This document shows, in pieces, positions 1 through 64,000 of a stretch of DNA of 64,000 nt (position 1 is the first letter of the stretch; the number at the start of each line of letters is the position of its first letter). The translations under genes and the position numbers were made by a program. The notes under the pieces were generated by a model. The model was not told the DNA's origin. It ran no database searches and saw only the letters and a program-made list of their open reading frames with translations. This stretch comes from a phage, in the sequence record PX880100.1; one strand, given 5' to 3'.

Positions 1-464
1 CCTGGCTCAAACCCAAACCATTTACGAACTTCTGCAGCCCACATTTCACGAATAGATGTATTCGTACAGATTACCAAAGTTTTCTGGCCAAATTTATACG
101 CAAGCGCAAGGGCTAGGATAGTTTTACCAAATCCAGGCTTACCATTAATAATACAGGTATCATCGCATTCTTCGTATATTGGAAGCTGATCTTCTTCACG
201 CAGCTTGAACTTAGGTTCTGGTATATCTACCGGAGCTAATGTGCGTTTATCAACTAATTCGTATTTTACTCCTTTAGCATCTAATAAATCCAGACGCGTG
301 ATAGGAATCCACTTAATCTCTTTAGCAACAACACCACTATTCTTATACATAATAGGGTATTTACTAGTCATTGTCTCTATGTGATAAGTGGTTTGCTTAC
401 TACAATAATCCCAAAGTTCATCATCGGGCTTGAAATAGGCTTTATTAGATATAACAACCTTCAT
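1..464 (-). CDS. helicase-like P-loop ATPase, N-terminal part (gene runs past window start)
   Basis: Reverse-strand translation from ATG at 464..462 gives MKVV...INGKPGFGKTILALALAY (Walker A GxxGxGKT); start overlaps the stop of the upstream ORF (ATGA). Confidence 0.55.
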   Translation of the reverse strand, partial: MKVVISNKAYFKPDDELWDYCSKQTTYHIETMTSKYPIMYKNSGVVAKEIKWIPITRLDLLDAKGVKYELVDKRTLAPVDIPEPKFKLREEDQLPIYEECDDTCIINGKPGFGKTILALALAYKFGQKTLVICTNTSIREMWAAEVRKWFGFEP

Positions 465-958
465 AATTTTATTCTAAGTCTAGGAATTTCAGGCTCCTCT
501 TGATGGACTTGATAAATAACAGGGCTATTATTTACCAGAATATAGCTTATATAAGCTGGAACATAGGATAATACAAATGGATATGGAACTTTAGCTACAT
601 AGCATTGGTATTTTCCGTTATAAATTCTAGCTGAATGCAAAACTTTAGAGGTGACAACATCATAGAACGTAGTTTTCTTCCAGTTAATAAGATTTCCATC
701 AGAATCTATAAATTGGCTACGCTTTGACCCAACTAATTGAGACAACATTGATATTCTACCTCTAATAGGATAGAGCTTGTATGGTAATTCTTTCCGTTTC
801 TCAAATAGAATAAGCCTACGTTGAGAAAAAGTGCCAGGCAACTTCCTGTTATCTAGCACATATTTATTATACCTTGTTGTAATTACGGAATAATCACCTT
901 CTTGTTCAATTGATACAAATGCCCGTAAAGCATATACGGGCAATTTGAAATCAAGCAC
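461..958 (-). CDS. hypothetical protein (165 aa)
   Basis: Track ORF; 8-nt overlap with the polymerase gene and ATGA overlap with the downstream helicase gene; no motif recognised. Confidence 0.5.
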   Translation of the reverse strand: MLDFKLPVYALRAFVSIEQEGDYSVITTRYNKYVLDNRKLPGTFSQRRLILFEKRKELPYKLYPIRGRISMLSQLVGSKRSQFIDSDGNLINWKKTTFYDVVTSKVLHSARIYNGKYQCYVAKVPYPFVLSYVPAYISYILVNNSPVIYQVHQEEPEIPRLRIKL

Positions 959-3518
959 CGAGAATCCTTCTCACGTTATCCAAATCTTTACATACAGCAA
1001 TAAACTTATCATCCTTGTATTTGCTATGATCTGGATGCTCTTTATCCATTGCAGCTAGTTTCTTATACTCGAACTCTGCATCAAGTAATACACCCTTGAC
1101 ATAACGAGTATATTCATCATCATCAATACAAGCGATTGATGGGTGCTGTTTCTTCATCTTACCACAAGAATAGTCACGAGAACCTCCAGCTTCAGAATCT
1201 GAGTCAATACCAATCGGACAACCAGGAATACTGATACCACGGTCTTTCTGAATATTACGAATCAGGATTTCATTGTATTGGTCGATCAAATCCTCACGAA
1301 CAATAGCAACTACGGAGTCGTGAACCAGCATAACAATCTTCATCTCTTGTTCTAGGCCAAGAGAAATGATCTCATTATCTGCATCTACAGCACCTAAAAG
1401 GAGACTATCAGAAGAAGCAGACTGAATGATTGCGTTAAATCCAGAACGGATTTCTTCACCCTGAACACCACGGTCTTCGGAATGGATATTATGCAGACGA
1501 CGTTTACGCCCAAAGTGACTATAGATAAATCCATGATTCTTGATCTGGTCGTGACATTTATCAATCCAACGCTTAAGCTGCGGGAACTGACCGAAGTAAG
1601 TTTCGATATAGTCCTTCGCATCCGCAACAGTACACTCTACAAACGGTTCTCCTGTCTTAGCAGCCTGTTCCAAAAGAGCTTCGTTAACAGAATGAGCTAC
1701 CTTAGCCGGGCCAGAACCATACAAAATACCAAAGGTGATTGCTTTAGCTGCTTGACGCAGAGCTGGGAATAACTTTTTAACATCACGAGGCTCGCATTGG
1801 AGCTTAAATACCATGTGTGCGATGTTAGAGTGGAAGTCAGGGTATTTATCTGGTTCATTTCTCATGTTGATAAATACTTGTTGCATATTTCTATCACCAG
1901 ATAGAACAGCAGCATAATAAACTTCCGCAGTTGTTAAGTCCCATGCAATTACACGATACCCGGGAGGGGCTACTACACAACCCTTGATAATAGATTCATC
2001 ACGAGGTAACTGTTGCAGATTCAGTTTACCAGAAGAACTCAGACGACCAGAAGTAGTCATATGTTCATGGAAGCCAGTACGAATGCAACCATCAGCATCA
2101 ATGCTCAGAAGAATCTTCTCAACGTAAGTAGAGATCAGCTTAGTCAGCTTACGAATCTCTAGTAGGGTCTTAGCAATTGGATGCTGCGTAGACAATTCGT
2201 TCAGAGCTTCTGCATCTGTAGAGTCTGCTCCAGTATCCGTCAATTTACCTGTTGGAGTTAAGCCAACATAATCAAACAGAAGAACACGGAGTTGTTTAAC
2301 AGAGTTTGGGTTAAACGCTTCGTTCTGATCTTTCTCTAGCTGAACGACTTCTGGATAAGTATACAGCTTTTCACGAGCTTTATTCAGATTATGAGTTAAC
2401 TGGTACTGTGCTTCTTTCAAGCGATCAATAGAAATTGGTACACCACGATCTTCAACACGCTGGAGAAATACGCAACCAGGCATTAGAACATCATAATACA
2501 GACTGCAAAGTTTTTCATTCTTCTCAATTTTTGGTAAGAAGAAATTGTGCAAACGTAGGGTGGCATCGGTATCTTTTGCAGCGTAAGGCCACATAATATC
2601 AAACGGAATTAAATCATAGGTGAAATCTTCTTTCTTGATCTTATGTGCTTTGCAGTAATCATCCTTGAACTTATCTAGTTCAAAGTCATAGTCACCCATA
2701 TCGGTATACTTCATTGCTAGAGATTTCAAGCCATGAGTACCACGACGTTCATCTAGAACATAATGCTGCAACATAGTATCATGGAGCCTGCGTTCTTTAT
2801 GCGCTTTATCAAAAGTAAGTCCCAGATGGTACTTATAAAAGTGCATATCAAACTTCAAGTTGTGAAAAACAATAGTGTGGTTTTCACTATCCAGAATTTT
2901 CTGGAGATAATATACTGCAACCTCTGTGAGACAATCAGAATCGATATATACACCCTGATATTCTTGGTGAGACATAGAAACACCAAGCAGATAACCATCT
3001 CGACAGTATAGTGCTGAGGTTTCGGAGTCGAATGCGACAGGTCCGATAACCATATTATACACCATCTTGATATATTCTTCCGCCTCGTCAGGGTCAGTAA
3101 TAGGACGGTAATCACCAGCTTTTGCAATCTTCTCACGACCATTGATAATATCGTGGATATTTTCTACTGTTGCATCGAAAACTGGTTTCATTTCAGGCTT
3201 AAAGTGTAACTGGGCTGGGCTGATACTCGCAATCCAGTTAGCATATCCATTATACTCTACACGTTTACCAGTATAGTCACCAATGCCTTTCTTACCTGCG
3301 AAATACAGGAAAGGTTCAGCACCTACCAGTATAACAAAATCATAATCATTCGGGTCAAATGGGTTTTCCGGAGTCCCAATAGTAATATGCTTTTTGAGCA
3401 AACGACCGGATAACTTCTCGTTACACATATGGAATACATCAACTTCCTCGCCGTATAGCTGGAAATGTTTATCGTAACGAGTGTTATTTAGAGCTTTATC
3501 AACTACTGCGATTTTCAA
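951..3518 (-). CDS. DNA polymerase, family A (Pol I-like) with 3'-5' exonuclease domain
   Basis: 855 aa; exonuclease motif FDSETSALY, polymerase motif B KAITFGILYGSG, motif C-like LVHDSVV; matches T5-type replicative polymerase architecture. Confidence 0.93.
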   Translation of the reverse strand: MKIAVVDKALNNTRYDKHFQLYGEEVDVFHMCNEKLSGRLLKKHITIGTPENPFDPNDYDFVILVGAEPFLYFAGKKGIGDYTGKRVEYNGYANWIASISPAQLHFKPEMKPVFDATVENIHDIINGREKIAKAGDYRPITDPDEAEEYIKMVYNMVIGPVAFDSETSALYCRDGYLLGVSMSHQEYQGVYIDSDCLTEVAVYYLQKILDSENHTIVFHNLKFDMHFYKYHLGLTFDKAHKERRLHDTMLQHYVLDERRGTHGLKSLAMKYTDMGDYDFELDKFKDDYCKAHKIKKEDFTYDLIPFDIMWPYAAKDTDATLRLHNFFLPKIEKNEKLCSLYYDVLMPGCVFLQRVEDRGVPISIDRLKEAQYQLTHNLNKAREKLYTYPEVVQLEKDQNEAFNPNSVKQLRVLLFDYVGLTPTGKLTDTGADSTDAEALNELSTQHPIAKTLLEIRKLTKLISTYVEKILLSIDADGCIRTGFHEHMTTSGRLSSSGKLNLQQLPRDESIIKGCVVAPPGYRVIAWDLTTAEVYYAAVLSGDRNMQQVFINMRNEPDKYPDFHSNIAHMVFKLQCEPRDVKKLFPALRQAAKAITFGILYGSGPAKVAHSVNEALLEQAAKTGEPFVECTVADAKDYIETYFGQFPQLKRWIDKCHDQIKNHGFIYSHFGRKRRLHNIHSEDRGVQGEEIRSGFNAIIQSASSDSLLLGAVDADNEIISLGLEQEMKIVMLVHDSVVAIVREDLIDQYNEILIRNIQKDRGISIPGCPIGIDSDSEAGGSRDYSCGKMKKQHPSIACIDDDEYTRYVKGVLLDAEFEYKKLAAMDKEHPDHSKYKDDKFIAVCKDLDNVRRILGA

Positions 3519-3580
3519 ATTTAATCTCCTCTTGGTAAGTAAGTATAACTTCAGTGTTTCTTCTCTAACTTACCAATATA

Positions 3581-4471
3581 TTATACCAAATCTTTAAGCG
3601 ATTCAGCAACTAAAATTTCAATACGTTTTGCTAACATATCAATTTCATCTTTGTTTAAGTCACCTGGATCTTTGCCTTCTGGTAGAAGAAAGTTAGCAAC
3701 TACAGGTGTTAAACGCGTTTTTGTACGAATTAGCTTAGCCAATGCTTGTGCAGCCTTATTACCAGAAGCATCATTATCTAATAAGATAACAACAACTTTA
3801 ACACCAGCAATAATATAAGGACTGAACTTATCTGCAATGTTATCCGAGGTAAACTGATGTGTACCAAAGCAGCAAGAAGCATAGTCTATACCATTATCCT
3901 CTAGGTTCAGCATATCAAAGATACCTTCAACTAGAATAAGAACTGGAGTATTATATCGTACAGGGAAAATCGGTGGTGAAACTTGTTTTGGTTTTACTAA
4001 GTATTTAGGAGGGGCAGAACTGTTTATAGAACGACCCAAAAATAGGATATTGCGTCCAACAGCATCTGTGATTGGGAATACAATTCTGCCTTCCCAGTCT
4101 GCTTGGTGTTGGAAAGCAAAATATTTCTTCAAGGTCTTAGAACTTATACCTCGGAAATCACCTTCGAAAAGGTAAGCAGATTCAGGAATTGCAAGATTTG
4201 TAGATCCATTCCTAATCTCTGAAATCTTTTTACGTACCTGCGATAGTCTTGGGGACTGTCGGTACTGAGTCTCATTAAAATAATGGTAAATGCTCGGTAT
4301 ACCTTTACCGAAGCCACAACTCAAGCAGTGCATAATACCTGTTTCAGGATCAATACGCAAACTTGGGTGTTTATCGTCATGATCTGGATTGAGACAACAG
4401 ATGAGGATGTCCCCACCTGTGTCTTTATATTCAATGCCTTTCAGATCAAGTAGTTCTGTTATTCTACTCAT
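3581..4471 (-). CDS. DNA primase (DnaG-like: zinc-binding region plus TOPRIM)
   Basis: 296 aa; N-terminal CCLNPDHDDKHPS...HCLSCGFG zinc-ribbon-like motif, C-terminal VVVILLDNDASG TOPRIM-like motif; 4-nt overlap with helicase gene. Confidence 0.8.
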   Translation of the reverse strand: MSRITELLDLKGIEYKDTGGDILICCLNPDHDDKHPSLRIDPETGIMHCLSCGFGKGIPSIYHYFNETQYRQSPRLSQVRKKISEIRNGSTNLAIPESAYLFEGDFRGISSKTLKKYFAFQHQADWEGRIVFPITDAVGRNILFLGRSINSSAPPKYLVKPKQVSPPIFPVRYNTPVLILVEGIFDMLNLEDNGIDYASCCFGTHQFTSDNIADKFSPYIIAGVKVVVILLDNDASGNKAAQALAKLIRTKTRLTPVVANFLLPEGKDPGDLNKDEIDMLAKRIEILVAESLKDLV

Positions 4472-5991
4472 ATATCGCTGGCCTGTTCACCTGTTGAATT
4501 TTCAGTTTTGTCTTTCTTAGCACGTTTAGGTTGAGCCGGCTTATCCTTCTCAATAGGGATAACGAACTCAGCTTCCATTTGAGATATATCTTCCATTGCT
4601 AGGTTGGTAGTGTTATCCATTCGCAGAGTTTCCCAGTTCATTTTAGGCATAAACTTCACGCTATCAGAAGAACGAGTCTTAACGAAGTCAAACATAATAG
4701 CACCTTGACCATTATCAGCTTTTGCAGCGTTAAGATTAGCAGCCATGTCGGCGGAATCAAGAATCCCCTTTGACATACGTGTTCTACCATCTTGATCAAT
4801 CTGGTAAGGAGCTACACCAGCCACGTTATGTTTCTGGCAGATAGATTTGAAAGACGAGCTAACAACCATCTGTTCTTTCCAGTCATACATATCAATGGTT
4901 TTAGAGTCTGGAAGTCGGGTTTGGTTAATATAGTCCAGTAAAGCTACTGTAACTTTATCTCCATATCTAGCAACTAATTTATTTAATTCTACGTCAACTG
5001 TTGTAATAGATAGCTCAGGGTCATAAACAATAATCATAGGAGTATGTAGCTCATACCCTTCTATTAGCTTACTTTCCATATCGTAGAAATCACTCATCTT
5101 AGCCATTGTGTACTGTTTAACGAAGTTATCGAAAAGCTCTTCACCCCCATTAAACATTCTAGCTCTAGTTCTGGCTAATCTCAATAGAGCTGCACCTTCT
5201 AGAGTATTATTACGCATTGCTAATGCTGATACACCAGCTAACATGGCTAGATTACGTCTAAATACTTCATGTTCTTTCATCTCAATTGAGAAGTATGGAG
5301 CAATATCTCCATTCAAATATTGCTGAACCTGTATGTTTGAACAGATAATGGATTTACCAGTACCACGCCAACCACCAAGCAGTAACGTTTCTGTGCGAGC
5401 TAAACCAATTTGAGCGTCGAACTCATTACAAATACCAAGAGCGATTAAGTTCAGTTTGGTATCTTCTTCTCTCTGGAAAATACGCATGTTATCTGCGTTG
5501 AATACTTTTCCAGTATTCGTTACTTTCTCTTCTAATTTTAAGTGAAGGGAGGCAACTCGGTTGAGAATTTCTCCCTGATCCAGCATTGTTAAATCTTGAA
5601 GCACGTCTGTTTCTAGAAGCTTCAGGAATAAATCTTGTGTATATTCGGCTTCTAGGACTTCAAGTGCCTGTTCCATGCTCACTTCTGGAATTTGAGTGTT
5701 AGCTAAGACGACTAGAGCTTGAGAAAGGCGGGCGTTCCTATTAGCTTCAAGCATAAGTGCGTCAATGGACGGCATTGTGTTATATTTTTTATAATAATTC
5801 TGGACGGCTTGGTAAATTGAGGAGAAAGCGTCATTAAAATGATCTTTATGCAGTTTTGAGAATGTTTCCAATGCTATTTGCTTCTGTTCGGAAGCTAGAA
5901 GCATCTTCAACACTACAGCTTGCACGTTAAACAAGGTCATTCTCCTTTGCACGCTTTCGTGCCTTCTAAATGCAAAAAGGGGAAGGAGCAT
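4468..5991 (-). CDS. replicative helicase-like RecA-fold ATPase
   Basis: 507 aa; Walker A LLGGWRGTGKS; GGAGG-type RBS before ATG at 5991 (alternative start at 5940); operon with primase and polymerase. Confidence 0.7.
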   Translation of the reverse strand: MLLPLFAFRRHESVQRRMTLFNVQAVVLKMLLASEQKQIALETFSKLHKDHFNDAFSSIYQAVQNYYKKYNTMPSIDALMLEANRNARLSQALVVLANTQIPEVSMEQALEVLEAEYTQDLFLKLLETDVLQDLTMLDQGEILNRVASLHLKLEEKVTNTGKVFNADNMRIFQREEDTKLNLIALGICNEFDAQIGLARTETLLLGGWRGTGKSIICSNIQVQQYLNGDIAPYFSIEMKEHEVFRRNLAMLAGVSALAMRNNTLEGAALLRLARTRARMFNGGEELFDNFVKQYTMAKMSDFYDMESKLIEGYELHTPMIIVYDPELSITTVDVELNKLVARYGDKVTVALLDYINQTRLPDSKTIDMYDWKEQMVVSSSFKSICQKHNVAGVAPYQIDQDGRTRMSKGILDSADMAANLNAAKADNGQGAIMFDFVKTRSSDSVKFMPKMNWETLRMDNTTNLAMEDISQMEAEFVIPIEKDKPAQPKRAKKDKTENSTGEQASDI

Positions 5992-6022
5992 AGCCCCCTC
6001 CCCTTAGGTTTAATTTACCAGA

Positions 6023-6790
6023 TTATTCAGCAGCCGCAGCTTTTGCATCCAGTTTAGCACGCTTAGCGGCACCATCATAGTCCTTAGCAACCAGACCGCG
6101 ACGAGACAGCATAGATTTAACACCGCGCTCAGACTTACCAGTTTTCTCAGCGATCTCAGCAACAGTCATGTTAACCAGATCCAGACCTTCTAACAGATCT
6201 TCACGAGTTTTAGCACTTGAAGTTTCCTGTACCGGCATAGCAGCGATACGACCTTCACGAAGTAGGCTCAGAGCTTTACCACGGATCTGCTTGATATTAC
6301 GACCGAAGTGAGCAGCGATAGCTTCAATAGTAGCACCAGCAACAACCTGATTAACAAAATCAGTTTCTTCATCCGGAGTGAAGGAACGAACAGCAGCAGC
6401 TTTTTCAGTTGGCTTAACAGAAGCGGTCATTTCCAGACTCAGGATCTTACCCTGTACCTGTTTAGCACCGAACTGACCACCAGCTACAGCAGCAGCGATT
6501 TCAGCATAGGTATACTGACCAGCATGAGCGTTCAGGAAATCAACCAGTTCAGCTTCCTGCTCAGGAGTCCACGGGGATTTCTGCACTTCGTTAGCTTTTT
6601 GTACTTCAAAACCTTCTTTACGCAGTTTAGAGCCAACAGAGCGAGCAGTAACATCTTTGCCAGTTTCAGCAGCCAGTTCAGCAGCAATAGCAGCTACTTG
6701 TTCTTGAGAGATTACAGAAACACCCAGAGCAGTGGCTTTTGCTTTCAGAGACTCGGTTACACCTTCTACGTTCCAGTTCAGTTTAGACAT
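6023..6790 (-). CDS. putative DNA-binding protein (T5 D5-like by size and position)
   Basis: 255 aa Ala/Glu/Lys-rich protein between helicase and ligase genes; assignment by synteny, not by motif. Confidence 0.4.
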   Translation of the reverse strand: MSKLNWNVEGVTESLKAKATALGVSVISQEQVAAIAAELAAETGKDVTARSVGSKLRKEGFEVQKANEVQKSPWTPEQEAELVDFLNAHAGQYTYAEIAAAVAGGQFGAKQVQGKILSLEMTASVKPTEKAAAVRSFTPDEETDFVNQVVAGATIEAIAAHFGRNIKQIRGKALSLLREGRIAAMPVQETSSAKTREDLLEGLDLVNMTVAEIAEKTGKSERGVKSMLSRRGLVAKDYDGAAKRAKLDAKAAAAE

Positions 6791-7556
6791 TATTATTTTT
6801 CTCCAATAGTTCTTTAATCGACAGGATTTCTATCCCATTCGTTTCGGCTTTCTTATAAGATGAGGAAGAACGTTTTGATTCATCCTCACAGATTAGGTAT
6901 TTGACGTCTTTGGTAACGGATTTCTTAACCGTATATCCTAGACCTTCTAAATAGTTTGTTGCATCCGTTCGATTTGCAAAATCTTGCAAAGATCCGGTAA
7001 TACATACCGCGATTCCATTTGGCTGGGCAACTAAATCATCAGTAACGACGGTTTTAGCTTTAGCACCAGTTGAGAATTTCCACGGTAGTTCGATAACATC
7101 CTTGCCTTGTGGGGAATTTAGCCAGGCTTTATAATTTTCTCCAGCCTTGCCGTCAGCCTTCACATCGTGGAAGCTAGTGCAATTTTGGGATAATTTCTTT
7201 GCTGCAACCTCTCCAATTAGAGGGATTCCTAAAGAACCGAGAACTGAACCAAAGTCAATGTCTCCGCGAACTTTAGTATTTAATTCGCTAATTAACTTAG
7301 CGGCAACCTTGCTACCCACGGCTCTAACCAAATCTTCTTCGGTTAGGTAAAATAGTTCTGAAATCTTCGTCAGCTCCAGCTTCTCAATAGTTTTCGGGCC
7401 AAAGCCCTTTAACTTCATTTTTGTACAGAAGTTCTCAATTAACTTACTTGATTGCGCTGAACAGTTGGACTTATTACGACAGAATAATTGTCCGTTGACA
7501 AGATCTAGCTTAGAACCACAAGAGGGACATTGTGTTGGAATTTCGATTTTCATCAA
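6783..7556 (-). CDS. NAD-dependent DNA ligase, C-terminal subunit (Zn-finger/HhH/BRCT part)
   Basis: 257 aa; CPSCGSKLDLVNGQLFCRNKSNC zinc finger, helix-hairpin-helix-like GFGPKTIEKL, BRCT-like tail; separate gene from the adenylation part. Confidence 0.8.
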   Translation of the reverse strand: MMKIEIPTQCPSCGSKLDLVNGQLFCRNKSNCSAQSSKLIENFCTKMKLKGFGPKTIEKLELTKISELFYLTEEDLVRAVGSKVAAKLISELNTKVRGDIDFGSVLGSLGIPLIGEVAAKKLSQNCTSFHDVKADGKAGENYKAWLNSPQGKDVIELPWKFSTGAKAKTVVTDDLVAQPNGIAVCITGSLQDFANRTDATNYLEGLGYTVKKSVTKDVKYLICEDESKRSSSSYKKAETNGIEILSIKELLEKNNNV

Positions 7557-7583
7557 ATTTCTTCCTTATCAATTTATATAGAT

Positions 7584-7612
7584 ATTATAGCAAGTATTTA
7601 AGCATTTAGCAA
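7584..7612 (-). promoter_or_regulatory. early promoter (TTGCTA -35, 17-bp spacer, TATAAT -10) for ligase C-terminal subunit gene
   Basis: Reverse strand reads TTGCTAAATGCTTAAATACTTGCTATAATATCTATATAAATTGATAAGGAAG upstream of ATG 7556; coordinates approximate. Confidence 0.6.
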
Positions 7613-7755
7613 CTACAATTTTAACTAACTTTGCTTACCCTCGCCATAACTTTCTATCCCTCAACTGAATGATAATAGTATATACCTAAGCGGCGAAAAT
7701 GTCAATAACCACTTTATAATTCCGATATGGTAGATGGGTAGCAAAGGGTTATGTA

Positions 7756-8730
7756 TTAATCGTATACTCGTTCTACTATGCATGGGATTACACCACCAGC
7801 ACGAATCACTCGAATCTGGCAACCGATCTCTAGATCAAGAGAGTTAATATAATCAACGTTATTAAGAGTCGCTTTAACAATTGTAGCATCATCAATAATT
7901 ACTGGTTCAAAATAACCTACTGGAGTTACTTTACCAGAAGCCCCTACCTGCCATTCAACTTTAGTAAGAGTTGTAATCTCGCCTTCTTCATCCTCTTTAA
8001 TGGCGAATGCTCCACGAGGGAATTTATTAGTCCAGCCTTCACGGAAGAATTTGTTGTTGTCATTAATACGAACAACTTTACCGTCCGTCGGAATCCATTT
8101 AAAAAAGGAACGCACATTAACAACTGTTAAGAAGTTCTCATTCTCTAGCCAAAGCATATCTTTTAAATATGCTTCTGTAATACCTACAGATTCAGCAGAA
8201 CACTGGATACCGTATGCAACGAAGATTAAGCCACCTTCCCCGATACGTTGTACGAAATCATCGCTATCTTTGAGGTTAATAGCACCAGAGGCAAAGTTAC
8301 GTTTATTTTCTACTTCTTTTGTAATTAGAACTTCACCAGTGATTTGAGTAGGTACTTTTTGGGAAATCTTTTTAGGGATGTTCAGCAATCTTACGTTGCT
8401 TGTGACATCATTTCCCAGAATACCGTTACCACGAGTTAATGCTTGAACAAATTCACCGTTAATATATAATAGAGAAATTGCACAACCATCTAACTTATCT
8501 GTTTCTACCTGACCTAAAGGATTAAATGGTGGTTTATCCCCACGATTATAATAAACTTTCTGTAAAGAATACATACGGTACAGATGTGGAATATCACCCT
8601 TAGGCCCGATCTCTTCTTCTAATGGGAAGCGTTTTACCAGGCAATCATACTCCTCATCAGAGATTAAAGACATGCCTTGATAATATGCTTCTTGACAACG
8701 CTTAATAAAGCCTTTTACATTATTCATCAT
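7756..8730 (-). CDS. NAD-dependent DNA ligase, N-terminal adenylation subunit
   Basis: 324 aa; KxDG adenylation motif (ETDKLDGCAISLLY); lies ~200 bp upstream of the C-terminal ligase gene. Confidence 0.82.
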   Translation of the reverse strand: MMNNVKGFIKRCQEAYYQGMSLISDEEYDCLVKRFPLEEEIGPKGDIPHLYRMYSLQKVYYNRGDKPPFNPLGQVETDKLDGCAISLLYINGEFVQALTRGNGILGNDVTSNVRLLNIPKKISQKVPTQITGEVLITKEVENKRNFASGAINLKDSDDFVQRIGEGGLIFVAYGIQCSAESVGITEAYLKDMLWLENENFLTVVNVRSFFKWIPTDGKVVRINDNNKFFREGWTNKFPRGAFAIKEDEEGEITTLTKVEWQVGASGKVTPVGYFEPVIIDDATIVKATLNNVDYINSLDLEIGCQIRVIRAGGVIPCIVERVYD

Positions 8731-8935
8731 CGGCGATTTCCATCTTGAGTTCTTTATTATATTGTGTAACCATATCCATCAAATCAGCAGATTCTTTCAG
8801 AAACGAATCTTTGTACGCCTTTTGATTTACTGTGCCTATGCTATCTTGATAATTAATACGTGCTGTGGAAAGTAGATTAAGTTTTGCTTGAATCTTGGGA
8901 AGTGTTACTGTCATAGCCATGATTGATCCTCTCAT
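8720..8935 (-). CDS. hypothetical protein (71 aa)
   Basis: Track ORF; promoter immediately upstream; overlaps ligase gene start by 11 nt. Confidence 0.5.
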   Translation of the reverse strand: MRGSIMAMTVTLPKIQAKLNLLSTARINYQDSIGTVNQKAYKDSFLKESADLMDMVTQYNKELKMEIADDE

Positions 8936-8949
8936 TAATTTATATAAAT

Positions 8950-8978
8950 ATTATATAACAAAACTGAGTTGAAAGCAA
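8950..8978 (-). promoter_or_regulatory. PN25-type early promoter
   Basis: Reverse strand: TTGCTT -35, 17-bp spacer, TATAAT -10, then ATTTATATAAATTAATGAGAGG; approximate coordinates. Confidence 0.6.
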
Positions 8979-9005
8979 ATACATTTATAAAGAAAAAGCC
9001 AAGAA

Positions 9006-9314
9006 CTAGGCATTCTTGGCTTTTAGTTCTTCAGCTCGTTTCTGTACTTCATGTAAAACCTCAGATTCACTAAGAATCTGTGTAAACGCATAGAAAAGCT
9101 GTGATGTTGTTTCTAGGGTGTAAGGAAAAGAGAAGCCAGATTTCGTTGGAAACCATTCATCATTAATATCAAGAAGCCAGTAACGAATACCCATGTATAG
9201 ATTCCCACGAAATTCAGATACTGTTAATCTTACTTGTTCCCCCTCCTTCTCCCAAAGTATGATGGACTGGTCATCAACGTGTCCTTCATAGTTTTGATTT
9301 ACCTGTTCGCTCAT
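9006..9314 (-). CDS. hypothetical protein (102 aa)
   Basis: Track ORF co-oriented with neighbours; no motif recognised. Confidence 0.5.
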   Translation of the reverse strand: MSEQVNQNYEGHVDDQSIILWEKEGEQVRLTVSEFRGNLYMGIRYWLLDINDEWFPTKSGFSFPYTLETTSQLFYAFTQILSESEVLHEVQKRAEELKAKNA

Positions 9315-9364
9315 TTACATATCCCAAATACACAAAAAGCCCCATATAGGGGCTAATTGTTTTC

Positions 9365-9661
9365 TTATCGGCCTACTGGAGAAGCACGATCTAACTCTGA
9401 TTGGAGGCTAGTCACACGACGGACTTTCTCGACAGGAATAAAACGGAAGCTATCATTAGTACGAGAGAAGACAAGGATTTCATCATCTTTCGCTTTACGG
9501 ATACGTTCGCGTTTAATACGCTCAGCCAGATATTTATCTTGGGCCGGATCAAATTCCATTGTACCCTGAAGGTACGTGGTTCCTTTCTGACGAAGTTTCT
9601 CGTAATGAAGATAAAACTCACCAAATTTTTCGCACTGTGCAATAATTTCAGCTTTAGTCAT
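9365..9661 (-). CDS. hypothetical protein (98 aa)
   Basis: Track ORF co-oriented with neighbours; no motif recognised. Confidence 0.5.
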   Translation of the reverse strand: MTKAEIIAQCEKFGEFYLHYEKLRQKGTTYLQGTMEFDPAQDKYLAERIKRERIRKAKDDEILVFSRTNDSFRFIPVEKVRRVTSLQSELDRASPVGR

Positions 9662-9698
9662 AGCTATAGTTCCTTTTGTTGGTGGATTTATCTAAATA

Positions 9699-10109
9699 TT
9701 ACTTAGTGATAGCTCGGATTGCTTCTGCCAGATGAGCAGCCGCTTTACCGGTCAGTTTGTCGATAATTGCATCATCCAGAAAATCTGGTGCTAGGCCAGC
9801 ATCAGAGAATGCTGAACGAAGGTCGGCATGAGCTTGGGCTTTGGAAGTACGAGAACCGCCAGAAGCTTTTTCTCCAGTAGATGCGCTAGATTTAGAAGCA
9901 GAGCCAGCAGCTTTCTTGATATACAAACCTGCTTTAGTCAGCTTCATACGAAAACCGTTCGGAGTTACACCATTTTCCTGGGCAATTTCGCTAACAATTT
10001 CCATGCTAACACCCGGACGTTCATCCTCTGGGAATTGCTCCATACGAGCAACGTATTCGGAAGACATTTTTTCGAACAGTTCATCAGTCCACTGAGTTGG
10101 AGTAGTCAT
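9699..10109 (-). CDS. hypothetical protein (136 aa)
   Basis: Track ORF; Ser/Ala/Lys-rich C-terminal half; no motif recognised. Confidence 0.5.
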   Translation of the reverse strand: MTTPTQWTDELFEKMSSEYVARMEQFPEDERPGVSMEIVSEIAQENGVTPNGFRMKLTKAGLYIKKAAGSASKSSASTGEKASGGSRTSKAQAHADLRSAFSDAGLAPDFLDDAIIDKLTGKAAAHLAEAIRAITK

Positions 10110-10212
10110 ATTTTATATTTCCTTAATTAAGAATTAAACAGAATAGTTCTTTCAAACTATGAGAATATTATATCAAGAATTATAGGATTAAGCAACTGAA
10201 ATTTTTCAGTAG

Positions 10213-10488
10213 TTACTCCACCAGGCCAACAGCGAGCATATCATCAATGCTGGCAATCTCCCAATCGTCGGCAATAGCTTCGCATACTGTTAATGTAACA
10301 ATCTCACTATAGGGATAATTACCAGCTACCCAGGTATGTTGGGTAACTACATCCGAATCAGTATCCAAAGTTAATAATACTAAACCGTTATTATCGTTAT
10401 TCCAACTTTTACGATACACGGTTTTTGTTTCACCATCTTTGAGCAAATCTGTTAGTTTACTCACGGCGTTTTCCTTTTTCTTTATCAA
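10213..10488 (-). CDS. hypothetical protein (91 aa)
   Basis: Track ORF co-oriented with neighbours; no motif recognised. Confidence 0.45.
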   Translation of the reverse strand: MIKKKENAVSKLTDLLKDGETKTVYRKSWNNDNNGLVLLTLDTDSDVVTQHTWVAGNYPYSEIVTLTVCEAIADDWEIASIDDMLAVGLVE

Positions 10489-11161
10489 GTTTCAGGGCAG
10501 CCTTAACAGCTTCGTTAATCAACGTAATAATTTCTTCACGAGTCCATTTATACCCCAGAGACTTTACATCAACCCCTAGCTTTTCCAGATGTTTAACAGA
10601 GGCCAACTCGTAATTCATATAATGAACGTTCTGTTGTTTGCCTTCTGATAAAAGCCATACACGGTAGCAACCAACAGGATTATCCATTGCTTTTTTGATT
10701 TCACCGATACACTGGTATCCAGGAACCCAAACAAGCTCACCAACTGCAAATTCTTCTGCTACAGCATCATCAGGAATAATCGGAGGATTCAATGGATCTA
10801 CAATATCATTCAAACGAAGTAGAGCACCGTAGCGTTCCAGAACAGATTTAACCATTGCTACAGAGCGATAATTACGATCGGCAATTTCTTCAAAAGAATC
10901 ACCAGATAAATACTGCTCAATAACGTTGGCTAACTCGATGCCTTCAATAAGTGTGCCACGTTTCTTTTTCTTCATTTCGGCAACTTGAATCTGGCGGTCT
11001 TGCCATTCTTCAATCATCCTTTCCATAGTTGGATTGGATGATACGCCGAGCATTTCACATGCTGCTTTCTTAGTACCACCGTTCTCCAGATGCTCTATAA
11101 CCTTTTTAAAGACTTCATCCGGAATTTCATGGATATGTTTCTTTCTACGAGAACCAGCCAT
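10457..11161 (-). CDS. hypothetical protein (234 aa), possible HTH regulator
   Basis: Track ORF; N-terminal LENGGTKKAACEMLGVSSNPTMERMIEEW resembles a helix-turn-helix; headed by a PN25-like promoter. Confidence 0.5.
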   Translation of the reverse strand: MAGSRRKKHIHEIPDEVFKKVIEHLENGGTKKAACEMLGVSSNPTMERMIEEWQDRQIQVAEMKKKKRGTLIEGIELANVIEQYLSGDSFEEIADRNYRSVAMVKSVLERYGALLRLNDIVDPLNPPIIPDDAVAEEFAVGELVWVPGYQCIGEIKKAMDNPVGCYRVWLLSEGKQQNVHYMNYELASVKHLEKLGVDVKSLGYKWTREEIITLINEAVKAALKLDKEKGKRRE

Positions 11162-11192
11162 ATTTAAACTCCTCTCTCAAATTTATGAATCT

Positions 11193-11222
11193 ATTATACA
11201 GAAATTTTTTGCACTATGCAAA
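11193..11222 (-). promoter_or_regulatory. PN25-like early promoter
   Basis: Reverse strand: AAAAATTTATTTGCATAGTGCAAAAAATTTCTGTATAATAGATTCATAAATTTGAGAGAGGAG just upstream of ATG 11161; approximate coordinates. Confidence 0.65.
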
Positions 11223-11229
11223 TAAATTT

Positions 11230-11514
11230 TTACGATTCCTTGAGTAAAGAAGCAAGTTCAGCATAGACTTTATCTAACTCAAAGCCGATGCGAAGAGACA
11301 CGTTTGTTTTCCGTTGTTTAAGTAACCACTCGGATATGTTAGGGATGCCAGCTAATCTATGCGGTACCACCCTACATAGCTTTTCCGAAGTGTCGTAAAC
11401 AGGAACTTTACGTTCCTTTACTGGGAACTTCCTTGTTTCCCATTTTTTATTCTTCACTGTCATTTCTAGCACCCAGCTCTGCCATTGCTTCATCATGCAT
11501 ATGTTTCTCCTCAT
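11230..11514 (-). CDS. hypothetical protein (94 aa)
   Basis: Track ORF overlapping the 3' end of the large ATPase gene; no motif recognised. Confidence 0.4.
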   Translation of the reverse strand: MRRNICMMKQWQSWVLEMTVKNKKWETRKFPVKERKVPVYDTSEKLCRVVPHRLAGIPNISEWLLKQRKTNVSLRIGFELDKVYAELASLLKES

Positions 11515-14236
11515 CAGTCATAAACTTATACGGGATTGGCATACACTCGATTTTACAATAGGTTCTGTACCAGTCTACAATATTCTCCGTGTTCATATCC
11601 TTACCAATACCCATCATACCAAGATACATTCTTGCATATTTTGGGTTAGCACTCTGACCTGTTTTAAGGAAGAAATCTTTCTTCTTACCTTTCAGAGCTT
11701 CTATGAATGGTTTGATAGTGACATTTGAACACTTCTTAATATCTTCCCAGAACATCTCGTGCATCTTATGGAAGAATGCAGCTCGATCATTCGGTTTATC
11801 CTTGATATATTGTTCAACATGCTCAACTGTTACATCTTTAATAGACTCAAGATGATAGTAGCGAACAAGAAGTAGTTTAGCTTCATACGCATCTGCATGG
11901 CGTGGAGCACAATAATCAGGAGTTGAATACAAAATAGCTTTGATTCGCTCTTCCGTATATTCCTTCCCAGCACCTTCGATAGTTCCCCAGCTTTCACTGA
12001 AAATATCAATAGTTGCACCCTGATCAAGCAAGTAATAACGTAAAGTACTAGTATAATTCCTAGACTCCAGCTCCCTGCGACGTGCGTATAATTGCTGTGC
12101 TAACTCCAGCCAACCTTCATCAATGTTATATTGCTCAGAACCTGCGGAGAATCCACTCGTAGATTTATCAATAAAATAATAAATGTTCTGAGCGCCACGG
12201 TCGCGCCTGATTGCTTGGAAACGCATGTTTGGCGCTTGGTTGCTGGTTCTAGTAATAACGAATACGTTATCAAAATAGTTGAAATCAACACCACTAGTTA
12301 CGGATGGGCTACATAATAAGCAATCAATTTGTTGGTCAATTAGCTCATTAGTTGTGTAATCCAGAATACGTCGAATATCCACATCAGATGTGGAGTTTGA
12401 GTGGATTTCCTTAACTAACGCACCCGTATTACGACGCAGCGCCATGCCCTTCTCATTCAGTTCATCAGGACCACAATCAGATACCAGAATAGATTTCTCA
12501 CCCATTTCTAGAGAAGTCTGAAGTGCAACCCAAATACTGGATTCATCCGGGAACTCATAAGCATGAGCTTTTGACAGCATCTTACGGTGATGATTATAAA
12601 ATGCTACTGGTTTATCAAACTCAATCAAAGAGCCATATGCTTCAATTGTTTCTGCACTAATATCCCCATCAGATAATATAATAATTTTTGCAGTTGCAAG
12701 AATGTCCCGAAGAACCTGAATACATTCACGACGTTGTTTAACAACCGGGGCGAATAATAGGTCATTCATTACAGCATCACATTCATCGATAAAGATTGCA
12801 TCAATTTGACCAATAAAACTCTTGAACTTATGCAAAGAGTGAATAGTTGTGGACATACGGTCAATAGCACCACGCTTAAAATTAAGCATATCTACAGACT
12901 TATCATATTGTCCTGCACTGAATTTCTTAGCATTTGAAGACACCAGCGCTCTAGTATTGGTAATTGCTAAGAAATTACCTTTAATAACTCCCGAATCTAA
13001 CCAACGCACAACCGCCGTAGTTTTACCTGTACCTAGACTTGCTTTTACAAAAGTCATATAACCTTCTGGTGGCACAGTATTTAATTTCAAGAAGTTATCA
13101 GTTTCTAGAGAATTAGTTTCTAGCTTTTTAAGTGGAATACCTTTTAAAACATCTGGTATATCACGTTTAGAATTATTAACAAATGCTTTCAGAGCCTGTT
13201 TACGACCATTATTAAAGTAATCTTGAATATTGCGACTATTATCTTTAGTTGCAATATATTCTGATAAGGCTGGACGAATTTCTTTTTCTAGCCATGCAAA
13301 ATCAACACCATCCTCCAAAGCTCTATGATAGAGTTTAGGGATAATACGTAGATACACCCCATCCTCAGCTTCTTCTAGTTCGCTGATAGTTTCCTCTACT
13401 TTATCAGAGGCAGCTTTTTTACCTTTAATTTGATCGAGTAAAGAGTAAAACTCCTCCTTAAACTCACCTCTAGTTGTTTCATAGTCAACCAGATTATTGG
13501 GTAAATTTACTTTAGAACCCTTAACAAATACCAGACGTGAAGCACCCTCCGCTTTAAACGGATCTACTATACCATCAATAAATAACGGATCTGCAAAATA
13601 ATGGAGCTGTACGGAAGAGTAATAAGCTAAGTCGGCAATATCAAAGCCATACTTTTGTCTACTACTTTCGTTGATAGATGTAAATAAGAATTTGATTTGA
13701 CCCTGAGTTACTTTAACATTAGATTCTAGTATTAAGTGCATTCGGATACCTGGTTTTAGCCCAGCCGAAGACGATGCATGAGCAATAAACCCTGCATCAA
13801 GAGGAAACATATCCTCACTAATACTATTTAACATTCTAATAATATGTCGAGCCATGCCAACAAGATCAAACTTGTTACAACCACCTGTATCTACAATACC
13901 ATCCACGTCCATTGCAATTATATGACTTGGGTTAGATACATTAAAGTTGCCCTTCTTACGTCGCACATTATTTTTAGGTGCAAGACATCGACCTCGTACC
14001 GCAACGATATGAGGGTCAGACGTTAAACGTCTCATAAGAGGAAGCATTTCTACTAGGGTTTGAGGATCAACTTCATCAATTACATCAAACTTGAAGGGCA
14101 TTGAAGCTGGTTTACCTTCAGGATGCTTTGAGGAAAATCTTTTAGCAAAAAGATAGTCTTCTGCTTTAACTTCTCGCCAATTGCCTGTGGCTAAATCGCG
14201 ATGAAATCCTGCATGACCTTGTAGGATTGAGAACAC
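11447..14236 (-). CDS. origin-binding/replication-initiation type P-loop helicase-like ATPase (T5 D2-like by size and position)
   Basis: Track ORF 11447..14314; Walker A SLGTGKTTAVV; GTG at 14236 preceded by ACAGGAG RBS is the likelier start; family assignment tentative. Confidence 0.6.
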   Translation of the reverse strand: MFSILQGHAGFHRDLATGNWREVKAEDYLFAKRFSSKHPEGKPASMPFKFDVIDEVDPQTLVEMLPLMRRLTSDPHIVAVRGRCLAPKNNVRRKKGNFNVSNPSHIIAMDVDGIVDTGGCNKFDLVGMARHIIRMLNSISEDMFPLDAGFIAHASSSAGLKPGIRMHLILESNVKVTQGQIKFLFTSINESSRQKYGFDIADLAYYSSVQLHYFADPLFIDGIVDPFKAEGASRLVFVKGSKVNLPNNLVDYETTRGEFKEEFYSLLDQIKGKKAASDKVEETISELEEAEDGVYLRIIPKLYHRALEDGVDFAWLEKEIRPALSEYIATKDNSRNIQDYFNNGRKQALKAFVNNSKRDIPDVLKGIPLKKLETNSLETDNFLKLNTVPPEGYMTFVKASLGTGKTTAVVRWLDSGVIKGNFLAITNTRALVSSNAKKFSAGQYDKSVDMLNFKRGAIDRMSTTIHSLHKFKSFIGQIDAIFIDECDAVMNDLLFAPVVKQRRECIQVLRDILATAKIIILSDGDISAETIEAYGSLIEFDKPVAFYNHHRKMLSKAHAYEFPDESSIWVALQTSLEMGEKSILVSDCGPDELNEKGMALRRNTGALVKEIHSNSTSDVDIRRILDYTTNELIDQQIDCLLCSPSVTSGVDFNYFDNVFVITRTSNQAPNMRFQAIRRDRGAQNIYYFIDKSTSGFSAGSEQYNIDEGWLELAQQLYARRRELESRNYTSTLRYYLLDQGATIDIFSESWGTIEGAGKEYTEERIKAILYSTPDYCAPRHADAYEAKLLLVRYYHLESIKDVTVEHVEQYIKDKPNDRAAFFHKMHEMFWEDIKKCSNVTIKPFIEALKGKKKDFFLKTGQSANPKYARMYLGMMGIGKDMNTENIVDWYRTYCKIECMPIPYKFMTDEEKHMHDEAMAELGARNDSEE

Positions 14237-14359
14237 AACAATACTCCTGTGTTGGAAATGAAATAAGTTTTCTTTAGGACTATTCAGAAAGAATAGAACA
14301 ACTGTTACTGTCAATTTCTCAACAAATTAATTGCAAATACTGAAGTGGGGTGGCAACTT

Positions 14360-14540
14360 CCACTTTCACGCTACACTGCCGCTTCACTATACCGCACAAA
14401 TCCTTGAGGATGGCCGCTAAGCCAGATTTGCTCACCTAATGCTTCATGTACTAGCTCATACTAGATGTAGTATACCTTACGTCATCACTTCTCAGAGTTT
14501 TTCACTCTTCCCGTCTCACTTCACAACCACCTCACACTAG
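14360..14540. repeat. iteron-like TCAC(T) direct repeats in ORF-free leader
   Basis: CTTTCACG, CTTCACTA, ATCACTTC, TTCACTCT, TCACTTCAC, CTCACACT recur at ~10-20 bp spacing in a GC-richer ORF-free stretch. Confidence 0.4.
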
Positions 14541-14735
14541 GTTGCTTCGAGGCCTTACCAGGGTTCCTACGGGATGTAGATCGCTAAGTATTCTATTAAT
14601 TATTTGTTTAAAAACCAACACGTAACAGTTAAAACAACCCTTAATGGGGCAGCCTAACTGTTCCGTATCGCGGATTGTAAACAAGAAAAATTAGCAAAAT
14701 CAATTTTTACTAATGTCTCTCGATTCAATATAAAT

Positions 14736-14764
14736 ATTATATCAAGATTTTGGGCATCCTGCAA
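14736..14764 (-). promoter_or_regulatory. early promoter driving ~500-nt leader and the large ATPase gene
   Basis: Reverse strand: TTGCAG -35, 17-bp spacer, TATAAT -10, ATTTATATTGAAT; approximate coordinates. Confidence 0.55.
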
Positions 14765-14840
14765 GTAAAATTTTCCGGATGGTGCTATCATTGGTCTTGA
14801 GTACGAGTAAAACCGAGCCAAAATGACTCGGTTATGTAGA

Positions 14841-15038
14841 TTAGACACTTAAAATACTTCTAATCTCTTCTATATACTTATCTACTTTTTTAGCATCTAC
14901 TTTACTTAGTTTTCCTATGTCAAAATCAGGATCAGTAAACATTCTAGCTATCTCTATCTCTAGAGACTTACTAATTTTCCCTGTAGTATTCCACTTAGAA
15001 ATCTTACCTTTTATCTTCCAAAATTCCTTATTCATCAT
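14841..15038 (-). CDS. hypothetical protein (65 aa)
   Basis: Track ORF co-oriented with neighbours. Confidence 0.45.
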   Translation of the reverse strand: MMNKEFWKIKGKISKWNTTGKISKSLEIEIARMFTDPDFDIGKLSKVDAKKVDKYIEEIRSILSV

Positions 15039-15118
15039 TTAACCCCGGAACATATATCCCAACACGGTTTAATTGTTCTTTAGCTTCTTTGAGAATATCT
15101 GGAGTGTACTCCCAAATA

Positions 15119-15421
15119 TCATCTTCCACCTGTAAAAAAATGGGGCGAACAACCATCATCCGGCACACGACATATGGCCAAACAACGTGGATGGAACAAA
15201 GAGAAATTTAGGGCAACAATTAAACCCATAGCAGACAATTCATTCCAATCCAATTCCCATTCCCCGGCGTATCCAGACAGGAAAACGCCAATGCATGGAT
15301 CATCTATTTGCTGCTCAGGAAAAGTGAAAGAGACTTGTCTTACCCCCAACCAACGTTGTAGCAGCTTCTCCGCACGTTTCACCAAACTAGGATCAATCTG
15401 ACGCCAATATACTTGTTCCAT
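15119..15421 (-). CDS. hypothetical protein (100 aa), paralog of the adjacent gene
   Basis: Shares DDPCIGVFLSGYAGEWELDWNELSAMGLIVALNFSLF with DEAPCIGLIVQVEEGLEEIVGWKELDEMGLVFALNYKLF in ORF 15431..15859. Confidence 0.55.
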   Translation of the reverse strand: MEQVYWRQIDPSLVKRAEKLLQRWLGVRQVSFTFPEQQIDDPCIGVFLSGYAGEWELDWNELSAMGLIVALNFSLFHPRCLAICRVPDDGCSPHFFTGGR

Positions 15422-15430
15422 TCTGCCTCC

Positions 15431-15859
15431 TTAAGCAGTTAAACCTGGGATCATATACCCGAAACGGCGAAGTTTTTGGATACCATCATTCACTTCTTCT
15501 GGTGAGTAAGACCAACCATAACGTTCATTAACCTGAAAACCAGGAGATTCACTAGTTTTATAGTTAACAACGAGGCGATGCTTAGCAGACATAAACAGCT
15601 TATAGTTTAACGCAAAAACTAAGCCCATTTCATCTAACTCTTTCCAGCCGACAATCTCTTCAAGGCCCTCTTCTACCTGAACAATTAAACCAATACAGGG
15701 GGCCTCATCAATATCATCTTTAAAAGCAAAGGAGATTTCGTTATTCTCACACCATATTTTCAAGGAGTTAATAGCCTCATTATACAGGCTAGCCGGGAGA
15801 GTACGCCAAAAGTTAACCAAAATTGGGTTAGCTTCTTTAGAGAAGACATTATTAAACAT
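15431..15859 (-). CDS. hypothetical protein (142 aa), paralog of the adjacent gene
   Basis: Track ORF; C-terminal half homologous to ORF 15119..15421 (tandem duplication). Confidence 0.55.
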   Translation of the reverse strand: MFNNVFSKEANPILVNFWRTLPASLYNEAINSLKIWCENNEISFAFKDDIDEAPCIGLIVQVEEGLEEIVGWKELDEMGLVFALNYKLFMSAKHRLVVNYKTSESPGFQVNERYGWSYSPEEVNDGIQKLRRFGYMIPGLTA

Positions 15860-15861
15860 AT

Positions 15862-16374
15862 TTACACCTTAAATTGTTGTAGGGCTTTACACATTTCAAG
15901 ATCTGGACTAAATTCTAACATATAGCTAACAGCTTTTAAATCCTGAAGATTTATCCCGGTCCTACCGTTGACTATAACCGTTGGATACTGATACATCATA
16001 GCACCCCCATCATCAAGCACACACCAATGTTTGAGCTTATGCTTTTCAACGAAGCGAAGAACAGAATTACCCCTAGATAATCCACCCCCAGTAAAATCCG
16101 TTGTACCAAGAAAACGATCGATAAGACCTAATCCGGTCATAATCTGAACGTTCTCCATCTCATTTCTGACAGAGAACCAAGATGATACTCCAACAATCAT
16201 TATCGGAGAAGGACGAATAAAGTCCTGAAAAGCCTTGAGAAGCGGTTTGAAAACCCAGTCACTTCCAAAGAAAATCTTTTCATCATCAGGTGCATGATGG
16301 TGGGAGATGCTTGAATTGAGCACCCCATCAATGTCCAGAAAAATAATTGGAGTATTACTTATTTCCTGACACAT
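15862..16374 (-). CDS. HAD-superfamily hydrolase (phosphatase/nucleotidase-like)
   Basis: 170 aa; N-terminal IIFLDIDGVLNS matches HAD motif I (DxDG[TV]); 20-nt overlap with upstream Sir2-like gene. Confidence 0.6.
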   Translation of the reverse strand: MCQEISNTPIIFLDIDGVLNSSISHHHAPDDEKIFFGSDWVFKPLLKAFQDFIRPSPIMIVGVSSWFSVRNEMENVQIMTGLGLIDRFLGTTDFTGGGLSRGNSVLRFVEKHKLKHWCVLDDGGAMMYQYPTVIVNGRTGINLQDLKAVSYMLEFSPDLEMCKALQQFKV

Positions 16375-17170
16375 GAGGTCTACCCCCTAAATGAGCTTCT
16401 ACACGAGCAATAAAATCAGGATCACTGAAAGCATCTACCGCACCTTTACTCCAGTAAGGGATACCGCGTTCTTCCAGCTGGTACATCTCACTACGAGTCA
16501 TACCTTGATAGCCAGGTTCCGCCGCTAGGGCACTATCATAGTAGTTAACAACCATTAGCTTGGCAGCAGTCAAATTAAGAACAGGAAATAGTTCCCAGTA
16601 GAAGTTAATTACTTGGTTAGAGCAACCAACCACAATGATCATATCTTGACTGGTAATACCATCAAAAACATTGTACATTTCCGCATATGCTGGAGCATGC
16701 TCTCCAAAGAAGATTACATTAGGTTTAACCCATTTATAATCATCTGGATCAATAGAATTGTATCCTACATCAATAATCCGTTTATTGCTACTATTGTAGC
16801 TATCAGCTACAACAACCTCTTTTAAATATCCGTGAATGTGCAGAATGTCACTATGTGGAACGCCAGCACGCTCAATAAGGTCATCAACGTTGGTAGTCAA
16901 GTTTACTACTTGACCTGGATATTGTTTATACCATTCACCAATACGCAAATGCGCAAGATTGGGTTCAACAGTTTTTAGCTCTTCACGACGCCTGTTGTAA
17001 AACATATGGGTTTTATGATAAAAATTACCACGAAAGGCATGAATATTGCATACCTCTTCTAAGTCATAATCATCCCACAATGCTTTACCACTAGCAGTAT
17101 CAGTACGGAAGGCTCGTACACCGCTTTCAACACTCAAACCTGCACCGCTAATAACAATTAATCTACGCAT
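16355..17170 (-). CDS. Sir2-family NAD-dependent enzyme (zinc-ribbon-less sirtuin-like protein)
   Basis: 271 aa; GAGLSVESGVRAFR, TTNVDDL, HIHG and NVIFFGE motifs in Sir2 order; no CxxC zinc-ribbon cysteines after the HG motif. Confidence 0.7.
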   Translation of the reverse strand: MRRLIVISGAGLSVESGVRAFRTDTASGKALWDDYDLEEVCNIHAFRGNFYHKTHMFYNRRREELKTVEPNLAHLRIGEWYKQYPGQVVNLTTNVDDLIERAGVPHSDILHIHGYLKEVVVADSYNSSNKRIIDVGYNSIDPDDYKWVKPNVIFFGEHAPAYAEMYNVFDGITSQDMIIVVGCSNQVINFYWELFPVLNLTAAKLMVVNYYDSALAAEPGYQGMTRSEMYQLEERGIPYWSKGAVDAFSDPDFIARVEAHLGGRPHVSGNK

Positions 17171-17384
17171 TTTTCACCTGTTCTCTGAAGTTTTGCCCAA
17201 TACTGTCTAATAGCTCAGCTAATTCTTTATTGCCTTTCTCCATTAAGGTATTAGCAATAACTTCTAGCATAGTAGCGCAGGATTCAATACCATCCTTATA
17301 GCCAGTTTCCCAGTGCTGCATTAATGCGTTTTCCAAAGCGGCGTTTAAACCCTTATCTGGTAGCATCGGCTTCGAGAATGCCAT
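17163..17384 (-). CDS. hypothetical protein (73 aa)
   Basis: Track ORF, overlapping neighbours in an operon-like chain. Confidence 0.45.
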   Translation of the reverse strand: MAFSKPMLPDKGLNAALENALMQHWETGYKDGIESCATMLEVIANTLMEKGNKELAELLDSIGQNFREQVKNA

Positions 17385-17577
17385 AAAGTTTCTCCTCTAG
17401 TTCCATAACACGATTTTCATAAGAGGCACGCAACTTTTCAATTGCCAGCGCACGCACTGTAACCTCATTAGAATTAATAGCTAACTGGGCCAGATCTTCT
17501 GTTTCCATACGTCCGTTGTAAATTAAGCGATATTTAAGGTGCTTCACATTCTTAGTCATTATTAAACTCCACTGCAA
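17353..17577 (-). CDS. hypothetical protein (74 aa)
   Basis: Track ORF, overlapping neighbours in an operon-like chain. Confidence 0.45.
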   Translation of the reverse strand: MQWSLIMTKNVKHLKYRLIYNGRMETEDLAQLAINSNEVTVRALAIEKLRASYENRVMELEEKLYGILEADATR

Positions 17578-17932
17578 CTGTTTCTAGGTCTTCATCAGAA
17601 AAACTAGAGTATATATCTTTAAGATACTGTTTAATACTCCAAGTAATATCTTCATACCCATTGGGGCTACGTTGGTATACTTTTAACACTCTATTATACA
17701 CAAATTCAAGATTACATTTTACTTCATCTCTGTCTTCATCAAACAAGCAATATGGGTTATAAGGCGATACATCTAGATTTGTTCCTACCCAATCGCCAAT
17801 AATGGTAGGGTATGCAACACCCTCTATACGCGAGTAATCACCTGTGGCAGCAAAGACAGCCTCCGCAATATCATCCACACCCAGATGGAAACTACCACAT
17901 GTAGATTCAACTATATAAGGCTTTAATTTCAT
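17552..17932 (-). CDS. hypothetical protein (126 aa)
   Basis: Track ORF; PN25-like promoter immediately upstream. Confidence 0.5.
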   Translation of the reverse strand: MKLKPYIVESTCGSFHLGVDDIAEAVFAATGDYSRIEGVAYPTIIGDWVGTNLDVSPYNPYCLFDEDRDEVKCNLEFVYNRVLKVYQRSPNGYEDITWSIKQYLKDIYSSFSDEDLETVAVEFNND

Positions 17933-17960
17933 ATTTTTCTCCTCTCAAATTTATAAATCT

Positions 17961-17989
17961 ATTATATATAAATTTTTGGCTGAAAGCAA
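17961..17989 (-). promoter_or_regulatory. PN25-like early promoter
   Basis: Reverse strand: TTTATTTGCTTTCAGCCAAAAATTTATATATAATAGATTTATAAATTTGAGAGGAG; approximate coordinates. Confidence 0.65.
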
Positions 17990-18024
17990 ATAAAATAAAA
18001 GCCAGGTCGACTAGCAACCCGGCT
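17990..18024 (-). terminator. putative rho-independent terminator after nrdD
   Basis: Imperfect GC-rich hairpin (GCCAGGT...ACCCGGC) followed on the reverse strand by a T-run; approximate. Confidence 0.45.
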
Positions 18025-18031
18025 GATTAGC

Positions 18032-19906
18032 TTATTTAGCTCGAATATCCTGATGTTTCACCCTGCCCATAACCTCGTGCTGTTTGCCGGGGTTAAATGG
18101 ACGAGCACCCGGATTTCCAAGATACCCACAAACTCGACGAGTTACTTCAAGAGTTTCGGGGTCATGATTACCACAGATAGGGCACTTAAATCCATCTTCG
18201 GATGCTATTGTTTCACCTAAGAATCCACATTTACCACAAGAATCCACTGGAGTATTAATACCGAAGTAATGAACCTTACTAGCCGCATAATTAATAACCC
18301 ATTCCAGTGCATCTGGGAATCGTTTCATATCCGGTAGTTCTACATAGGAAATGCACCCACCAGAAGCAATCGGAGTAAAGTTAGACTCATAATCAAATTT
18401 CACGTTAGGAGCAACTTTACGTTCCACATCAAGGTGGTGAGAGTTAGTGTAGTATCCTTTGGACAGAATATCTTCATGCTCCGGGAAATATTCACGGTCT
18501 AGACGACAAAAACGGTCGCATAGGGATTCTGATGGTGTAGCATACAGACTATAACCTAGTTTAGTTTCTTCCTTCTTCTGATCGACTCTATCCCGCATGT
18601 ACTGCAATACACGCTGAACAAACTTGATGCAGGTCTCGGACATTGTGTCTACATCTTTGCCAAACATGAACTGTAGCATTTCATGGCAGCCAATATACCC
18701 TAGAGATACAGAAGCACGGTTATAGAAATGATCGAATACATATTCCTCAGGCCCCAAGCGTAACCCAAAGGCTCCTGACATATAGAGGATGGGTGCAGCT
18801 TTAGCTTGAATGTATTTTAAGCGATCAACTCTCCACTCCAACGCTTTTAATGCTGTATCCACACGTAGCTCAAGCAAATCAAAGAATAGGTCAATATTTC
18901 CCTCAGCTTCGATAGCAATTCTAGGCAAGTTTACAGAAACAACACCTAAGTTATTACGACCGGCAGTTTCACCATCTTCTGTAGCAGCTAGGAATGAACG
19001 ACAGCCCATAGAAACTTTGTAGTCCCCAGTAACTTCCACAACCTTATCATAGCTGATATAATCTGGATACATACGTTCAGCAGTACATTTCATAGCTAAC
19101 TTCTTGATGTCATAATTAACATCTCCTGGTTTCATGTTAACACCATCACGAAGTACAAATACCAGTTTCGGGAAGATAGCTGTACGTTTATTGATACCTA
19201 AACCATCCATGCGTACTTTCAGTATTGCTTTCTGTACTAGACGTGCTTCCCAAGAAGTTCCTAGACCAAAACCAAAGGTAATAAATGGACTCTGACCGTT
19301 AGAGTTGAACATTGTATTGATTTCATACTCTAGACCCTGACAGGCATCATAGACTTCCTTTTCAGTCATCTCCGTAGCCATTACTGATGCTTTGGCTTCA
19401 TCCTTAGTCCAACGTTTTGCAAACGCATGATTTTTGTCATAGGATTTACGAACATAAGGGGCTAATACTTCATCAAGGCGATCTACAGAAGTACCACCAT
19501 ACTGATGGGAGCTAACCTGAGTGATAATCTGAGCAGTAATAGCCGCCGCAGTAGTAATAGAGTTTGGAGTGCTAATTTCAGCATTACCAACCTTCATACC
19601 ATTCTTCAACATATCTTCCAGAGCTACCAGACAACAGTTAGTCATGCCTAATGCAGCATAATCAGCATCATGGAAATGAATATCCCCAATCATATGAGCA
19701 TTTCGAATCTGAATTGGCATTTCTTCTAGAATCAGATACTTACTCAATTCACCTGCAAGCATATCCCTTTGTGTAGGGAAACGTTCTGAGGGTTTATTAG
19801 CATTATTAAACAGCAGCTCTTCATCTGCTGACCCTTCGATAATCTCTTTGCAGTTTCTAATTAACGCCTGCATTTCTTTATACTTTAGTTCTTCATTGCG
19901 ATTCAT
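18032..19906 (-). CDS. nrdD: anaerobic ribonucleoside-triphosphate reductase (class III RNR)
   Basis: 624 aa; C-terminal zinc ribbon CGKCGF...CPICG and glycyl-radical motif RVCGYLG. Confidence 0.9.
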   Translation of the reverse strand: MNRNEELKYKEMQALIRNCKEIIEGSADEELLFNNANKPSERFPTQRDMLAGELSKYLILEEMPIQIRNAHMIGDIHFHDADYAALGMTNCCLVALEDMLKNGMKVGNAEISTPNSITTAAAITAQIITQVSSHQYGGTSVDRLDEVLAPYVRKSYDKNHAFAKRWTKDEAKASVMATEMTEKEVYDACQGLEYEINTMFNSNGQSPFITFGFGLGTSWEARLVQKAILKVRMDGLGINKRTAIFPKLVFVLRDGVNMKPGDVNYDIKKLAMKCTAERMYPDYISYDKVVEVTGDYKVSMGCRSFLAATEDGETAGRNNLGVVSVNLPRIAIEAEGNIDLFFDLLELRVDTALKALEWRVDRLKYIQAKAAPILYMSGAFGLRLGPEEYVFDHFYNRASVSLGYIGCHEMLQFMFGKDVDTMSETCIKFVQRVLQYMRDRVDQKKEETKLGYSLYATPSESLCDRFCRLDREYFPEHEDILSKGYYTNSHHLDVERKVAPNVKFDYESNFTPIASGGCISYVELPDMKRFPDALEWVINYAASKVHYFGINTPVDSCGKCGFLGETIASEDGFKCPICGNHDPETLEVTRRVCGYLGNPGARPFNPGKQHEVMGRVKHQDIRAK

Positions 19907-19935
19907 TATACTCTCCTTCTCTAACTAAGACTACT

Positions 19936-19964
19936 ATTATAACTCATTCGAGGGCGGATGTCAA
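19936..19964 (-). promoter_or_regulatory. consensus sigma70 promoter for nrdD
   Basis: Reverse strand: TTGACA, 17-bp spacer, TATAAT, ~40 nt upstream of the nrdD ATG; approximate coordinates. Confidence 0.65.
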
Positions 19965-20156
19965 CAATATTTTACTATAAAGTTCTGTAACATGATCTGA
20001 GTCAAAAAATTTTATTTGCCAATCTCTATTAAAAATTGTATAATCACGCACTCGTGCACGCGATATAAAATGATTATCTAGTATCACACATCTCACGTTA
20101 AAAGCAAGCAAATTTTTTATTTAAATGCAATATCATAGGCTTATTTAAAATTGTAG

Positions 20157-20185
20157 TTGCTTTTTACTGTATATATTGGTATAAT
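20157..20185 (+). promoter_or_regulatory. early promoter for phoH operon (divergent from the nrdD promoter)
   Basis: TTGCTT, 17-bp spacer, TATAAT, then ATATTTGTAAGTTGATAAAC; approximate coordinates. Confidence 0.6.
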
Positions 20186-20258
20186 ATATTTGTAAGTTGA
20201 TAAACAAGATCTTTTTGTTGATCCTCTGTTAGCGAAGTACACTATAGGAGTGTTATTT

Positions 20259-21011
20259 ATGGGAAAAGCACGTCAAAAAAGAGAGAACCGCAATGGTTCA
20301 AGAAAGCGTGGCAACAAGTATGAGAATAACGTAATTCAGGCTGATTTTTCTAATGATTACGCTAACCCAGTTGCTAAATCCCTAGTAGGTAAAAACCGCG
20401 AGCAAAAATCATATATCAATATGATCAAGAACAACACAGTGACTGTGGGTATTGGTGAGCCAGGTACAGGTAAAACCTTTATTCCGTCTGTTCTTGCAGC
20501 TCAGGAACTTGTAGACATTCACTCAGATATTGAGCAAGTGATCCTCGTACGTCCTAATGAACCTCTAGGTAAGTCTCTTGGTATGCTTCCTGGTGATCTA
20601 GCGGAAAAGCTAGAGCCTTGGTTGGAGCCAATAGCTGATGGTATGAAATGGGCCATCGGCGATCATGCATATAAAGGATATGTCGAACGTCAGAAAATTA
20701 AATTTTTGGCTATCGAACATGCTCGTGGCAGAACTTTCAACAACTCCTATGTAATTGTCGACGAAGCTCAGAATATTTCCGTTGAGGCAATGATTTGTCT
20801 CCTAACTCGTGTAGGGCAAGACTGCCGTTTAATTATCTGCGGAGATATAGCTCAGAAAGACATTAAAGGTGACTCAGGTCTAGCACTCCTTATGGAAGTC
20901 TATGAGAAATACGAAAATGCCCCCTTCTCAATGATCGAATTGATTGATAACGTTCGTTCTGTTGAGTCTAAAGCATTCTATGATATTTTTAAAGACATGG
21001 GGAAGGTGTAA
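20259..21011 (+). CDS. phoH: PhoH-like P-loop ATPase
   Basis: Walker A GIGEPGTGKTF; ATG at 20259 with AGGAG RBS (track ORF starts at in-frame GTG 20250). Confidence 0.8.
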   Translation: MGKARQKRENRNGSRKRGNKYENNVIQADFSNDYANPVAKSLVGKNREQKSYINMIKNNTVTVGIGEPGTGKTFIPSVLAAQELVDIHSDIEQVILVRPNEPLGKSLGMLPGDLAEKLEPWLEPIADGMKWAIGDHAYKGYVERQKIKFLAIEHARGRTFNNSYVIVDEAQNISVEAMICLLTRVGQDCRLIICGDIAQKDIKGDSGLALLMEVYEKYENAPFSMIELIDNVRSVESKAFYDIFKDMGKV

Positions 21012-21012
21012 T

Positions 21013-21255
21013 ATGGGAAACGTCGTTCATCTGAGCCGTAAAACTAAAATACATCGTACTTCACTGAGTGCTGCTAATATGATTACACGTAAGGAAGGGG
21101 AAGAAAGTCCTAAGACAACCCTAGCGTGGAAAATTGTAACCTCAAATCCAAATAAACCATTCAATTATAACGAGCTAAGCACCTCTATAGATATTCTATT
21201 AAAAGAAGTAGCTAGAGCTAAAGTAATTGAACAAGCTAAAAAGCTAGACTGGTAA
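21013..21255 (+). CDS. hypothetical protein (80 aa)
   Basis: ATG at 21013 directly after the phoH stop, GGAAGGTG RBS; track lists a longer overlapping frame from 20944. Confidence 0.5.
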   Translation: MGNVVHLSRKTKIHRTSLSAANMITRKEGEESPKTTLAWKIVTSNPNKPFNYNELSTSIDILLKEVARAKVIEQAKKLDW

Positions 21256-21376
21256 TATACAGGGCCTGGGTATGAAAATACTCGGGCCTTTTCTATCAGA
21301 AAATTTTATTTGCCTAATGACCGATAATAAAGTAGAATATTCCTTAAATCCTGATAACTATAAAAAGGAAAGCCAA

Positions 21377-23707
21377 ATGAGCCATCGCATTGAAAAAGTA
21401 ATTAAACGTGACGGTACTGTAGAAGACTTTGCTCCTGAAAAACTCAATGGTTGGGCAGAGTATGGTTGCAAAACAGTTGATGTAAGTTGGTCAGCCATTA
21501 CTATGGCTGCTCAAAAAACTCTACCTAAAGGGGTTGTAGATTCCGATACTCTGATGGACGCATTAATTAAGGCTGCCGAAAGTCTTATCAAAGATAACCC
21601 AGCATATGATGTGCCCGCAAAGGAATTACGTCTTGCGCAAATGCGTAAACGTCTTTATGACTCTTTCGAACCGCCTTCTCTGCGCTTCTTCCACGACCAT
21701 ATGGTTAGCGTAGGTGCATGGGAAGACATGAGTGCATGGATTACCGATGAGCAATTTGAAGCTCTGAATCAGGTTATCGACCATGATCGTGACCGTCTTT
21801 TTACTAGTGGTGGACTGAAGCAGTTCTTTGATAAGTATTCCCGGCGTAACATAGCCACTGGTGAAATTTATGAAACTCCGCAGTTTGCCTACATGGGTAT
21901 GGCAATGGCGATGCTATCTCAACCTAACTGGACAATTCTAGATGCAATCGACCTCTACAACGCAATGTCACTCCACAAAATCAACGTTCCTACGCCGCCA
22001 CTGGTTGGTCTGCGCTCTAGTGACCGTGGATTTGCTAGTTGCTGCCTCGTGGATTCCACTGACACGTTGGATTCAATCGACACCGCCGAGCACATCGTCT
22101 TCAAAATGGTCGCAGCCAGAGCGGGAATCGGGTATCATCTTGAAAGCCGATCAATTGCTGATCCGGTGCGAAATGGGGCATTCCCGCATTCCGGAAAACT
22201 GCCATATTATCGACACATTGACCGCTCAGTAAAGGCTAATACTCAGCAAACTCGTGGTGGTTCTGCTACAGTGTCTTATCCATACTTCGATCCTGAAATC
22301 ATTCAATTGATGCAGGTTAAGCAACAACGTGCTACAGATGAGAATAAAATCGATAAGATGGATTATTCTCTGAGCTTCAACAATCTTTTGTTAAAACGTT
22401 ATCTGAAAAATGAAGATATTACGCTAATGTCATACTTCTATGCTCCAGAAGTTCATGAAGCGTTTTATAGTGATGACGAGGCTAAATTTGAAGAAATCTA
22501 CGTGGCAGCGGAGAAACGTGTGGCATCTCTTACAAAGATCGACCACGAAGGAAAAACAGTTCCAGCAGCTCCTAAAGTCTGTGCAAAAGAAATCCTAGAT
22601 ACTTGGCTACGTATCCGAATGGAAACAGGACGTATGTATGCTCATCACATCGGGGAATCTAATCGTCACGGTAACTTCCTTGATCCGATCCGTATGACAA
22701 ACCTTTGTGTTGAAATTACTCAGCCTACACGCCCGTTCCATCATATCACAGAGCTGTATAAGACAAAAGAGCAGCTTGATCAAATGAAGCCGGAGGATAT
22801 TGGTGAAGTATCTCTGTGTAACTTAGGTGGTGTTGTACTTGGACGCATGGAATCTCTGGCTGAGTGGGAAAAAACTTGCTACATCCTTCTGAAATTCGTT
22901 GATACAATTATTGAAATTCAGGATTATCCATTCCCAACTATGGAATATACGGCTAAGAAACGTCGTAATGTTGGTATTGGCCTGATGAACGCAGCAGGTG
23001 CAATGGCAGCAGAAGGTCTGGCTTATGAAGGTATTGAAGCCCGTAACTGGATTCACCGTGAGGCTGAAAAACTGTCTTACTTTCTGCATAAAGCCTCTGT
23101 ACGCCTAGCTAAAGAACAGGGTGCATGTGAGTGGTTTGATCGTACTAAACCATCTAAAGGAATTCTGGTAATCGACACTTACAAGAAAACTGTTGATGAA
23201 CTGGTATCCGTAGGTCTAGAAATGGATTGGGAGTCTCTGCGTGCAGATATTCTGAAATATGGTATGCGTAACTCTGTTCTGACTGCTCAGATGCCGGGAG
23301 AAAGTTCTTCTGTTCTGTTAGGTGTTACTAACTCTATTGAACCGCCTCGTAAGATTGTATCTATCAAAGGTAGTGCAGTGAATAAAGTAATTGCAATTGC
23401 TCCGGGTGCAACCGATTGGGAAACGTTAATGAGCTATAAACTGGCTTATGATGTAGATCGTATTGAGTGGATCAAATGGGTAGCAACTATGCAGAAATTC
23501 TTCAGTCAGTCTATCAGTACGAATATGTACTATGACTACACCAAGTTTGAGAATGAAATCATTCCTGGCCCAGTAGTAGTTCGTGATTTCATGACTGCTG
23601 TTAAGTATGGTTGGAAGACTTTCTATTACGCAAACTTCAACACCGCTAATGGTGGTGGTGCAGGAGAAGAATCCGCAGGCTGCGCTTCTGGTGGTTGTAC
23701 CATCTAA
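21377..23707 (+). CDS. nrdA: ribonucleoside-diphosphate reductase large subunit (class Ia)
   Basis: ATG at 21377 (MSHRIEKVIKRDG, ATP-cone-like start) with AAGGAAAG RBS; long RNR-alpha-like ORF; track lists an extended N-terminus from 21272. Confidence 0.85.
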   Translation: MSHRIEKVIKRDGTVEDFAPEKLNGWAEYGCKTVDVSWSAITMAAQKTLPKGVVDSDTLMDALIKAAESLIKDNPAYDVPAKELRLAQMRKRLYDSFEPPSLRFFHDHMVSVGAWEDMSAWITDEQFEALNQVIDHDRDRLFTSGGLKQFFDKYSRRNIATGEIYETPQFAYMGMAMAMLSQPNWTILDAIDLYNAMSLHKINVPTPPLVGLRSSDRGFASCCLVDSTDTLDSIDTAEHIVFKMVAARAGIGYHLESRSIADPVRNGAFPHSGKLPYYRHIDRSVKANTQQTRGGSATVSYPYFDPEIIQLMQVKQQRATDENKIDKMDYSLSFNNLLLKRYLKNEDITLMSYFYAPEVHEAFYSDDEAKFEEIYVAAEKRVASLTKIDHEGKTVPAAPKVCAKEILDTWLRIRMETGRMYAHHIGESNRHGNFLDPIRMTNLCVEITQPTRPFHHITELYKTKEQLDQMKPEDIGEVSLCNLGGVVLGRMESLAEWEKTCYILLKFVDTIIEIQDYPFPTMEYTAKKRRNVGIGLMNAAGAMAAEGLAYEGIEARNWIHREAEKLSYFLHKASVRLAKEQGACEWFDRTKPSKGILVIDTYKKTVDELVSVGLEMDWESLRADILKYGMRNSVLTAQMPGESSSVLLGVTNSIEPPRKIVSIKGSAVNKVIAIAPGATDWETLMSYKLAYDVDRIEWIKWVATMQKFFSQSISTNMYYDYTKFENEIIPGPVVVRDFMTAVKYGWKTFYYANFNTANGGGAGEESAGCASGGCTI

Positions 23708-23716
23708 TATTAACAA

Positions 23717-23738
23717 GGGGACGTATGTCCCCTTTATT
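23717..23738 (+). terminator. rho-independent terminator after nrdA
   Basis: GGGGAC-GTAT-GTCCCC hairpin followed by TTTATT; approximate coordinates. Confidence 0.6.
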
Positions 23739-23766
23739 AGGCCTTTTATGGCTGTAATTTTAAATT

Positions 23767-24249
23767 ATGGAAGAAAAATACAAAGAAATAGCGGGGTTAT
23801 TTGATTATAATCCAGAAACAGGGATATTTACCCATAAAGCTAGAGAAGATAAATCCTTCAATACTAGATTTGCTGGCAAAGAGGCTGGTTCTCTAGAAAA
23901 ATGCTCTGGATATATTGTAATGCAAGTAAAAGGCACTAAGTATTACGCGCATATCCTAGCATTCCTTATCGTTAATGGGTATATTCCAAAAGAAGTAGAT
24001 CACGATAATAGAATACGGCATGATAACCGAGCTATTAATTTAAAGGCCTCTGACAGACACAGTAATGGTAAAAATGTCGGGGCGCACAAAGATAATAAAT
24101 TAGGTATTAAAAATATTCACCAAAAAGCTAGTGGATCTTACCAGGTACAGATAGCCCGTAAAGGTGTAAAATATACTAAAACATTCAAAGAACTTGAGGA
24201 TGCTATAGAGTGGCGCGATATGAAACTATTGGAGCTTGATAGTTTATAA
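23767..24249 (+). CDS. HNH homing endonuclease-like protein with AP2-like DNA-binding domain
   Basis: 160 aa; HNH-type region EVDHDNRIRHDNRAINL and AP2-like segment GIKNIHQKASGSYQVQIARKGVKYTKTF; free-standing between nrdA and nrdB. Confidence 0.65.
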   Translation: MEEKYKEIAGLFDYNPETGIFTHKAREDKSFNTRFAGKEAGSLEKCSGYIVMQVKGTKYYAHILAFLIVNGYIPKEVDHDNRIRHDNRAINLKASDRHSNGKNVGAHKDNKLGIKNIHQKASGSYQVQIARKGVKYTKTFKELEDAIEWRDMKLLELDSL

Positions 24250-24255
24250 TTTTAC

Positions 24256-24284
24256 TTGCTAATCGCTACCTGATTTGCTATAAT
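24256..24284 (+). promoter_or_regulatory. early promoter upstream of nrdB
   Basis: TTGCTA, 17-bp spacer, TATAAT; approximate coordinates. Confidence 0.55.
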
Positions 24285-24315
24285 ATTCCTGAAATAGTGA
24301 GAAAGAGGAAAATCA

Positions 24316-25461
24316 ATGACTACTTTACTAAACCTGAATTGGGATCATACTAACGCTGATCTTTTCCTGGGCGATTCTCTAGGTATCGCAGATTATGTAC
24401 GTGTAGCACATCCAGAACTAGAACGTCTGGCACTTCTGCAACGCTCTCAATTTTGGACTGAAACTGAAATCAGTCTGGAAGCAGATAAGAAACAATGGCC
24501 CAATCTCCCACGTGAAATCCAGGAAATCACACTCCTGAACTTAGCATGGCAGACTCAAACAGATTCCTTTATCAGTCGTGCTCCTGAAGCAGCTATTATG
24601 CCGCTTGTAAGCCGTCCAGAATTGGAAGGTATGCTCAAGCAGTGGAGCTATTTTGAAGACCTGCATAGTCGTGCTTATAGTAATATTATTCGTAATGTGC
24701 TGACTGATCCAGCAGAATTTATTGATTCTGTAACCAAAAACCAAGAAGCATTCGCACGTATCGCTGATTCTGTTGAGCTGTTCGATGAACTGTACCAGTT
24801 AGGTCAGTATTTCATCGCGGTACGTGATCATCGTGGTGACAATACATATCCAGAAACTGAGTTCCCTGAAGTTAAGCGTGAAACTCAGGCTAAACTGTTA
24901 GATGCTTATTTTGCAATCTACGGTCTGGAAGCAATGCAGTTCTACGCATCCTTTGCATGTACTTTTGCTCTAGCAGAGAACGATATTCTGCAAGGTATTG
25001 CTAAAAATCTGCAATTAATCGCTAAAGATGAGGCTCTGCACACCCAGATGTCTAAAACAATCATCCAGATTATGTTCCAGCAGTTTGACAAAGATCTGGT
25101 AGATGAAGCAGTGGCTAAAGCACCAGCACAGCTCCTGAAAACTCTAAAAACTGAGATTGAATGGGGTCATTTCATTTTCAAAGGTCGTAGTCTGATTGGT
25201 TTGAATGCAGAACTTCTAGAAGAATACTTGTACTTTGTGGGGCGTAATGCATTTATGCACATTGGTGTAGAATGGCCTAGTCACTTACCAGTAATCACTA
25301 AAAACCCTATTCCGTGGATCATGAACTGGTTGGATACTACTTCTCTACAGCCTGCTCCACAAGAAATCCAGATTGGTGCAGCCTACCGTGTAGGTCAGGT
25401 AACTGAGACCTCTACTGATACTCTGGAAGATCTGGGCAATGAATTTGGAGATTTCCTATGA
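24316..25461 (+). CDS. nrdB: ribonucleoside-diphosphate reductase small subunit
   Basis: 381 aa; position after nrdA, iron-ligand-like EALH segment; 4-nt overlap with the DHFR gene. Confidence 0.8.
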   Translation: MTTLLNLNWDHTNADLFLGDSLGIADYVRVAHPELERLALLQRSQFWTETEISLEADKKQWPNLPREIQEITLLNLAWQTQTDSFISRAPEAAIMPLVSRPELEGMLKQWSYFEDLHSRAYSNIIRNVLTDPAEFIDSVTKNQEAFARIADSVELFDELYQLGQYFIAVRDHRGDNTYPETEFPEVKRETQAKLLDAYFAIYGLEAMQFYASFACTFALAENDILQGIAKNLQLIAKDEALHTQMSKTIIQIMFQQFDKDLVDEAVAKAPAQLLKTLKTEIEWGHFIFKGRSLIGLNAELLEEYLYFVGRNAFMHIGVEWPSHLPVITKNPIPWIMNWLDTTSLQPAPQEIQIGAAYRVGQVTETSTDTLEDLGNEFGDFL

Positions 25462-25991
25462 TTACAGCAATGTATGCAGTTGGGCCGAATGGGGAGTTCG
25501 GCCTCCGAGGTAAGCTTCCCTGGGGTTCTTTTAAAGAAGAACTAGATGCTTTTTATTCACAATTAGATGTACTAAATCCTGATAATATTATTATTGGGGC
25601 AGGTACTTATTTAGCTCTTCCATATGCCGTTAGGGAACGTATGATTGGAGCTTCTGACCTATTTATTCGTGCTGATCGTCCACTGCCAGATGATATTACA
25701 CATGATATTTACACTCCCATATCAATGATAGGTGATACATTACCTACTTTTCTAAAAGATCAGCAAACAGTAGTTCTAGGTGGAGCTAATCTTCTTCTAG
25801 AAATGTATCAACATGGGCATATTGAAAGTGCTTTTGTATCTACAATCTTTAGTGAACAGAAGCTAGAGGCAGATACACACCTAGATAGTATGATACTGGA
25901 TTATAACTATGAATCCACTCGATTAGTCTATGCAGTTGGCGCAAACAGTGATAACAGCCTGCGATTTGTACAGGAATTGGTTACTTATTAA
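25458..25991 (+). CDS. frd: dihydrofolate reductase
   Basis: 177 aa; N-terminal MITAMYAVGPNGEFGLRGKLPW typical of DHFR; start overlaps nrdB stop and end overlaps thyA start. Confidence 0.8.
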   Translation: MITAMYAVGPNGEFGLRGKLPWGSFKEELDAFYSQLDVLNPDNIIIGAGTYLALPYAVRERMIGASDLFIRADRPLPDDITHDIYTPISMIGDTLPTFLKDQQTVVLGGANLLLEMYQHGHIESAFVSTIFSEQKLEADTHLDSMILDYNYESTRLVYAVGANSDNSLRFVQELVTY

Positions 25992-26830
25992 TGCAACAAT
26001 ACTTAAAAATTTTGACAGATGTAATTTTACTAGGTGAACCCCGTAATGACCGTACAGGAACAGGCACAGTTTCAATTTTTGATTCCTATGCTAAGTTTGA
26101 CCTACGTGAAGGGTTCCCGGCTGTAACTACTAAACGCCTGGCCTGGAAATCAGTAGTAGGAGAACTCTTATGGTTCCTATCTGGGTCTACAAATCTCCAT
26201 GATCTGCGTGTATTCACATTTGGTCGTGACGAAGGACAGTGGACTATCTGGACCCCAAATTATGAAGACCAAGCTATAAGTATGGGGTATGATAAGGGTA
26301 ACCTAGGACCAGTATATGGTAAACAGTGGCGTAACTTTGGTGGGCGAGATCAGATTCTAGAACTTATTGAAGGACTCAAGAATAATCCTCATGGCCGCAG
26401 ACATCTAGTTTCTGCATGGAACGTAGCTGAACTAGACAAAATGGCGTTACCACCATGTCACTACGGCTTCCAGTGTTATGTAAGTAACGATGGATACCTA
26501 GATCTTAAATGGACACAACGTTCTGTAGATTGTTTCCTCGGTTTACCTTTCAATATTGCTAGTTATGCTTTATTAACGCATATATTAGCAAAACTGACAG
26601 GATTAAAACCTCGTTATCTTATCTTTAGTGGCGGTGATACTCATATCTATAATGACCACATGGAACAGGTAGAAGAACAGGTAAAACGTAAACCTCGTGC
26701 TTTACCTACTCTAGTAATGCCAGAGTTTGTAGATCTTTACGATTTATTAGAAAATAATACGGCAGCTTGGTCATTCCATTTAGAGGGGTATGATCCTCAC
26801 CCAGCTCTTAAAGCTAAGATGTCTTCTTAA
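25991..26830 (+). CDS. thyA: thymidylate synthase
   Basis: 279 aa; catalytic-cysteine motif ALPPCHYGFQCYV. Confidence 0.9.
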   Translation: MQQYLKILTDVILLGEPRNDRTGTGTVSIFDSYAKFDLREGFPAVTTKRLAWKSVVGELLWFLSGSTNLHDLRVFTFGRDEGQWTIWTPNYEDQAISMGYDKGNLGPVYGKQWRNFGGRDQILELIEGLKNNPHGRRHLVSAWNVAELDKMALPPCHYGFQCYVSNDGYLDLKWTQRSVDCFLGLPFNIASYALLTHILAKLTGLKPRYLIFSGGDTHIYNDHMEQVEEQVKRKPRALPTLVMPEFVDLYDLLENNTAAWSFHLEGYDPHPALKAKMSS

Positions 26831-26835
26831 CTCAA

Positions 26836-26860
26836 ATAGCCCTTCGGGGCTATTATATTT
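26836..26860 (+). terminator. rho-independent terminator after thyA
   Basis: ATAGCCC-TTCG-GGGCTAT hairpin followed by a T-rich tract; approximate. Confidence 0.55.
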
Positions 26861-26869
26861 AAATTTCAT

Positions 26870-26898
26870 TTGCTTACTGAGTGAAATTTAGATATAAT
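26870..26898 (+). promoter_or_regulatory. early promoter
   Basis: TTGCTT, 17-bp spacer, TATAAT; approximate. Confidence 0.55.
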
Positions 26899-26922
26899 AT
26901 ATTTTATAAATCGGAGACAACT

Positions 26923-27177
26923 ATGGGACTCTTTAAAAAGAAAGTTTATTTAACACAAAGTCAAGAACGTAGGTTCTTAGCTCTGTCTCAATATTATCAC
27001 TTACCTTTCGATCATTTTGTAGAACGGGCGTTAGAACAATTCCTAGAAAAGGAATTAAAGGCAATTAGACCTGAACCGCCAAGAGTACCAAATGATGCAC
27101 AGAGAGGTCATCCATGTATTCCTCCTATGCCGCCAATTCCTCCAGCGACTAGGGTAATTATAGAAGGCGAAAACTAA
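26923..27177 (+). CDS. hypothetical protein (84 aa)
   Basis: ATG at 26923 with GGAGA RBS downstream of the promoter; track ORF extends upstream to 26881. Confidence 0.5.
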   Translation: MGLFKKKVYLTQSQERRFLALSQYYHLPFDHFVERALEQFLEKELKAIRPEPPRVPNDAQRGHPCIPPMPPIPPATRVIIEGEN

Positions 27178-27446
27178 TGTCTATTCTTTTATCTGCTTTA
27201 GAAGCAAAACAAAATACTATTGCTGTTATTAAACAGGAAGTACTTAATCTAGAGTCACTTATTGCCGTAGAGATTGATAAAGCAATCAAAGAAAAAGAAT
27301 TTAACTGCCATATTCAGGGATTAACTGAATATTCAGAAAACGCCAGAAACAGCGTTATGCAACGACTCACTAAACTAGGCTATGTCGTAGAAGCTAAGTA
27401 TGAGCAGCGTGAAGGTTTTTGGCTTGAAATTGACTGGAGCAAATAA
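27177..27446 (+). CDS. hypothetical protein (89 aa)
   Basis: Track ORF, start overlapping the upstream stop. Confidence 0.5.
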   Translation: MSILLSALEAKQNTIAVIKQEVLNLESLIAVEIDKAIKEKEFNCHIQGLTEYSENARNSVMQRLTKLGYVVEAKYEQREGFWLEIDWSK

Positions 27447-27922
27447 TGTCGGTTTTCCACATTTACACAGATGGTGCTTGTAAGTCTAACCCAGGTCCAG
27501 GTGCTTGGGGTTTTATTGTCTATGATGATAACGACGATCGTTTAGGTTCTAAATCTGGTTATAATCCTAAAACTACAAATAATGAGATGGAACTCACAGC
27601 TATTGTAGAAGCTCTACGTTGGTCTGTTAAAAAAGATAATAGACCAATTGCTATCTATACTGACTCTGCTTATTGCAAAAATGGCATGGAAAGTTGGATG
27701 TTTTCTTGGCAAAAGAAAGGCTGGAAGAAAGCAGATGGTGAAGTTCCTCTTAATCTAGAACTTTGGCAGGAAGCATTTAAATTAACACAGCAGTATATCA
27801 ACTTTCATAATACTAATCCTACCTTTATTAAGGTTAAAGGGCATTCTGGTATTAGTGGTAATGAAGCTGTAGATGCATTGTGTAATACAGTTATTACCGA
27901 GCAAGAACTTGCCGATATGTAA
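27446..27922 (+). CDS. rnhA: ribonuclease H (RNase HI-like)
   Basis: 158 aa; MSVFHIYTDGACKSNPGPGAWG N-terminal motif typical of RNase HI. Confidence 0.85.
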   Translation: MSVFHIYTDGACKSNPGPGAWGFIVYDDNDDRLGSKSGYNPKTTNNEMELTAIVEALRWSVKKDNRPIAIYTDSAYCKNGMESWMFSWQKKGWKKADGEVPLNLELWQEAFKLTQQYINFHNTNPTFIKVKGHSGISGNEAVDALCNTVITEQELADM

Positions 27923-27942
27923 TAAATAAATTAAAAATTTTC

Positions 27943-27971
27943 TTGCTTAAAGCCCTCTAATTTAGTATAAT
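27943..27971 (+). promoter_or_regulatory. early promoter
   Basis: TTGCTT, 17-bp spacer, TATAAT; approximate. Confidence 0.55.
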
Positions 27972-27998
27972 ATTCGTATTGAAAGTGAGGAGGGCTTT

Positions 27999-28277
27999 AT
28001 GCGAATTTATAACTCAAATTCACTAGGATTTAAACCATTGAGAAAACGTGCACAATCACCTCGTCAAATAAGAAAGGCTAATATTGGTGAGCCAGAAACA
28101 CGTCTTCCACCCCCTCCAGAACAACGTTTAGTTTATCTGGACGAAGAATTAGCTAAACGCGAAAGAAAAGCTCAAGAAGAGATTGAGCGTAAGAAAATGT
28201 GTACTGCTCCGGCGTATAATAAAGGAGCGTATCAATATGTCTCAGATGCTGAACAAGCTAAGATGGTTGGTAGATAA
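27999..28277 (+). CDS. hypothetical protein (92 aa)
   Basis: Track ORF directly downstream of promoter and RBS. Confidence 0.5.
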   Translation: MRIYNSNSLGFKPLRKRAQSPRQIRKANIGEPETRLPPPPEQRLVYLDEELAKRERKAQEEIERKKMCTAPAYNKGAYQYVSDAEQAKMVGR

Positions 28278-28293
28278 TTTTTAAAAAATTCAT

Positions 28294-28322
28294 TTGCTAA
28301 ACGCTTCAAATTCTCGTATAAT
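28294..28322 (+). promoter_or_regulatory. PN25-type early promoter
   Basis: TTGCTA, 17-bp spacer, TATAAT, then ATACTTCATAAATTGATAAAC; approximate. Confidence 0.6.
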
Positions 28323-28360
28323 ATACTTCATAAATTGATAAACAAAAAGGAAAACAAATA

Positions 28361-28876
28361 ATGGCTAAGCAGAAAAACGCAAAAACTCAAGCAGCTCCGG
28401 CAGTTAAAACTTTCCCGCAGACTGAGGCTAATCGCAAAGCTCGTCTGGAACGTCACCTGCGTAAGCATCCTACCGATGCTCAGGCTGCTCAAGCACTGAA
28501 TAATCCGGCTCCGATTCGTCAGAAGCCTAAAGCTAAAAATGCCACCCGTAAATCCTACAAAATGGTTATGTATGTAGAAAATTACGGACACAAATCTGTC
28601 CCAGTTTCCCTGAGCTTCAACGCTGGGGCTGAATTGTTCTCTCGTAATGGTATGTCTATGAAAGACTATGAGAAGGCAGTTAACCAGAAACGTAAACCAA
28701 CAGCAGATGTATTGCGTGATACTCGTGGACAGTTTGGTTCTGTTAAGCCAAATATCTTTGGCGTAGAGTATAGTAAAGATAATGTTCGTGCTCTGTGTTA
28801 CGGTGTAGGCATTAAGTTCACGGGTGATTCTGCTCGTAAATCTGCTAAACCAGCTCGCAAGCGTAAAGCGAAGTAA
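28361..28876 (+). CDS. hypothetical basic protein (171 aa)
   Basis: Track ORF; Lys/Arg/Ala-rich, possibly nucleic-acid binding; no specific motif. Confidence 0.5.
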   Translation: MAKQKNAKTQAAPAVKTFPQTEANRKARLERHLRKHPTDAQAAQALNNPAPIRQKPKAKNATRKSYKMVMYVENYGHKSVPVSLSFNAGAELFSRNGMSMKDYEKAVNQKRKPTADVLRDTRGQFGSVKPNIFGVEYSKDNVRALCYGVGIKFTGDSARKSAKPARKRKAK

Positions 28877-28939
28877 TAGATAAATAGGGGCAGAAGCCCC
28901 TACAATCTACTAATTCTCTAACTAATCAAGGATATTTTT

Positions 28940-29155
28940 ATGTTCTCTAAGAAACCACGCTCCGTTACTGAAATCGTTGCTTCCTTTACCACTATCACTG
29001 ATGAGCTTCAAGCTCGTATTGAGGCTGATCAAAAAATTGCTGCGGATATTCAGAAACAGCAGGAAGAACTCGCTTTAAAGTTGGCTGAAACCAACAAGAG
29101 TGAAAAATCTGCCCAAACTATTATGGAAAATATCCTTAAACTGCTGGGCAAGTGA
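28940..29155 (+). CDS. hypothetical protein (71 aa)
   Basis: Track ORF followed by a terminator hairpin. Confidence 0.5.
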   Translation: MFSKKPRSVTEIVASFTTITDELQARIEADQKIAADIQKQQEELALKLAETNKSEKSAQTIMENILKLLGK

Positions 29156-29163
29156 TTTAAATC

Positions 29164-29188
29164 AGGGGGCGAAAGCCCCTCTTATTTG
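29164..29188 (+). terminator. rho-independent terminator
   Basis: AGGGGGC-GAAA-GCCCCT hairpin followed by CTTATTTGG; approximate. Confidence 0.55.
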
Positions 29189-29196
29189 GAGAAACT

Positions 29197-29433
29197 ATGC
29201 GTAATTTTGTAGCAAAGAATGATTTTAACCGTGCTAGCACTCATAAGTCCGCTAGAGATTATACACGACTTTCTAGTCATGAGGTAATGGATACCTGTTA
29301 TGAAGAGCTGGAAGGTAGCTGGAATGAGTGGCCCGACTTCTCTATGGAAGAGAACTGGGATGTCAGTGAGGATATGCTTCCTGGTTTTAAAGACCCCAAG
29401 AAGTGGGAGTCTATTAAAGAGACAGCTCTTTAA
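29197..29433 (+). CDS. hypothetical protein (78 aa)
   Basis: Track ORF, no motif. Confidence 0.45.
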   Translation: MRNFVAKNDFNRASTHKSARDYTRLSSHEVMDTCYEELEGSWNEWPDFSMEENWDVSEDMLPGFKDPKKWESIKETAL

Positions 29434-29461
29434 TAGTTTTCTACACAATAAAGGATAAGTT

Positions 29462-30163
29462 ATGAAAGTAAAACCATTTGGTATGCTAGATATTGAATCT
29501 CTGGGAACTCCAGGAGATTGTGGTACTACTCATATCGCAATGCCTTCTTTCGCTTTTGTGGCTATGCATGGAATTGATAAAGACCCTGATCTAATATTTG
29601 TTACTTTGGATGTACAAGATCAGCTTAATTCTGGTGCCAAAGTTACAGCATCTACTCTAGCATTCTGGATGGATCAAGCTAAAAATAGCCCGTCTGCTAT
29701 CCACATTATGGAAGCTATGAAGGAACGTAATCCAAAACTGATTGCCTTCCAAAATGGTAAACATCATTGCACTAATAAACTCGGCTCTAACTATGCTGCC
29801 TACTCTATGGCTAAAAATATTATGGAGTTGGCTTTAGGCGAAAATGCTTTGTATTATGGCAACGGTCCAGAGTTTGATATGACTATCTACTCTGCAAACA
29901 CGTTCCATGCTGGAACCAATGAAGAGGTAGTTCCGTGGAAATTCTGGAATTTGGGTAATGTTCGATCTCTTCGTAACCTCTGGATGCAAGCTGGATACAG
30001 TTATAAAGCTCTAGAGACCGAAGGTATTAGCTGGGCAATAGCTAAAATGGAGAAGATGGACACCATTCGTTATGGGATCTATCCGGTTAAGCACGACCCA
30101 GCATTTGATGCCTTAGTTGAAAGCTATTGTGTTGCAGCTATGATCGAAAAAATGAAAATTTGA
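29462..30163 (+). CDS. putative DEDDh-type 3'-5' exonuclease
   Basis: 233 aa; N-terminal FGMLDIESLG (exo motif I-like D-x-E) and C-terminal YPVKHDPAFDALVE (H-x4-D motif III-like); tentative. Confidence 0.4.
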   Translation: MKVKPFGMLDIESLGTPGDCGTTHIAMPSFAFVAMHGIDKDPDLIFVTLDVQDQLNSGAKVTASTLAFWMDQAKNSPSAIHIMEAMKERNPKLIAFQNGKHHCTNKLGSNYAAYSMAKNIMELALGENALYYGNGPEFDMTIYSANTFHAGTNEEVVPWKFWNLGNVRSLRNLWMQAGYSYKALETEGISWAIAKMEKMDTIRYGIYPVKHDPAFDALVESYCVAAMIEKMKI

Positions 30164-30164
30164 T

Positions 30165-30193
30165 TTGCTTCCGGCCCCAAAATTCTGTATAAT
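30165..30193 (+). promoter_or_regulatory. PN25-type early promoter
   Basis: TTGCTT, 17-bp spacer, TATAAT, then ATATTCATAAATTTGAGAAAAC; approximate. Confidence 0.6.
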
Positions 30194-30233
30194 ATATTCA
30201 TAAATTTGAGAAAACAACAAAAGGAAAACAAAT

Positions 30234-30416
30234 ATGCCAGTATCTAAAAATGTTCGTAAAAATGGTAAGAAAGCTACTCGTAATCTGGGTATCCGTCGTA
30301 TGGCTGAACGTCAATCAGGTGTCCAGAAAATCTTTGATCTGCTAAATCGTGCTAATCCTAAAATTGATAACAGTAAAGATACTGTTCTGCGTACCTTACT
30401 GGCAATGGGTCTGTAA
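30234..30416 (+). CDS. hypothetical protein (60 aa)
   Basis: Track ORF directly downstream of promoter. Confidence 0.45.
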   Translation: MPVSKNVRKNGKKATRNLGIRRMAERQSGVQKIFDLLNRANPKIDNSKDTVLRTLLAMGL

Positions 30417-30468
30417 TAGACCAACTTTAAACAAATTCAAATCTTAAACTTCATATAAGGAAGAAACA

Positions 30469-31107
30469 ATGACCACTCGTATTTCTAAAACTCGTGCTCT
30501 GGCAACCATCAAATCTCTGGAAGCTAAAATCCGTAAAGCTACTGAACAACAGCTTCTGATCGCTGTTGGTGAAGGTAAGGATAAAAACCAGGTTGTAGTT
30601 GGCGCTGCAATCGAAGTAGCTGATCTGTCTACTCGTATTAAGACTGATTTCCAGTCTCTGCTGGATATGATGTCCCAGCGCGATCGTATCAAAGCTGCTC
30701 TGATTAAAAGCAATGCGGAAACAATCGTTGAGATTGGCTCTCGTAAGATGACTGTTGCGGAAGCAATTGAAGCTAAGCGTTCTATGGAACTTAAAGCTCA
30801 ACTGCTGGCTAACATGCGTAAGCAGTTCCATGCCGCTACAGTTAAGTTTAATGCGCAGAAAGCACAGTTTGATGCTAAATATGAGCGTTTGCAGGATAGC
30901 ATGGCTACCCGCGATAAGAAAACTTCCGAAGATGAAGTTAAAATGCAGCTCAACCTGCTGGAACTCAAGAATACTCCATTCTTGATTGATCCGCTGGAAC
31001 TGGAGAAGCTGATTAAGCAGCATGACGAGGAATACCAGGACTTTGCAACAAATGTTGACTTTGTTCTGTCCGAGTCTAACGCCTCTACCTTCATTGAAGT
31101 AGAGTAA
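30469..31107 (+). CDS. hypothetical coiled-coil protein (212 aa)
   Basis: Track ORF; Ala/Glu/Lys-rich helical sequence. Confidence 0.5.
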   Translation: MTTRISKTRALATIKSLEAKIRKATEQQLLIAVGEGKDKNQVVVGAAIEVADLSTRIKTDFQSLLDMMSQRDRIKAALIKSNAETIVEIGSRKMTVAEAIEAKRSMELKAQLLANMRKQFHAATVKFNAQKAQFDAKYERLQDSMATRDKKTSEDEVKMQLNLLELKNTPFLIDPLELEKLIKQHDEEYQDFATNVDFVLSESNASTFIEVE

Positions 31108-31490
31108 TAATTTAAAAGCTAGTAAATCGGTAGACGAAAGCCCAAGCATCTTACCTCGCAGCAGCGGTTGAAATACGAGGTTAAATAAGACCGCTGACCA
31201 TACTATAAAGTATAATCTATTGGAGATTATGTTTATTACACCAGCCTTTTAAGCTGACACGTAAGAACAAAGCGTCGTTGATATTACCGACACAACTTCA
31301 AAGATCAACATTTAAGTATGAAAGCTGAAAAGTTTAAAGAACTCAAACTTCTAAACTTCTAAAGCTAAAAGATGCAAAGTATTCGTTGATGATTCAAACC
31401 CTAGATCAAAGGTACATGGCTCATAAGATATGGCCTGTGGCGCCTCTAGGCTGTTTATCGGTTTACTAGTTTCACAATTTAAAAATGTAT

Positions 31491-31519
31491 TTGCTAATTT
31501 ATTAAGTTATCTGTATAAT
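31491..31519 (+). promoter_or_regulatory. early promoter
   Basis: TTGCTA, 17-bp spacer, TATAAT; approximate. Confidence 0.55.
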
Positions 31520-31549
31520 ATATTTTTAAATTGATGAAACGAGGCTATT

Positions 31550-31867
31550 ATGACTTTTCATATTTTGATTGATGATGTGCGTAATCTTCACGGAATGGAC
31601 ATTATCATTCGAACCCCAGAAGCCGCTGTAGAGTTTCTGAATAAAACTGATACCACCGGCCATTTCGTTTATATGGATAATGACTTGGCTGTAGATGGTA
31701 TGGAAGGTTATCAAATTCTTCGTTTACTCTTAGAATTTGGGCAGAGACCAAAGAAAGTGGTACTAGTAACCTCGAACCCAGTAGCTAAGCAAAATATGCG
31801 TAATGATTTGCTTGACTTAGGGTATAAAGAAAATCCCAATCGTGTTGAATATGATTGGCAGGAGTAA
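31550..31867 (+). CDS. hypothetical protein (105 aa)
   Basis: Track ORF downstream of promoter. Confidence 0.5.
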   Translation: MTFHILIDDVRNLHGMDIIIRTPEAAVEFLNKTDTTGHFVYMDNDLAVDGMEGYQILRLLLEFGQRPKKVVLVTSNPVAKQNMRNDLLDLGYKENPNRVEYDWQE

Positions 31868-31872
31868 AAAGA

Positions 31873-32322
31873 ATGAAGGCAGCTTTGCTTTTAGTAGCTG
31901 CCCTTACCTTCAGCTTTAGTAGTCAGGCATCGCACGATGCAAAAGAAATAGATTGCATTGCTAAAAATATCTATTTCGAAAGTCGTGGTGAGGGCATAAA
32001 GGGAATGACGGCGATTGCACATGTTACTAAAAACCGTGTAAACTCCGGTAAATTCCCAGATTCCTACTGTAAAGTAGTATATCAGTCTAACCAGTTCTCT
32101 TGGGTATCTAAGAGACCAAAAGTTGATAAAACTGATGAGGCTTGGCAAACCGCTAAGAATTTAGCTAGAGTGATATACTACGTTGATTTACCACAAGATC
32201 CTACATATGGAGCACTTTACTTCCATAGTGGTAAAGATAAACCTTACTGGACAAAGAAGTTTAAGAAAACAACTAAGATTAAGGGACATACGTTTTATAA
32301 ACCTGTTGTCACTAAAACTTAA
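31873..32322 (+). CDS. secreted SleB/CwlJ-like cell-wall hydrolase
   Basis: ATG at 31873 with GGAG RBS; signal peptide MKAALLLVAALTFSFSSQA; conserved segment IAKNIYFESRGEGIKGMTAIAHVTKNRVNSGKFPDSYCKVVYQSNQFSW. Confidence 0.6.
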   Translation: MKAALLLVAALTFSFSSQASHDAKEIDCIAKNIYFESRGEGIKGMTAIAHVTKNRVNSGKFPDSYCKVVYQSNQFSWVSKRPKVDKTDEAWQTAKNLARVIYYVDLPQDPTYGALYFHSGKDKPYWTKKFKKTTKIKGHTFYKPVVTKT

Positions 32323-32330
32323 AAATTTAC

Positions 32331-32359
32331 TTGCTTAAATACTTAAATTTCCGTATAAT
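32331..32359 (+). promoter_or_regulatory. early promoter
   Basis: TTGCTT, 17-bp spacer, TATAAT; approximate. Confidence 0.55.
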
Positions 32360-32390
32360 ACTTCCATAAATTAATGAGAGGAAGCGAAAT

Positions 32391-32561
32391 ATGAAATCAG
32401 TTGTAATTATTGGTGTTAACACTCGCGGTATTCGTACTACGAAAACTGTTAAAACTTCCAACGTTGCTGAGATCACTACGAACCCTAAAAAGTTTGATTT
32501 CGCCAAAGTCTCAGCAGTTATGACAGAACAATCTTTTAACCAAGCGTTAGGAATGAAATAA
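32391..32561 (+). CDS. hypothetical small protein (56 aa, below track cutoff)
   Basis: ATG at 32391 with GAGAGGAAG RBS after the promoter; stop overlaps ATG of next gene (TAATG). Confidence 0.5.
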   Translation: MKSVVIIGVNTRGIRTTKTVKTSNVAEITTNPKKFDFAKVSAVMTEQSFNQALGMK

Positions 32562-33004
32562 TGGAAGAGAATATTTTAGATGTTTTGCGTAGAGCTTTGC
32601 AGGATTCTAAGTTTAATGGTTCTGATAAAGAAGTCGCTAAAAGCTATCAGACCATAATCGGGGATCTTCAGCGTATTGATAAAGATTTCATCACTTCTGA
32701 ACAATTTGTGTCTTATCTCAAAGCTCAACTAAAAAGCATTAACCAGATGAAAGCTAAACTTCATGGTCAAGATCTTGATAGTTATAGCTTGCAGTCCGCT
32801 CAGTATGAATACATTCTAAATAAGTGGTTGCAGGAGTATCTGCCTCCTCAGTTATCTGATACTGAGATTCGTAAATACTTTGCAGAATTAGTTAAGCTAA
32901 ACCCTGGAATTACAAAAGGTATGCTGATGAAAGCGATTAAGGAAGAATTTCCTGGGCGTTATGATGGTGGTACTGCTGCTCAGATTGCTGGCGAATTTAA
33001 TTAA
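32561..33004 (+). CDS. hypothetical protein (147 aa)
   Basis: Track ORF; translationally coupled to the upstream small ORF. Confidence 0.5.
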   Translation: MEENILDVLRRALQDSKFNGSDKEVAKSYQTIIGDLQRIDKDFITSEQFVSYLKAQLKSINQMKAKLHGQDLDSYSLQSAQYEYILNKWLQEYLPPQLSDTEIRKYFAELVKLNPGITKGMLMKAIKEEFPGRYDGGTAAQIAGEFN

Positions 33005-33012
33005 AAATTTAT

Positions 33013-33041
33013 TTGCTAAATGCTTATAAATTCTGTATAAT
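33013..33041 (+). promoter_or_regulatory. PN25-type early promoter feeding an ORF-free RNA region
   Basis: TTGCTA, 17-bp spacer, TATAAT, ATATTCATAAATTAGAGAAC; no ORF for the next ~800 bp; approximate. Confidence 0.6.
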
Positions 33042-33264
33042 ATATTCATAAATTAGAGAACAGCGAGCCGATTACGCTGAGTGCAGAATCCCAACCGGAG
33101 CGCATTGAATAGAGTCGGTGGGTTAGTTGTAAAACTAGTACACAGGGGGCGGCAATCCCGGTTAGTGGCTAGAACGTGTAAAATGAGGCGTCTGAAACCT
33201 CTCCCCTAAACTCTTCTCTAATTTATAAATAGTGGGGTGTGGAAATCACTTATGTAGTAACACT

Positions 33265-33336
33265 GCCGTCCTAGTATAATTGGTATTATCAAGCCGTAAC
33301 TGGTGGAAGATGTAGGTTCGAATCCTACGGTCGGTA
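33265..33336 (+). ncRNA. tRNA-like element (T-arm and acceptor stem present, anticodon arm not foldable by eye)
   Basis: GTAGG-TTCGAAT-CCTAC T-arm and GCCGTCC/GGTCGGT acceptor pairing (one mismatch); no convincing anticodon stem; possible pseudo-tRNA. Confidence 0.3.
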
Positions 33337-33838
33337 AGAACTGGATAACTGATGCTTTTAACGTAAAAGCTTCCGAGGTTAGTTGCGCACTGCCTAAACC
33401 ACGCGGTAGTTGGTTCCAGACTAACCAACCAGTCTGCTGAATAGTTTTATTACGATTTAACTATGTCCAGGCTAAAGAAGAACTTTAGAAGGTATTCTAG
33501 GATAGTGAAGTTCTTTCTCCACATCGGAGTAGTTTTTCAAGCTATCCACAAAGTGGGAAATGCTGACATGAGAGATGTCACTAATGGTGCACAATAGCAC
33601 AGGTAATTCGCGATAATTCCTGTTGAGTAGCAGCAAAAGGCGGGAAGTCATGACCCCAAGCCTAACCGAGTCCTCAATATACCGCAGGACATAACCACTA
33701 AGTCACCCTGACTTAAACTGGAAAATAATAGACGTTACTGTATTTTGTCTTGAAATACTTAATGAGTGAGACTTATGACTCTCCCGGTATCGTCTGTATT
33801 TTTAAGAGTTTTTACGAGAGTTCTTAAAAATACTTAAA

Positions 33839-33913
33839 CGGGGTGTAGTCTAAGGGAGAGGCAGGAGTCTTCTAAATTCCTTTATGCAGGTTCGAATCCT
33901 GTCACCTCGGCCA
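33839..33913 (+). tRNA. tRNA-Arg (anticodon UCU)
   Basis: Acceptor CGGGGTG/CACCTCG, D-arm GTCT..AGGC, anticodon arm GGAGT-CTTCTAA-ATTCC, T-arm GCAGG-TTCGAAT-CCTGT, encoded CCA. Confidence 0.7.
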
Positions 33914-33947
33914 ATTTTATTAACTGTAACTAAAACAAAGGAAATAT

Positions 33948-34895
33948 ATGTTTAATACTAAAAATATGAAAGAACTGACTTCTGAGCAGAAAGTAATTCG
34001 TACTATTAAACGTTGGGGGATTGGTGCTGTAGTTGGTTTAGCAGGTTTAGTTCTAGCTCTTAACTCCTATACCGTTGTTCAAGACGGTACTGTTAAGACC
34101 CAGACTTTCTTGGGTAAAGTTGATCCTAATCCAGTATTACCTGGTTTCCATGTTGTAAATCCTTTTGCTTCTTTTGATACTTTTAGTACTAAAGATATTG
34201 CTCTAAAATTAGATAAACTTCAGGTTCCTAGTCAGGATAAGTTTAAATCCACTGTTGACCTGACTGTTATGTTGCAGTTTGATGGTTCTAAAGCACCGAT
34301 TAACCGTATTAATGCAGGTAATCAGGATCAAGCGTTAGACAAATATGTAACTGAAAAATTACTGTCTACTATTCGTGAGTTTGGTAAGTCTGTACCTAAA
34401 GCACAAGATTTATTTGATGCTAAAATTCAGGCTCAATTGCAAACTGCAATTCAACAGGAAGTTGAAGAGTATGCACGCCCATATGGTTACACAGTTAAGC
34501 AGGTGTTCCTTCAGGATATTACTTTGCCACCGGTAATCATGGAACAGGTACAGAATACCAAAGTTCGTGAAGAACAGGTTAATGCTGCTAAAGCTGAATT
34601 AGCTCGTGTTGAACAGGAAGCACAGCAAAAAGTTAAACAAGCAGAAGCAGATCGTGAAGCTCGCAACAACCAAGCTATTGCTAATGAACGTGACGCAGAT
34701 GCTAAACTGTACGCAGCTAAGAAAGAAGCTGAAGCTAACGCCGCATTGCAACGTACCATTACTCCTGAGATGATTCGCTGGAAGCAACTGGAAGTTGAAA
34801 TGATCCGTGCTCAGAAGTATCAAGGTGGTGTACCACAGACGGTAGTTGGTACTGGTTATGATGGCCAAATGATCATGGATATGCGTAATAAATAA
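33948..34895 (+). CDS. SPFH/band-7 (prohibitin/HflC-like) membrane protein
   Basis: 315 aa; N-terminal TM helix (WGIGAVVGLAGLVLALN), central SPFH-like region, C-terminal coiled coil rich in A/E/Q/K/R. Confidence 0.6.
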   Translation: MFNTKNMKELTSEQKVIRTIKRWGIGAVVGLAGLVLALNSYTVVQDGTVKTQTFLGKVDPNPVLPGFHVVNPFASFDTFSTKDIALKLDKLQVPSQDKFKSTVDLTVMLQFDGSKAPINRINAGNQDQALDKYVTEKLLSTIREFGKSVPKAQDLFDAKIQAQLQTAIQQEVEEYARPYGYTVKQVFLQDITLPPVIMEQVQNTKVREEQVNAAKAELARVEQEAQQKVKQAEADREARNNQAIANERDADAKLYAAKKEAEANAALQRTITPEMIRWKQLEVEMIRAQKYQGGVPQTVVGTGYDGQMIMDMRNK

Positions 34896-34919
34896 TACCC
34901 GCATGTAACATCTGAAGTA

Positions 34920-34954
34920 AGCCCTGCGTTTCCTGGAGAGCGCAGGGCTTTTCT
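34920..34954 (+). terminator. rho-independent terminator
   Basis: AGCCCTGCG...CGCAGGGCT hairpin followed by TTTCT; approximate. Confidence 0.6.
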
Positions 34955-34991
34955 ATATAATGTAATTATAAAACTAACTAGGAGATTAAAC

Positions 34992-35510
34992 ATGGGTGTT
35001 GATGAATTAACACAGCATCTTCTATCTAGAGGATTTGATGCAGATAAATATCATTGCTGGTTAAGTCCGGAAGGATGGCTAACAGTCCCGTTGTATGATT
35101 TCTCTGGGATGTTGAGGGGCTATCAAACTTATAATCCTTCTGCTCCAAAAGGTCATGGTAAGTATCCCTTTGAAGCTAAATATTTTACCTATTCTACTAC
35201 CCAGTGTGTATGGGGATTAGAAACTCTCAATGGAGATGAAAAAGTAGTATTGATCGCTGAATCTGTATTTAAGGCAGTTGCGTTACATAACGCTGGTTAT
35301 CCAGCCCTAGCAATGTTGGGTTCTTCTCCAGGAAAAGCGTTATTAAAGCAACTGAAATTATTACCTTTTAAATTGGTAGCTGTCGGGGATAACGATCCTG
35401 CGGGTGAAAAATTTGCTAGAAAATTAAACGGCTTTGTTTCTCCTGTAGATGTGGATGAGATGTCTACCGAAAACTTGAAAAATTTTCTTGCTATGAAGCT
35501 AAATTTCTAA
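34992..35510 (+). CDS. hypothetical protein (172 aa)
   Basis: Track ORF with GGAGA RBS. Confidence 0.5.
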   Translation: MGVDELTQHLLSRGFDADKYHCWLSPEGWLTVPLYDFSGMLRGYQTYNPSAPKGHGKYPFEAKYFTYSTTQCVWGLETLNGDEKVVLIAESVFKAVALHNAGYPALAMLGSSPGKALLKQLKLLPFKLVAVGDNDPAGEKFARKLNGFVSPVDVDEMSTENLKNFLAMKLNF

Positions 35511-35531
35511 TATAATATATCTTATAAATTC

Positions 35532-35620
35532 GGAAGAATAGCATAACGGTATTGCAGCAGATTGCTAATCTGTCGGTTTGAAATATAGCCTTGTGGGTTC
35601 GATTCCCACTTCTTCCGCCA
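35532..35620 (+). tRNA. tRNA-Ser (anticodon GCU), class II
   Basis: Acceptor GGAAGAA/TTCTTCC, 3-bp D-stem, anticodon arm GCAGA-TTGCTAA-TCTGT, long variable arm, T-arm GTGGG-TTCGATT-CCCAC, encoded CCA. Confidence 0.7.
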
Positions 35621-35626
35621 AATTCT

Positions 35627-35704
35627 GGTTCTCAAGCTCATATGGTATGAGCACCCAGCTCATAACTGGAAGGTACGTAGGTTCGAATCCTCGGGGAGCC
35701 ACCA
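35627..35704 (+). tRNA. tRNA with CAU anticodon (Met or Ile2 type)
   Basis: Acceptor GGTTCTC/GGGAGCC with G-U pairs, D-arm GCTC..GAGC, anticodon loop CTCATAA, encoded CCA; T-stem has two mismatches, so fold is uncertain. Confidence 0.5.
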
Positions 35705-35922
35705 ACTTAATTAGGGGATTACAAGTGGAATTATACATAGTTTATGTTGTGTTTATTCAAGATAGAGAATACCCTGATGAATATAAAAAAGGATATAGGT
35801 TAGCCAGAGCTACCTCTGAAGTCCAAGCTATGGATAAAGTGGCAGATTATATGATTACGGTAGAAAACGTACACTATATCGACTACCTTGAGGCCTCAAA
35901 AGTAATTGACTAAGGAGACTAT

Positions 35923-36108
35923 ATGTCCAAGTTTCAAGAACTCAAGCAAGAGCTAGAAGAATGTGCCTGCCCTGAGTGTAGGGGAATTGGTGAAAGTTCT
36001 GATGCAGAAGCAGGAGATACTTTTTGCAATATCTGGGTTTGCCCAAATTGCAATGGTACAGGTATTAATCCTAACTGTGGTATTTCTCTAGATATTGAAA
36101 GAGGGTAA
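35923..36108 (+). CDS. small zinc-ribbon-like protein (61 aa)
   Basis: Track ORF; CxxC...CxxC cysteine pairs (CACPECRG, CPNCNG); AAGGAG RBS. Confidence 0.5.
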   Translation: MSKFQELKQELEECACPECRGIGESSDAEAGDTFCNIWVCPNCNGTGINPNCGISLDIERG

Positions 36109-36209
36109 TATCTGTGAAACTAAAAGATTATTATATTGGTTGGTTTGTGGGACTAGTAGTAGGATTTTCACTAGGCTATAATATGTATCAACTAATAAAC
36201 TGATTACAC

Positions 36210-36286
36210 GGGGGTGTAATCGAATTGGCATAGGTACTGGACTTAAAATTCAGGTTTTGTGGGTTCGAATCCCACCACCCCTACCA
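36210..36286 (+). tRNA. tRNA with UAA anticodon (Leu-type anticodon, short variable arm)
   Basis: Acceptor GGGGGTG/CACCCCT, anticodon arm CTGGA-CTTAAAA-TTCAG, T-arm GTGGG-TTCGAAT-CCCAC, encoded CCA; D-arm not cleanly resolved. Confidence 0.5.
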
Positions 36287-36301
36287 AATTAAGGAAATAA
36301 G

Positions 36302-36469
36302 ATGTATAGACCTCCACCTCCGCCAACACGTCGTTCTAGAGAAGTTATCCTCATGGAATTGACTAAAAACTTCAAGGCAACTCTTGAAGATAGAGATTTA
36401 GGCACGGATGAAGACATTGATTTTATTTGTAGACTATTAAAGATGAAACTGGAGAAACAACATGGCTAA
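36302..36469 (+). CDS. hypothetical small protein (55 aa, below track cutoff)
   Basis: ATG at 36302 with AAGGAAATAAG RBS right after the tRNA; proline-rich N-terminus; overlaps the next ORF start. Confidence 0.5.
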   Translation: MYRPPPPPTRRSREVILMELTKNFKATLEDRDLGTDEDIDFICRLLKMKLEKQHG

Positions 36470-36668
36470 TCCTGAAATTACCGCACAACGTTTCATGCTT
36501 AAAGGCATGATTGCTGAAGCAGGTATGACTCAAGAGGTTGCAGACTTTCATAAGCAAATTCTTGATATTATAACTCTAGCTAAAGAGACTGGAGAAAAAG
36601 AGCACGCAGCAGCAATTATGGCTATATCTCTTATTAGTCTAGACTTGGCTGAAGAATCTGGAGTTTAG
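36462..36668 (+). CDS. hypothetical protein (68 aa)
   Basis: Track ORF. Confidence 0.5.
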   Translation: MANPEITAQRFMLKGMIAEAGMTQEVADFHKQILDIITLAKETGEKEHAAAIMAISLISLDLAEESGV

Positions 36669-36698
36669 CTCCTCCAAATAGAATTTTTAAAAATGTAC

Positions 36699-36728
36699 TT
36701 GCCTTTTGCTTTAAATTTCTGATATAAT
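36699..36728 (+). promoter_or_regulatory. early promoter
   Basis: TTGCCT, 18-bp spacer, TATAAT, then AGTTATATAAATTGATGAAGGAG; approximate. Confidence 0.55.
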
Positions 36729-36758
36729 AGTTATATAAATTGATGAAGGAGTTAACTA

Positions 36759-37034
36759 ATGCAAAATCGTGTTATAGCAACTGGTATTGAAAGTGCAATC
36801 TGTAAATCCTGGGAAGGCTGGGAAGGTGAGATTGAATGGCTTTATTTCTATGATGTAGAACTTCTGCCGGAAGTTAAAGCTAAATGTGTTGAAGCTGGAA
36901 TGGCTCCAGATGCAAAAGCTGATATTGATATTTCAATGTCTGAACTTAAAGGCCGTGTAATTACTGTTAGTGATGAGGGTGAAGAAGTTTTCGAACTTCC
37001 ATTCTCCTTAACTGTCACTCCTAAGTTCGACTAA
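36759..37034 (+). CDS. hypothetical protein (91 aa)
   Basis: Track ORF downstream of promoter. Confidence 0.5.
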   Translation: MQNRVIATGIESAICKSWEGWEGEIEWLYFYDVELLPEVKAKCVEAGMAPDAKADIDISMSELKGRVITVSDEGEEVFELPFSLTVTPKFD

Positions 37035-37070
37035 CTAATACAGCACTGAGCAAGTTCTTTAAAATTTGAC

Positions 37071-37099
37071 TTGCTCAGTGCCTTAAAACTTGGTATAAT
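37071..37099 (+). promoter_or_regulatory. early promoter feeding a tRNA block
   Basis: TTGCTC, 17-bp spacer, TATAAT; followed by a 14-bp inverted-repeat leader hairpin and tRNAs; approximate. Confidence 0.5.
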
Positions 37100-37161
37100 A
37101 GTTATCTAATTTGGAAACATATTTAAAAGTGTTTAAACTAGTATTTGAATACTTTTAAATA

Positions 37162-37267
37162 TGTTGGATTAGTATCGTAGAGGTAGCGAAGCAGACTGTA
37201 AATCTGCCGACTCGGAAGGGTCTCGGGTGGTTCGACTCCATCATCCATCATCCATCATCCAACACCA
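37162..37267 (+). tRNA. tRNA-Tyr-like (anticodon GUA), class II, atypically long; boundaries uncertain
   Basis: Perfect anticodon arm GCAGA-CTGTAAA-TCTGC, D-stem TCG/CGA, T-arm GGTGG-TTCGACT-CCATC; 3' region carries ATCCATC-ATCCATC-ATCCAAC then ACCA; GTTGGAT pairs with the last copy. Confidence 0.5.
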
Positions 37268-37274
37268 AATTTAA

Positions 37275-37351
37275 GTCCTGTTAGACAAACTGGTAAAGTC
37301 ACTACCCTTTCAAGGTAGGATTTGCGGGTTCGATCCCCGCACAGGACGCCA
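37275..37351 (+). tRNA. tRNA-Glu (anticodon UUC)
   Basis: Acceptor GTCCTGT/ACAGGAC, anticodon arm CTACC-CTTTCAA-GGTAG, T-arm GCGGG-TTCGATC-CCCGC, encoded CCA. Confidence 0.8.
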
Positions 37352-37360
37352 ATTTCTGCA

Positions 37361-37436
37361 TTCCTAGAGTGTTACTGGACAGCATGTCGGTCTCCAAAAT
37401 CGTACGGTCTAGGTTCGAGTCCTAGTAGGTTTGCCA
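37361..37436 (+). tRNA. tRNA-Trp-like (anticodon CCA), acceptor pairing unresolved
   Basis: Anticodon arm TCGGT-CTCCAAA-ATCGT and T-arm CTAGG-TTCGAGT-CCTAG with encoded CCA; spacing to neighbouring tRNAs fits, but 5' acceptor strand could not be paired by eye. Confidence 0.4.
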
Positions 37437-37442
37437 AAATTT

Positions 37443-37517
37443 GCACCTTTAGCTGAGATGGATTAGCGCTTGCCTGAAGAGCTTGAGAGGTTCGTTCGAT
37501 ACGAACAGGGTGCACCA
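37443..37517 (+). tRNA. tRNA-Phe-like (anticodon GAA)
   Basis: Acceptor GCACCTT/AGGGTGC, D-arm GCTG..TAGC, T-arm GTTCG-TTCGATA-CGAAC, encoded CCA; anticodon loop CTGAAGA but stem has two U-U mismatches. Confidence 0.55.
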
Positions 37518-37519
37518 AA

Positions 37520-37807
37520 TTGAGGGGGCTGCTGATGCATCCTGAAAACTTCTTTATTTACTGCGCTGATAAGTCGCTGAAACGTAGAATTAACAAAGTC
37601 TATCATTATCGTGCTAGTCAACAGCCTTATGTATATGCTTTTGACGGTGATCACATTCCATTAGAACAATTATCTTGTGATTACATGATATTGAAGAACT
37701 TTGACGAGACAAAGATCTCAAGCGTTCATAATCGACAGAATCCCTTAACGTGGAAATATAAGAAGAAAAAGAAAGGCATCAAATTCTTAAAAAATGTAGT
37801 TGCTTAG
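37520..37807 (+). CDS. hypothetical protein (95 aa)
   Basis: Track ORF starting 3 nt after the tRNA; TTG start. Confidence 0.45.
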   Translation: MRGLLMHPENFFIYCADKSLKRRINKVYHYRASQQPYVYAFDGDHIPLEQLSCDYMILKNFDETKISSVHNRQNPLTWKYKKKKKGIKFLKNVVA

Positions 37808-37828
37808 TTTCCAAAAGTTCTGTATAAT
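37800..37828 (+). promoter_or_regulatory. PN25-type early promoter
   Basis: TTGCTT, 17-bp spacer, TATAAT, then AATTACATAAATTGAACTGGAG; approximate. Confidence 0.55.
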
Positions 37829-37857
37829 AATTACATAAATTGAACTGGAGAAGCAAC

Positions 37858-38082
37858 ATGACAGAACAAGAATTGAATGAACGTAAGCTGGTAATGCTCC
37901 GCTTACTAAACATTTTCTCTGGTATGGATGGGGGTATTGACTTTGTTCATCTACGTTCTTTTGTAGAAGAAGCAGAAGGTGAATCTATCACTAAAATCCT
38001 TAAACATATGGGTTTACTATTAGATGCTGCTGGTGTAGCAACGGAATATAACCTCGAAGATCTACCGGAGCGTATTAAATGA
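37858..38082 (+). CDS. hypothetical protein (75 aa)
   Basis: ATG at 37858 with GGAG RBS; track lists an extended frame from 37840. Confidence 0.5.
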   Translation: MTEQELNERKLVMLRLLNIFSGMDGGIDFVHLRSFVEEAEGESITKILKHMGLLLDAAGVATEYNLEDLPERIK

Positions 38083-38267
38083 AGAAGCCAAAAGCTAAAT
38101 TAGTTAAGTTCGACTGTTGTGACACAGAAATCTTATTCACTAAGTTTGGTGAATTTAAGATGTGTGAATGTGGAACATGTGGTTATGATCATGGTGATGG
38201 ATATTATTGCAGGACTCTTGGACCAGCAAATCTAATCCACTTTTCATGGCCGGAAGATAAAGAATAA
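38079..38267 (+). CDS. small zinc-ribbon-like protein (62 aa)
   Basis: Track ORF; cysteine clusters FDCCDTE and CECGTCGYDHGDGYYC; 4-nt overlap with upstream gene. Confidence 0.5.
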   Translation: MKKPKAKLVKFDCCDTEILFTKFGEFKMCECGTCGYDHGDGYYCRTLGPANLIHFSWPEDKE

Positions 38268-38269
38268 TT

Positions 38270-38344
38270 GCATCCTTGTCCGAGTGGCTTAGGTGACGGT
38301 CTGCAAAATCGTCTAGGTTGGTTCAATTCCAGCAGGGTGCTCCA
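38270..38344 (+). tRNA. tRNA-Cys (anticodon GCA)
   Basis: Acceptor GCATCCT/AGGGTGC, anticodon arm ACGGT-CTGCAAA-ATCGT, T-arm GTTGG-TTCAATT-CCAGC, encoded CCA. Confidence 0.7.
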
Positions 38345-38350
38345 AATTCA

Positions 38351-38433
38351 GGGTCGTTAGCCAAGCGGTTTGGCGGTGGACTGTTAATCCATGTCGAAAG
38401 ACAACGTAGGTTCGAATCCTACACGGCCCGCCA
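38351..38433 (+). tRNA. tRNA-Asn (anticodon GUU) with an enlarged (~13-nt) variable region
   Basis: Acceptor GGGTCGT/ACGGCCC, D-arm GCCA..TGGC, anticodon arm GTGGA-CTGTTAA-TCCAT, T-arm GTAGG-TTCGAAT-CCTAC, encoded CCA. Confidence 0.65.
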
Positions 38434-38535
38434 AATTCTGTGTAGAGTTAAGTAAACCGGTAGCCAACCAGCTATCATTGCTGACATCGAATTCAGCCAC
38501 AGATACCATTTTCATTAATAACTGAGGAAACAAGC

Positions 38536-38721
38536 ATGTCCAAGAATGTAATTGCGCAGCTAGAAGTTCATCGTGATAGCACTATCAACAATATTGAAGT
38601 TGAGAAGAAATACATCGAAGAACTTAAACATGATATACTAGTAAGTCTCAACCGTCTTAATGTACGAAAAGAGTTTCTTAAAGAACTTAATGCAGCTATT
38701 GAAAAACTCAAAGCTGAGTAA
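38536..38721 (+). CDS. hypothetical protein (61 aa)
   Basis: Track ORF with GAGGAAAC RBS. Confidence 0.5.
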   Translation: MSKNVIAQLEVHRDSTINNIEVEKKYIEELKHDILVSLNRLNVRKEFLKELNAAIEKLKAE

Positions 38722-38730
38722 ATGAATTAT

Positions 38731-38807
38731 GCGACCGGGGCTGGCTTGGTAATGGTACTCCCCTGTCACGGGAGGGAATGTGGGTTCAAATCCCATCGGT
38801 CGCGCCA
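38731..38807 (+). tRNA. tRNA-Asp (anticodon GUC)
   Basis: Acceptor GCGACCG/CGGTCGC, anticodon arm CTCCC-CTGTCAC-GGGAG, T-arm GTGGG-TTCAAAT-CCCAT, encoded CCA. Confidence 0.8.
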
Positions 38808-38824
38808 AATAAGGTAGGTTAGCT

Positions 38825-38983
38825 ATGGAACGTAGAGAGTTTACTCCAGAAGAGATAGAGCAGATAAAAGAATCTGCTACGAAAAATGCTAGAATATCTC
38901 TGTCACTAGAAGGTATCATTATTAGTGATGTAAACTTTGAAAAAATCAAAGCCATAGCTGATGAACTGGAAAAAGTAATTTAA
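38825..38983 (+). CDS. hypothetical small protein (52 aa, below track cutoff)
   Basis: ATG at 38825 with AAGGTAGG RBS between two tRNAs; acidic helical peptide. Confidence 0.45.
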   Translation: MERREFTPEEIEQIKESATKNARISLSLEGIIISDVNFEKIKAIADELEKVI

Positions 38984-38984
38984 T

Positions 38985-39060
38985 ACATCCATAGCTCAAT
39001 GGTTAGAGCTACCGCCTCTTAAGCGGAGGGTTCTAGGTTCAAGTCCTAGTGGGTGTACCA
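38985..39060 (+). tRNA. tRNA-Lys (anticodon CUU)
   Basis: Acceptor ACATCCA/TGGGTGT, D-arm GCTC..GAGC, anticodon arm CCGC-CTCTTAA-GCGG, T-arm CTAGG-TTCAAGT-CCTAG, encoded CCA. Confidence 0.65.
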
Positions 39061-39086
39061 AACTAAACTAGCACGAGAAATATACT

Positions 39087-39434
39087 ATGCGTAATGCTAA
39101 AGAAGAGTTGTTACTTGCCTTAAAAAATACTAATTCTGAAGTTAAGTGTATTAAAATAGAATTCGGGTATTATGGGGACAAAAAAGTTTGGGTATTACCT
39201 CTGGGGTATACAGAAGAAGATATTGGGGATTTTCTTAATAACCTAGACTTTGAGTATGATTCTGGTTATGGTGGACAACTACTTTATGGTAATGTATGGT
39301 TTGCCGATGGAACCTGGCTAGAACGTGGGGAATATGATGGAGCTGAGTGGTGGGAATACAAGGCTACTCCAGCAATTCCAGAGGAATGCCGAACAATTAA
39401 TGGTGAAGTAGATAATACTTTAAGGTTAAACTAA
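39087..39434 (+). CDS. hypothetical protein (115 aa)
   Basis: Track ORF. Confidence 0.5.
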   Translation: MRNAKEELLLALKNTNSEVKCIKIEFGYYGDKKVWVLPLGYTEEDIGDFLNNLDFEYDSGYGGQLLYGNVWFADGTWLERGEYDGAEWWEYKATPAIPEECRTINGEVDNTLRLN

Positions 39435-39438
39435 TAAA

Positions 39439-39538
39439 ATTTCAGTGCAGAACACGGAGCTAGCAATTCGGAAGTGCTGACTCATGATAAGCTGCCTATG
39501 TACTTGCAAAGCGGTCGTGTCCAAGACTCGGACTCTTG
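39439..39538 (+). ncRNA. structured ORF-free element closed by a ~10-bp long-range stem
   Basis: TTCAGTGCAG at the 5' end pairs with CTTGCACTGAA at the 3' end, enclosing internal hairpins (GTCC-AAGACTC-GGAC); no ORF. Confidence 0.35.
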
Positions 39539-39556
39539 CACTGAAAACAATCAAAC

Positions 39557-39684
39557 ATTCTAGCGTGGTTGATGGGGAAACCAGCTTGGCTAGGGCAGAA
39601 GCTCGTTCGATTCGAGTGAAAGAATGGTTCTCGTAAGTCCGCACAAGTGATAATAGGTTCGAGTCCTGTCTAGAATGACACTAT
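39557..39684 (+). ncRNA. tRNA-like element of atypical length (~128 nt)
   Basis: ATTCTAG...CTAGAAT acceptor-like pairing, D-arm-like GGTT-GATGGGGA-AACC, two T-arm-like motifs; too long for a canonical tRNA. Confidence 0.3.
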
Positions 39685-39826
39685 AAAGTTTACTTATTAT
39701 GTAGGTTCCGATAGATCGGCGGGTCTATTCTGGCATTTAAGAGAGGTCTCGCAAACTTCTTTGTCAGCCGTGGGGTTGGTAGCCTCCAGGTGGCCTACAC
39801 AATAAGTAAATTTATTAAAAATTCAT

Positions 39827-39855
39827 TTGCTATTTCTCTTAATTATCTGTATAAT
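39827..39855 (+). promoter_or_regulatory. PN25-type early promoter
   Basis: TTGCTA, 17-bp spacer, TATAAT, then ATATTTTATAAAGTGAAGAGAAGG; approximate. Confidence 0.55.
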
Positions 39856-39887
39856 ATATTTTATAAAGTGAAGAGAAGGAAAGCAAA

Positions 39888-40046
39888 ATGAAACACAAGA
39901 TAGCTCAAGTTTTTATGGCATTATGGTGTATGCCAATAGCTATAACAGCATTTAATCTAGATACTTTTACTATAGAAGAAAAATGTATCGGATTAGTTAG
40001 TGGCTTTAGTATGCTTGGCTTATCTTTGTTGTGGTTGAAGAAATAA
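39888..40046 (+). CDS. hypothetical small membrane peptide (52 aa, below track cutoff)
   Basis: ATG at 39888 with GAAGGAAAG RBS after the promoter; hydrophobic sequence; stops 4 nt before tRNA-Pro. Confidence 0.5.
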   Translation: MKHKIAQVFMALWCMPIAITAFNLDTFTIEEKCIGLVSGFSMLGLSLLWLKK

Positions 40047-40050
40047 TATT

Positions 40051-40128
40051 CTCCGTGTAGCTCAGTTTGGCCAGAGCGTTTCGTTTGGGGCGATAGGGTC
40101 GGGGGTTCAAATCCTCCCACGGAGACCA
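40051..40128 (+). tRNA. tRNA-Pro (anticodon UGG)
   Basis: Acceptor CTCCGTG/CACGGAG, D-arm GCTC..GAGC, anticodon loop TTTGGGG (stem with one U-U), T-arm GGGGG-TTCAAAT-CCTCC, encoded CCA. Confidence 0.7.
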
Positions 40129-40134
40129 AACAAT

Positions 40135-40212
40135 TGCGGGTTAGATCTCTGGTAGAGATCGCTAGTCTCATAAGCTAGAAAGAGGTAGGTTCGATTCCTG
40201 CACCCGCTTCCA
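40135..40212 (+). tRNA. tRNA with CAU anticodon (Met-type; T-T mismatch at pair 1-72)
   Basis: Acceptor TGCGGGT/ACCCGCT, D-arm GATC..GATC, anticodon arm CTAGT-CTCATAA-GCTAG, T-arm GTAGG-TTCGATT-CCTGC, encoded CCA. Confidence 0.6.
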
Positions 40213-40232
40213 TTTTAATAGAGGATTTCGAA

Positions 40233-40400
40233 ATGAAAGTATTTCGATTAGTAGTAAGTGACAAACGCTTAGGTAAGAATACATCAAAATCCTTACTTGC
40301 TCATTATGGTAGAAATTGGGATGAAGTAATGGCAGAGTTTAGTACTAATCACTCTTACTTGAAAGTTCACTCTATTAAAGAAGTATACAATGGTTACTAA
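40233..40400 (+). CDS. hypothetical small protein (55 aa, below track cutoff)
   Basis: ATG at 40233 with GAGGA RBS between tRNAs. Confidence 0.45.
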   Translation: MKVFRLVVSDKRLGKNTSKSLLAHYGRNWDEVMAEFSTNHSYLKVHSIKEVYNGY

Positions 40401-40401
40401 T

Positions 40402-40480
40402 AGATCGCTAGCTCAATAGGTTTAGTAGCATCCGACTTTTAATCGGAAGGTTCTGGGTTCAAGTCCCAGGCGATCTACCA
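40402..40480 (+). tRNA. tRNA-Lys (anticodon UUU)
   Basis: Acceptor AGATCGC/GCGATCT, anticodon arm TCCGA-CTTTTAA-TCGGA, T-arm CTGGG-TTCAAGT-CCCAG, encoded CCA. Confidence 0.8.
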
Positions 40481-40484
40481 ATTT

Positions 40485-40558
40485 GCTCGGTTAGTTTAAT
40501 GGGAGAACCCCGTCTTTACATGGCGGTTGAGATAGTTCGATTCTATCACCGGGTACCA
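40485..40558 (+). tRNA. tRNA-Val (anticodon UAC)
   Basis: Acceptor GCTCGGT/ACCGGGT, anticodon arm CCGTC-TTTACAT-GGCGG, T-arm GATAG-TTCGATT-CTATC, encoded CCA. Confidence 0.8.
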
Positions 40559-40577
40559 ATTAACTCAAAATAAGGAA

Positions 40578-40937
40578 TTGCAAATGCAATTATCAAGCAA
40601 GATTCAAGGTTATTTCGGTCATGTGACAATGGAGTTCGCTATCTCTAAAGGTTGGGACTTCGAACAAGATTTAGCTGAGTTCTACAAAGATATTGATCTG
40701 AACGTACCGTACATGGGACTTTCTACTGGTCAGGAGATCACAGAAGCCGATGTATTCAAGGCAAGTCAAGGTGAGGTAACACCTAGTTTTGCCGAGTTCT
40801 GGTTAGGCATTACGTTAAAAGAAGATGCACCAGATAGTGGTGTACTAATGTCTAGTATGCACTCTGGAAGTTCCGATTACCTTTTCATTAGCGATGTTAA
40901 GGAAATACAAGAAGTCTGCAAAAATGTACTTGCTTGA
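40578..40937 (+). CDS. hypothetical protein (119 aa)
   Basis: Track ORF (TTG start; in-frame ATG at 40584) with AAGGAATTG RBS. Confidence 0.5.
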   Translation: MQMQLSSKIQGYFGHVTMEFAISKGWDFEQDLAEFYKDIDLNVPYMGLSTGQEITEADVFKASQGEVTPSFAEFWLGITLKEDAPDSGVLMSSMHSGSSDYLFISDVKEIQEVCKNVLA

Positions 40938-40957
40938 TGCTTAATTTCTTGTTATAA
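40929..40957 (+). promoter_or_regulatory. PN25-type early promoter feeding an ORF-free leader and tRNAs
   Basis: TTGCTT, 17-bp spacer, TATAAT, then ATTTATATAAATTGATGAGGAG; approximate. Confidence 0.55.
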
Positions 40958-41195
40958 TATTTATATAAATTGATGAGGAGAAATCCTCATCATAGTTCAC
41001 TAAGGTATTAGCTCGACCTAGGACTGGCTGCCAAAAAGCACGATCCCTACGATTCGGGAGAAGTTCTAGATTGGTCCACTAGATTCAGCGGCAACTGAAT
41101 AGTGTATTGGGTTTGCGAGATGACGTAGTTCCTTCCGCTCTAAGCGAAGGTGCTGTAGTTACGCCGAGCTAATAGCCTTAGTAAACTAAAGAATT

Positions 41196-41274
41196 TGGGG
41201 AATGGGTCTGCATGGAGTGGACACCTCGCTTGCACCGAGGACATCAGAACGGTTCGATTCCGTTATTCTCCACC
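41196..41274 (+). tRNA. tRNA-Ala (anticodon UGC)
   Basis: Acceptor GGGGAAT/ATTCTCC, D-arm GTCT..GGAC, anticodon arm CCTCG-CTTGCAC-CGAGG, T-arm AACGG-TTCGATT-CCGTT, encoded CCA. Confidence 0.8.
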
Positions 41275-41279
41275 AAATA

Positions 41280-41356
41280 CGCGTGATTGATGGAATTGGC
41301 ATACATACCGTCCTTAGAAGTCGGGTTTTGAGGGTTCGAATCCCTTGTCACGCACC
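41280..41356 (+). tRNA. tRNA with UAG anticodon (Leu-type anticodon, short variable arm)
   Basis: Acceptor GCGTGAT/GTCACGC, anticodon arm CCGTC-CTTAGAA-GTCGG (one mismatch), T-arm GAGGG-TTCGAAT-CCCTT, encoded CCA. Confidence 0.5.
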
Positions 41357-41468
41357 AAATTTGATGGTCAGAGTAAATTAAACCTACTATCTCGGTTGAG
41401 CTGTTTTAATGGGTTCGAATCCCAGCGAGGCGTAACTGCCTGGTGTGATAGAGGCATCATCTTATTAT

Positions 41469-41559
41469 TGGAAGAGCAAATCGAATTGGCGACGAAAACC
41501 GCTTGGAAAGTGGCTGACTGGTAAAACGGCTTGAGAGTTCAAATCTCTCCTCTTCCGCC
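41469..41559 (+). tRNA. tRNA-Ser (anticodon GGA), class II
   Basis: Acceptor GGAAGAG/CTCTTCC, anticodon arm ACCGC-TTGGAAA-GTGGC, long variable arm, T-arm GAGAG-TTCAAAT-CTCTC, encoded CCA. Confidence 0.7.
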
Positions 41560-41571
41560 AAACAATTTATA

Positions 41572-41666
41572 TGGTAGGTCAATCCAATGGCTGGCGTGGG
41601 ACTCCGACTTGAAATCGGTTGATCGTAGTGATACGGTGTAAGGGTTCGATCCCCTTACCTACCTCC
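41572..41666 (+). tRNA. tRNA-Ser (anticodon UGA), class II
   Basis: Acceptor GGTAGGT/ACCTACC, anticodon arm TCCGA-CTTGAAA-TCGGT, long variable arm, T-arm AAGGG-TTCGATC-CCCTT, encoded CCA. Confidence 0.7.
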
Positions 41667-42032
41667 AAATCTTGAAGTATGCCGGAATCGGTAGACGGGG
41701 CTGCCTAAAAGGTTTATAGGGAACATCCACTCCCTGCAACATACCCCATAAAGCGGCTGAGATAAATGGTCTATCTCGTGAAGGTTCAAGTCCTTCTGCT
41801 TCTTGATACATCAATGGCTCAAAGTGTAACGGCGCTATTTGATGCGCTTAGTAAGACTTCCCCGACATGCGTTCGGGAGTAAGCTGCTAAGGCTAGAGTA
41901 GAAGAGTTTCTGAGAGCCGCCACAATTGAAGATTCGTACTCGTCTTGAGCTGCGTGCAATAGGAGATAACTTGATTAGTATTCTAGAACATGCTAATTGA
42001 GGAAGGTTTCGCTAACCCTGCGAGTTTTCAAT

Positions 42033-42109
42033 TGTGGCTATATCATAATTGGTTAATGATCCTGATTGTGAATCAGGCCTATGTGGATTCGAATTCCACT
42101 AGCCACCCC
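42033..42109 (+). tRNA. tRNA-His (anticodon GUG)
   Basis: Acceptor GTGGCTA/TAGCCAC, D-arm TCAT..ATGA, anticodon arm CCTGA-TTGTGAA-TCAGG, T-arm GTGGA-TTCGAAT-TCCAC, encoded CCA. Confidence 0.85.
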
Positions 42110-42135
42110 AAATTAACTTAAATAGGAAATAAAAT

Positions 42136-42330
42136 ATGGCTGATTTCTGCAAACAATGCTCCATTGATATGTGGGGCAGAGATACTGGTGATCTTTCTGG
42201 TTTGATTACAGAAGCTGAAGTTAAAGAAGGCTACGGTGCTGTTGTGATTTGCGAGGGATGCGGAGTTATTCGAGTAGATCATGAAGGCAAACGTTTGGAA
42301 GAATCTGAGCCAACAACAATTTTTCCGTAG
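42136..42330 (+). CDS. small zinc-ribbon-like protein (64 aa)
   Basis: Track ORF; CKQCS...CEGCG cysteine pairs; AGGAAATAAA RBS. Confidence 0.5.
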   Translation: MADFCKQCSIDMWGRDTGDLSGLITEAEVKEGYGAVVICEGCGVIRVDHEGKRLEESEPTTIFP

Positions 42331-42342
42331 AATAAAAATTAT

Positions 42343-42418
42343 TGGGATGTAGATCAATTGGCAGATCGTCGGCCTCTGACTCCGAAGGCTCCACGTTCGA
42401 TCCGTGGCATCCCAGCCA
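42343..42418 (+). tRNA. tRNA-Gln (anticodon CUG)
   Basis: Acceptor TGGGATG/CATCCCA, D-arm GATC..GATC, anticodon loop CTCTGAC, T-arm CCACG-TTCGATC-CGTGG, encoded CCA. Confidence 0.7.
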
Positions 42419-42424
42419 AATAAT

Positions 42425-42500
42425 TGGAGAGTAGTGTAACGGTTAGCACAACGGCCTTTGACTCCGTTAATGGTAGGTTCGATTCCTCCTTCTCCAGCCA
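42425..42500 (+). tRNA. tRNA-Gln (anticodon UUG)
   Basis: Acceptor TGGAGAG/TTCTCCA, D-arm GTGT..GCAC, anticodon loop CTTTGAC, T-arm GTAGG-TTCGATT-CCTCC, encoded CCA. Confidence 0.7.
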
Positions 42501-42508
42501 AATAATAA

Positions 42509-42584
42509 GCGGTTAAGCACACGGGTTGTGTCGCAGGCCTTCCAAGCCTCGCTGAGTAGGGTTCGATTCCCTCTAGCCGCTCCA
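42509..42584 (+). tRNA. tRNA-Gly (anticodon UCC)
   Basis: Acceptor GCGGTTA/TAGCCGC, anticodon arm AGGC-CTTCCAA-GCCT, T-loop TTCGATT, encoded CCA. Confidence 0.65.
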
Positions 42585-42600
42585 ACTTTAAGGGGACATT

Positions 42601-42822
42601 ATGCACGTTTTTGAGTTTCGTAATAAAAGTACCGATAAACGAGTTATTGTTATCGGGGAAACATACCGAGCATACGAACAAACTGACGGCTCTGTTATCC
42701 TGAATGACGAAAAAGGAGGTTTTAGCTTTTATCCCAAAGAAACTTACGAAGAATTTCGTACAAAGTTTCTTCTACCAGACTGGCTAGAAGTAGCGCAGCA
42801 ACGAGAACCCGAAGATGGCTGA
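42601..42822 (+). CDS. hypothetical protein (73 aa)
   Basis: Track ORF with AAGGGGAC RBS. Confidence 0.5.
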   Translation: MHVFEFRNKSTDKRVIVIGETYRAYEQTDGSVILNDEKGGFSFYPKETYEEFRTKFLLPDWLEVAQQREPEDG

Positions 42823-42979
42823 TAACCTAAAAGTCAAGATCGATAAACAAAAGAAACGTGTCGAAGTAGAGATTGGTGAAGAACGTGTAGCCTTCACCTT
42901 TGAATTTCTACAACAAATGGCAATGACAGTTATGACTGATAAGTCTCCTGTTATTGAAAAAGAAATCCCGTTGAAATAA
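42815..42979 (+). CDS. hypothetical small protein (54 aa, below track cutoff)
   Basis: ATG at 42815 overlapping the upstream stop; ends 10 nt before tRNA-Thr. Confidence 0.4.
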   Translation: MADNLKVKIDKQKKRVEVEIGEERVAFTFEFLQQMAMTVMTDKSPVIEKEIPLK

Positions 42980-42988
42980 CGGGCTATC

Positions 42989-43063
42989 GCTCCTAAAGCA
43001 TTGTTGGCGATGCAGTTGCCTTGTAAGCATCTGAACCGGGTTCGATTCCTGGTGGGAGCACCA
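42989..43063 (+). tRNA. tRNA-Thr (anticodon UGU)
   Basis: Acceptor GCTCCTA/TGGGAGC, D-arm GCAT..ATGC, anticodon loop CTTGTAA, T-arm CCGGG-TTCGATT-CCTGG, encoded CCA. Confidence 0.75.
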
Positions 43064-43078
43064 AATTTAAAAATTCAT

Positions 43079-43107
43079 TTGCTTTCTCTCTTATTTCTTG
43101 TTATAAT
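43079..43107 (+). promoter_or_regulatory. PN25-type early promoter
   Basis: TTGCTT, 17-bp spacer, TATAAT, then ATTTATATAAATTAATGAGAGGG; approximate. Confidence 0.55.
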
Positions 43108-43137
43108 ATTTATATAAATTAATGAGAGGGAAGCCAA

Positions 43138-43431
43138 ATGAAACGTTATCTTTCTGTTGTGTTCCAAACTGGTGGTCAGCGCTATACTTACGAATTTCCT
43201 GGCTCTTGGAAAGTCAAAGAAGGTGATCAAGTAGTTGTATTAACACCGCGTGACGGGTATAAGGTAGTAACGGTTAAGCAAGTATTTTCAAAAGACTATG
43301 AACCGTCTAAGTCTATTAACTATAAGATGATTCATGGTGTAGTTCGTCAAGTACCACGAGCGGAAGTCGAAATCAAAGTAGATAAAGATGATAAACTTAA
43401 ATATACCTCTTGCATAGACGAGTTGCTATAA
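43138..43431 (+). CDS. hypothetical protein (97 aa)
   Basis: Track ORF downstream of promoter. Confidence 0.5.
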   Translation: MKRYLSVVFQTGGQRYTYEFPGSWKVKEGDQVVVLTPRDGYKVVTVKQVFSKDYEPSKSINYKMIHGVVRQVPRAEVEIKVDKDDKLKYTSCIDELL

Positions 43432-43637
43432 TGAGGATTACTTTTACAGAAAAGATTATGAGTAATGGTGTTATGATCATTACCGCATGGGACAGTAATC
43501 AGTGGTGTAGTGTTTCAGGTATTAAGCCTGAAGAACAAACACTAGAAAATATCTCAAAGATTAAGCGAAGAATGGCAGAACGTGCACGACTTCCAGGTGC
43601 ACCTAGAAATGGCAAACGTTCTGCTGTGAAATGTTAA
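43431..43637 (+). CDS. hypothetical protein (68 aa)
   Basis: ATG at 43431 overlapping the upstream TAA (TAATG); track lists a longer frame from 43410. Confidence 0.45.
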   Translation: MRITFTEKIMSNGVMIITAWDSNQWCSVSGIKPEEQTLENISKIKRRMAERARLPGAPRNGKRSAVKC

Positions 43638-43638
43638 T

Positions 43639-43715
43639 GCTTCGGTAGCTTAGCGATCTAAAGCACTCGGCTGATAACCGAGAGATCGGGGGTTTAAATC
43701 CCTCCCGGAGTACCA
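43639..43715 (+). tRNA. tRNA-Ile (anticodon GAU)
   Basis: Acceptor GCTTCGG/CCGGAGT, D-arm GCTT..AAGC, anticodon arm CTCGG-CTGATAA-CCGAG, T-arm GGGGG-TTTAAAT-CCCTC, encoded CCA. Confidence 0.8.
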
Positions 43716-43811
43716 AATTTAGGAATTAAGACTATGCGTCCAGGAAAGTTTAGAAAAGCTAATTGGTCTAAAGAGTATAAAGAATACTTACTTAGTCTAG
43801 TAAAACATAAC

Positions 43812-43887
43812 AGTTAGTTGGCAGAGTGGTTATGCACCTCCTTCATACGGAGCGACTACAGTGGTTCAAATCCACTACTAACTACCA
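43812..43887 (+). tRNA. tRNA-Met (anticodon CAU)
   Basis: Acceptor AGTTAGT/ACTAACT, anticodon loop TTCATAC, T-arm AGTGG-TTCAAAT-CCACT, encoded CCA. Confidence 0.7.
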
Positions 43888-43924
43888 TTAAAACAGCTAG
43901 AGATAGCTAAATATAGGAGCAATT

Positions 43925-44119
43925 ATGTTAACAGTTAAAATAATGTCCACTGATGGTGGTGAGCAGATTCATGTTGGTAAAAGCGTAGGGTTTAACCCCA
44001 GAAATAAAAGCATAGCTATTTCTGGAATAGATCAAGCAATCTTCTTAAAAGAAGATGAAGTAGCATACGTTATGAACCAAACCGGTAAGACAGTTTCTGT
44101 ATATCGTGGTAAACTATAG
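43925..44119 (+). CDS. hypothetical protein (64 aa)
   Basis: Track ORF with AGGAG RBS. Confidence 0.5.
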   Translation: MLTVKIMSTDGGEQIHVGKSVGFNPRNKSIAISGIDQAIFLKEDEVAYVMNQTGKTVSVYRGKL

Positions 44120-44161
44120 AGAATAAAGAGCTGAGCCAATTTCTAACATCAGGGAGATCTA

Positions 44162-44530
44162 ATGAAAGCATATCAAAATCTTAAATCTGGAGTAATCAAC
44201 CTCGTTCATGAAAATCAGATCATTCAACTATACTCCGATAACGGTGAACTTAAACAGAAAGTTCTAGTTGAAGACCTAGAAGGTATCACACCACAATTCG
44301 ATCCCGAAGCCTTCCGTGAGGTCAAAGTGGAAGTCGCCCCTCAAATCGAAGGTGGTCAACACCTAAACGTCAATGTGTTAAGCCGTGATCAGCTTTTGGA
44401 TGCGCAGAAACATCCTGAAAAATACCCTCAATTAACTATCCGTGTTTCAGGGTACGCTGTACGTTTTAACGCACTGACGCGTGAACAACAGAACGACGTT
44501 ATTAGTCGTACATTTACTCAGGCGATGTAA
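44162..44530 (+). CDS. autonomous glycyl-radical cofactor-like protein (GrcA/YfiD-like)
   Basis: 122 aa; C-terminal [31 protein letters not shown] closely resembles the glycyl-radical motif RVSGYAVRF of GrcA and pyruvate formate-lyase C-termini. Confidence 0.7.
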
Positions 44531-44611
44531 TGGGGTTTGGATACGGTTTCTCCGAACTACGCAAGGTAGTCGAGCAAACTCCATTTATCTCTCAAGTTTT
44601 AGGAGAAATGT

Positions 44612-44926
44612 GTGGATCGAGCATTAAGACGTCATCACCGCCAACGTGTGAAGAACAACCGCAAGAAGTATTGGACAGTCTTTCCACATGAAGAAAGCCC
44701 TAAGCGGTTAGGTATTATCACTACTACTCCTTGCATCTGTTCTTGTTGGATGTGTGGGGACCCTCGCAAATACTATAAGAATAGTAAAGCAGGCATGAAA
44801 ATTTCGGAGATTAGAAAAATGGAAGCAATGATTATGGGCATCTCAAATGATGAATTTGATGGCTTTGTAGGATTCGGAGAAGGAATTAGCTCAGGCTGTT
44901 TCGAAGATGAACGCCCCGATCTGTAA
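44612..44926 (+). CDS. hypothetical protein (104 aa)
   Basis: Track ORF (GTG start) followed by a terminator. Confidence 0.45.
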   Translation: MDRALRRHHRQRVKNNRKKYWTVFPHEESPKRLGIITTTPCICSCWMCGDPRKYYKNSKAGMKISEIRKMEAMIMGISNDEFDGFVGFGEGISSGCFEDERPDL

Positions 44927-44934
44927 TTAATAAC

Positions 44935-44971
44935 AAACCCCAGCTATTGAATAAGTAGTCTGGGGTTTTTC
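44935..44971 (+). terminator. rho-independent terminator
   Basis: ACCCCAG...CTGGGGT hairpin followed by TTTTTCT; approximate. Confidence 0.6.
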
Positions 44972-45047
44972 TGTATACAGGTAAATAATCTATGTATAAT
45001 AAAATTCATCCACATTAGGTTAATTTAAAAGACTTAATGGAGGTAAT

Positions 45048-45395
45048 ATGAGCCGTACTTATCGTAAACAATCTGGTGATCAGTGGTGGAAGTCTAAAGA
45101 ACACTTCTCTCAAGAATATTCTTTCTTCAAAGAAAATGGCTACTGGATTCGTGTTATTTATGCCAAATCCTGGGACGACATCAAAAAAGAAATGAAGGAA
45201 GCAACCATTCGTAATGAGAAAAAGGATGGTTATAACTGGAATTCCATTAGTAAGAATGTTAAGTGGCACTCTAATAAAATGGTTCGTCAAGGGAATCGTC
45301 AAGAACTCCACCGCGTGATGAAAGATCCAGAAAATTACGATTATAATCGCGATCATGACATGCGTAAGCGTGGGTTATGGTGGTGCTATGACTAA
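45048..45395 (+). CDS. hypothetical protein (115 aa)
   Basis: Track ORF with GGAGG RBS. Confidence 0.5.
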   Translation: MSRTYRKQSGDQWWKSKEHFSQEYSFFKENGYWIRVIYAKSWDDIKKEMKEATIRNEKKDGYNWNSISKNVKWHSNKMVRQGNRQELHRVMKDPENYDYNRDHDMRKRGLWWCYD

Positions 45396-45412
45396 ATTCT
45401 GAAATAATTCAT

Positions 45413-45441
45413 TTGCTAAACCTCTCTTTTCTTGCTATAAT
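45413..45441 (+). promoter_or_regulatory. PN25-type early promoter
   Basis: TTGCTA, 17-bp spacer, TATAAT, then ATATTTATAAATTGATGAGAGAGG; approximate. Confidence 0.55.
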
Positions 45442-45471
45442 ATATTTATAAATTGATGAGAGAGGTTTGAA

Positions 45472-45753
45472 ATGAAAAATCGCCTAGACTGTGCCATTCA
45501 TGTTCTTGAACATGATGTTACTGGAACCTGTATGTCCTACCATGAAGCAGGTCGTTTAATTAAAGAACGTGTGGCAGATGTGTGCGGATTGAAGATTACT
45601 GCTGAGGAAGCTGATGATCTTTTAGGTCAAGCACTGGAGAAAACCGAAATGTTCCTCTGCGATTCTTGTTCTTGGTGGTGTGAAGCTCACGAACGTTCTT
45701 TCAACGATTATGATGTATGTCGTGATTGTAGTGGGGAGGATGAAGATGAATAA
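45472..45753 (+). CDS. hypothetical Cys-rich protein (93 aa)
   Basis: Track ORF; CDSCSWWC...CRDCSG cysteine pairs; acidic C-terminal tail GEDEDE. Confidence 0.5.
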   Translation: MKNRLDCAIHVLEHDVTGTCMSYHEAGRLIKERVADVCGLKITAEEADDLLGQALEKTEMFLCDSCSWWCEAHERSFNDYDVCRDCSGEDEDE

Positions 45754-46045
45754 GTTTATTATTGCACTGATGATCTCCGCAGTTAGTTTCGGTTCTCTGG
45801 CGTCTACCAAAGTTTCTATGAAAAATGGTAATGTTAAAGTCCAACAGAGCGGCATTATTACCGAGTATGGTAAAGTTCGTGATGTTAAAGAACGTAATGG
45901 TAAGGTAGAAATCTATACTAATAAAAACTTCTCTACTCCAGCCGTTACTATTAGCAAACGCGGTGAAATAACCACTCAACGTACTAATAGCTCCAGTTCT
46001 TTTACTTGTCGTTATGATTGCGACTTTGAAGGTGAAGATGAATAA
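45746..46045 (+). CDS. hypothetical secreted protein with signal peptide (99 aa)
   Basis: ATG at 45746 inside GAAGATGAATAA junction; N-terminal MNKFIIALMISAVSFGSLAS signal-like sequence; track frame extends upstream to 45680. Confidence 0.5.
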   Translation: MNKFIIALMISAVSFGSLASTKVSMKNGNVKVQQSGIITEYGKVRDVKERNGKVEIYTNKNFSTPAVTISKRGEITTQRTNSSSSFTCRYDCDFEGEDE

Positions 46046-46433
46046 TTTAGACCCTAGAATTAAATTTGCAATTACAGAAATCCAAGATCAAATTGATGAG
46101 GACTTCACTGTTTGGTCAAGGTCTGGTAATGGAGAATATTGCCAGCTTTATAGCATGAAAATGGGTATCTCAATTGAGCTTAATATCAACTCTGAAGGCA
46201 GAGTAGAAGCCCAACCCATGTTCAGTGTTCCAGGCTTCTCTGGATTTGTTGCAGGTATAAAATTGTGTCTACCAAATAACCATCTTCATCGAGTTATTTG
46301 TCAGCTAGAGACTATTAAGCATTTCTTGCCAGAAGATAACATTAATGACTACTACCACGAAGTTGTAGCAGCTCATATGATGAAAGAATCTAAACGTCGG
46401 AGAGAAGAACGTGAAAAGACTAAACATCAATAG
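46038..46433 (+). CDS. hypothetical protein (131 aa)
   Basis: ATG at 46038 inside a second GAAGATGAATAA junction; track frame starts at 46014. Confidence 0.5.
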   Translation: MNNLDPRIKFAITEIQDQIDEDFTVWSRSGNGEYCQLYSMKMGISIELNINSEGRVEAQPMFSVPGFSGFVAGIKLCLPNNHLHRVICQLETIKHFLPEDNINDYYHEVVAAHMMKESKRRREEREKTKHQ

Positions 46434-46707
46434 CACAGTGCAGATTCCAGCAACTAAGGATGTTTTAACATTCCTACGGAGTGAAAACGCTCAGTTTTGG
46501 CATGATCATGTTGTAAAGAACGGTAGTACTCCAGATGTAGTTGCCTTTGCTAAAAAACGTATCGAAGAATATAAAGATCCAGAGATTAAAGATGGGATGA
46601 TTACTATGCAATTGTGGGTAGCCATGAATACGTTTGGACCTACTATGAGTCTAGGAGTTACTCCACTGTTTACTAATATTCTAATTAATGAAAAGGATCT
46701 GAAATGA
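46411..46707 (+). CDS. hypothetical protein (98 aa)
   Basis: Track ORF overlapping neighbours. Confidence 0.45.
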   Translation: MKRLNINSTVQIPATKDVLTFLRSENAQFWHDHVVKNGSTPDVVAFAKKRIEEYKDPEIKDGMITMQLWVAMNTFGPTMSLGVTPLFTNILINEKDLK

Positions 46708-46988
46708 TTATCTCTCCATTTGCTCTTTGGTTCGTCATTGGATCTATAGTAGCTATTTACAGCTTGGTTGATGATCTGTATATTTCTAAGAATAAAGATG
46801 TAATATTATACGTTATACATAAAACTCGACCGTTAGATCTGCCTCCTCTTGATGATAAAACATTACTCAGATGTGCTAGATCTATGATATTTATTGTGGA
46901 TATTCTTCTAGGCCCAACATCTGTATTTTTCTTTTATAGAAAGACTCGTAATATGAAAAAATTTAAAGCTGAAATGCAGAATACCTAA
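46704..46988 (+). CDS. hypothetical membrane protein (94 aa)
   Basis: Track ORF; hydrophobic N-terminus ISPFALWFVIGSIVAIYSL. Confidence 0.45.
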   Translation: MIISPFALWFVIGSIVAIYSLVDDLYISKNKDVILYVIHKTRPLDLPPLDDKTLLRCARSMIFIVDILLGPTSVFFFYRKTRNMKKFKAEMQNT

Positions 46989-47098
46989 AGAACTCGCGTA
47001 GGACCGAGTTGCGTCACCTGCAGCTGTTACGGATAAGGGAGTCGTGCCCCTTAGTGCGGTAAGTGGTGAGGTGGCTGCTAGCCATAACTGGAGATAAT

Positions 47099-47443
47099 AT
47101 GACTACATTACTAATTCTTGTTACAACTTGGTTTTTAATCGGTGCTGGATATGCGATAGCTATTATTAGACATCTGGACGAATATTCTGCTGAATGGTTT
47201 GTTAAGTATCTACGTATTGATGATCAAGAACAGAAGTTTAAAGATGAAAAGCAGAAAAAAGCAGTAAATAATATGACAGCCAAAGAATGCTTGTTCTACA
47301 TGCGTATTGTAGGGTTCTTTGGACTATTAGTTGCTGGCCCAATTGGTTCTACCATTGCCCCGTATAAAGAAACAGTTGCTGACATCAAATTGTGGAGAAA
47401 TGCAGGGGTACTACGCAAAGCTAGAGAAACTAATATTACATAA
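47099..47443 (+). CDS. hypothetical membrane protein (114 aa)
   Basis: ATG at 47099 with GGAGATAAT RBS; two predicted TM segments; track frame starts at 47063. Confidence 0.5.
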   Translation: MTTLLILVTTWFLIGAGYAIAIIRHLDEYSAEWFVKYLRIDDQEQKFKDEKQKKAVNNMTAKECLFYMRIVGFFGLLVAGPIGSTIAPYKETVADIKLWRNAGVLRKARETNIT

Positions 47444-47538
47444 GATTGATATTAAAATCAACTTACTAGCAAAAGCAAATAATGACAAAGCCCAGCCTGC
47501 AAAGTTGCGACTGGGCTATTTTTATAATAAAATTTTAG

Positions 47539-47567
47539 TTGCTTAGATGCCCAAACTTTTGTATAAT
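47539..47567 (+). promoter_or_regulatory. early promoter
   Basis: TTGCTT, 17-bp spacer, TATAAT; approximate. Confidence 0.55.
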
Positions 47568-47598
47568 ATGTTTATAGATTGAGGCAAGAGGATTAAAT

Positions 47599-48297
47599 AT
47601 GAGGATTATTTCTAAGTTCGCCGATGTGTATGATTTGCAGAACAGTTTGTTAGACCCAGATCGTGTTTGGGAACGTAAAACTGAAGAGTTGCTGGTTAAA
47701 GTAACCGATGATGCAGAAAAGAACATTGTGCACACTCGCCAGGTATTTCGTGATGGTTCGCTATCTTTCCGTGGTGATTTCGAATATTTTGTAAACCCAC
47801 TATTTGTTGCAGGTGAAGTTTACTGGTTACACGAGCTATACTGCTGGCATCCAGCATTTAGCTTCAAAACGTTTAATCTCGACACTATGTTCGATAAAAT
47901 GGAAGAGATGGGATTGCATGCTCGTTCTTACTTAATGGATAAGAGTCGCGGAGATGTTCGTGAAACAATGCGTGATTTGCTCGCTGAAGCAAAACCTAAA
48001 GCAGAACGTATCTTATCCGAACTGCGTGTACCGATTGCATATGTGAAAGGTATTAAAAAGAACGATAACGATGATGTTCGTAACTTCGTGATTCAGACTA
48101 ACATTCGTTTCCATCAGTCAGGTATTCCGTGGCAGGAAATTGAAAGTAACTTATACCGTTTACACCAAGTTCTCGAACAGTATATCTTTGGAGTACTAGG
48201 AACTGGTGAGCCTGATATGATTAAAGTATCAGATAAAGACAGGTTAGCAGCGCATGGATTTGATACAAAAACTTCTTTCAGGAATATGGCACGGTAA
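47599..48297 (+). CDS. hypothetical protein (232 aa)
   Basis: Track ORF with AGAGGAT RBS. Confidence 0.5.
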   Translation: MRIISKFADVYDLQNSLLDPDRVWERKTEELLVKVTDDAEKNIVHTRQVFRDGSLSFRGDFEYFVNPLFVAGEVYWLHELYCWHPAFSFKTFNLDTMFDKMEEMGLHARSYLMDKSRGDVRETMRDLLAEAKPKAERILSELRVPIAYVKGIKKNDNDDVRNFVIQTNIRFHQSGIPWQEIESNLYRLHQVLEQYIFGVLGTGEPDMIKVSDKDRLAAHGFDTKTSFRNMAR

Positions 48298-48703
48298 GTG
48301 GTATATCCTGGGAGCAGGTCTAGCGATAGGCATCGGGTTTGGTACTTATCACTTAGTAGATAAAGTGGAGACTCTAGCAGGTGATCTTGCAGTAGCTACT
48401 AAAAAGATCTCTTCTCTAGAGACTTCGCTTAATAAGGTGAAAGCTGAAAGCGAACTTCGTGAGACTAGAATGAATCAGTATTTCACGATGAATAACATTT
48501 CGCAAACAGATCTAGACAAAAAGATTAAGCAGTTAGATAAAGCTCTTAGTCGACAAGATATTATAGCTGCAAAGCCTGGATTGGTAACATTAATTGCTAA
48601 AAAGCAGAGTAAAGAGTTCGAGGAAAGATTAGCGTGTTTAACTGGAAACTTGGAATACTGCTCGCAGCCGCAATCACAATCACAGGCTGTGCAGAAGAAA
48701 TAA
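48254..48703 (+). CDS. candidate i-spanin (TM anchor plus coiled coil)
   Basis: 149 aa; one N-terminal TM helix (WYILGAGLAIGIGFGTY) followed by helical, charged periplasmic-type sequence; lipoprotein gene embedded in its 3' end. Confidence 0.45.
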   Translation: MDLIQKLLSGIWHGKWYILGAGLAIGIGFGTYHLVDKVETLAGDLAVATKKISSLETSLNKVKAESELRETRMNQYFTMNNISQTDLDKKIKQLDKALSRQDIIAAKPGLVTLIAKKQSKEFEERLACLTGNLEYCSQPQSQSQAVQKK

Positions 48704-48987
48704 AACCAGAGCCATCTCATGAGTTAAAGCAAGCTCATGTAGACTGGCCTAAAGGACTTCAACCGTGTAGCTTTGACTTTAAGTTTGAAAAGAAATTAGC
48801 TACAAATGGAGAAGATGGCGTAGTAGTTGTTGTACCATATAAAGATTGGAATATGTTGGCAAAATGCCGTGAGGCAGAATATTCATATATTTCACGACTG
48901 ACTGGTATGGTTTGCTTCTATCGCCAAGATTTACAAGAAAAACGTTGCTTAGTTTACTATCCACCAATTAACAATAGGAAAGATTAA
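48634..48987 (+). CDS. candidate o-spanin (outer-membrane lipoprotein)
   Basis: 117 aa; GTG start with GAGGAAAG RBS inside the preceding gene; signal peptide with lipobox-like LAAAITITGC; stop overlaps dNMP kinase ATG. Confidence 0.45.
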   Translation: MFNWKLGILLAAAITITGCAEEIKPEPSHELKQAHVDWPKGLQPCSFDFKFEKKLATNGEDGVVVVVPYKDWNMLAKCREAEYSYISRLTGMVCFYRQDLQEKRCLVYYPPINNRKD

Positions 48988-49739
48988 TGTCAGTATTAGT
49001 CGGTTTACATGGTGAAGCTGGTTCGGGAAAAGATACCGTTGCAAAATTAATTATCGATTGGTGTAATGACACGTATCCAACGTGTTTATCCCGTCGTTAT
49101 AGTTTTGCTAAGCCCGTTTATGAACTTGCATCCGTAATCCTCGGTGTAACTCCAGAGTTTCTAGGAGAGCGCAGGGGAAAAGAGATTGACCAATGGTTTA
49201 CGGTCACACAATCTCAGTTGGAGCGAGCCAGGGATGTATGGTTTAAGTACGGTATCGATAAGTTCGAAGATTTCTCGTACGTTTGGCCTATTTTTGAGGA
49301 AAAATATCTTAATCCTCAACAACTTATATCAGAGAATAAAGAAGACGGTCTTTATAGTTTATTTATTTCTCCGAGAAAAATGTTACAGCTCGTAGGAACA
49401 GAGCTAGGAAGGCAGCTGGTGCATGAACGCATTTGGCTCATAATTCTGGAGCAATCCATCTCTAAAGACGACCCAGATGTCGCCGTAATAACAGATGTTA
49501 GATTCCCCAATGAAGGAGAGCTACTCAGAGAAACAAACCATTTAGATATGGATTCTTTGATAGTAAATGTAGTACCAGCTGAGCAGAAGTTCACTATTAA
49601 ATCAGATCATCCATCTGAAAGTGGTATTCCTGCAAAATATATTACTCACGAATTAGTTAATAAATTCGATGGTATCAATAACCTTAAACTAGAAGTTTAT
49701 AACTTCTGTGACTTAGAGCTAGAACCACTAGTTGGATAA
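48987..49739 (+). CDS. dnk: deoxynucleoside monophosphate kinase
   Basis: 250 aa; P-loop LVGLHGEAGSGKDT at the N-terminus. Confidence 0.7.
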   Translation: MSVLVGLHGEAGSGKDTVAKLIIDWCNDTYPTCLSRRYSFAKPVYELASVILGVTPEFLGERRGKEIDQWFTVTQSQLERARDVWFKYGIDKFEDFSYVWPIFEEKYLNPQQLISENKEDGLYSLFISPRKMLQLVGTELGRQLVHERIWLIILEQSISKDDPDVAVITDVRFPNEGELLRETNHLDMDSLIVNVVPAEQKFTIKSDHPSESGIPAKYITHELVNKFDGINNLKLEVYNFCDLELEPLVG

Positions 49740-49751
49740 TCAAGGATCGCT

Positions 49752-50351
49752 ATGACTAATAAAAAAGAAGAAAAGACTAACCTGTTTCACTCCATTCGCC
49801 AATCTAATGAGTATACCTTTTTCTTTGATGAAGAATTAGGCCCGCCGGATGAATACCGTGATTTATCAATGGTACTTATGCAGGCAAATGAGGACGACGA
49901 AATTAATCTGATGATTAATGGCCCAGGTGGTTATGTTGATACTGCTGCACAGTTATCTAACTTAATTGCTAATTGCCGTGGAACAGTTATAGGGCATCTG
50001 GTTGGTCCTAGTGCTTCTGCTTACTGTACAATTTTCCTATCCTGTCATGGATGGGTAGTACATCCACATGCTACGCTAATGGGACACACGTTCTCTGGCG
50101 GATTCTGTGAGAAGGGTCAAGAAATCAAGAAAGCCTATGAATCTTACAACAAGTTCGTAGAAGATATGATGCTAGATGTCTACTATCCGTTCTTCTCAAT
50201 AGACGAAATCGACGAGATGGTAAAAGACAACAAAAATATCTATCTAGATAGCAAAGAAATCCATAAGCGTATTGAAATCTTGGCGAAATATCGATCTGAG
50301 CAGTATAATAAAGCCCAGTTACCTCAATCCGAGGAGTATAACGAAGAGTAA
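49752..50351 (+). CDS. ClpP-like serine peptidase (S14 family-like)
   Basis: 199 aa; INGPGGYVDTAAQ (cf. ClpP INSPGG), GPSASAYCTIF (catalytic Ser context), VVHPH (His). Confidence 0.55.
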   Translation: MTNKKEEKTNLFHSIRQSNEYTFFFDEELGPPDEYRDLSMVLMQANEDDEINLMINGPGGYVDTAAQLSNLIANCRGTVIGHLVGPSASAYCTIFLSCHGWVVHPHATLMGHTFSGGFCEKGQEIKKAYESYNKFVEDMMLDVYYPFFSIDEIDEMVKDNKNIYLDSKEIHKRIEILAKYRSEQYNKAQLPQSEEYNEE

Positions 50352-50360
50352 GTAGTTTTA

Positions 50361-50393
50361 AGCCAGGGTTTAACGACCCTGGCTTTTCTTTTA
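50361..50393 (+). terminator. rho-independent terminator
   Basis: AGCCAGGG...CCCTGGCT hairpin followed by TTTCTTTTAT; approximate. Confidence 0.6.
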
Positions 50394-50454
50394 TCTAAAA
50401 TTCTTCTTGACAACGACAAAATTTTGTGCTCCAAAGAAAATCTTTAAAAACACA

Positions 50455-50482
50455 TTGTAATTTTCCTCCAAAATTAGTATAA
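50455..50482 (+). promoter_or_regulatory. promoter for the holin-endolysin pair
   Basis: TTGTAA -35-like, 16-bp spacer, TATAAT; approximate. Confidence 0.45.
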
Positions 50483-50507
50483 TGGTACTGGTTAGAGGAG
50501 GTTACAA

Positions 50508-51164
50508 TTGGAAAAGTTCTTACAATTATTAACGGTACTGCTCCAAGAAGCGAAAGATCCAGCATCGCTTCTTAAACGTCTGCTAACTATCTTAGTTGCT
50601 GTCATTATTTTCTTATTTGTTAGTAATACTAGCGAGGTGATGTCATTCTTAAAGACTTTCTCCACGTCTGCGGTTCTACAGGATGTTCAAACTCAAAGGA
50701 TAGATAACTTTCCTAATGTAGCTAGAGAAAAGAGCATGGTACTCTTTTCTCAAACGGGTGCGGATGCTGTTTTTGTAGTCAAGTATAAACCCGATGCCAT
50801 TAATGATTATTCTAACATTATTGCATGGGAAAGCAATGCGCAATTAGATAGGGCTGACTTGGCCGATAAAGCAGTAAATAAAACGTCTGAGCTATACAGA
50901 CGTCACTTAGAGGGCTTTAACTACGCATCGGATTTAAGTGTAAGAGTAAATAAATATACGGGGTTAAATATACCTGCGTTTAAGAATGTTACTTTTAATT
51001 ACATATACACTTGTCCATATTTCAATCTAAACAATATCTATGCTGGATATATTGGTATTGCTTGGAAAGATAATCCTGTAGATGCAGCCGATTCTGAGAA
51101 ATTCAAGGAATATTTAACAAAGCTCTGTTCCCCACAACAGAGATCTTTAGGTAGATCAATATGA
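50508..51164 (+). CDS. holin-like membrane protein
   Basis: 218 aa; TTG start after GAGGAGG RBS; TM segment LLTILVAVIIFLFV; stop overlaps endolysin ATG (ATGA). Confidence 0.5.
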   Translation: MEKFLQLLTVLLQEAKDPASLLKRLLTILVAVIIFLFVSNTSEVMSFLKTFSTSAVLQDVQTQRIDNFPNVAREKSMVLFSQTGADAVFVVKYKPDAINDYSNIIAWESNAQLDRADLADKAVNKTSELYRRHLEGFNYASDLSVRVNKYTGLNIPAFKNVTFNYIYTCPYFNLNNIYAGYIGIAWKDNPVDAADSEKFKEYLTKLCSPQQRSLGRSI

Positions 51165-51574
51165 GTTTTAAATTTGGTAAAAACAGCGAAAAACAATTAG
51201 CTACCGTTAAGCCAGAGCTACAAAAAGTAGCTCGTAGAGCTTTAGAATTATCTCCATATGATTTCACGATCGTACAGGGTATTCGTACAGTAGCACAAAG
51301 TGCCCAGAATATTGCTAATGGTACCTCATTTTTAAAAGATCCTAGTAAAAGCAAGCATATTACTGGGGATGCGCTTGATTTTGCTCCATATATTAATGGC
51401 AAAATTGATTGGAATGACTTAGAAGCATTTTGGGCGGTTAAAAAGGCTTTTGAACAAGCGGGTAAAGAACTAGGTATTAAACTTCGTTTTGGTGCTGATT
51501 GGAATAACTCCGGAGACTATCACGATGAAATAAAACGTGGTACCTATGACGGCGGTCATGTCGAACTAGTTTAA
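51161..51574 (+). CDS. lys: endolysin, L-alanyl-D-glutamate peptidase (M15 family)
   Basis: 137 aa; zinc-ligand pattern SKHITGDALDF ... GDYHDEIKRGTYDGGHVE typical of M15/VanY-type peptidases. Confidence 0.8.
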   Translation: MSFKFGKNSEKQLATVKPELQKVARRALELSPYDFTIVQGIRTVAQSAQNIANGTSFLKDPSKSKHITGDALDFAPYINGKIDWNDLEAFWAVKKAFEQAGKELGIKLRFGADWNNSGDYHDEIKRGTYDGGHVELV

Positions 51575-51585
51575 TTAATAACTGA

Positions 51586-51608
51586 GGCGGGAATATTCCC
51601 GCCTTTTT
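51586..51608 (+). terminator. rho-independent terminator after endolysin
   Basis: GGCGGG-AATATT-CCCGCC hairpin followed by TTTTT. Confidence 0.65.
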
Positions 51609-51651
51609 AGGCAAAGGGGGCTTTAATAATTTTTGAAGATAGGAGAAAGCC

Positions 51652-52068
51652 ATGTTTGCAGAACTATTCACTATGATGCTGCTAGGTATCTGGAAAATAA
51701 GTCTAGTAGTATTCGTTTTAATGATAGTCTTCACTATCATTGCATTAACTACCCGAAATAGCTTATTAATAAAGGTTATTCACGGACTAGAGTATATAAT
51801 TATGGGTTCATTCGGCGTTTGTAAATGCAATTGCCATAGAGATACGAAATATTGTTGGTTATGGATGGAACTAGAGAATCCTATATCCATAGCTTTGGCT
51901 GTTTCATTCGGTATGATTCTTATGGCCCTTACTCTAGCATTAATACCTTTGATGTTAGCTGGGGGAGTTACAGCGTATTTCACCCTTTTCTCCCCGATAC
52001 TTATGTACTCAATTTACCCAGTAACTATGTATCTAGTTAGGAAAAAATTTATACATGCAGTAGATTAA
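51652..52068 (+). CDS. hypothetical multi-pass membrane protein (138 aa)
   Basis: Track ORF; several hydrophobic segments. Confidence 0.5.
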   Translation: MFAELFTMMLLGIWKISLVVFVLMIVFTIIALTTRNSLLIKVIHGLEYIIMGSFGVCKCNCHRDTKYCWLWMELENPISIALAVSFGMILMALTLALIPLMLAGGVTAYFTLFSPILMYSIYPVTMYLVRKKFIHAVD

Positions 52069-52081
52069 GATAAAAAAGTAG

Positions 52082-52110
52082 TTGACTTTTAGCCCTAGTT
52101 ATTATATAAT
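52082..52110 (+). promoter_or_regulatory. early promoter
   Basis: TTGACT, 17-bp spacer, TATAAT, then ATATACATAAATTAGTTAAGAGAGG; approximate. Confidence 0.55.
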
Positions 52111-52143
52111 ATATACATAAATTAGTTAAGAGAGGTATATATT

Positions 52144-52575
52144 ATGTCTGATCGTTTCTATACTCAAATGGCGGAGCATTTTCGTATACCACATTACGAG
52201 CTAAACATTGCACTCCGTGATCATGACTCTCCTGAGTACAAAAAGCTCGAAAAGAAAGCGGAAAAATCTATTGATACAAAGGTAGGTGCATCTATGTCTA
52301 AGGGCAAAAAGTTAACTCGTCTTGATCTTAATAAAATTTTAACTGAACTTTTGGGTACTGATATTGAGGGTGCTAAATTACCGCTTATTGTACTAGAGAC
52401 TATGATTAAAAAGGTCAAAAATAAAGAATATAAGAAGGTAGAAGTCCCAGAAGGCAGATTAAAGGCTCCTTATCAGGAAGCATTAACCGAGTGTTTGGGT
52501 GTAAATCTTGATCTGAGCACCGCAACCGTAAAAACTATGAAAAACTTCTTAGAGGCCATTAATAACTATGAGTAA
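52144..52575 (+). CDS. hypothetical protein (143 aa)
   Basis: Track ORF downstream of promoter. Confidence 0.5.
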   Translation: MSDRFYTQMAEHFRIPHYELNIALRDHDSPEYKKLEKKAEKSIDTKVGASMSKGKKLTRLDLNKILTELLGTDIEGAKLPLIVLETMIKKVKNKEYKKVEVPEGRLKAPYQEALTECLGVNLDLSTATVKTMKNFLEAINNYE

Positions 52576-52858
52576 ATTAGTATATCTATTGAAAGGTTCC
52601 ACCTGCAATCCTTGCAAGATGTTTGAGCCAGTATTTGATAAAGTAGTCAGTGACTATAATTTGGAAATCCATAAAGAGACTGATAATACAGAATTAATGC
52701 AGAAATTTGGTGTGCGCCAAGTTCCTGTAGTAGTTCTAGCAGATCGCTTACCTAATGGTCGAGTAGAAGCCAATCATATTTTGATTGGACGTCAGCTTCG
52801 TAAAGAAACTATGCACGAAGCTATTAAAAATTTCCTGGATGATAATCCAGAGGACTAA
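52568..52858 (+). CDS. thioredoxin/glutaredoxin-like protein
   Basis: 96 aa; N-terminal CxxC active-site-like motif STCNPCK. Confidence 0.55.
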   Translation: MSKLVYLLKGSTCNPCKMFEPVFDKVVSDYNLEIHKETDNTELMQKFGVRQVPVVVLADRLPNGRVEANHILIGRQLRKETMHEAIKNFLDDNPED

Positions 52859-52865
52859 TAAACAA

Positions 52866-52896
52866 AGCCTGATCTTAGCGGATCAGGCTTTTATTT
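52866..52896 (+). terminator. rho-independent terminator
   Basis: AGCCTGATC...GATCAGGCT hairpin followed by TTTATTTTAC; approximate. Confidence 0.6.
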
Positions 52897-52899
52897 TAC

Positions 52900-52928
52900 T
52901 TGCTTTTTGCTAAAAATTTTGGTATAAT
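52900..52928 (+). promoter_or_regulatory. early promoter
   Basis: TTGCTT, 17-bp spacer, TATAAT; approximate. Confidence 0.55.
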
Positions 52929-52955
52929 ACTTATATAAATTGATTGGAGGATTAA

Positions 52956-53201
52956 ATGTTAGCGGAACAGGCAAAACGTTTAGCCAGGATAAATAGAGCT
53001 GCCCTTCTTAAGAGCAGAAAGAAACCATATAAATATGTTAAAAAGAGAATAGTTTCTTCTGTGGGGATTGGAGGTTCTTTTGTACAGTTTAATCGTGATG
53101 AAATCAGTTATGAGGCTATAAAAGCCCTCTATAAAGAGGGTTATACTCTACAACTATCTAATGATTATGGCACAACTATTTTAACTGTTATTTGGGAATA
53201 A
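52956..53201 (+). CDS. hypothetical protein (81 aa)
   Basis: Track ORF. Confidence 0.5.
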   Translation: MLAEQAKRLARINRAALLKSRKKPYKYVKKRIVSSVGIGGSFVQFNRDEISYEAIKALYKEGYTLQLSNDYGTTILTVIWE

Positions 53202-53203
53202 TT

Positions 53204-54067
53204 ATGAAAAAAGAATTTAATGTACATAAAACTCTAGTAGTGCCAGATGACGCCAACTTGTTTTTCGTCGGTGATATTCATGGATGCAATGATTTGCTAG
53301 AAGATGCACTGAAATTAGCTGGGTATAATAGCAAAAAAGATTGCTTAGTATGTGTTGGTGACTTAATTGACCGAGGCACACAAAACCTACAAGTTTTAGC
53401 CAAATTCCTGTATAATCCACATTTTGTCAGTGTCCGTGGTAATCACGACCAGTTTATGATTGCAGGAGATTGGGCTAATTGGATGTATAACGGTGGTATA
53501 TGGGCTATGGAAGAGCTGGATGCAGACACCATTAAAAATATCGCCGAAGATATGGCTGAAAAAATGCCAGTATTCCTAACTGTTAGACATCGTGGTAAGA
53601 AGTATGGTGTTGTTCATGGTGGTGTACCTTTTACATACAAAGAATGCGGTAATGAGGTAGAAACCCCAGTATGGGATAATCTTATTGCACAAGTAGAAGC
53701 AGCTAAGGAAGACCCACATGACCATCCTGGATACCATATTGAACCATATTTATGGGATCGAGATGTAATCCAAGAAATAGGCTTCTACTTGTCCAAAAAC
53801 GGTGAGGAACATCCGTATTTTCAGCGTTATGCAGGATTTAAAGAAAAATACATGGTAGAAGTGCCCGAAGTTAAAGGGGTAGATTTCGTGTTTCATGGAC
53901 ATACTGGAGTACCTTACCCACTTCTTTATAAAAACCGTGTTTACCTTGATACTGGCGGTGTTTTCAACGGGCAGTTGACGGTTGCGCAAGTTAACGATGA
54001 AACTGGCAAAATCACCACATTTACCACAGACAAAAATAATAGCTGCGGTGTACAGAGGATTCTTTAA
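53204..54067 (+). CDS. Ser/Thr protein phosphatase (calcineurin-like metallophosphoesterase)
   Basis: Motifs GDIHGC, GDLIDRG, GNHD in canonical order; ATG at 53204 (track frame begins at TTG 53192). Confidence 0.8.
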   Translation: MKKEFNVHKTLVVPDDANLFFVGDIHGCNDLLEDALKLAGYNSKKDCLVCVGDLIDRGTQNLQVLAKFLYNPHFVSVRGNHDQFMIAGDWANWMYNGGIWAMEELDADTIKNIAEDMAEKMPVFLTVRHRGKKYGVVHGGVPFTYKECGNEVETPVWDNLIAQVEAAKEDPHDHPGYHIEPYLWDRDVIQEIGFYLSKNGEEHPYFQRYAGFKEKYMVEVPEVKGVDFVFHGHTGVPYPLLYKNRVYLDTGGVFNGQLTVAQVNDETGKITTFTTDKNNSCGVQRIL

Positions 54068-54366
54068 TGAATGATAGAATGAAAGAGGTACGAGAAGAAT
54101 TACAAGCCATGCATATTGATGCCCTTCGTTGGAGGGCATTAGTTAATGCTTTCGTCAAAGGAGATACCGGAGTAATATATTCTGGAATAGCAGTCAATTT
54201 TTGTTTTAATTCTCCTGCTGAAATAGAGATAGAGACAAGGCTTACTACCTATCTTAATGAGGTAGACCTTAAGGAAGGAGAGACTCCTGAGGAGTTTAAA
54301 ACCAAAGTGTTAACCTCTTGGGTTGATAGTTTAATACAGAATAAGGAAAAGAGTAATGAAAGTTAA
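54067..54366 (+). CDS. hypothetical protein (99 aa)
   Basis: Track ORF, start overlapping upstream stop. Confidence 0.5.
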   Translation: MNDRMKEVREELQAMHIDALRWRALVNAFVKGDTGVIYSGIAVNFCFNSPAEIEIETRLTTYLNEVDLKEGETPEEFKTKVLTSWVDSLIQNKEKSNES

Positions 54367-54946
54367 ATTCTGGTCAGACTTGCACTTAGACCACCCTGGA
54401 GCGTTACGTTTCCGTCCGTGGTTTAAGAACATGAAAGAGCACGATGAGTATATTCTAGATACTTTGTCCAAGCATATTGGTAAGCGAACAAAACTTATTT
54501 TGCTAGGGGATATTGCAGTAGGTCGTGAAGGTCTGGCCAAATTAAAGTCGGTTATCCACAATGTTCCTAACCAACTCATTATGGGTAATCATGATGCGGA
54601 ACGTCAAGGACTGAGCATTAGGGACTTAGCAGAAGTTTATGATGATATTCAGGCTCTAGGTAAACAGACTGGAGGTGGCAAAAAGTTTTGGCTATCTCAC
54701 TGCCCTTTACATCCTAATGAACTTCGTGGCAAACTAAATATTCACGGACATGTACATACTATTTCTTTACGTGACCCACGTTATATTAATGTCTCATTTG
54801 AAATGAGTAAAACTCCAGTTCCACTAGAGGATATTGTGTCTGGTAAGTTTACTAGCTATGACAGAGTAGTTAATTGTACTACCGGTGAAGTATTACAAAT
54901 AGGGGAAGATGTAGCTGCTGTATTACGTGGTGATATAAATGTCTGA
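54356..54946 (+). CDS. metallophosphoesterase (second calcineurin-like phosphatase)
   Basis: 196 aa; LGDIAVGREG and MGNHD motifs, GHVH near C-terminus. Confidence 0.65.
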   Translation: MKVKFWSDLHLDHPGALRFRPWFKNMKEHDEYILDTLSKHIGKRTKLILLGDIAVGREGLAKLKSVIHNVPNQLIMGNHDAERQGLSIRDLAEVYDDIQALGKQTGGGKKFWLSHCPLHPNELRGKLNIHGHVHTISLRDPRYINVSFEMSKTPVPLEDIVSGKFTSYDRVVNCTTGEVLQIGEDVAAVLRGDINV

Positions 54947-55054
54947 GTATATAGCTGAGGCTATTATTAAACGAATCATACAAGCGATAGCAATACTTAT
55001 AATCCTTTGTATTGCTATTGGTACGGGATTAGGCATTTTAATTAAAAGTTTTAT

Positions 55055-55083
55055 TTGCTAAAATGCTTAAGTTTCTGTATAAT
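55055..55083 (+). promoter_or_regulatory. early promoter
   Basis: TTGCTA, 17-bp spacer, TATAAT; approximate. Confidence 0.55.
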
Positions 55084-55113
55084 TACTTTATAAATTGATG
55101 AGAAGGAATCAAA

Positions 55114-55545
55114 ATGAACAAAGTTGATAAAGCTCTAGTTTTCGCAGCAGCAGATAAGTTTGAACAAGTTAAGGCAACTTTCCGAACCCTGTTCCAGTCT
55201 TACGTTCAGGATAAGTCTAATCCTATTTCTGAACGTTTGATGGTCTGGGAATGCCATGCCTGCAATGCCCTATTAATTGCGGATTATCGTAGCGATATAG
55301 ATAAAGATCTGTGCGAAATCCTTATCCCTGAGGAGGCAGAACGTTATCAGTTAATCTCTTTCCAAGATTTGGCGGAACATATCATTCCTGATGATCTTTG
55401 GGATAAATACTACGGTGATCCTGAGGACGAAGGAATGACTCCAGAAGCCTGTATTGAGCTGATCTGCAAAGATCATCCTGAAATTGCAGAGAAATTTGAA
55501 AAAGTTTTTGCTTCTGAGTTCTCCGGCGTTGTTAACGATTGGTAA
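55114..55545 (+). CDS. hypothetical acidic protein (143 aa)
   Basis: Track ORF downstream of promoter. Confidence 0.5.
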   Translation: MNKVDKALVFAAADKFEQVKATFRTLFQSYVQDKSNPISERLMVWECHACNALLIADYRSDIDKDLCEILIPEEAERYQLISFQDLAEHIIPDDLWDKYYGDPEDEGMTPEACIELICKDHPEIAEKFEKVFASEFSGVVNDW

Positions 55546-55562
55546 GTAATTAAAAAATTCAG

Positions 55563-55591
55563 TTGCTTTAAGCCTTAAAATTCTGTATAAT
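55563..55591 (+). promoter_or_regulatory. PN25-type early promoter
   Basis: TTGCTT, 17-bp spacer, TATAAT, then AAGTTCATAAATTAATGAGAGAGG; approximate. Confidence 0.55.
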
Positions 55592-55623
55592 AAGTTCATA
55601 AATTAATGAGAGAGGAAATTCTA

Positions 55624-55875
55624 ATGGAAAACATGACTAAAAACGAAATGGCTAACGTTCTGGCAATTCTCCTCGACATGCAGGGTTTTGAGGGTCAGCT
55701 CATGAAGATGTCTATTCCGGCAATGAAAAAGATGTATGATTCTCTGAATAAGAATGCTATGGCGTTCAACCTCGCAAAACAGGAAGCACGTTTTGCGAAA
55801 GAGCATCAAGCGACTGCCGAACGTCGTGCAGCATCTTTTGAGCGTGAAGTTAAGCAACTGAAAGGTAAGAAATAA
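55624..55875 (+). CDS. hypothetical protein (83 aa)
   Basis: ATG at 55624; track frame begins at 55606. Confidence 0.5.
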   Translation: MENMTKNEMANVLAILLDMQGFEGQLMKMSIPAMKKMYDSLNKNAMAFNLAKQEARFAKEHQATAERRAASFEREVKQLKGKK

Positions 55876-56039
55876 TGGAAAGGGTATCAATTGCACTCCT
55901 ATCATTACTTATAGGAATACTAGTATATAATATGGTTGCTCTTAACATACACTTAACCGAAGTAGACAAGTCTCTCCATGAGCTAAATGTAGAGATTTGC
56001 AAAGTAACTCCAAATAACGAAAAATGTAAGGGTATTTAA
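55875..56039 (+). CDS. hypothetical small membrane peptide (54 aa, below track cutoff)
   Basis: ATG overlapping the upstream TAA (TAATG) and stop overlapping the next ATG; hydrophobic core IALLSLLIGILVYNMVAL. Confidence 0.45.
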   Translation: MERVSIALLSLLIGILVYNMVALNIHLTEVDKSLHELNVEICKVTPNNEKCKGI

Positions 56040-56320
56040 TGTTAATTGAAATTCTTATTGGATTGTTAGTGCTTATGACACTAGCAGCGATTGGTGGGAT
56101 TATTGGTATTGTAAGCATACGAAAAAATATGGAGAGTATGCTTATTACTAATAGTGGACTCCACTGTCGCTTAATAGAACAAGAACAAGATATTGAACTA
56201 GCACAAAGACGCTCAGATATTCTAAAAGAAAAACTAAACAATATTGAAGCAATAGTTGGGAATACAAAATTACCTAATAAAGTGATGCGTGCACAGATAA
56301 TTACGGAGATTAAAAAATGA
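56039..56320 (+). CDS. hypothetical membrane protein (93 aa)
   Basis: Track ORF; N-terminal TM segment. Confidence 0.5.
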   Translation: MLIEILIGLLVLMTLAAIGGIIGIVSIRKNMESMLITNSGLHCRLIEQEQDIELAQRRSDILKEKLNNIEAIVGNTKLPNKVMRAQIITEIKK

Positions 56321-56562
56321 TGATGTTTATTCTAGCGTTTTATCTAATTGTGGTTGGTGTACTGGTTACTAAATACCACACATGGACGCCAAAGAATGTT
56401 GTTAAGGTAGCCTTATTTGTTATCCCAGTTCCACTTATTATCTTTTCTATGTTACTGGTGATGTTAGTTGGTAAAGTAACAAAAACCGATATTAAACGTA
56501 TTGCTGATGAATTACAACAGTCTTGTGATATGGTAGAGGATATTCTCAAAGATGAAGCTTAA
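56317..56562 (+). CDS. hypothetical membrane protein (81 aa)
   Basis: Track ORF; two hydrophobic segments. Confidence 0.5.
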   Translation: MMMFILAFYLIVVGVLVTKYHTWTPKNVVKVALFVIPVPLIIFSMLLVMLVGKVTKTDIKRIADELQQSCDMVEDILKDEA

Positions 56563-56878
56563 TTTTAATGAATTAAATACCTTACATGAGATACTACAGT
56601 TTGTAAATAATAATATTAGTATTCCAGATGATACATTAGAAGTTCTCACGTTAATCGAGAAAAAGGTAGGAATTGAGATTGAGGACTCTTGGAAACCACT
56701 CTCTGTATTAACACCACTTAATATGAAAGTGATAGTTAAAAATATTGATACTGGTGAAGAGTGTGAAATGATTCGTAAAGAACTAGCTGATAGCTATTCA
56801 CCAAAGTCTGTAGTAATGTACCATGATGATACCGCTAAGACTCTACAGACAGCTAATTACGTATGGCGTCTCCCATGA
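56552..56878 (+). CDS. hypothetical protein (108 aa)
   Basis: Track ORF. Confidence 0.5.
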   Translation: MKLNFNELNTLHEILQFVNNNISIPDDTLEVLTLIEKKVGIEIEDSWKPLSVLTPLNMKVIVKNIDTGEECEMIRKELADSYSPKSVVMYHDDTAKTLQTANYVWRLP

Positions 56879-56977
56879 TTGATTTAGTACCAATTACTGC
56901 GGGGCTACTAGCACTATTAGTGCTCGCAGTTTTTATTATTGTGGAGCAGGCCAAAGTAATAAGGAGACTTAAAAACA

Positions 56978-57178
56978 ATGATAAAACGTCTTGTTTATCA
57001 GGCACCAAAGATTGTAACTGAGTATTTTGTATTACTGCCTCAGATTGTATTTCTAACAGCGTTATTTAATATACTTTTTCAACATCTAGGAATAACGGAA
57101 AATATCTTCTACACTTCTGAACTACTTCCTTTTATGTACGAAGGCATCATCGTGGCAATTAACGGAGTTCGTAAATGA
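56978..57178 (+). CDS. hypothetical membrane protein (66 aa)
   Basis: Track ORF; hydrophobic. Confidence 0.45.
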   Translation: MIKRLVYQAPKIVTEYFVLLPQIVFLTALFNILFQHLGITENIFYTSELLPFMYEGIIVAINGVRK

Positions 57179-57636
57179 CAGCACTACAACAACTACAGAA
57201 TTACTGGTTTGATAACCAATTTAACGATCTCTTTATCCAGTTATTTGTCGAAACGAACGGACGCTTCAACTACCGATTCTTTAATAAGTTTCACGAAACA
57301 AAATTCTCGCATACAGAAATTAATGCAGCGATCCAAGACCTAACTGGTTCTAAAGTAATCCAGTATCGTGAAGTCTACTTCACACCAGATTGTTTTGGGT
57401 TTGAATTGTTTAAGAAAGCATATAAATTTGGTAAGTTTGAAGATGCTCGTCAATGGGTTTACGATTTCTGGTACAACACTGATATTGTTCCTAGTCGTGT
57501 GCTGATTCTTAACTGGATTGCTAAGCAACATCCACCTAAAGCTCAATCGTCCTTCTTACCAACTGACACAGGAAATCTCTACCATGACAGAAAAGAAAAA
57601 TCCATTGCTGGAGCAGATGAAGGAATGGGAGAGTAA
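57175..57636 (+). CDS. hypothetical protein (153 aa)
   Basis: Track ORF. Confidence 0.5.
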   Translation: MTALQQLQNYWFDNQFNDLFIQLFVETNGRFNYRFFNKFHETKFSHTEINAAIQDLTGSKVIQYREVYFTPDCFGFELFKKAYKFGKFEDARQWVYDFWYNTDIVPSRVLILNWIAKQHPPKAQSSFLPTDTGNLYHDRKEKSIAGADEGMGE

Positions 57637-57955
57637 TATTGAATCTGGTCTAGTAGACGGAGAAGATATTGTTAACTCTATGTTAGAAGTAACAATAGAT
57701 AATATTAACCCTATTTTGGCCAGTGAAACCTCAGATCTTATAGGACTTTCTAGTACTTTCGATTCTTTAGCTAAATTAGCTTTAGATGATGAAGAGATAA
57801 CCAAAGAAGATCTCGCCTCAGCTATGAATATGGCTATTAACGCTTACATTGGCAAACGTACCGATGAACTTGACAAACAAATCAAAAAGCGTGATACAAC
57901 GTTAAATCTTATGGAAACGGCCACTATTTTAAGAAGTGGTAAACAACTTCATTAA
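57584..57955 (+). CDS. hypothetical acidic protein (123 aa)
   Basis: ATG at 57584 with AGGAAA RBS, in frame with track ORF 57518..57955. Confidence 0.45.
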   Translation: MTEKKNPLLEQMKEWESNIESGLVDGEDIVNSMLEVTIDNINPILASETSDLIGLSSTFDSLAKLALDDEEITKEDLASAMNMAINAYIGKRTDELDKQIKKRDTTLNLMETATILRSGKQLH

Positions 57956-57960
57956 TTCTA

Positions 57961-57994
57961 GAGGCCAGGACTTAATTGTTCTGGCCTTTTGTGT
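57961..57994 (+). terminator. rho-independent terminator
   Basis: GGCCAGGA...TCTGGCC hairpin followed by TTTTGTGTTT; approximate. Confidence 0.55.
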
Positions 57995-58009
57995 TTCAAG
58001 GAACTTCAA

Positions 58010-58213
58010 ATGCAAGTATATGTCCTTACTAGAGATATAAATGAGTATAATCAGGATGGAGAGTATTTTGTAAAAGTATTCGCTGAAAAGCCAAGTAAAC
58101 AACAATTATTAGATGCTGGAGTACCAGAAGACCAGGCTAAGTGTATACTACAAGATAAAGAGTTTACTGGTGATGCTTACGAATGTTTCTACCTTAGCTG
58201 TGAGAATATCTAA
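58010..58213 (+). CDS. hypothetical protein (67 aa)
   Basis: ATG in frame with track ORF 57989..58213. Confidence 0.45.
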   Translation: MQVYVLTRDINEYNQDGEYFVKVFAEKPSKQQLLDAGVPEDQAKCILQDKEFTGDAYECFYLSCENI

Positions 58214-58214
58214 T

Positions 58215-58661
58215 ATGAGAGAAAAAGTAAATGAATTATTAATCGAGGAAGCTAACAACTTCCCAATAAATAGGTTTATCAAATCGGATGGATCTATTAA
58301 TAGAACTAAGATTAAGCAGCTACATCCCGACTTTCAACAAGAAGCGCTAAACCTTATATTTATCAAGAAAGCTGTTGCAGCTCATGGAGTTTTCTTTGGG
58401 TATGAACGTGTAAATTATAAGACAATGCAACAGCAAGTAGAGATCTATTGTCCAGATCATGATGGTTATTACTGGCAAACTGCTAGATCTCATTTAGAAG
58501 GGCATGGTTGTCGACTGTGTGCACACAAGGTTGTGCAGCGTGTCACGGATTATGGAACTTATACAGTACCAGCATGTTATCATAAATTTGTAATTGACGA
58601 TAATCATATAGTTTGGTATAATAAGTTTTCAAAGTTAAGAATGGAGATAAATAGTGAGTAG
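58215..58661 (+). CDS. hypothetical protein (148 aa)
   Basis: ATG at 58215 in frame with track ORF 58113..58661; Cys/His cluster CPDHDGYYW...HGCRLCAHK. Confidence 0.45.
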   Translation: MREKVNELLIEEANNFPINRFIKSDGSINRTKIKQLHPDFQQEALNLIFIKKAVAAHGVFFGYERVNYKTMQQQVEIYCPDHDGYYWQTARSHLEGHGCRLCAHKVVQRVTDYGTYTVPACYHKFVIDDNHIVWYNKFSKLRMEINSE

Positions 58662-58944
58662 CTATATTATATGGTCAAACCCATTAGCAGCACTTAGTAA
58701 CAAACTATTTAAAACAACGTGGGGATATAATGAAATAGACTTAAGCAGTCGCCCAATATCAAATACATGCTCTCTAGTCCCAGATCTGTATAAAGTAGTA
58801 ATAAATAGCGTAGAATATTTGGTTGACGAATTTGATAGAAGACATATACTAGAGGGCATTTATGATAACAATACATCAATGAATGAATTGATAGAACATG
58901 CCCAAATGTGTGATAAAAGCTGGATGTTAATATGGAAGTCATAG
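58654..58944 (+). CDS. hypothetical protein (96 aa)
   Basis: Track ORF. Confidence 0.45.
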   Translation: MSSYIIWSNPLAALSNKLFKTTWGYNEIDLSSRPISNTCSLVPDLYKVVINSVEYLVDEFDRRHILEGIYDNNTSMNELIEHAQMCDKSWMLIWKS

Positions 58945-59165
58945 CAATTATTTTAGTAATTATGTTATTCATCGTAATACTTGTATCTTTTGCTATTATG
59001 CATAGAGCCAGAGAATTAGCAGAAGATGTAGTAAAATTACGGGGTGAGTTGGCCGCTCTCAAACTACAACGTGAAGCTCTCAAGCTATTCGTAGCTCAAG
59101 GTAGCGTGGAGCATACAGCGGAAGACTTCATCATATATCTCAAACGTTACATGGGAATCAAATAA
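58932..59165 (+). CDS. hypothetical membrane protein (77 aa)
   Basis: Track ORF; N-terminal TM segment. Confidence 0.45.
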   Translation: MEVIAIILVIMLFIVILVSFAIMHRARELAEDVVKLRGELAALKLQREALKLFVAQGSVEHTAEDFIIYLKRYMGIK

Positions 59166-59350
59166 TGGAAACTCTTTTTCTTTTAATGCTCGTAGGTTCA
59201 CTGCTATTAATACTAGCACTTCTGCTAATCTGCAACATTCTTAATAATAAGAATCTAGAGTTAAAGTGTGAGAACCAAATCCTTAACCGTGAACTTAAAC
59301 AATATAATCTAGCAGCCCATAAACTGTTAGACAAACTGGAGAATAAATAA
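59165..59350 (+). CDS. hypothetical membrane protein (61 aa)
   Basis: Track ORF; N-terminal TM segment. Confidence 0.45.
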   Translation: METLFLLMLVGSLLLILALLLICNILNNKNLELKCENQILNRELKQYNLAAHKLLDKLENK

Positions 59351-59964
59351 TGTTTACACAACAACCTATTCAAGTAGTACCAGACCATGAACTGAACACA
59401 TGGGATTATAGCTTTAAAGATTTAACTGCTACTGTACAATTCAAATCTATGAAGCTAACATTTGCACACACTGACCTTAGAGCCTGTAAAGATCTTGAAA
59501 GTAAGCTCGAAGATGCTCGTAAGATTTTTGGCACGGCTCGCATCCCGGCTGATAACCTGATTAATGCACTGATCGATGCAGGGTACAAACTTGTGAAGAC
59601 TGAGGTAAATCGTCCCAGTACCCCAGTGACTATTAGAGATCCGTGGCAATCAGGGCCAATCGCAATGCTAAATAACTCCGATAAAAGATTAATGTCGGAT
59701 ATGCACAATGTTCCTTGTGGGGGTGTGATAAGTAGTACGCAGTCATATAAGTTTGCGGAAGATTACGGCCCATCTGTGCAGTTAAAACATACTCAAGAAG
59801 CTTTTGAATCTGATATACGAAGCGCAGCACCTGCGGATGCTGGAGTTTCTAGGAGTTCTGTTTGTACTACTCATTTTAATAATCCTAGTAAACATGGAAG
59901 TTTAGAGGATGCTATTATGGAGGCGTTAGGAGCTGCTCTTAATGAAGATAAGAGAGGTAATTAA
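59350..59964 (+). CDS. hypothetical protein (204 aa)
   Basis: Track ORF, start overlapping upstream stop. Confidence 0.5.
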   Translation: MFTQQPIQVVPDHELNTWDYSFKDLTATVQFKSMKLTFAHTDLRACKDLESKLEDARKIFGTARIPADNLINALIDAGYKLVKTEVNRPSTPVTIRDPWQSGPIAMLNNSDKRLMSDMHNVPCGGVISSTQSYKFAEDYGPSVQLKHTQEAFESDIRSAAPADAGVSRSSVCTTHFNNPSKHGSLEDAIMEALGAALNEDKRGN

Positions 59965-60854
59965 TGGGATTTTATAGTAATAGAAAACCAAAAGGTGTAA
60001 CTGGTAAATTCGCAGTTGAAGAAAGACCTTTTCCACCAGTAGATGTAGAGAAACTACGTGAACTTCTAGAAATGCTAGAAGGTTGCCATGAACGTTGTTA
60101 TTCTGAACTCTCTTTAAATGAGAAACGTGTTGTTGAGATGTTCTGTATTCGTTCAGCTAGAACAGCTAAAGGTACTTCTCCAAAAGATGAAGTAAAAGAA
60201 TACAGAGTTCTAGTGATGCATGCTTGGGCACAACGTTTTGCAGTTCATTCACTTCAGGAATGGTTTAATCTTCCAGCATATAAAGATTTCCATGTTTATG
60301 AAGATGAAGTTATGAATTATAATGAGTTGTATGGTTTGTCTTTCAAAAAGACAGGCTCACCGATGCATGATGCACTCAATTCATTCCCTGATCATTACCT
60401 TCCAGTTCGTGAATACAGAGATCGTGAAGGAAATAAACCCTGCTTCACTATTTGGAACAAGTCTAAGACGATATCTGATCTAGATAATTATTGGTTCCGC
60501 ACAAAAGAAGGATTCCTAGGAACAGAGCCTTTACCTAAGGATCTCAAACCTATCCTTCCGCCTGCGAAACCTAAGCATGAAGTAACGATTGCTATTAATA
60601 GAATAATTCTAGGAGCAGATGATCTTACTAAACAAATCGCCGCAGTTATCGCAGTTCTATTTGATGGTACAAATTCTTCTGCACGTTATGAGAAGCTAAC
60701 AGGTAACAAATTGCAGATACCTAACGAGTTATATGAGAGTTCGTGCAAGATCTATGATAATTTTAGTAAAGTAGATTACCCCGTGAGGTCCATCAAAGAA
60801 CTCATGGAGTATGCGGAGATGGGGATGAAAGGAAATCTCATGTTCGATGAATAA
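59964..60854 (+). CDS. hypothetical protein (296 aa)
   Basis: Track ORF; last rightward gene before the repeat region. Confidence 0.5.
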   Translation: MGFYSNRKPKGVTGKFAVEERPFPPVDVEKLRELLEMLEGCHERCYSELSLNEKRVVEMFCIRSARTAKGTSPKDEVKEYRVLVMHAWAQRFAVHSLQEWFNLPAYKDFHVYEDEVMNYNELYGLSFKKTGSPMHDALNSFPDHYLPVREYRDREGNKPCFTIWNKSKTISDLDNYWFRTKEGFLGTEPLPKDLKPILPPAKPKHEVTIAINRIILGADDLTKQIAAVIAVLFDGTNSSARYEKLTGNKLQIPNELYESSCKIYDNFSKVDYPVRSIKELMEYAEMGMKGNLMFDE

Positions 60855-60861
60855 ACTCTAC

Positions 60862-60890
60862 TTGACGTTATGATTTCTGCATGTTATAAT
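60862..60890 (+). promoter_or_regulatory. promoter directed into the ORF-free repeat region
   Basis: TTGACG, 17-bp spacer, TATAAT; no ORF downstream; approximate. Confidence 0.45.
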
Positions 60891-61193
60891 AACTCTATGA
60901 AATAACATAGAATAAAGAGATCCACCCGGATACGGATAGTGGATGGGAAACTTCTATTTCCCCCGTAGCTTGTCGGAGGGCTAGGGAAATCTTAAGAAGT
61001 TTTGTACCATCTCACGCAATTCGTATCCCAGGGGTGGAGCATCTCTTCCAATCTTTGGGGGATCTTATATTTAAATTAAAGGTAAAACTTTTGACCACAT
61101 AATTTACATTCAAGATGATACACTTGTTGCCACCGCTCTTCCTAGGATGGCACGACACTTTCTAGTAGACTCCTAAGTTTCTAGGAAAATCCT

Positions 61194-61930
61194 GTCGTAT
61201 TTGCACATATTATAGGGCAGTTTCTCTCCTGCTATAAATATCCTAGGCCGGTTTTCCTACACAGGGCGGTTATTGGGAGGGCGGTTATTTCTAGAAGACA
61301 TTTTTCCAAAACACATTTCCAGAATTCATTGTCGGATTCGCACATTGTGTTTCTAGAAATTTATGGTCGGATTTGCACAATCGCCTAAGTTTTTAGGAAC
61401 ATATAATCTCCTGAAAATGGCAGCATTATTTCGGGCCGAAGGCCCATGATTGCCTGAGTTTTTAGAGCCACAAGAATTTTCGCTTGTCAAGCTATTTTGC
61501 CCCATTTAGCTAATAAAATTTTACCTTTTCTGCACTTATCTCAAATTAACCCAAATCTTCTCAACTCTTCCCCAAAATCCCCGCAAATCAGGTGCTCCGC
61601 ACCAAACATGCACCTCTCTCACAGTTCTCTCAAATTTTTCTCGCTCTCTCAACTTCTCCCCGAACTCATACAATCACACACCCTCTAATCGAAGTCACAA
61701 AAATCTTGTCGGATTCGCACAAATAAACCCATGTCGGATCTGCACATACTCTAGCTAATTCCACAGGATTGATGCGCAGCATCGGATTGCTGGAGTTTTT
61801 GGGAAAATTCATTGTCGGATTTGCACACTATAAAAATTTTTCGGGTCGGATTTGCACACTACCAAAAATTGTCGGATTTGCACATACACGCCCACGCGTA
61901 ATCCATGGGGGCAAATGTCGGATTTGCACA
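61194..61930. repeat. nine dispersed copies of a 14-bp motif GTCGGAT(T/C)(T/C)GCACA
   Basis: Copies at about 61194, 61331, 61366, 61708, 61733, 61814, 61845, 61871, 61917, all in the same orientation with irregular spacing (25-342 bp). Confidence 0.7.
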
Positions 61931-61934
61931 AAAG

Positions 61935-61952
61935 CGCAGGGCAATTGCCCTG
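61935..61952. repeat. perfect 18-bp palindrome GCAGGGCAATTGCCCTGC
   Basis: Read directly; could form a hairpin or cruciform. Confidence 0.7.
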
Positions 61953-61972
61953 CTCGCCTGAATGCGAATAAA

Positions 61973-62150
61973 AATGAGAATGATTCTCATTTAAAAAGCG
62001 GAATGCGAATGATAATGATTCGTATTTAAGAATGGAAATGAGAATTATTCAGGAAGTGAAACGATTCTCATTTAAAAAGTGGAATGATTATTAGTTACAT
62101 AGTAAAACGCGAATGATAATGATTCGTATTTAAGAATGGAAGAGAGAAAC
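61973..62150. repeat. interleaved direct repeats and palindromes
   Basis: Unit GATTCTCATTTAAAAAG(C/T)GGAATG occurs twice and unit GCGAATGATAATGATTCGTATTTAAGAATGGAA twice; palindromes AATGAGAATGATTCTCATT and CGAATGATAATGATTCG inside. Confidence 0.65.
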
Positions 62151-62163
62151 ACTATTATTTAAG

Positions 62164-62172
62164 TTATCCACA
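62164..62172 (+). promoter_or_regulatory. DnaA box (TTATCCACA)
   Basis: Exact 9-mer consensus; second copy 73 bp downstream. Confidence 0.55.
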
Positions 62173-62236
62173 GACTTATTAACAGCACGATTTGACTTGA
62201 CAGAATCCTAGCCATTTTGAGGCGTTATTAACAGAC

Positions 62237-62245
62237 TTATCCACA
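62237..62245 (+). promoter_or_regulatory. DnaA box (TTATCCACA)
   Basis: Exact 9-mer consensus; flanked by permuted CAGACTTAT / TTAACAG motifs shared with the first box. Confidence 0.55.
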
Positions 62246-62263
62246 GCTTATCCTACTGTATAA

Positions 62264-62283
62264 ATATACAGTATTCCTACGCA
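62264..62283. promoter_or_regulatory. LexA (SOS) box-like palindrome TACTGTATAAATATACAGTA
   Basis: CTGT-N8-ACAG with AT-rich spacer and palindromic flanks, matching the E. coli LexA-box consensus pattern. Confidence 0.45.
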
Positions 62284-62467
62284 GTGAATAATTCTAATAT
62301 AGCGTTAAAACGTCCTAGATCGCATTCTAACGCGTTTAATTTTGTTGGGGATACTAAAACAAGGGCAAAATTGGAGGAGGCTTAGAAATTAGTTAGCTCG
62401 CTAACGATCACACAAGGCGACACGTAACACCCTAACCATTAGCAGGCTAACCATCGCGGGCGCGGTC

Positions 62468-62488
62468 AAATGAGAATCATTCTCATTT
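62468..62488. repeat. palindrome AAATGAGAATCATTCTCATTT
   Basis: Read directly; related to the AATGAGAATGATTCTCATT palindrome ~500 bp upstream. Confidence 0.65.
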
Positions 62489-62639
62489 GAGAATTGGGGG
62501 CACTTCCCGATAGTTGCGCCCCGTGATTATTACAGTAGTGGGCAACCGTTACGTTTTGCCCACTCCCGCCACTCATCTTGATACCTAGACTTGCGACGGC
62601 GTACTAAAAACCGTTTATACCAGTGATTAAACCATTGTT

Positions 62640-62873
62640 TCATAAATCCTCCTCCGGTAGTCGATGCGTGATTTTTTCCTCCTCCCCGTAGGAATCCGCC
62701 AAATGCTGATAATAACCATCGTGATCATAAATCACTTTATCATACTCGCCACGCTCGACCGCTTGCCGATTCTCCGGCGTATCGGGCACATAAAAAACAT
62801 CAACCATTGTACTAGTTTTGGTCACAATAATTTTATTGCTCATAATAACTCCTAGTAAATATATTTTTGCCAA
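62640..62873 (-). CDS. hypothetical protein (77 aa)
   Basis: Track ORF; higher GC than the rest of the window; GGAGG-type RBS upstream on the reverse strand. Confidence 0.5.
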   Translation of the reverse strand: MAKIYLLGVIMSNKIIVTKTSTMVDVFYVPDTPENRQAVERGEYDKVIYDHDGYYQHLADSYGEEEKITHRLPEEDL

Positions 62874-62943
62874 TAGTGGCGAACGTTATCGCCACCAGCG
62901 GAATCATTAGCTGCCTCAACATTACCAACGAAAATATATAATT

Positions 62944-63327
62944 TCATTGCGCCACCTTTCGAAACGCTGTTTCAATACTATCAGCGGTGGATTGAATATA
63001 CGCGCCTTTCATTATCAGGCGCTCGGTGCACACCTTGCGGAAAATATTAATAAAATCATCTTCATTTTCTGCAATTAACGCTTCACCCATAACCTGAACA
63101 TCACAAGATGCAAAGGTCAAAAATTGAAACGCTAGTTCACGGGCAACGACCGCATTGATTTTATAATGCGCCTTGCCCTCATAAATATTAATAACGCCCT
63201 TATAAGCGGGTGAAAGCTGATTCAAATAGTTTGCTAGTAATGCCGGACGGCAATTAGCAACAAAACGATTGCCTTCATAAATAACCATTTTATAACACCC
63301 CACGAAACGCAGCGTAAAAGGTGGCAA
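62944..63327 (-). CDS. hypothetical protein (127 aa; alternative start at 63288)
   Basis: Track ORF; the ATG at 63288 lies 1 nt after the upstream gene stop, suggesting coupling. Confidence 0.5.
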   Translation of the reverse strand: MPPFTLRFVGCYKMVIYEGNRFVANCRPALLANYLNQLSPAYKGVINIYEGKAHYKINAVVARELAFQFLTFASCDVQVMGEALIAENEDDFINIFRKVCTERLIMKGAYIQSTADSIETAFRKVAQ

Positions 63328-63502
63328 AGTGTTTAACCGTTTCAGCGATCACGTTGCCGCGCTTGTCGAATTTTTTCTCAGTAACACGAAAGGCATTTTT
63401 ATTACGTGCTACATATTCGATTTTACAGTCTTCACGCTCGAACGTGTTAACGTCCACCAGCTTAAAGCCTTTCGAACGTGCAAGGGAAACGTTACGAATC
63501 AT
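63290..63502 (-). CDS. hypothetical protein (70 aa)
   Basis: Track ORF with reverse-strand GGAGA RBS. Confidence 0.5.
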   Translation of the reverse strand: MIRNVSLARSKGFKLVDVNTFEREDCKIEYVARNKNAFRVTEKKFDKRGNVIAETVKHFATFYAAFRGVL

Positions 63503-63519
63503 TTTTATTCTCCTTTACC

Positions 63520-63652
63520 AGTCATGCAGCCCAGCAGATAAGAAAACGCAGCAATTACCGCGCCAATAATAACGGCGTGAACACCGAAAGCTATTGCAAA
63601 CAACGATAAAATAGCGCCCAAGATACCCGCCAGAATAGCTCGAAAAATAATC
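63520..63652 (-). CDS. hypothetical small membrane peptide (about 44 aa, below track cutoff)
   Basis: Reverse-strand ATG with AGGAGA RBS; product MIIFRAILAGILGAILSLFAIAFGVHAVIIGAVIAAF is one TM helix; coordinates approximate. Confidence 0.4.
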
Positions 63653-63700
63653 ATTTTTATTCTCCTAGTCAGTGGGGGATATAATATCCCCCGTTACTAA

Positions 63701-63931
63701 TTACATTAAAACAATTTTTGCAGCTTGTTTTTTAGTACAGTGTTCCGCTTTCAGCGTGTCCAGCAAAAAGCCCGCCGTTTGCTGATCGATTTTATCGGCG
63801 TTGTATAGTTCTTGGATGGTGTTATAAGTTTTAGCAATGCCGAACTCCTGCACCATTTCATGAATGATTACGCGATTAGACACCCAACCTTGAGCGGTGA
63901 ACAGATGACTAGCAGAAGAGTATGCAACCAT
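63701..63931 (-). CDS. hypothetical protein (76 aa)
   Basis: Track ORF; followed on the reverse strand by the GGGGGATAT-A-ATATCCCCC hairpin. Confidence 0.5.
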   Translation of the reverse strand: MVAYSSASHLFTAQGWVSNRVIIHEMVQEFGIAKTYNTIQELYNADKIDQQTAGFLLDTLKAEHCTKKQAAKIVLM

Positions 63932-64000
63932 TTTAAGCCTCCAAATTTTTGGGAAATTTTCAATCCACCGTTTTGGTGTAAAGGCATTATAACAAAAAAG

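What the first reader, a model, noticed from the sequence alone, without database searches (positions are those of the whole stretch)
33042..33838. ~800-bp ORF-free structured region driven by a PN25-type promoter at the head of the tRNA cluster
A strong promoter (33013..33041) is followed by ~800 bp with no ORF on either strand that is co-oriented and ribosome-site-equipped. The stretch contains many local hairpins, a tRNA-like element (33265..33336) with a good T-arm and acceptor stem but no foldable anticodon arm, and a terminator-like hairpin near 33400..33450, and it ends at tRNA-Arg (33839). This looks like one or more stable non-coding RNAs (pseudo-tRNA, tRNA-like decoy or other small RNA) rather than spacer DNA.
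Basis: seen in the sequence. Interest (0 to 1): 0.6.

Follow-up and report, generated by a model that had tools for sequence, protein, structure and literature searches.

The report
RNAX: large structured phage T5 RNA
The 800-base gene-free stretch is the T5-type phage gene "rnaX", already annotated as a stable RNA of unknown function; comparison with relatives shows it folds into a conserved multi-domain RNA in which the tRNA look-alike is only one exchangeable tip.

Summary
A T5-type early promoter (33013-33041) precedes about 790 nt with no conserved ORF, and the stretch ends at tRNA-Arg(UCU) (33839). It contains a tRNA-like element (33265-33336; Rfam tRNA 35.5 bits; not called by ARAGORN). 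The window is a Tequintavirus. The same locus is annotated in T5, BF23 and DT57C records as misc_RNA rnaX, "stable RNA with unknown functions", so the entity is already known. What I add is structure. Base-pair covariation across five groups of T5-like phages (family Demerecviridae) supports a multi-domain fold on the + strand. The 5' end sits in helix P1. A closing helix GUGG/CCAC encloses a 12-bp leader-trailer helix (H1) that carries the tRNA-like domain at its tip. A second look-alike domain displays an invariant palindromic loop, GUCAUGAC. A long 3' hairpin abuts tRNA-Arg. In Proteus and Providencia phages and in some Epseptimaviruses the tip is a plain hairpin, so tRNA mimicry is not the conserved core. 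No Rfam family other than tRNA matches. T5 st0 lacks the locus, so it is dispensable in the laboratory. Function remains unknown. The closest analogues are the phage RNAs GOLLD and ROOL, which also lie near tRNA islands.

The parts
33013..33041 (+). T5-type early promoter (-35 TTGCTA 33013-18, -10 TATAAT 33036-41). The start site is inferred at about A33048.
   Evidence: Annotated as 'promoter P16-17' in T5 and BF23. The start site is inferred by analogy with T5 PN25 (own knowledge). The records' rnaX 5' end maps to about 33056.
33048..33059 (+). P1 5' strand (AUAAAUUAGAGA). It pairs with 33215-33226 and sequesters the 5' end.
   Evidence: Inverted repeat seen in the sequence and in the folds. 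AKFV33 has AGAUG/CAUCU in place of AGAGA/UCUCU, a compensatory change. L007 and HildyBeyeler have G.U variants.
33060..33214 (+). Optional 5' domain D0, inserted in the P1 loop. It includes hairpin P2 (33061-33065 paired with 33075-33079).
   Evidence: Absent in T5, DT57C and AKFV33; present in BF23 and 325 phage records, always at this locus. The P2 stem CAGCG/CGUUG-type pairing (CAGCG/CGCUG) becomes CAGCA/UGCUG in Proteus phage PL1.
33215..33226 (+). P1 3' strand (UCUCUAAUUUAU).
33231..33246 (+). Invariant 5' box AGUGGGGUGUGGAAAU. GUGG (33232-33235) is the 5' strand of the helix that closes domain D1.
   Evidence: Invariant columns in A1. RNAalifold pairs it with CCAC at 33399-33402. In Priunavirus and Novosibvirus the pair becomes UGGG/CCCA.
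33245..33258 (+). H1 leader strand (AUCA-C-UUAU-G-UAGU).
   Evidence: 12 bp, 100% paired in 29 and in 25 distinct sequences. 5-6 pairs carry changes on both sides.
33259..33264 (+). Conserved internal-loop strand AACACU (4 of 6 positions invariant, 2 nearly so). U33264 lies at position -1 relative to the tRNA-like domain.
33265..33336 (+). tRNA-like tip domain: acceptor stem, D arm, T arm and elbow nucleotides are conserved. The anticodon arm is reduced to a 3-bp hairpin.
   Evidence: Rfam tRNA 35.5 bits. Covariation in the acceptor, D and T stems. Annotated as a pseudo-tRNA in AY587007.
33337..33353 (+). Invariant AGA (with A33336 this makes AAGA), followed by the H1 trailer strand 33340-33353 (ACUG-G-AUAA-C-UGAU).
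33354..33370 (+). Hairpin d (GCUUUU-AACGU-AAAAGC).
   Evidence: 94% paired, 2 compensatory pairs. Kept in distant genera.
33396..33402 (+). AAACCAC motif. CCAC (33399-33402) is the 3' strand of the D1 closing helix.
33409..33429 (+). Internal hairpin GUUGGUU-CCAGACU-AACCAAC.
   Evidence: Alignment (L035 GUUGAUU/AAUCAAC; DT57C G.U). Not a terminator by the scan.
33553..33698 (+). Domain D2, closed by GUGG (33553-56) paired with CCAC (33695-98). It contains hairpins 33564-33580 and 33670-33690, both of which covary.
   Evidence: The closing helix is invariant, so it is predicted only.
33638..33663 (+). Hairpin whose loop (33645-33654) carries the invariant palindrome GUCAUGAC (33647-33654).
   Evidence: The stem covaries. 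The palindrome is present in 51 of 53 distinct RNAX regions, within stems of different sequence.
33700..33722 (+). Invariant hairpin AAGUCA-CCC-UGACUU plus UAAACUGGA.
   Evidence: Duplicated in T5.
33796..33833 (+). 3'-terminal hairpin of about 17 bp, AU-rich, lying 5 nt upstream of tRNA-Arg.
   Evidence: it folds better on the + strand because of G.U pairs. The U-A pair becomes C-G in the Klebsiella-phage lineage and in L035. Conserved in Klebsiella T5-like phages.
33839..33913 (+). tRNA-Arg(UCU). Its RNase P site would define the RNAX 3' end.
   Evidence: The records end rnaX exactly at the tRNA 5' end. RNase P cleavage is inferred.

Best explanation
This is the rnaX gene of T5-like phages, a trans-acting, stable, large structured non-coding RNA.

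Shown here:
- A strong early promoter is followed by about 790 nt without any conserved ORF.
- The + strand transcript has a conserved, covarying architecture made of the following parts:
  - P1, which buries the 5' end and has an optional inserted domain D0.
  - Domain D1, closed by GUGG/CCAC. It contains a 12-bp leader-trailer helix H1 with an invariant core (C-UUAU-G / G-AUAA-C), a conserved internal loop (AACACU / AAGA) and an exchangeable tip. In this window the tip is a tRNA-like fold.
  - Domain D2, with the same AGUGGG...GAAAU / AACCAC signature and a hairpin that displays the invariant palindrome GUCAUGAC.
  - A long 3' hairpin.

Inferred:
- Transcription starts near 33048.
- RNase P cutting at the 5' end of tRNA-Arg releases the RNAX 3' end just after the terminal hairpin. 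With both ends in helices the RNA would be nuclease-resistant, which fits the label 'stable RNA'.
- RNase P may also nick at U33264/G33265, leaving the pieces held together by H1.
- The RNA most likely works as a scaffold or decoy. Its invariant H1 and loop motifs would bind a protein partner, the tRNA-shaped tip would add affinity for factors that recognise the tRNA elbow, and the palindromic loop would allow self-association.
- It is an accessory function, not an essential one.
For: Identity: the stretch is 99.7% identical to Tequintavirus genomes. The homologous stretch is annotated as rnaX, 'stable RNA with unknown functions', in NC_005859 (T5), NC_042564 (BF23) and NC_027356 (DT57C).

Structure:
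- A1: 37 pairs are 92.5% paired, against 34-42% when partners are slid. 15 pairs carry changes on both sides, a count reached in 0 of 500 shuffles.
- A3, spanning five genera: 400 of 400 cells are paired, against 29-40% when slid.
- A2, the 3' half: 98.8% paired, with 8 compensatory pairs.
- Strand: 105 G.U cells against 7 A.C, and 25 against 1.

Not coding: every ORF is disrupted in relatives.

Depth of conservation: model R1 finds the core at 54-62 bits (E about 1e-13 to 1e-15) in Providencia and Proteus phages, in the same YqeY ... tRNA-Arg context. The same ordered motifs occur in Klebsiella T5-like phages. The RNAX core is 95.5% identical to DT57C, while the adjacent YqeY protein is only 57.5% identical.

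Dispensable: T5 st0 lacks the locus.
Against: - I have no expression or end-mapping data. 'Stable RNA' is a database note whose experimental basis I could not trace (searches found no paper).
- The annotated 5' end (equivalent to about 33056) lies 15 nt past the -10 element. That does not match my inferred start at 33048.
- The MFE is not better than shuffled sequence.
- Several helices are invariant and therefore only predicted: the D2 closing helix, and the helices at 33585-33590 with 33630-33635 and at 33700-33714.
- The covariation in the D1 closing helix rests on one evolutionary event in a hand-built alignment.
- No partner protein is identified. YqeY is absent from about 80 Klebsiella phages that carry the RNA.
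- The modules are shuffled between lineages. In Proteus phages the palindromic hairpin lies 5' of the core. The modules could therefore be independent elements rather than parts of one machine.
Confidence: 0.65

Rival explanations
1. The RNA self-assembles like GOLLD and ROOL. RNAX would be a T5-family counterpart of the large ornate phage RNAs that sit beside tRNA islands and form homo-oligomeric particles. The invariant palindromic loop would be the intermolecular kissing contact, and the exchangeable tRNA-like tip would correspond to the tRNAs sometimes found in the GOLLD linker.
For: RNAX is phage-encoded, sits at a tRNA island, is 640-1300 nt long and has conserved cores with variable expansions. 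The self-complementary GUCAUGAC is in a hairpin loop in 51 of 53 loci, while the surrounding stems vary. GOLLD and ROOL share this context and use kissing loops (PMC12286853).
Against: The Rfam GOLLD and ROOL models give no hit, even at E up to 10. The six-base palindrome UCAUGA has only 2 G-C pairs. Priunavirus RNAX lacks the palindrome. Nothing here tests oligomerisation.
Confidence: 0.15
2. The stretch is a cis-acting leader only. The 790 nt would be a processed-away 5' leader of the tRNA-Arg / SPFH-protein operon. Its hairpins would guide RNase P, RNase III or RNase E processing, or protect the transcript, and there would be no trans function.
For: RNAX is always co-oriented with and upstream of tRNA-Arg(UCU). 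It is directly adjacent in Tequintavirus, Epseptimavirus and Novosibvirus, and two small CDSs away in the Klebsiella-phage group and in Priunavirus. The leader-trailer helix and the long terminal hairpin resemble processing stalks.
Against: The other 23 tRNAs of the cluster need no such leader. Motif conservation is invariant across five genera and exceeds that of the neighbouring protein genes. The downstream gene differs between lineages. GenBank annotators call it a stable RNA.
Confidence: 0.15
3. The RNA is a tRNA-mimic decoy. Its function would reside in the tRNA-like domain, which would titrate a host tRNA-targeting defence nuclease or a tRNA-binding enzyme.
For: The tRNA-like fold keeps U8, A14, G18G19, the T-loop and a 12-bp acceptor/T stack, with compensatory changes. 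T5 tRNAs are known to counter tRNA-cleaving defences (PMC10644984; PMC11464382, listed).
Against: The anticodon arm, the usual nuclease target, is missing or variable. The whole tRNA-like tip is replaced by a plain hairpin in Priunavirus, in Novosibvirus and in Epseptimavirus loci L024, L025, L030 and L037, while the rest of the RNA is kept. The acceptor end is not free: it is flanked by helix H1.
Confidence: 0.1
4. The conservation reflects a DNA-level element (replication origin, nick or packaging signal) or hidden small protein genes, not an RNA structure.
For: The region contains an AT-rich long inverted repeat and a DNA palindrome. Several annotation pipelines call small ORFs here.
Against: G.U cells outnumber A.C cells 105 to 7, which fits only a + strand RNA. 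The paired segments lie 80-170 nt apart at variable spacing. All ORFs are frameshifted or interrupted by stops in relatives.
Confidence: 0.03

Closest known systems
rnaX (RNAX) of phages T5, BF23 and DT57C, as annotated in GenBank NC_005859, NC_042564 and NC_027356
   Same: It is the same locus, with the same flanks (YqeY-like gene, promoter 'P16-17', tRNA-Arg). Identity is 91-99% over shared parts. BF23 also carries the 150-nt D0 insert.
   Different: They give no structure, no family definition and no distribution beyond these phages. The T5 copy lacks D0 and has an 87-nt insertion at a position equivalent to 33713.
GOLLD (RF01998-type) and ROOL large ornate RNAs
   Same: They are phage- or prophage-encoded, often lie next to tRNA islands, are hundreds of nucleotides long and combine conserved cores with variable regions. 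tRNAs are sometimes embedded in the GOLLD linker. Kissing loops contribute to their architecture. Their function is unknown (PMC12286853).
   Different: There is no sequence or structure match to their covariance models. Their hosts and phage families differ. Oligomerisation of RNAX is untested.
Canonical tRNA (Rfam RF00005) and the pseudo-tRNA annotation in T5 record AY587007
   Same: The acceptor stem, D arm, T arm and elbow nucleotides are present. The score is above the Rfam gathering threshold. It is annotated as a pseudo-tRNA. The most similar tRNA in the window is the one at 35627-35701, with 54 of 72 positions identical.
   Different: There is no 5-bp anticodon stem or 7-nt loop and no encoded CCA. 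Pair 5:68 is a U.U mismatch in this window. The 5' and 3' flanks are base-paired to each other (H1), so the element is an internal branch of a larger RNA.
tRNA-like modules inside other non-coding RNAs: the tmRNA tRNA-like domain, bacterial YrlA (Y RNA) and the MALAT1-mascRNA processing handle (own knowledge)
   Same: In each case a tRNA-shaped module with an intact T arm and elbow but a missing or odd anticodon arm is embedded in a larger RNA. It is recognised by tRNA enzymes such as RNase P.
   Different: ARAGORN finds no tmRNA, and there is no G3.U70 pair or tag ORF. In YrlA the tRNA-like module, as I recall, has a different strand connectivity from a canonical tRNA, whereas here the topology is the canonical 5'-to-3' one. 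No Rfam hit to these families was obtained.
Stable RNAs of unknown function in T-phage tRNA clusters: T4 species 1 and 2 (rnaC, rnaD; own knowledge) and T5/BF23 RNAI, RNAIII, RNAIV and RNA1-3
   Same: They are non-tRNA stable transcripts embedded in phage tRNA gene clusters, some described as 'tRNA-like', and all are functionally unexplained.
   Different: Those RNAs are about 70-170 nt long. RNAX is 5-10 times larger and multi-domain.

Membership tests
rnaX / RNAX of T5-like phages (GenBank annotation) | Sequence homology to the annotated rnaX of T5, BF23 and DT57C | tested here: met
   The locus is 96-99% identical to DT57C and BF23 over shared parts and 91-99% to T5.
rnaX / RNAX of T5-like phages (GenBank annotation) | Synteny: between the YqeY-like gene with its early promoter and tRNA-Arg(UCU) | tested here: met
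   YqeY lies at 32561-33004 (Pfam YqeY E = 1.7e-5, just below the family cut-off), the promoter at 33013-33041 and tRNA-Arg at 33839.
rnaX / RNAX of T5-like phages (GenBank annotation) | Accumulates as a stable RNA in infected cells | not testable with these tools
   This rests only on the database note. No paper was found.
tRNA (RF00005) | Covariance-model score at or above the gathering threshold | tested here: met
   35.5 bits against 29 for 33265-33336.
tRNA (RF00005) | Anticodon arm (5-bp stem, 7-nt loop) with a readable anticodon | tested here: not met
   The model skips 18 nt there. ARAGORN makes no call in the window and gives inconsistent calls (Ser-ACU, SeC-UCA) in relatives. Only a 3-bp hairpin covaries.
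tRNA (RF00005) | Free acceptor end after processing (unpaired flanks, CCA encoded or addable) | tested here: not met
   The flanks form the covarying 12-bp helix H1, and the 3' side reads AAGA rather than CCA.
GOLLD / ROOL large phage RNAs | Match to the Rfam covariance models | tested here: not met
   There was no hit at E up to 10 in the window region, or at E up to 1 in nine relatives' loci.
GOLLD / ROOL large phage RNAs | Phage-encoded, adjacent to a tRNA island, more than 500 nt, with a conserved core and variable regions | tested here: met
   The family description is from PMC12286853.
GOLLD / ROOL large phage RNAs | Homo-oligomeric assembly through kissing loops and A-minor contacts | not testable with these tools
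   The only lead is the invariant palindromic loop.
tmRNA | tRNA-like domain plus a tag reading frame, detectable by ARAGORN | tested here: not met
   ARAGORN reports no tmRNA in the window.
Intrinsic terminator (claimed at 33400-33450) | GC-rich stem-loop directly followed by a U-tract | tested here: not met
   The terminator scan finds no + strand site in 32500-34500.
T5 early sigma-70 promoters | TTGCT(T/A)-N17-18-TATAAT(A) consensus | tested here: met
   The site at 33013-33041 fits. There are 25 such sites in the window against 0.38 expected. The consensus is quoted in the AKFV33 record.

The most novel reading that the evidence does not exclude
RNAX is the founding member of a Demerecviridae-specific class of large 'ornate' RNAs. 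It would be functionally parallel to GOLLD and ROOL but unrelated in sequence. Under this reading the RNA self-associates through the invariant GUCAUGAC loop and uses an exchangeable tRNA-shaped (or hairpin) tip and invariant helix and loop motifs to capture a translation- or tRNA-related factor during infection. T5 would then be a genetically tractable model, with ready-made deletion mutants, for the unsolved function of giant phage RNAs.
Probability: 0.2. Interest if true: 0.75.

Novelty: already known. Interest (0 to 1): 0.45.

Why it matters
Large structured phage RNAs beside tRNA islands, such as GOLLD and ROOL, are a standing puzzle. Their structures are spectacular and their function is unknown. 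RNAX shows that a classical, easily engineered model phage family carries an RNA with the same genomic habit. It is conserved over at least five groups of T5-like phages, absent from Rfam, and already known to be deletable (T5 st0). The covariation-backed fold given here supplies concrete targets for mutagenesis, pull-downs and structure work: P1, the D1 closing helix, H1 with its invariant core, the exchangeable tip and the palindromic loop. It also corrects routine mis-annotation of this stretch as 'tRNA-OTHER/Ser/SeC' or as small hypothetical proteins in hundreds of phage genomes.

Tried and rejected
- Thermodynamic test: folding the whole 791 nt gave z-scores of about -1 on both strands, which is uninformative.
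- Rfam: only tRNA matched. The weak Hrs13, mir-3167 and snoRNA hits are far below their thresholds and were rejected as chance.
- Coding potential: all candidate ORFs are broken in relatives.
- YqeY as an obligate partner: rejected. About 80 Klebsiella T5-like phages have the RNA but no detectable YqeY homologue.
- Pairing of the 5' box with CACCCU at 33704-09: dropped. That segment is the loop of an invariant hairpin, and L033 gives no support.
- A wider family: core-pattern scans of IMG/VR and metagenomes, and a variable-gap pattern scan, returned only Demerecviridae plus chance coding hits L061, L067 and L092.
- A pseudoknot or terminator at 33409-33436: only the first stem covaries. The CAGAC/GUCUG stem is not conserved in L035 or L036.
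- Literature searches for RNAX, T5 stable RNAs or a T5 transcriptome found nothing usable.
Full report
**What the window is.** The stretch 33000-33950 is 99.7% identical to Salmonella phage VSe12 and about 99% identical to many Tequintavirus genomes. 444-569 phage records match it. It lies between a YqeY-like gene (32561-33004; Pfam YqeY E = 1.7e-5, just below the family cut-off) and tRNA-Arg(UCU) at 33839-33913. That tRNA is the first of 24 tRNAs that ARAGORN finds downstream.

**Checking the observation.**
- The promoter TTGCTA-N17-TATAAT at 33013-33041 is the best sigma-70 match in the region. It belongs to a set of 25 TTGCT-N17-19-TATAAT sites in the window, against 0.38 expected by chance. 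This is the T5 early-promoter consensus quoted in the AKFV33 record.
- No ORF longer than 60 aa exists on either strand.
- Each of the seven ORFs I tested is frameshifted or interrupted by stops in relatives. For most, this happens in close relatives whose nucleotides are otherwise 95-99% conserved.
- Rfam's tRNA model scores 33265-33336 at 35.5 bits (threshold 29) while skipping the anticodon arm. ARAGORN does not call it.
- The whole-region minimum free energy is no better than shuffled sequence on either strand (z about -1). 'Many hairpins' is therefore not in itself evidence.
- The claimed terminator-like hairpin is not detected by the terminator scan.

**It is already annotated.** The T5 RefSeq record (NC_005859) annotates the homologous 719 nt as misc_RNA rnaX, 'stable RNA with unknown functions', preceded by 'promoter P 16-17' and ending exactly at tRNA-Arg. 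The BF23 tRNA-region record (784 nt) and DT57C (636 nt) do the same. The Wang et al. T5 record (AY587007) marks a pseudo-tRNA there. Automated annotations variously call the element tRNA-OTHER, tRNA-Ser or tRNA-SeC, or place small hypothetical proteins over it. I found no paper describing RNAX. The T5 st0 deletion mutant lacks the locus: the region is missing from AY692264, and neither a pattern search nor model R1 finds the core there. RNAX is therefore dispensable for growth on laboratory hosts.

**Structure of the core.**
- I aligned 29 distinct core sequences (A1). RNAalifold, followed by a hand check, showed that the sequence just upstream of the tRNA-like element (33245-33258, AUCA-C-UUAU-G-UAGU) pairs with the sequence just downstream (33340-33353, ACUG-G-AUAA-C-UGAU).
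- Counting pairs for this helix (H1), the cloverleaf stems and hairpin d gave 92.5% paired cells, against 34-42% when the 3' partners are slid by 1-3 columns. 15 pairs carried changes on both sides, a count reached in 0 of 500 shuffles.
- H1 is 100% paired, with six compensatory pairs. Its central C-UUAU-G / G-AUAA-C block is invariant. The internal loop that joins it to the acceptor stem (AACACU / AAGA) is conserved: 8 of its 10 positions are invariant and 2 nearly so.
- The acceptor, D and T stems also covary, and the elbow nucleotides are invariant (U8, A14, G18G19 and most of the T loop). The 'anticodon arm' is a 3-bp hairpin, or in some lineages a longer variable hairpin.
- The tRNA-like element is thus an internal branch on a stalk, not a free-standing tRNA gene.

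**The tip is exchangeable, and the family is deep.**
- In Epseptimavirus loci L024, L025, L030 and L037 the tRNA-like tip is replaced by an unrelated hairpin, while the flanks are kept.
- A covariance model built from A1 (R1) finds the core at 54-62 bits (E about 1e-13 to 1e-15) in Providencia phages PSTCR5 and PR1 (Priunavirus) and in Proteus phages PM135, PL1 and Stubb (Novosibvirus). In each case it lies in the ORF-free gap downstream of their YqeY homologue and upstream of tRNA-Arg.
- In those phages the tip is a plain hairpin, but the 5' box, H1, the internal loop, GAUAAC and hairpin d are retained. H1 shows new compensatory combinations (UUAU/AUAG, UUGU/ACAA, CUCG/UGAG, CUCA/UGGG).
- An 80-column alignment built from fixed-offset segments of 25 distinct sequences from five groups gives 400 of 400 paired cells, against 29-40% when slid.
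- The same alignment supports a long-range closing helix for this domain. GUGG (33232-35) pairs with CCAC (33399-402) in T5-like phages, and this becomes UGGG/CCCA in the distant genera. L035 has a G.U variant. This is essentially one evolutionary event in a hand-built alignment, so I rate it as suggestive rather than proven.

**The 5' end.**
- The inferred first transcribed bases (33048-33059) pair with 33215-33226 to form P1. AKFV33 carries AGAUG/CAUCU in place of AGAGA/UCUCU, and other phages show G.U variants.
- In T5, DT57C and AKFV33, P1 closes a small loop. In this window, in BF23 and in 325 other records, a 150-nt domain is inserted there. Related but larger versions exist in Epseptimavirus, Priunavirus and Novosibvirus.
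- That domain includes a hairpin (33061-33079) whose stem changes from CAGCG/CGCUG to CAGCA/UGCUG in Proteus phage PL1.

**The 3' half.**
- An alignment of 17 distinct sequences (A2) gives 39 predicted pairs that are 98.8% paired, against 31-49% when slid, with eight compensatory pairs. The structure was predicted from the same alignment, so the comparison is biased in its favour.
- The best-supported helices are the hairpins at 33564-33580, 33638-33663 and 33670-33690.
- A second GUGG...CCAC pair (33553-56 with 33695-98) repeats the AGUGGG..GAAAU / AACCAC signature of the first domain, but it is invariant and therefore only predicted.
- The loop of the 33638-33663 hairpin carries the palindrome GUCAUGAC. 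It is present in 51 of 53 distinct RNAX regions, within stems whose sequences differ between lineages (GGCGGG/CCC..GCC, GACUGGG/CCUAAGUC, GUGAC..UGG/CCG..GUCAC). In Proteus phages it lies 5' rather than 3' of the core. Only Priunavirus lacks it.
- The RNA ends in a hairpin of about 17 bp (33796-33833), 5 nt before tRNA-Arg. It folds better on the + strand because of G.U pairs, and its U-A pair becomes C-G in other lineages.
- Klebsiella T5-like phages carry the same ordered motifs spread over about 1.3 kb directly after the endolysin gene, with no YqeY gene.

**Strand and level of selection.** Across the tested pairs, G.U cells outnumber A.C cells 105 to 7 in A1 and 25 to 1 in A2. This is expected only if the + strand RNA is the selected molecule. 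It argues against a DNA-level element. The RNAX core is 95.5% identical between this phage and DT57C, while the adjacent YqeY proteins are only 57.5% identical.

**How it most likely works.**
- Shown: a promoter-driven, non-coding, + strand transcript with a conserved modular fold whose ends are both buried in helices.
- Inferred, biogenesis: transcription starts near A33048, by analogy with the T5 PN25 promoter (own knowledge). The records' 5' end maps about 8 nt further downstream, a discrepancy I could not resolve. RNase P cleavage at the tRNA-Arg 5' end creates the 3' end just after the terminal hairpin, giving a nuclease-resistant RNA. The tRNA-like tip has U at -1, an unpaired 6-nt leader and a 12-bp acceptor/T stack. 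RNase P might therefore also nick there, leaving the two pieces held together by H1.
- Inferred, function: the invariant H1 core and internal loop look like a specific recognition site, the tip adds a tRNA-elbow surface in most lineages, and the palindromic loop could mediate self-association.
- The function itself is unknown. Because the tip is exchangeable, a pure 'tRNA decoy' model is unlikely.

**Comparison with known systems.** The closest known entity is the annotated rnaX itself. The closest characterised analogues are GOLLD and ROOL. These are large phage or prophage RNAs, often beside tRNA islands, with tRNAs sometimes in the GOLLD linker, and they assemble into homo-oligomeric cages through kissing loops (PMC12286853). 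RNAX is not a member of those families, because their Rfam models give no hit. The resemblance is one of context and style only. It is also not a tRNA (no anticodon arm, no free acceptor end) and not a tmRNA.

**Verdict.** The new content here is the covariation-supported architecture, the finding that the tRNA-like part is a swappable tip, the invariant palindromic loop, and the distribution across at least five Demerecviridae groups. Pattern scans of viral and metagenome collections recovered nothing outside this family. Interest is moderate. The entity is known and its function is open, but it is directly testable in a tractable phage.

Noticed in passing
window 35627-35701: Rfam tRNA scores this at 38.2 bits, directly after tRNA-Ser(GCU), but ARAGORN does not call it. 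It sits where T5 annotates tRNA-Ile2(CAU). It is the window tRNA most similar to the RNAX tRNA-like tip (54 of 72 identical). Its anticodon stem-loop CAGCUCAUAACUGG resembles AGCCGUAACUGG in the tip, which hints that the tip derives from a CAU-anticodon tRNA.
   Followed up: partly
window 41197-41275 and 41573-41667: ARAGORN calls tRNA-Ala(UGC) and tRNA-Ser(UGA) here, but neither reaches the Rfam tRNA gathering score in the 30000-46000 scan.
   Followed up: no
window 32561-33004 (YqeY-like gene): There are two very different alleles of this gene among otherwise near-identical Tequintaviruses. The window's protein is only 57.5% identical to the DT57C allele (the annotated homologue of T5.081), while the adjacent RNAX is 96-99% identical. 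This suggests mosaic replacement at the gene boundary.
   Followed up: partly
L034 717-1199; L036 649-1128; L028 1612-2121; L037 1495-2004: CDSs of about 480-510 nt are inserted into RNAX in some relatives; only the one in JLBYU43 is annotated as an HNH endonuclease. In JLBYU43 and atrejo the insert replaces or occupies the 5' domain. In 26175I and phage 1-29 it sits just before tRNA-Arg. The RNA core motifs are left intact.
   Followed up: partly
T5 locus L006, insertion at a position equivalent to window 33713/33714: T5 carries an 87-nt insertion that duplicates the invariant AGUCACCUUGAC..UAAACUGGAA hairpin motif and adds a long AU-rich hairpin between the copies.
   Followed up: no
L085 about 4030-4060; L086 about 1469; L088 about 1457: In Priunavirus, and in Novosibvirus phage PL1 (not in PM135 or Stubb by the same search), a T-arm-like hairpin (GGUUCGAUUCC) sits inside the large 5' domain of RNAX, although the H1 tip there is not tRNA-like. 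Rfam tRNA does not score it.
   Followed up: partly
window about 33048 versus about 33056: The rnaX 5' end given in the T5 and BF23 records corresponds to about window 33056, which is 15 nt past the -10 hexamer. A sigma-70 start is expected near 33048. Either the annotated end is approximate or it is a processed end.
   Followed up: no
L083 719-900 (metagenome contig OLXE01000031.1): This is a natural variant in which the D arm of the tRNA-like tip is deleted (GAUCUAGUUUAUCAAGCC) while the rest of the core is intact.
   Followed up: no
window 32391-32561: The 56-aa ORF upstream of the YqeY-like gene matches Pfam DUF7616 over its full length (E = 4.7e-33). This is a conserved small protein of unknown function (T5.082 homologue).
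   Followed up: no
window 33650-33694: The invariant GGAG-UC-AUG-ACC in the palindromic hairpin looks like a Shine-Dalgarno sequence plus a start codon at too short a spacing. The reading frame behind it is 14 codons here, 4 in T5 and 2 (AUG ACC UAA) in several Epseptimaviruses, so it is not a conserved peptide.
   Followed up: partly

What the first reader, a model, noticed from the sequence alone, without database searches (positions are those of the whole stretch)
33948..34895. SPFH/band-7 (prohibitin-like) membrane protein encoded among the tRNA genes
The 315-aa product has one N-terminal TM helix, an SPFH-like core and a long A/E/Q/K-rich coiled coil, the architecture of HflK/C-type membrane scaffolds. 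In phages such proteins could modulate host FtsH-type proteolysis or membrane microdomains.
Basis: partly seen in the sequence, partly recalled or inferred. Interest (0 to 1): 0.35.

Follow-up and report, generated by a model that had tools for sequence, protein, structure and literature searches.

The report
Phage T5-type SPFH membrane scaffold gene
This is a real, strongly conserved gene for a prohibitin/HflK-like membrane scaffold protein (the ortholog of phage T5 gene T5.080); the family was already recognised in annotation, but nobody knows what it does for the phage.

Summary
ORF 33948-34895 (+) encodes a 315-aa protein with a significant Pfam Band_7 match (E 2.4e-17, 64 bits against a 23.6-bit cut-off). 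It has one N-terminal TM helix (aa ~23-42), an alpha/beta SPFH core, a 76-residue helix and a conserved C-terminal tail. The AlphaFold model matches cage-forming SPFH proteins over its full length (erlin, prohibitin, HflK/C, stomatin, QmcA). The window is a T5-like phage and the gene is the 97%-identical ortholog of T5.080. The common "lipoprotein" label is wrong: the protein has no cysteine. It is not an HflK or HflC ortholog. It belongs to a compact stand-alone clade found in Gammaproteobacteria and exchanged among unrelated large lytic phages (723 phage records). dN/dS is 0.03-0.19. A basic N-tail predicts a periplasm-facing orientation. The gene is co-transcribed with tRNA-Arg and directly abuts the anti-retron gene rad. 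A published knockdown screen scored T5.080 "Not Fit", and a natural deletion exists, so it is an accessory gene. Most likely it forms a homo-oligomeric cage on the inner membrane. Its client is unknown and FtsH is only a candidate. The identity is already known, so interest is modest.

The parts
33013..33041 (+). Sigma-70-like promoter (TTGCTA-17-TATAAT), positional equivalent of T5 promoter P16-17; likely start of the transcript that carries the gene
   Evidence: Consensus scan, 10 of 12 matches. T5 annotates promoter P16-17 at the same relative position, overlapping the end of T5.081. Function is inferred, not shown.
33005..33838 (+). ~830-nt non-coding leader, equivalent to T5 'RNAX' (stable RNA of unknown function); contains a tRNA-like element at 33265-33336
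   Evidence: No convincing ORF here. T5 annotates RNAX between P16-17 and tRNA-Arg. Rfam tRNA match of 35.5 bits (gathering 29) at 33265-33336, missed by ARAGORN.
33839..33913 (+). tRNA-Arg(tct), 34 nt upstream of the SPFH start codon, same strand, no terminator between them
   Evidence: ARAGORN; Rfam tRNA 49.3 bits; same arrangement in T5, slur09 and NG_S8.
33938..33942 (+). Shine-Dalgarno AAGGA, 5 nt before the ATG
   Evidence: Read directly from the sequence.
33948..34895 (+). SPFH/Band-7 protein gene, 315 aa plus stop; ortholog of T5.080
   Evidence: ORF; Pfam Band_7 E 2.4e-17; phrog_200 E 2.3e-85; 97% identical to T5.080; dN/dS 0.03-0.19.
33948..34013 (+). Basic N-terminal tail (aa 1-22; 6 K/R against 2 D/E), predicted cytoplasmic
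   Evidence: Across 30 family members the N-tail has at least 2 K/R in 27, with mean net charge +2.8 against +0.7 for the 20 residues after the TM. Orientation is inferred from the positive-inside rule.
34014..34073 (+). Single transmembrane helix (aa ~23-42, WGIGAVVGLAGLVLALNSYT)
   Evidence: Kyte-Doolittle 19-mer mean 1.81; helix 12-39 in the model; an N-terminal hydrophobic segment in 115 of 118 close homologs.
34074..34523 (+). Alpha/beta SPFH core (aa ~43-192)
   Evidence: Pfam Band_7 over aa 52-225; strands and helices at 41-192 in the AF2 model; Foldseek matches to SPFH domains.
34530..34757 (+). Long continuous helix (aa 195-270, 76 residues), the wall helix (CC1) of SPFH cages
   Evidence: AF2 helix 195-270 with pLDDT 76-91; A/E/Q/K/R-rich; aligns with the long helices of erlin, prohibitin and HflK/C.
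34764..34892 (+). Second helix (aa 273-290) and conserved C-terminal tail (aa 291-315, GGVPQTVVG...MDMR), the presumed cap-forming region
   Evidence: Helix 273-290, with the tail at pLDDT below 50 in the monomer model. The tail is nevertheless nearly invariant across the family: Y291, G293, V295, P296, T298, G301, G306, D311, R313 are at least 90% conserved. The cap role is inferred by analogy.
34919..34950 (+). Intrinsic terminator hairpin (13-bp stem, 7 G-C pairs, then a T-run), 24 nt after the stop codon
   Evidence: Terminator scan. T5 annotates an 'efficient bidirectional rho-independent terminator' after T5.080.
34992..35510 (+). Neighbour, not part of the gene: Toprim protein, ortholog of T5.076 / SP15 ORF75 = Rad, an experimentally shown anti-retron protein
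   Evidence: Pfam Toprim_2; T5.076 labelled 'subverts retron-mediated defense'; Azam et al. bioRxiv 10.1101/2023.03.15.532788; SP15 map.

Best explanation
The gene encodes a single-pass inner-membrane SPFH scaffold, the T5.080 ortholog. It is made early in infection from a transcript that also carries tRNA-Arg. The short basic N-terminus stays in the cytoplasm. The SPFH core, the ~11-nm wall helix and the conserved C-terminal tail face the periplasm, which is the same orientation as HflK/C, prohibitin and erlin. Like every structurally solved SPFH protein, it most likely assembles into a closed ring or cage that fences off a patch of host inner membrane together with whatever membrane proteins lie inside. 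Here the cage would be a homo-oligomer, because no paralog or partner gene accompanies the gene. It is an accessory, conditionally useful function, not part of core replication or assembly. What is shown: family membership, fold, the membrane anchor, purifying selection, horizontal spread among unrelated lytic phages, and dispensability on a lab host. What is inferred: the orientation, oligomerisation into a cage, and early co-transcription. What is unknown: the enclosed client. FtsH is a candidate by analogy only. A role in protecting or insulating the membrane against superinfection, colicin-type or abortive-infection damage is at least as likely.
For: Family and fold: Band_7 E 2.4e-17. AF2 model at pLDDT 76.5 with TM, SPFH core, a 76-aa helix, a second helix and a tail. 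The top 37 Foldseek PDB hits are all SPFH cage subunits at full length: erlin1/2 7e-15, PHB1/2 1.9e-13, HflK/C 5.6e-12, stomatin 8.8e-12, QmcA 7.4e-10, flotillin 1e-8. Orientation: the basic N-tail is conserved (27 of 30 sequences with at least 2 K/R; net +2.8 against +0.7), whereas the cytoplasm-facing QmcA has no N-tail at all (sequence). Homo-oligomer: the gene is single in every context examined, and there is no NfeD among the window neighbours. The C-terminal tail is nearly invariant although it is disordered in the monomer model, as expected for an assembly interface. Selection and spread: dN/dS 0.03-0.19; 723 phage records across T5-like, RB16/RB43/KP27-type T4-like (83% identical over aa 39-313), Aeromonas T4-like, SE131-like and Vibrio phages. 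Accessory status: T5.080 scored 'Not Fit' with 7 guides in the CRISPRi-ART screen (PMC11879866 supplement); phage NG_S8 carries a natural internal deletion; yet about 431 records have the protein at >=90% identity against about 442 with a T5-type polymerase at >=90%. Transcription unit: promoter-like site, tRNA-Arg, gene, strong terminator, matching T5's annotated P16-17, RNAX, tRNA-Arg, T5.080, terminator. Envelope-themed neighbours recur: a signal-peptide Hydrolase_2 cell-wall hydrolase within 8 kb in four phage backgrounds; rI/rI.-1 lysis-inhibition genes immediately upstream in RB16; a TerC/TelA/TerF/TerD cluster in an uncultured ~150-kb phage.
Against: No experiment on this protein or any phage SPFH was found, and papers state that the function is unknown. 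Orientation rests only on the positive-inside rule, and the closest E. coli paralog by sequence is QmcA, which faces the cytoplasm. Oligomerisation could not be modelled. The neighbour associations are weak: some of the phage backgrounds may share the region by descent, the T4-like location is a hypervariable region, and the T5 location is simply the phage's accessory-gene region. A 'Not Fit' score also fits a gene with no function on E. coli K-12, and that screen has a known false-negative rate.
Confidence: 0.6

Rival explanations
1. FtsH modulator. The phage cage encloses or competes for host FtsH through FtsH's periplasmic domain, as HflK/C does, changing the turnover of host or phage membrane proteins during infection.
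For: The architecture and predicted periplasmic orientation match HflK/C and prohibitin, which partner FtsH-type AAA proteases (fold hits 7vhq, 7wi3 and 9cz2 to FtsH-HflK/C complexes; orientation). From established knowledge, QmcA, the closest E. coli paralog, is also genetically linked to FtsH/HtpX.
Against: It is not an HflK/HflC ortholog: no NCBIfam hit, 0.8 bits on HflK and 18.7 on HflC, and hhalign aligns only ~45 N-terminal columns. All carriers found are large phages of lytic groups, in which I know of no FtsH-controlled lysis-lysogeny switch such as lambda CII. No ftsH gene was seen next to the chromosomal homologs. Knockdown has no fitness effect on the lab host.
Confidence: 0.2
2. 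Membrane-protection, exclusion or counter-defence factor. The cage stabilises or insulates the inner membrane against damage from superinfecting phage DNA entry, pore-forming colicins, or membrane-depolarising abortive-infection effectors, or it tunes lysis timing.
For: The gene directly abuts an experimentally defined anti-defence island containing rad, tRNA-Tyr and an anti-Ec83 pair. It is accessory but kept in nearly all close T5 relatives. It spreads horizontally among unrelated lytic phages, as counter-defence genes typically do. It lies next to a Ter-type membrane-stress cluster, rI/rI.-1 lysis-inhibition genes and secreted cell-wall hydrolases. In Morganella the chromosomal homolog lies beside a microcin-type export cluster.
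Against: All of this is guilt by association. PADLOC gave no hit. The ADI study does not mention the gene, and in SP15 it lies beyond the last mapped ADI genes. No SPFH protein has a demonstrated anti-defence or exclusion role in the literature searched.
Confidence: 0.3
3. Cytoplasm-facing stomatin/QmcA-type scaffold. The N-terminus is outside and the SPFH domain faces the cytoplasm, organising phage replication, assembly or injection-related complexes at the inner face of the membrane.
For: QmcA is the best-scoring solved and E. coli homolog by sequence (E 1.8e-6; 31.7 bits).
Against: QmcA's TM starts at residue 2 with the basic residues after it (sequence). This family has a 6-22-residue basic tail before the TM. 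There is no NfeD partner nearby, whereas qmcA is paired with ybbJ.
Confidence: 0.15
4. Lipoprotein, as labelled in RefSeq T5.080, PHROG 200 and many GenBank records.
For: Only the inherited annotation.
Against: The protein contains no cysteine, so no lipobox is possible. 112 of 118 close homologs also lack cysteine, and only one has a lipobox-like motif.
Confidence: 0.01

Closest known systems
Phage T5 gene T5.080 (YP_006908; PHROG phrog_200)
   Same: It is the ortholog: 97% amino-acid identity, the same 315-aa length, and the same order tRNA-Arg, gene, terminator. Other GenBank records already label the homolog 'SPFH domain / Band 7 family protein'.
   Different: The window, like phage Es2, lacks the 1.9-kb T5.077-T5.079 block, so here the gene directly abuts rad (T5.076). 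The RefSeq 'lipoprotein' label is wrong for both.
E. coli HflK/HflC (FtsH-regulating SPFH cage, PDB 7vhq/7wi3/9cz2)
   Same: N-terminal TM, SPFH core, long wall helix and C-terminal cap region; a full-length structural match (E 5.6e-12); the predicted periplasm-facing orientation.
   Different: It is not orthologous (no NCBIfam hit; 0.8 and 18.7 bits). It is a single gene instead of a two-gene heteromer, lacks HflK's long N-terminal extension, and has no shown link to FtsH.
E. coli QmcA (stomatin-type SPFH, PDB 8z5g, partner NfeD YbbJ)
   Same: The best sequence match among solved structures and E. coli paralogs, a similar length (305 against 315 aa), and a homo-oligomeric assembly (26 chains in the entry).
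   Different: No NfeD partner gene. A basic N-terminal tail predicts the opposite orientation. Similarity is only about 31 bits.
Eukaryotic prohibitin 1/2 and erlin 1/2 cages (PDB 9o9z, 8rrh, 9vvj)
   Same: The top structural matches (7e-15 to 1.9e-13), with sequence-level hits to PHB2 and PHB1. From established knowledge, they share an N-terminal anchor with the bulk on the non-cytosolic side.
   Different: They are hetero-oligomers of two paralogs in eukaryotic organelles, at only 16-19% identity.
Other virus-encoded SPFH proteins (Vibrio, Rhizobium and Streptomyces phages; jumbo RaK2-like phages; Marseillevirus, Tupanvirus, Pandoravirus)
   Same: The same fold and size: 31 BFVD entries at E <= 1e-3. 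Their function is equally uncharacterised.
   Different: Mostly 13-22% identical, so they are separate acquisitions from different SPFH branches.

Membership tests
SPFH / Band 7 superfamily (Pfam PF01145) | Significant match to the Band_7 profile above the curated gathering score | tested here: met
   E 2.4e-17 and 64 bits against a 23.6-bit cut-off, over aa 52-225; PF01145 is precomputed on nearly all listed homologs.
SPFH / Band 7 superfamily (Pfam PF01145) | Alpha/beta SPFH core followed by long alpha-helical (CC) region | tested here: met
   AF2 model; full-length Foldseek matches to erlin, prohibitin, HflK/C, stomatin, QmcA and flotillin.
SPFH / Band 7 superfamily (Pfam PF01145) | N-terminal membrane anchor | tested here: met
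   Hydrophobic segment at aa 23-42, Kyte-Doolittle mean 1.81; present in 115 of 118 close homologs.
SPFH / Band 7 superfamily (Pfam PF01145) | Assembly into a large ring or cage oligomer | not testable with these tools
   Only a monomer could be modelled. The C-terminal tail is nearly invariant yet has low confidence in the monomer model, which is indirect support.
HflK/HflC (regulators of FtsH) | Sequence membership (NCBIfam HflK/HflC models; similarity to E. coli HflK/HflC) | tested here: not met
   No NCBIfam family at E <= 1. The family profile scores 0.8 bits on HflK and 18.7 bits on HflC. hhalign aligns only ~41-49 N-terminal columns.
HflK/HflC (regulators of FtsH) | Two adjacent paralogous genes forming a heteromer | tested here: not met
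   A single SPFH gene in the window and in every phage and chromosomal context examined. E. coli has adjacent hflK-hflC.
HflK/HflC (regulators of FtsH) | Type II topology with the bulk in the periplasm | tested here: inconclusive
   Predicted from the conserved basic N-tail, but there is no experimental topology.
HflK/HflC (regulators of FtsH) | Physical association with FtsH | not testable with these tools
   Needs pull-down or cryo-EM.
QmcA / stomatin-type SPFH with NfeD partner | Adjacent NfeD-family partner gene | tested here: not met
   No NfeD Pfam hit among 10 window neighbours or in the Pfam-annotated context of homolog P0025. E. coli qmcA is followed by ybbJ (NfeD).
QmcA / stomatin-type SPFH with NfeD partner | TM at the extreme N-terminus with basic residues after it (cytoplasm-facing) | tested here: not met
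   QmcA begins MLIFIPILIF.... This family has a 6-22-aa basic tail before the TM.
Bacterial lipoprotein (the inherited annotation) | Lipobox with an invariant cysteine after a signal peptide | tested here: not met
   Zero cysteines in the protein; 112 of 118 close homologs have none.
Known anti-phage defence system components (PADLOC) | Match to a PADLOC-DB profile | tested here: not met
   No family at E <= 1.

The most novel reading that the evidence does not exclude
The phage SPFH protein is a new kind of counter-defence or exclusion device. It would be a periplasm-facing homo-oligomeric cage, traded horizontally among unrelated lytic phages and parked beside the T5 anti-defence island. It would work by physically compartmentalising the host inner membrane, either by sequestering FtsH or another membrane client, or by shielding the membrane from pore-forming abortive-infection effectors, colicins or superinfecting phages.
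Probability: 0.2. Interest if true: 0.7.

Novelty: already known. Interest (0 to 1): 0.3.

Why it matters
SPFH cages are currently under intense structural study, as shown by the 2022-2026 cryo-EM structures of HflK/C, QmcA, prohibitin, erlin, stomatin and flotillin. Their physiological roles in bacteria are still unclear. A phage-encoded, single-gene, strongly conserved SPFH protein is kept by almost all T5 relatives. It has moved between unrelated lytic phage families at about 80% identity, yet it is dispensable on a lab strain. That is the signature of a host-interaction or counter-defence gene, and it offers a simple homo-oligomeric system for asking what an SPFH cage encloses. On the practical side, the widespread 'lipoprotein' annotation of T5.080 and PHROG 200 should be corrected to 'SPFH domain membrane protein'. 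As a discovery it is modest, because the domain assignment was already in databases and in a 2006 paper.

Tried and rejected
(1) Lipoprotein label: rejected, because the protein has no cysteine.

(2) HflK/HflC orthology or recent capture from the host: rejected.

(3) Known defence-system component: no PADLOC hit.

(4) A functional link between the SPFH gene and tRNA genes: rejected as a general feature. The tRNA neighbourhood occurs only in the T5 lineage. In RB16 the gene follows rI/rI.-1. In 44RR it follows tk. In SE131 and the ~90-kb phages it follows an ATPase. In an uncultured ~150-kb phage it follows TerD.

(5) An NfeD partner: none found.

(6) Gene context of distant metagenomic representatives (P0125, P0133, P0141, P0160): the contigs are too short to be informative.

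(7) Chromosomal homologs as prophage genes: rejected. They sit in ordinary chromosomal contexts with no conserved partner across genera.

(8) Literature on 'T5.080', 'SPFH + bacteriophage T5', 'SPFH + phage-encoded', 'SPFH + anti-phage', and T5 deletion mutants: no functional study turned up. One search was unproductive, and two calls failed on term length.

(9) The first structure job was lost on the server and two fold searches failed. The job was re-run successfully.

(10) Whether the gene lies inside the published ~8-kb anti-defence island: it could not be settled from the text. The SP15 map suggests it lies at or just beyond the edge.

Full report
**Observation.** The ORF exists exactly as described: 33948..34895 on the + strand, ATG start, 315 aa. 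An AAGGA Shine-Dalgarno lies 5 nt upstream of the ATG. ARAGORN finds 24 tRNA genes on the + strand between 33839 and 43887. tRNA-Arg(tct) ends 34 nt before the start codon, and tRNA-Ser(gct) lies 640 nt downstream of the stop. Pfam Band_7 (PF01145) matches at E 2.4e-17 and 64 bits against a gathering score of 23.6, over aa 52-225.

**What the window is.** The region is 95-97% identical to T5-like phages (Tequintavirus, Demerecviridae), best to Escherichia phage Es2. The gene is the ortholog of T5.080, at 97% amino-acid identity. T5.080 is annotated 'lipoprotein; similar to AEH1ORF064C and 44RRORF098C; contains single transmembrane domain'. Other records already call the homolog 'SPFH domain / Band 7 family protein'. 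Pfam SPFH hits for the RB43, 44RR and Aeh1 homologs were tabulated in 2006 (PMC1524935). So the identity of the gene is already known.

**Structure.** AlphaFold2 on a 30-sequence family alignment gave a model with mean pLDDT 76.5. It has:
- a TM helix at aa 12-39
- an alpha/beta core at aa 41-192
- one uninterrupted helix at aa 195-270 (76 residues, about 11 nm)
- a second helix at aa 273-290
- a low-confidence tail at aa 291-315

Foldseek against the PDB returns only cage-forming SPFH proteins in the first 37 ranks, aligned over 270-306 columns: erlin1/2 at 7e-15, prohibitin 1/2 at 1.9e-13, HflK/C at 5.6e-12, stomatin at 8.8e-12, QmcA at 7.4e-10 and flotillin at 1e-8. The C-terminal tail is disordered in the monomer model, yet it is among the most conserved parts of the family. 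That fits the cap or assembly role this region plays in solved SPFH cages, which is an inference.

**Which SPFH it is.** It is not HflK or HflC. NCBIfam gives no hit. A profile of the phage family scores 31.7 bits on E. coli QmcA, 18.7 on HflC, 0.8 on HflK and below zero on YqiK. hhalign aligns only the N-terminal ~45 columns to HflK and HflC. PDB sequence searches find QmcA (1.8e-6) and prohibitins but not HflK/C. An exhaustive HMMER scan of 1.84 billion cluster representatives finds only 888 at E <= 1e-3 and 164 at E <= 1e-10, so this is a compact clade within a very large superfamily.

A scan of GTDB species genomes shows chromosomal members in Morganella and Providencia (56-59% identity) and in Methylococcaceae, Methylophagaceae and other Gammaproteobacteria (31-42%). 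These are stand-alone genes in ordinary chromosomal neighbourhoods. No NfeD- or FtsH-like gene was recognisable next to them, by inspection of ORFs without a Pfam scan.

**The 'lipoprotein' label is wrong.** The protein has no cysteine. 112 of 118 close homologs have none either, and only one has a lipobox-like motif.

**Topology.** The 22-residue N-tail carries 6 K/R against 2 D/E. Across 30 family members the tail has at least 2 K/R in 27, with mean net charge +2.8 against +0.7 for the 20 residues after the TM. By the positive-inside rule this predicts N-in and C-out, placing the SPFH domain in the periplasm. From established knowledge (Chiba, Ito and Akiyama 2006, recalled and not re-read), that is the orientation of HflK/C, and QmcA has the opposite one. 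QmcA's TM begins at residue 2. This is a prediction, not a demonstration.

**Evolution.** dN/dS against T5-like orthologs is 0.03-0.19. Against RB16-type, ~150-kb and ~90-kb phage homologs it is 0.06-0.15, with saturated dS. tblastn finds the protein in 723 phage records:
- T5-likes at >=90% identity
- RB16/RB43/KP27/Lw1-type T4-likes at 83% over aa 39-313, with a replaced N-terminus
- SE131-like phages at 72%
- Aeromonas T4-likes at about 60%
- Vibrio phages at 33-46%

Such high identity between otherwise unrelated phage families indicates horizontal transfer. All named hosts are Gammaproteobacteria. BFVD shows that many other viruses, including giant viruses, carry unrelated SPFH branches.

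**Transcription unit.** The unit consists of a promoter-like site at 33013-33041, about 800 nt of non-coding RNA, tRNA-Arg, the gene, and a 13-bp-stem terminator at 34919-34950. This mirrors T5's annotated P16-17, RNAX, tRNA-Arg, T5.080 and bidirectional terminator.

**Context.** The tRNA neighbourhood is T5-specific. Elsewhere the gene sits as follows:
- In RB16 it follows rI and rI.-1, the lysis-inhibition genes.
- In 44RR it follows tk.
- In SE131 and the ~90-kb phages it follows an ATPase, with RtcB-like and cREC-like genes nearby.
- In an uncultured ~124-153-kb phage it lies between a TerC/TelA/vWA-TerF/TerD cluster and a Hydrolase_2 gene.

Clustering the neighbours of 18 representative loci shows that a secreted Hydrolase_2 cell-wall hydrolase recurs within 8 kb in four phage backgrounds, including the window (ORF 31855-32322), but not in the T4-likes. 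These associations point towards the cell envelope, but they are weak.

The immediate downstream gene (34992-35510, Toprim) is the ortholog of T5.076 and SP15 ORF75, known as Rad. Rad is an experimentally shown anti-retron protein in an ~8-kb 'Anti-Defense Island' that also holds tRNA-Tyr and an anti-Ec83 gene pair. Deletion mutants of that island are viable. In SP15 and T5 the T5.077-079 block separates rad from the SPFH gene. The window lacks that block, so the two genes are only 97 nt apart.

**Dispensability.** In the CRISPRi-ART transcriptome-wide screen of T5, T5.080 was targeted by 7 guides and scored 'Not Fit' (fitness -4.28, p 0.85; PMC11879866 supplement). Epseptimavirus NG_S8 has a natural internal deletion that leaves only fragments. 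Yet the gene is retained in roughly 431 records at >=90% identity, against roughly 442 records with a T5-type DNA polymerase at >=90%. These counts come from identity bands and are approximate.

**Interpretation.** The best-supported reading is an early, accessory, single-pass inner-membrane SPFH scaffold that forms a homo-oligomeric, probably periplasm-facing cage. Its client is unknown. I give FtsH modulation about 0.2 and a membrane-protection, exclusion or counter-defence role about 0.3; these are refinements of the main explanation and not alternatives to it. The literature explicitly states that phage SPFH function is not understood, and no functional study was found.

**Verdict.** The feature is already known in databases, though often mislabelled, and its function is an open but low-profile question. 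Interest: 0.3.

Noticed in passing
window 33265-33336 (+) and 35627-35701 (+): Two tRNA-like genes score above Rfam's tRNA gathering score (35.5 and 38.2 bits against 29), but ARAGORN did not call them. The first lies inside the non-coding 'RNAX'-equivalent leader. The second sits directly after tRNA-Ser(gct), where T5 has tRNA-Ile2(CAU). The window therefore holds at least 26 tRNA-like genes, not 24.
   Followed up: partly
window 33005-33838 (+): An ~830-nt stretch without a credible ORF lies between the YqeY-like gene and tRNA-Arg. It corresponds to T5 'RNAX', annotated as a 719-nt stable RNA of unknown function. Apart from the embedded tRNA-like element, no Rfam family matched.
   Followed up: partly
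window 34896-34991 (junction between the SPFH gene and ORF 34992-35510): The window and phage Es2 lack a ~1.9-kb opposite-strand block (T5.077-T5.079; two to three ORFs of unknown function) that T5, slur09, SP15 and most relatives carry here. This is an indel polymorphism at the edge of the anti-defence island, next to a T5 nick site.
   Followed up: partly
window 34992-35510 (+); also 36302-36469 and 36462-36668 (+): The 172-aa Toprim ORF is the ortholog of T5.076 / SP15 ORF75 (Rad), a published anti-retron protein often mis-annotated as 'DNA primase'. The two small ORFs correspond by position to SP15 ORF73 and ORF72, reported as jointly neutralising retron Ec83. The window therefore carries the T5-family Anti-Defense Island.
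   Followed up: partly
window 31550-31867, 31855-32322, 32391-32561, 32561-33004 (+): Four genes lie upstream: a cREC_REC 'cyclic-phosphate processing receiver' domain protein (E 3.8e-15), a signal-peptide Hydrolase_2 (SleB-type) cell-wall hydrolase annotated 'endolysin', a DUF7616 protein, and a weak YqeY-like protein annotated 'tRNA amidotransferase'. The cREC + Hydrolase_2 + SPFH trio also occurs in a ~90-kb phage (L037), next to an RtcB-like gene.
   Followed up: partly
window 30469-31107 (+): This 212-aa helical, charged protein is annotated 'tail fiber protein' in RefSeq (T5.085, slur09). It sits in the early region, has no Pfam hit, and scored 'Not Fit' in the T5 knockdown screen, so the label looks doubtful.
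   Followed up: no
L006 1-7837, L034, L036 (uncultured ~124-153-kb phage contigs): A large uncultured phage carries a tellurite-resistance-type cluster (TerC, TelA, vWA-TerF-like, TerD) immediately upstream of its SPFH gene, with a Hydrolase_2 gene downstream. It had no close relative in the phage genome collection; the only matches were to the SPFH and TerD genes themselves.
   Followed up: partly
L078 5968-11316 and L075 (Morganella chromosomes): The chromosomal SPFH homolog (56-57% identical) lies next to a microcin-like double-glycine-leader peptide and a CvaA/CvaB-type exporter. In Providencia the flanks differ (DctA-like transporter, LysR regulator, PTS genes).
   Followed up: no
L061 3750-4129 (Escherichia coli phage NG_S8, LC788711): This natural isolate has an internal deletion of the SPFH gene, leaving two small ORFs, the second encoding the last 42 residues.
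   Followed up: yes
P0022, P0056, P0067 and L066: Several 'bacterial' or 'plasmid' records holding the protein on ~174-178-kb contigs (Klebsiella pneumoniae plasmid, Enterobacter asburiae, Flagellimonas marina) look like RB43/RB16-type phage genomes mislabelled as cellular or plasmid sequence. This is judged from contig size and 73-78% identity only.
   Followed up: no
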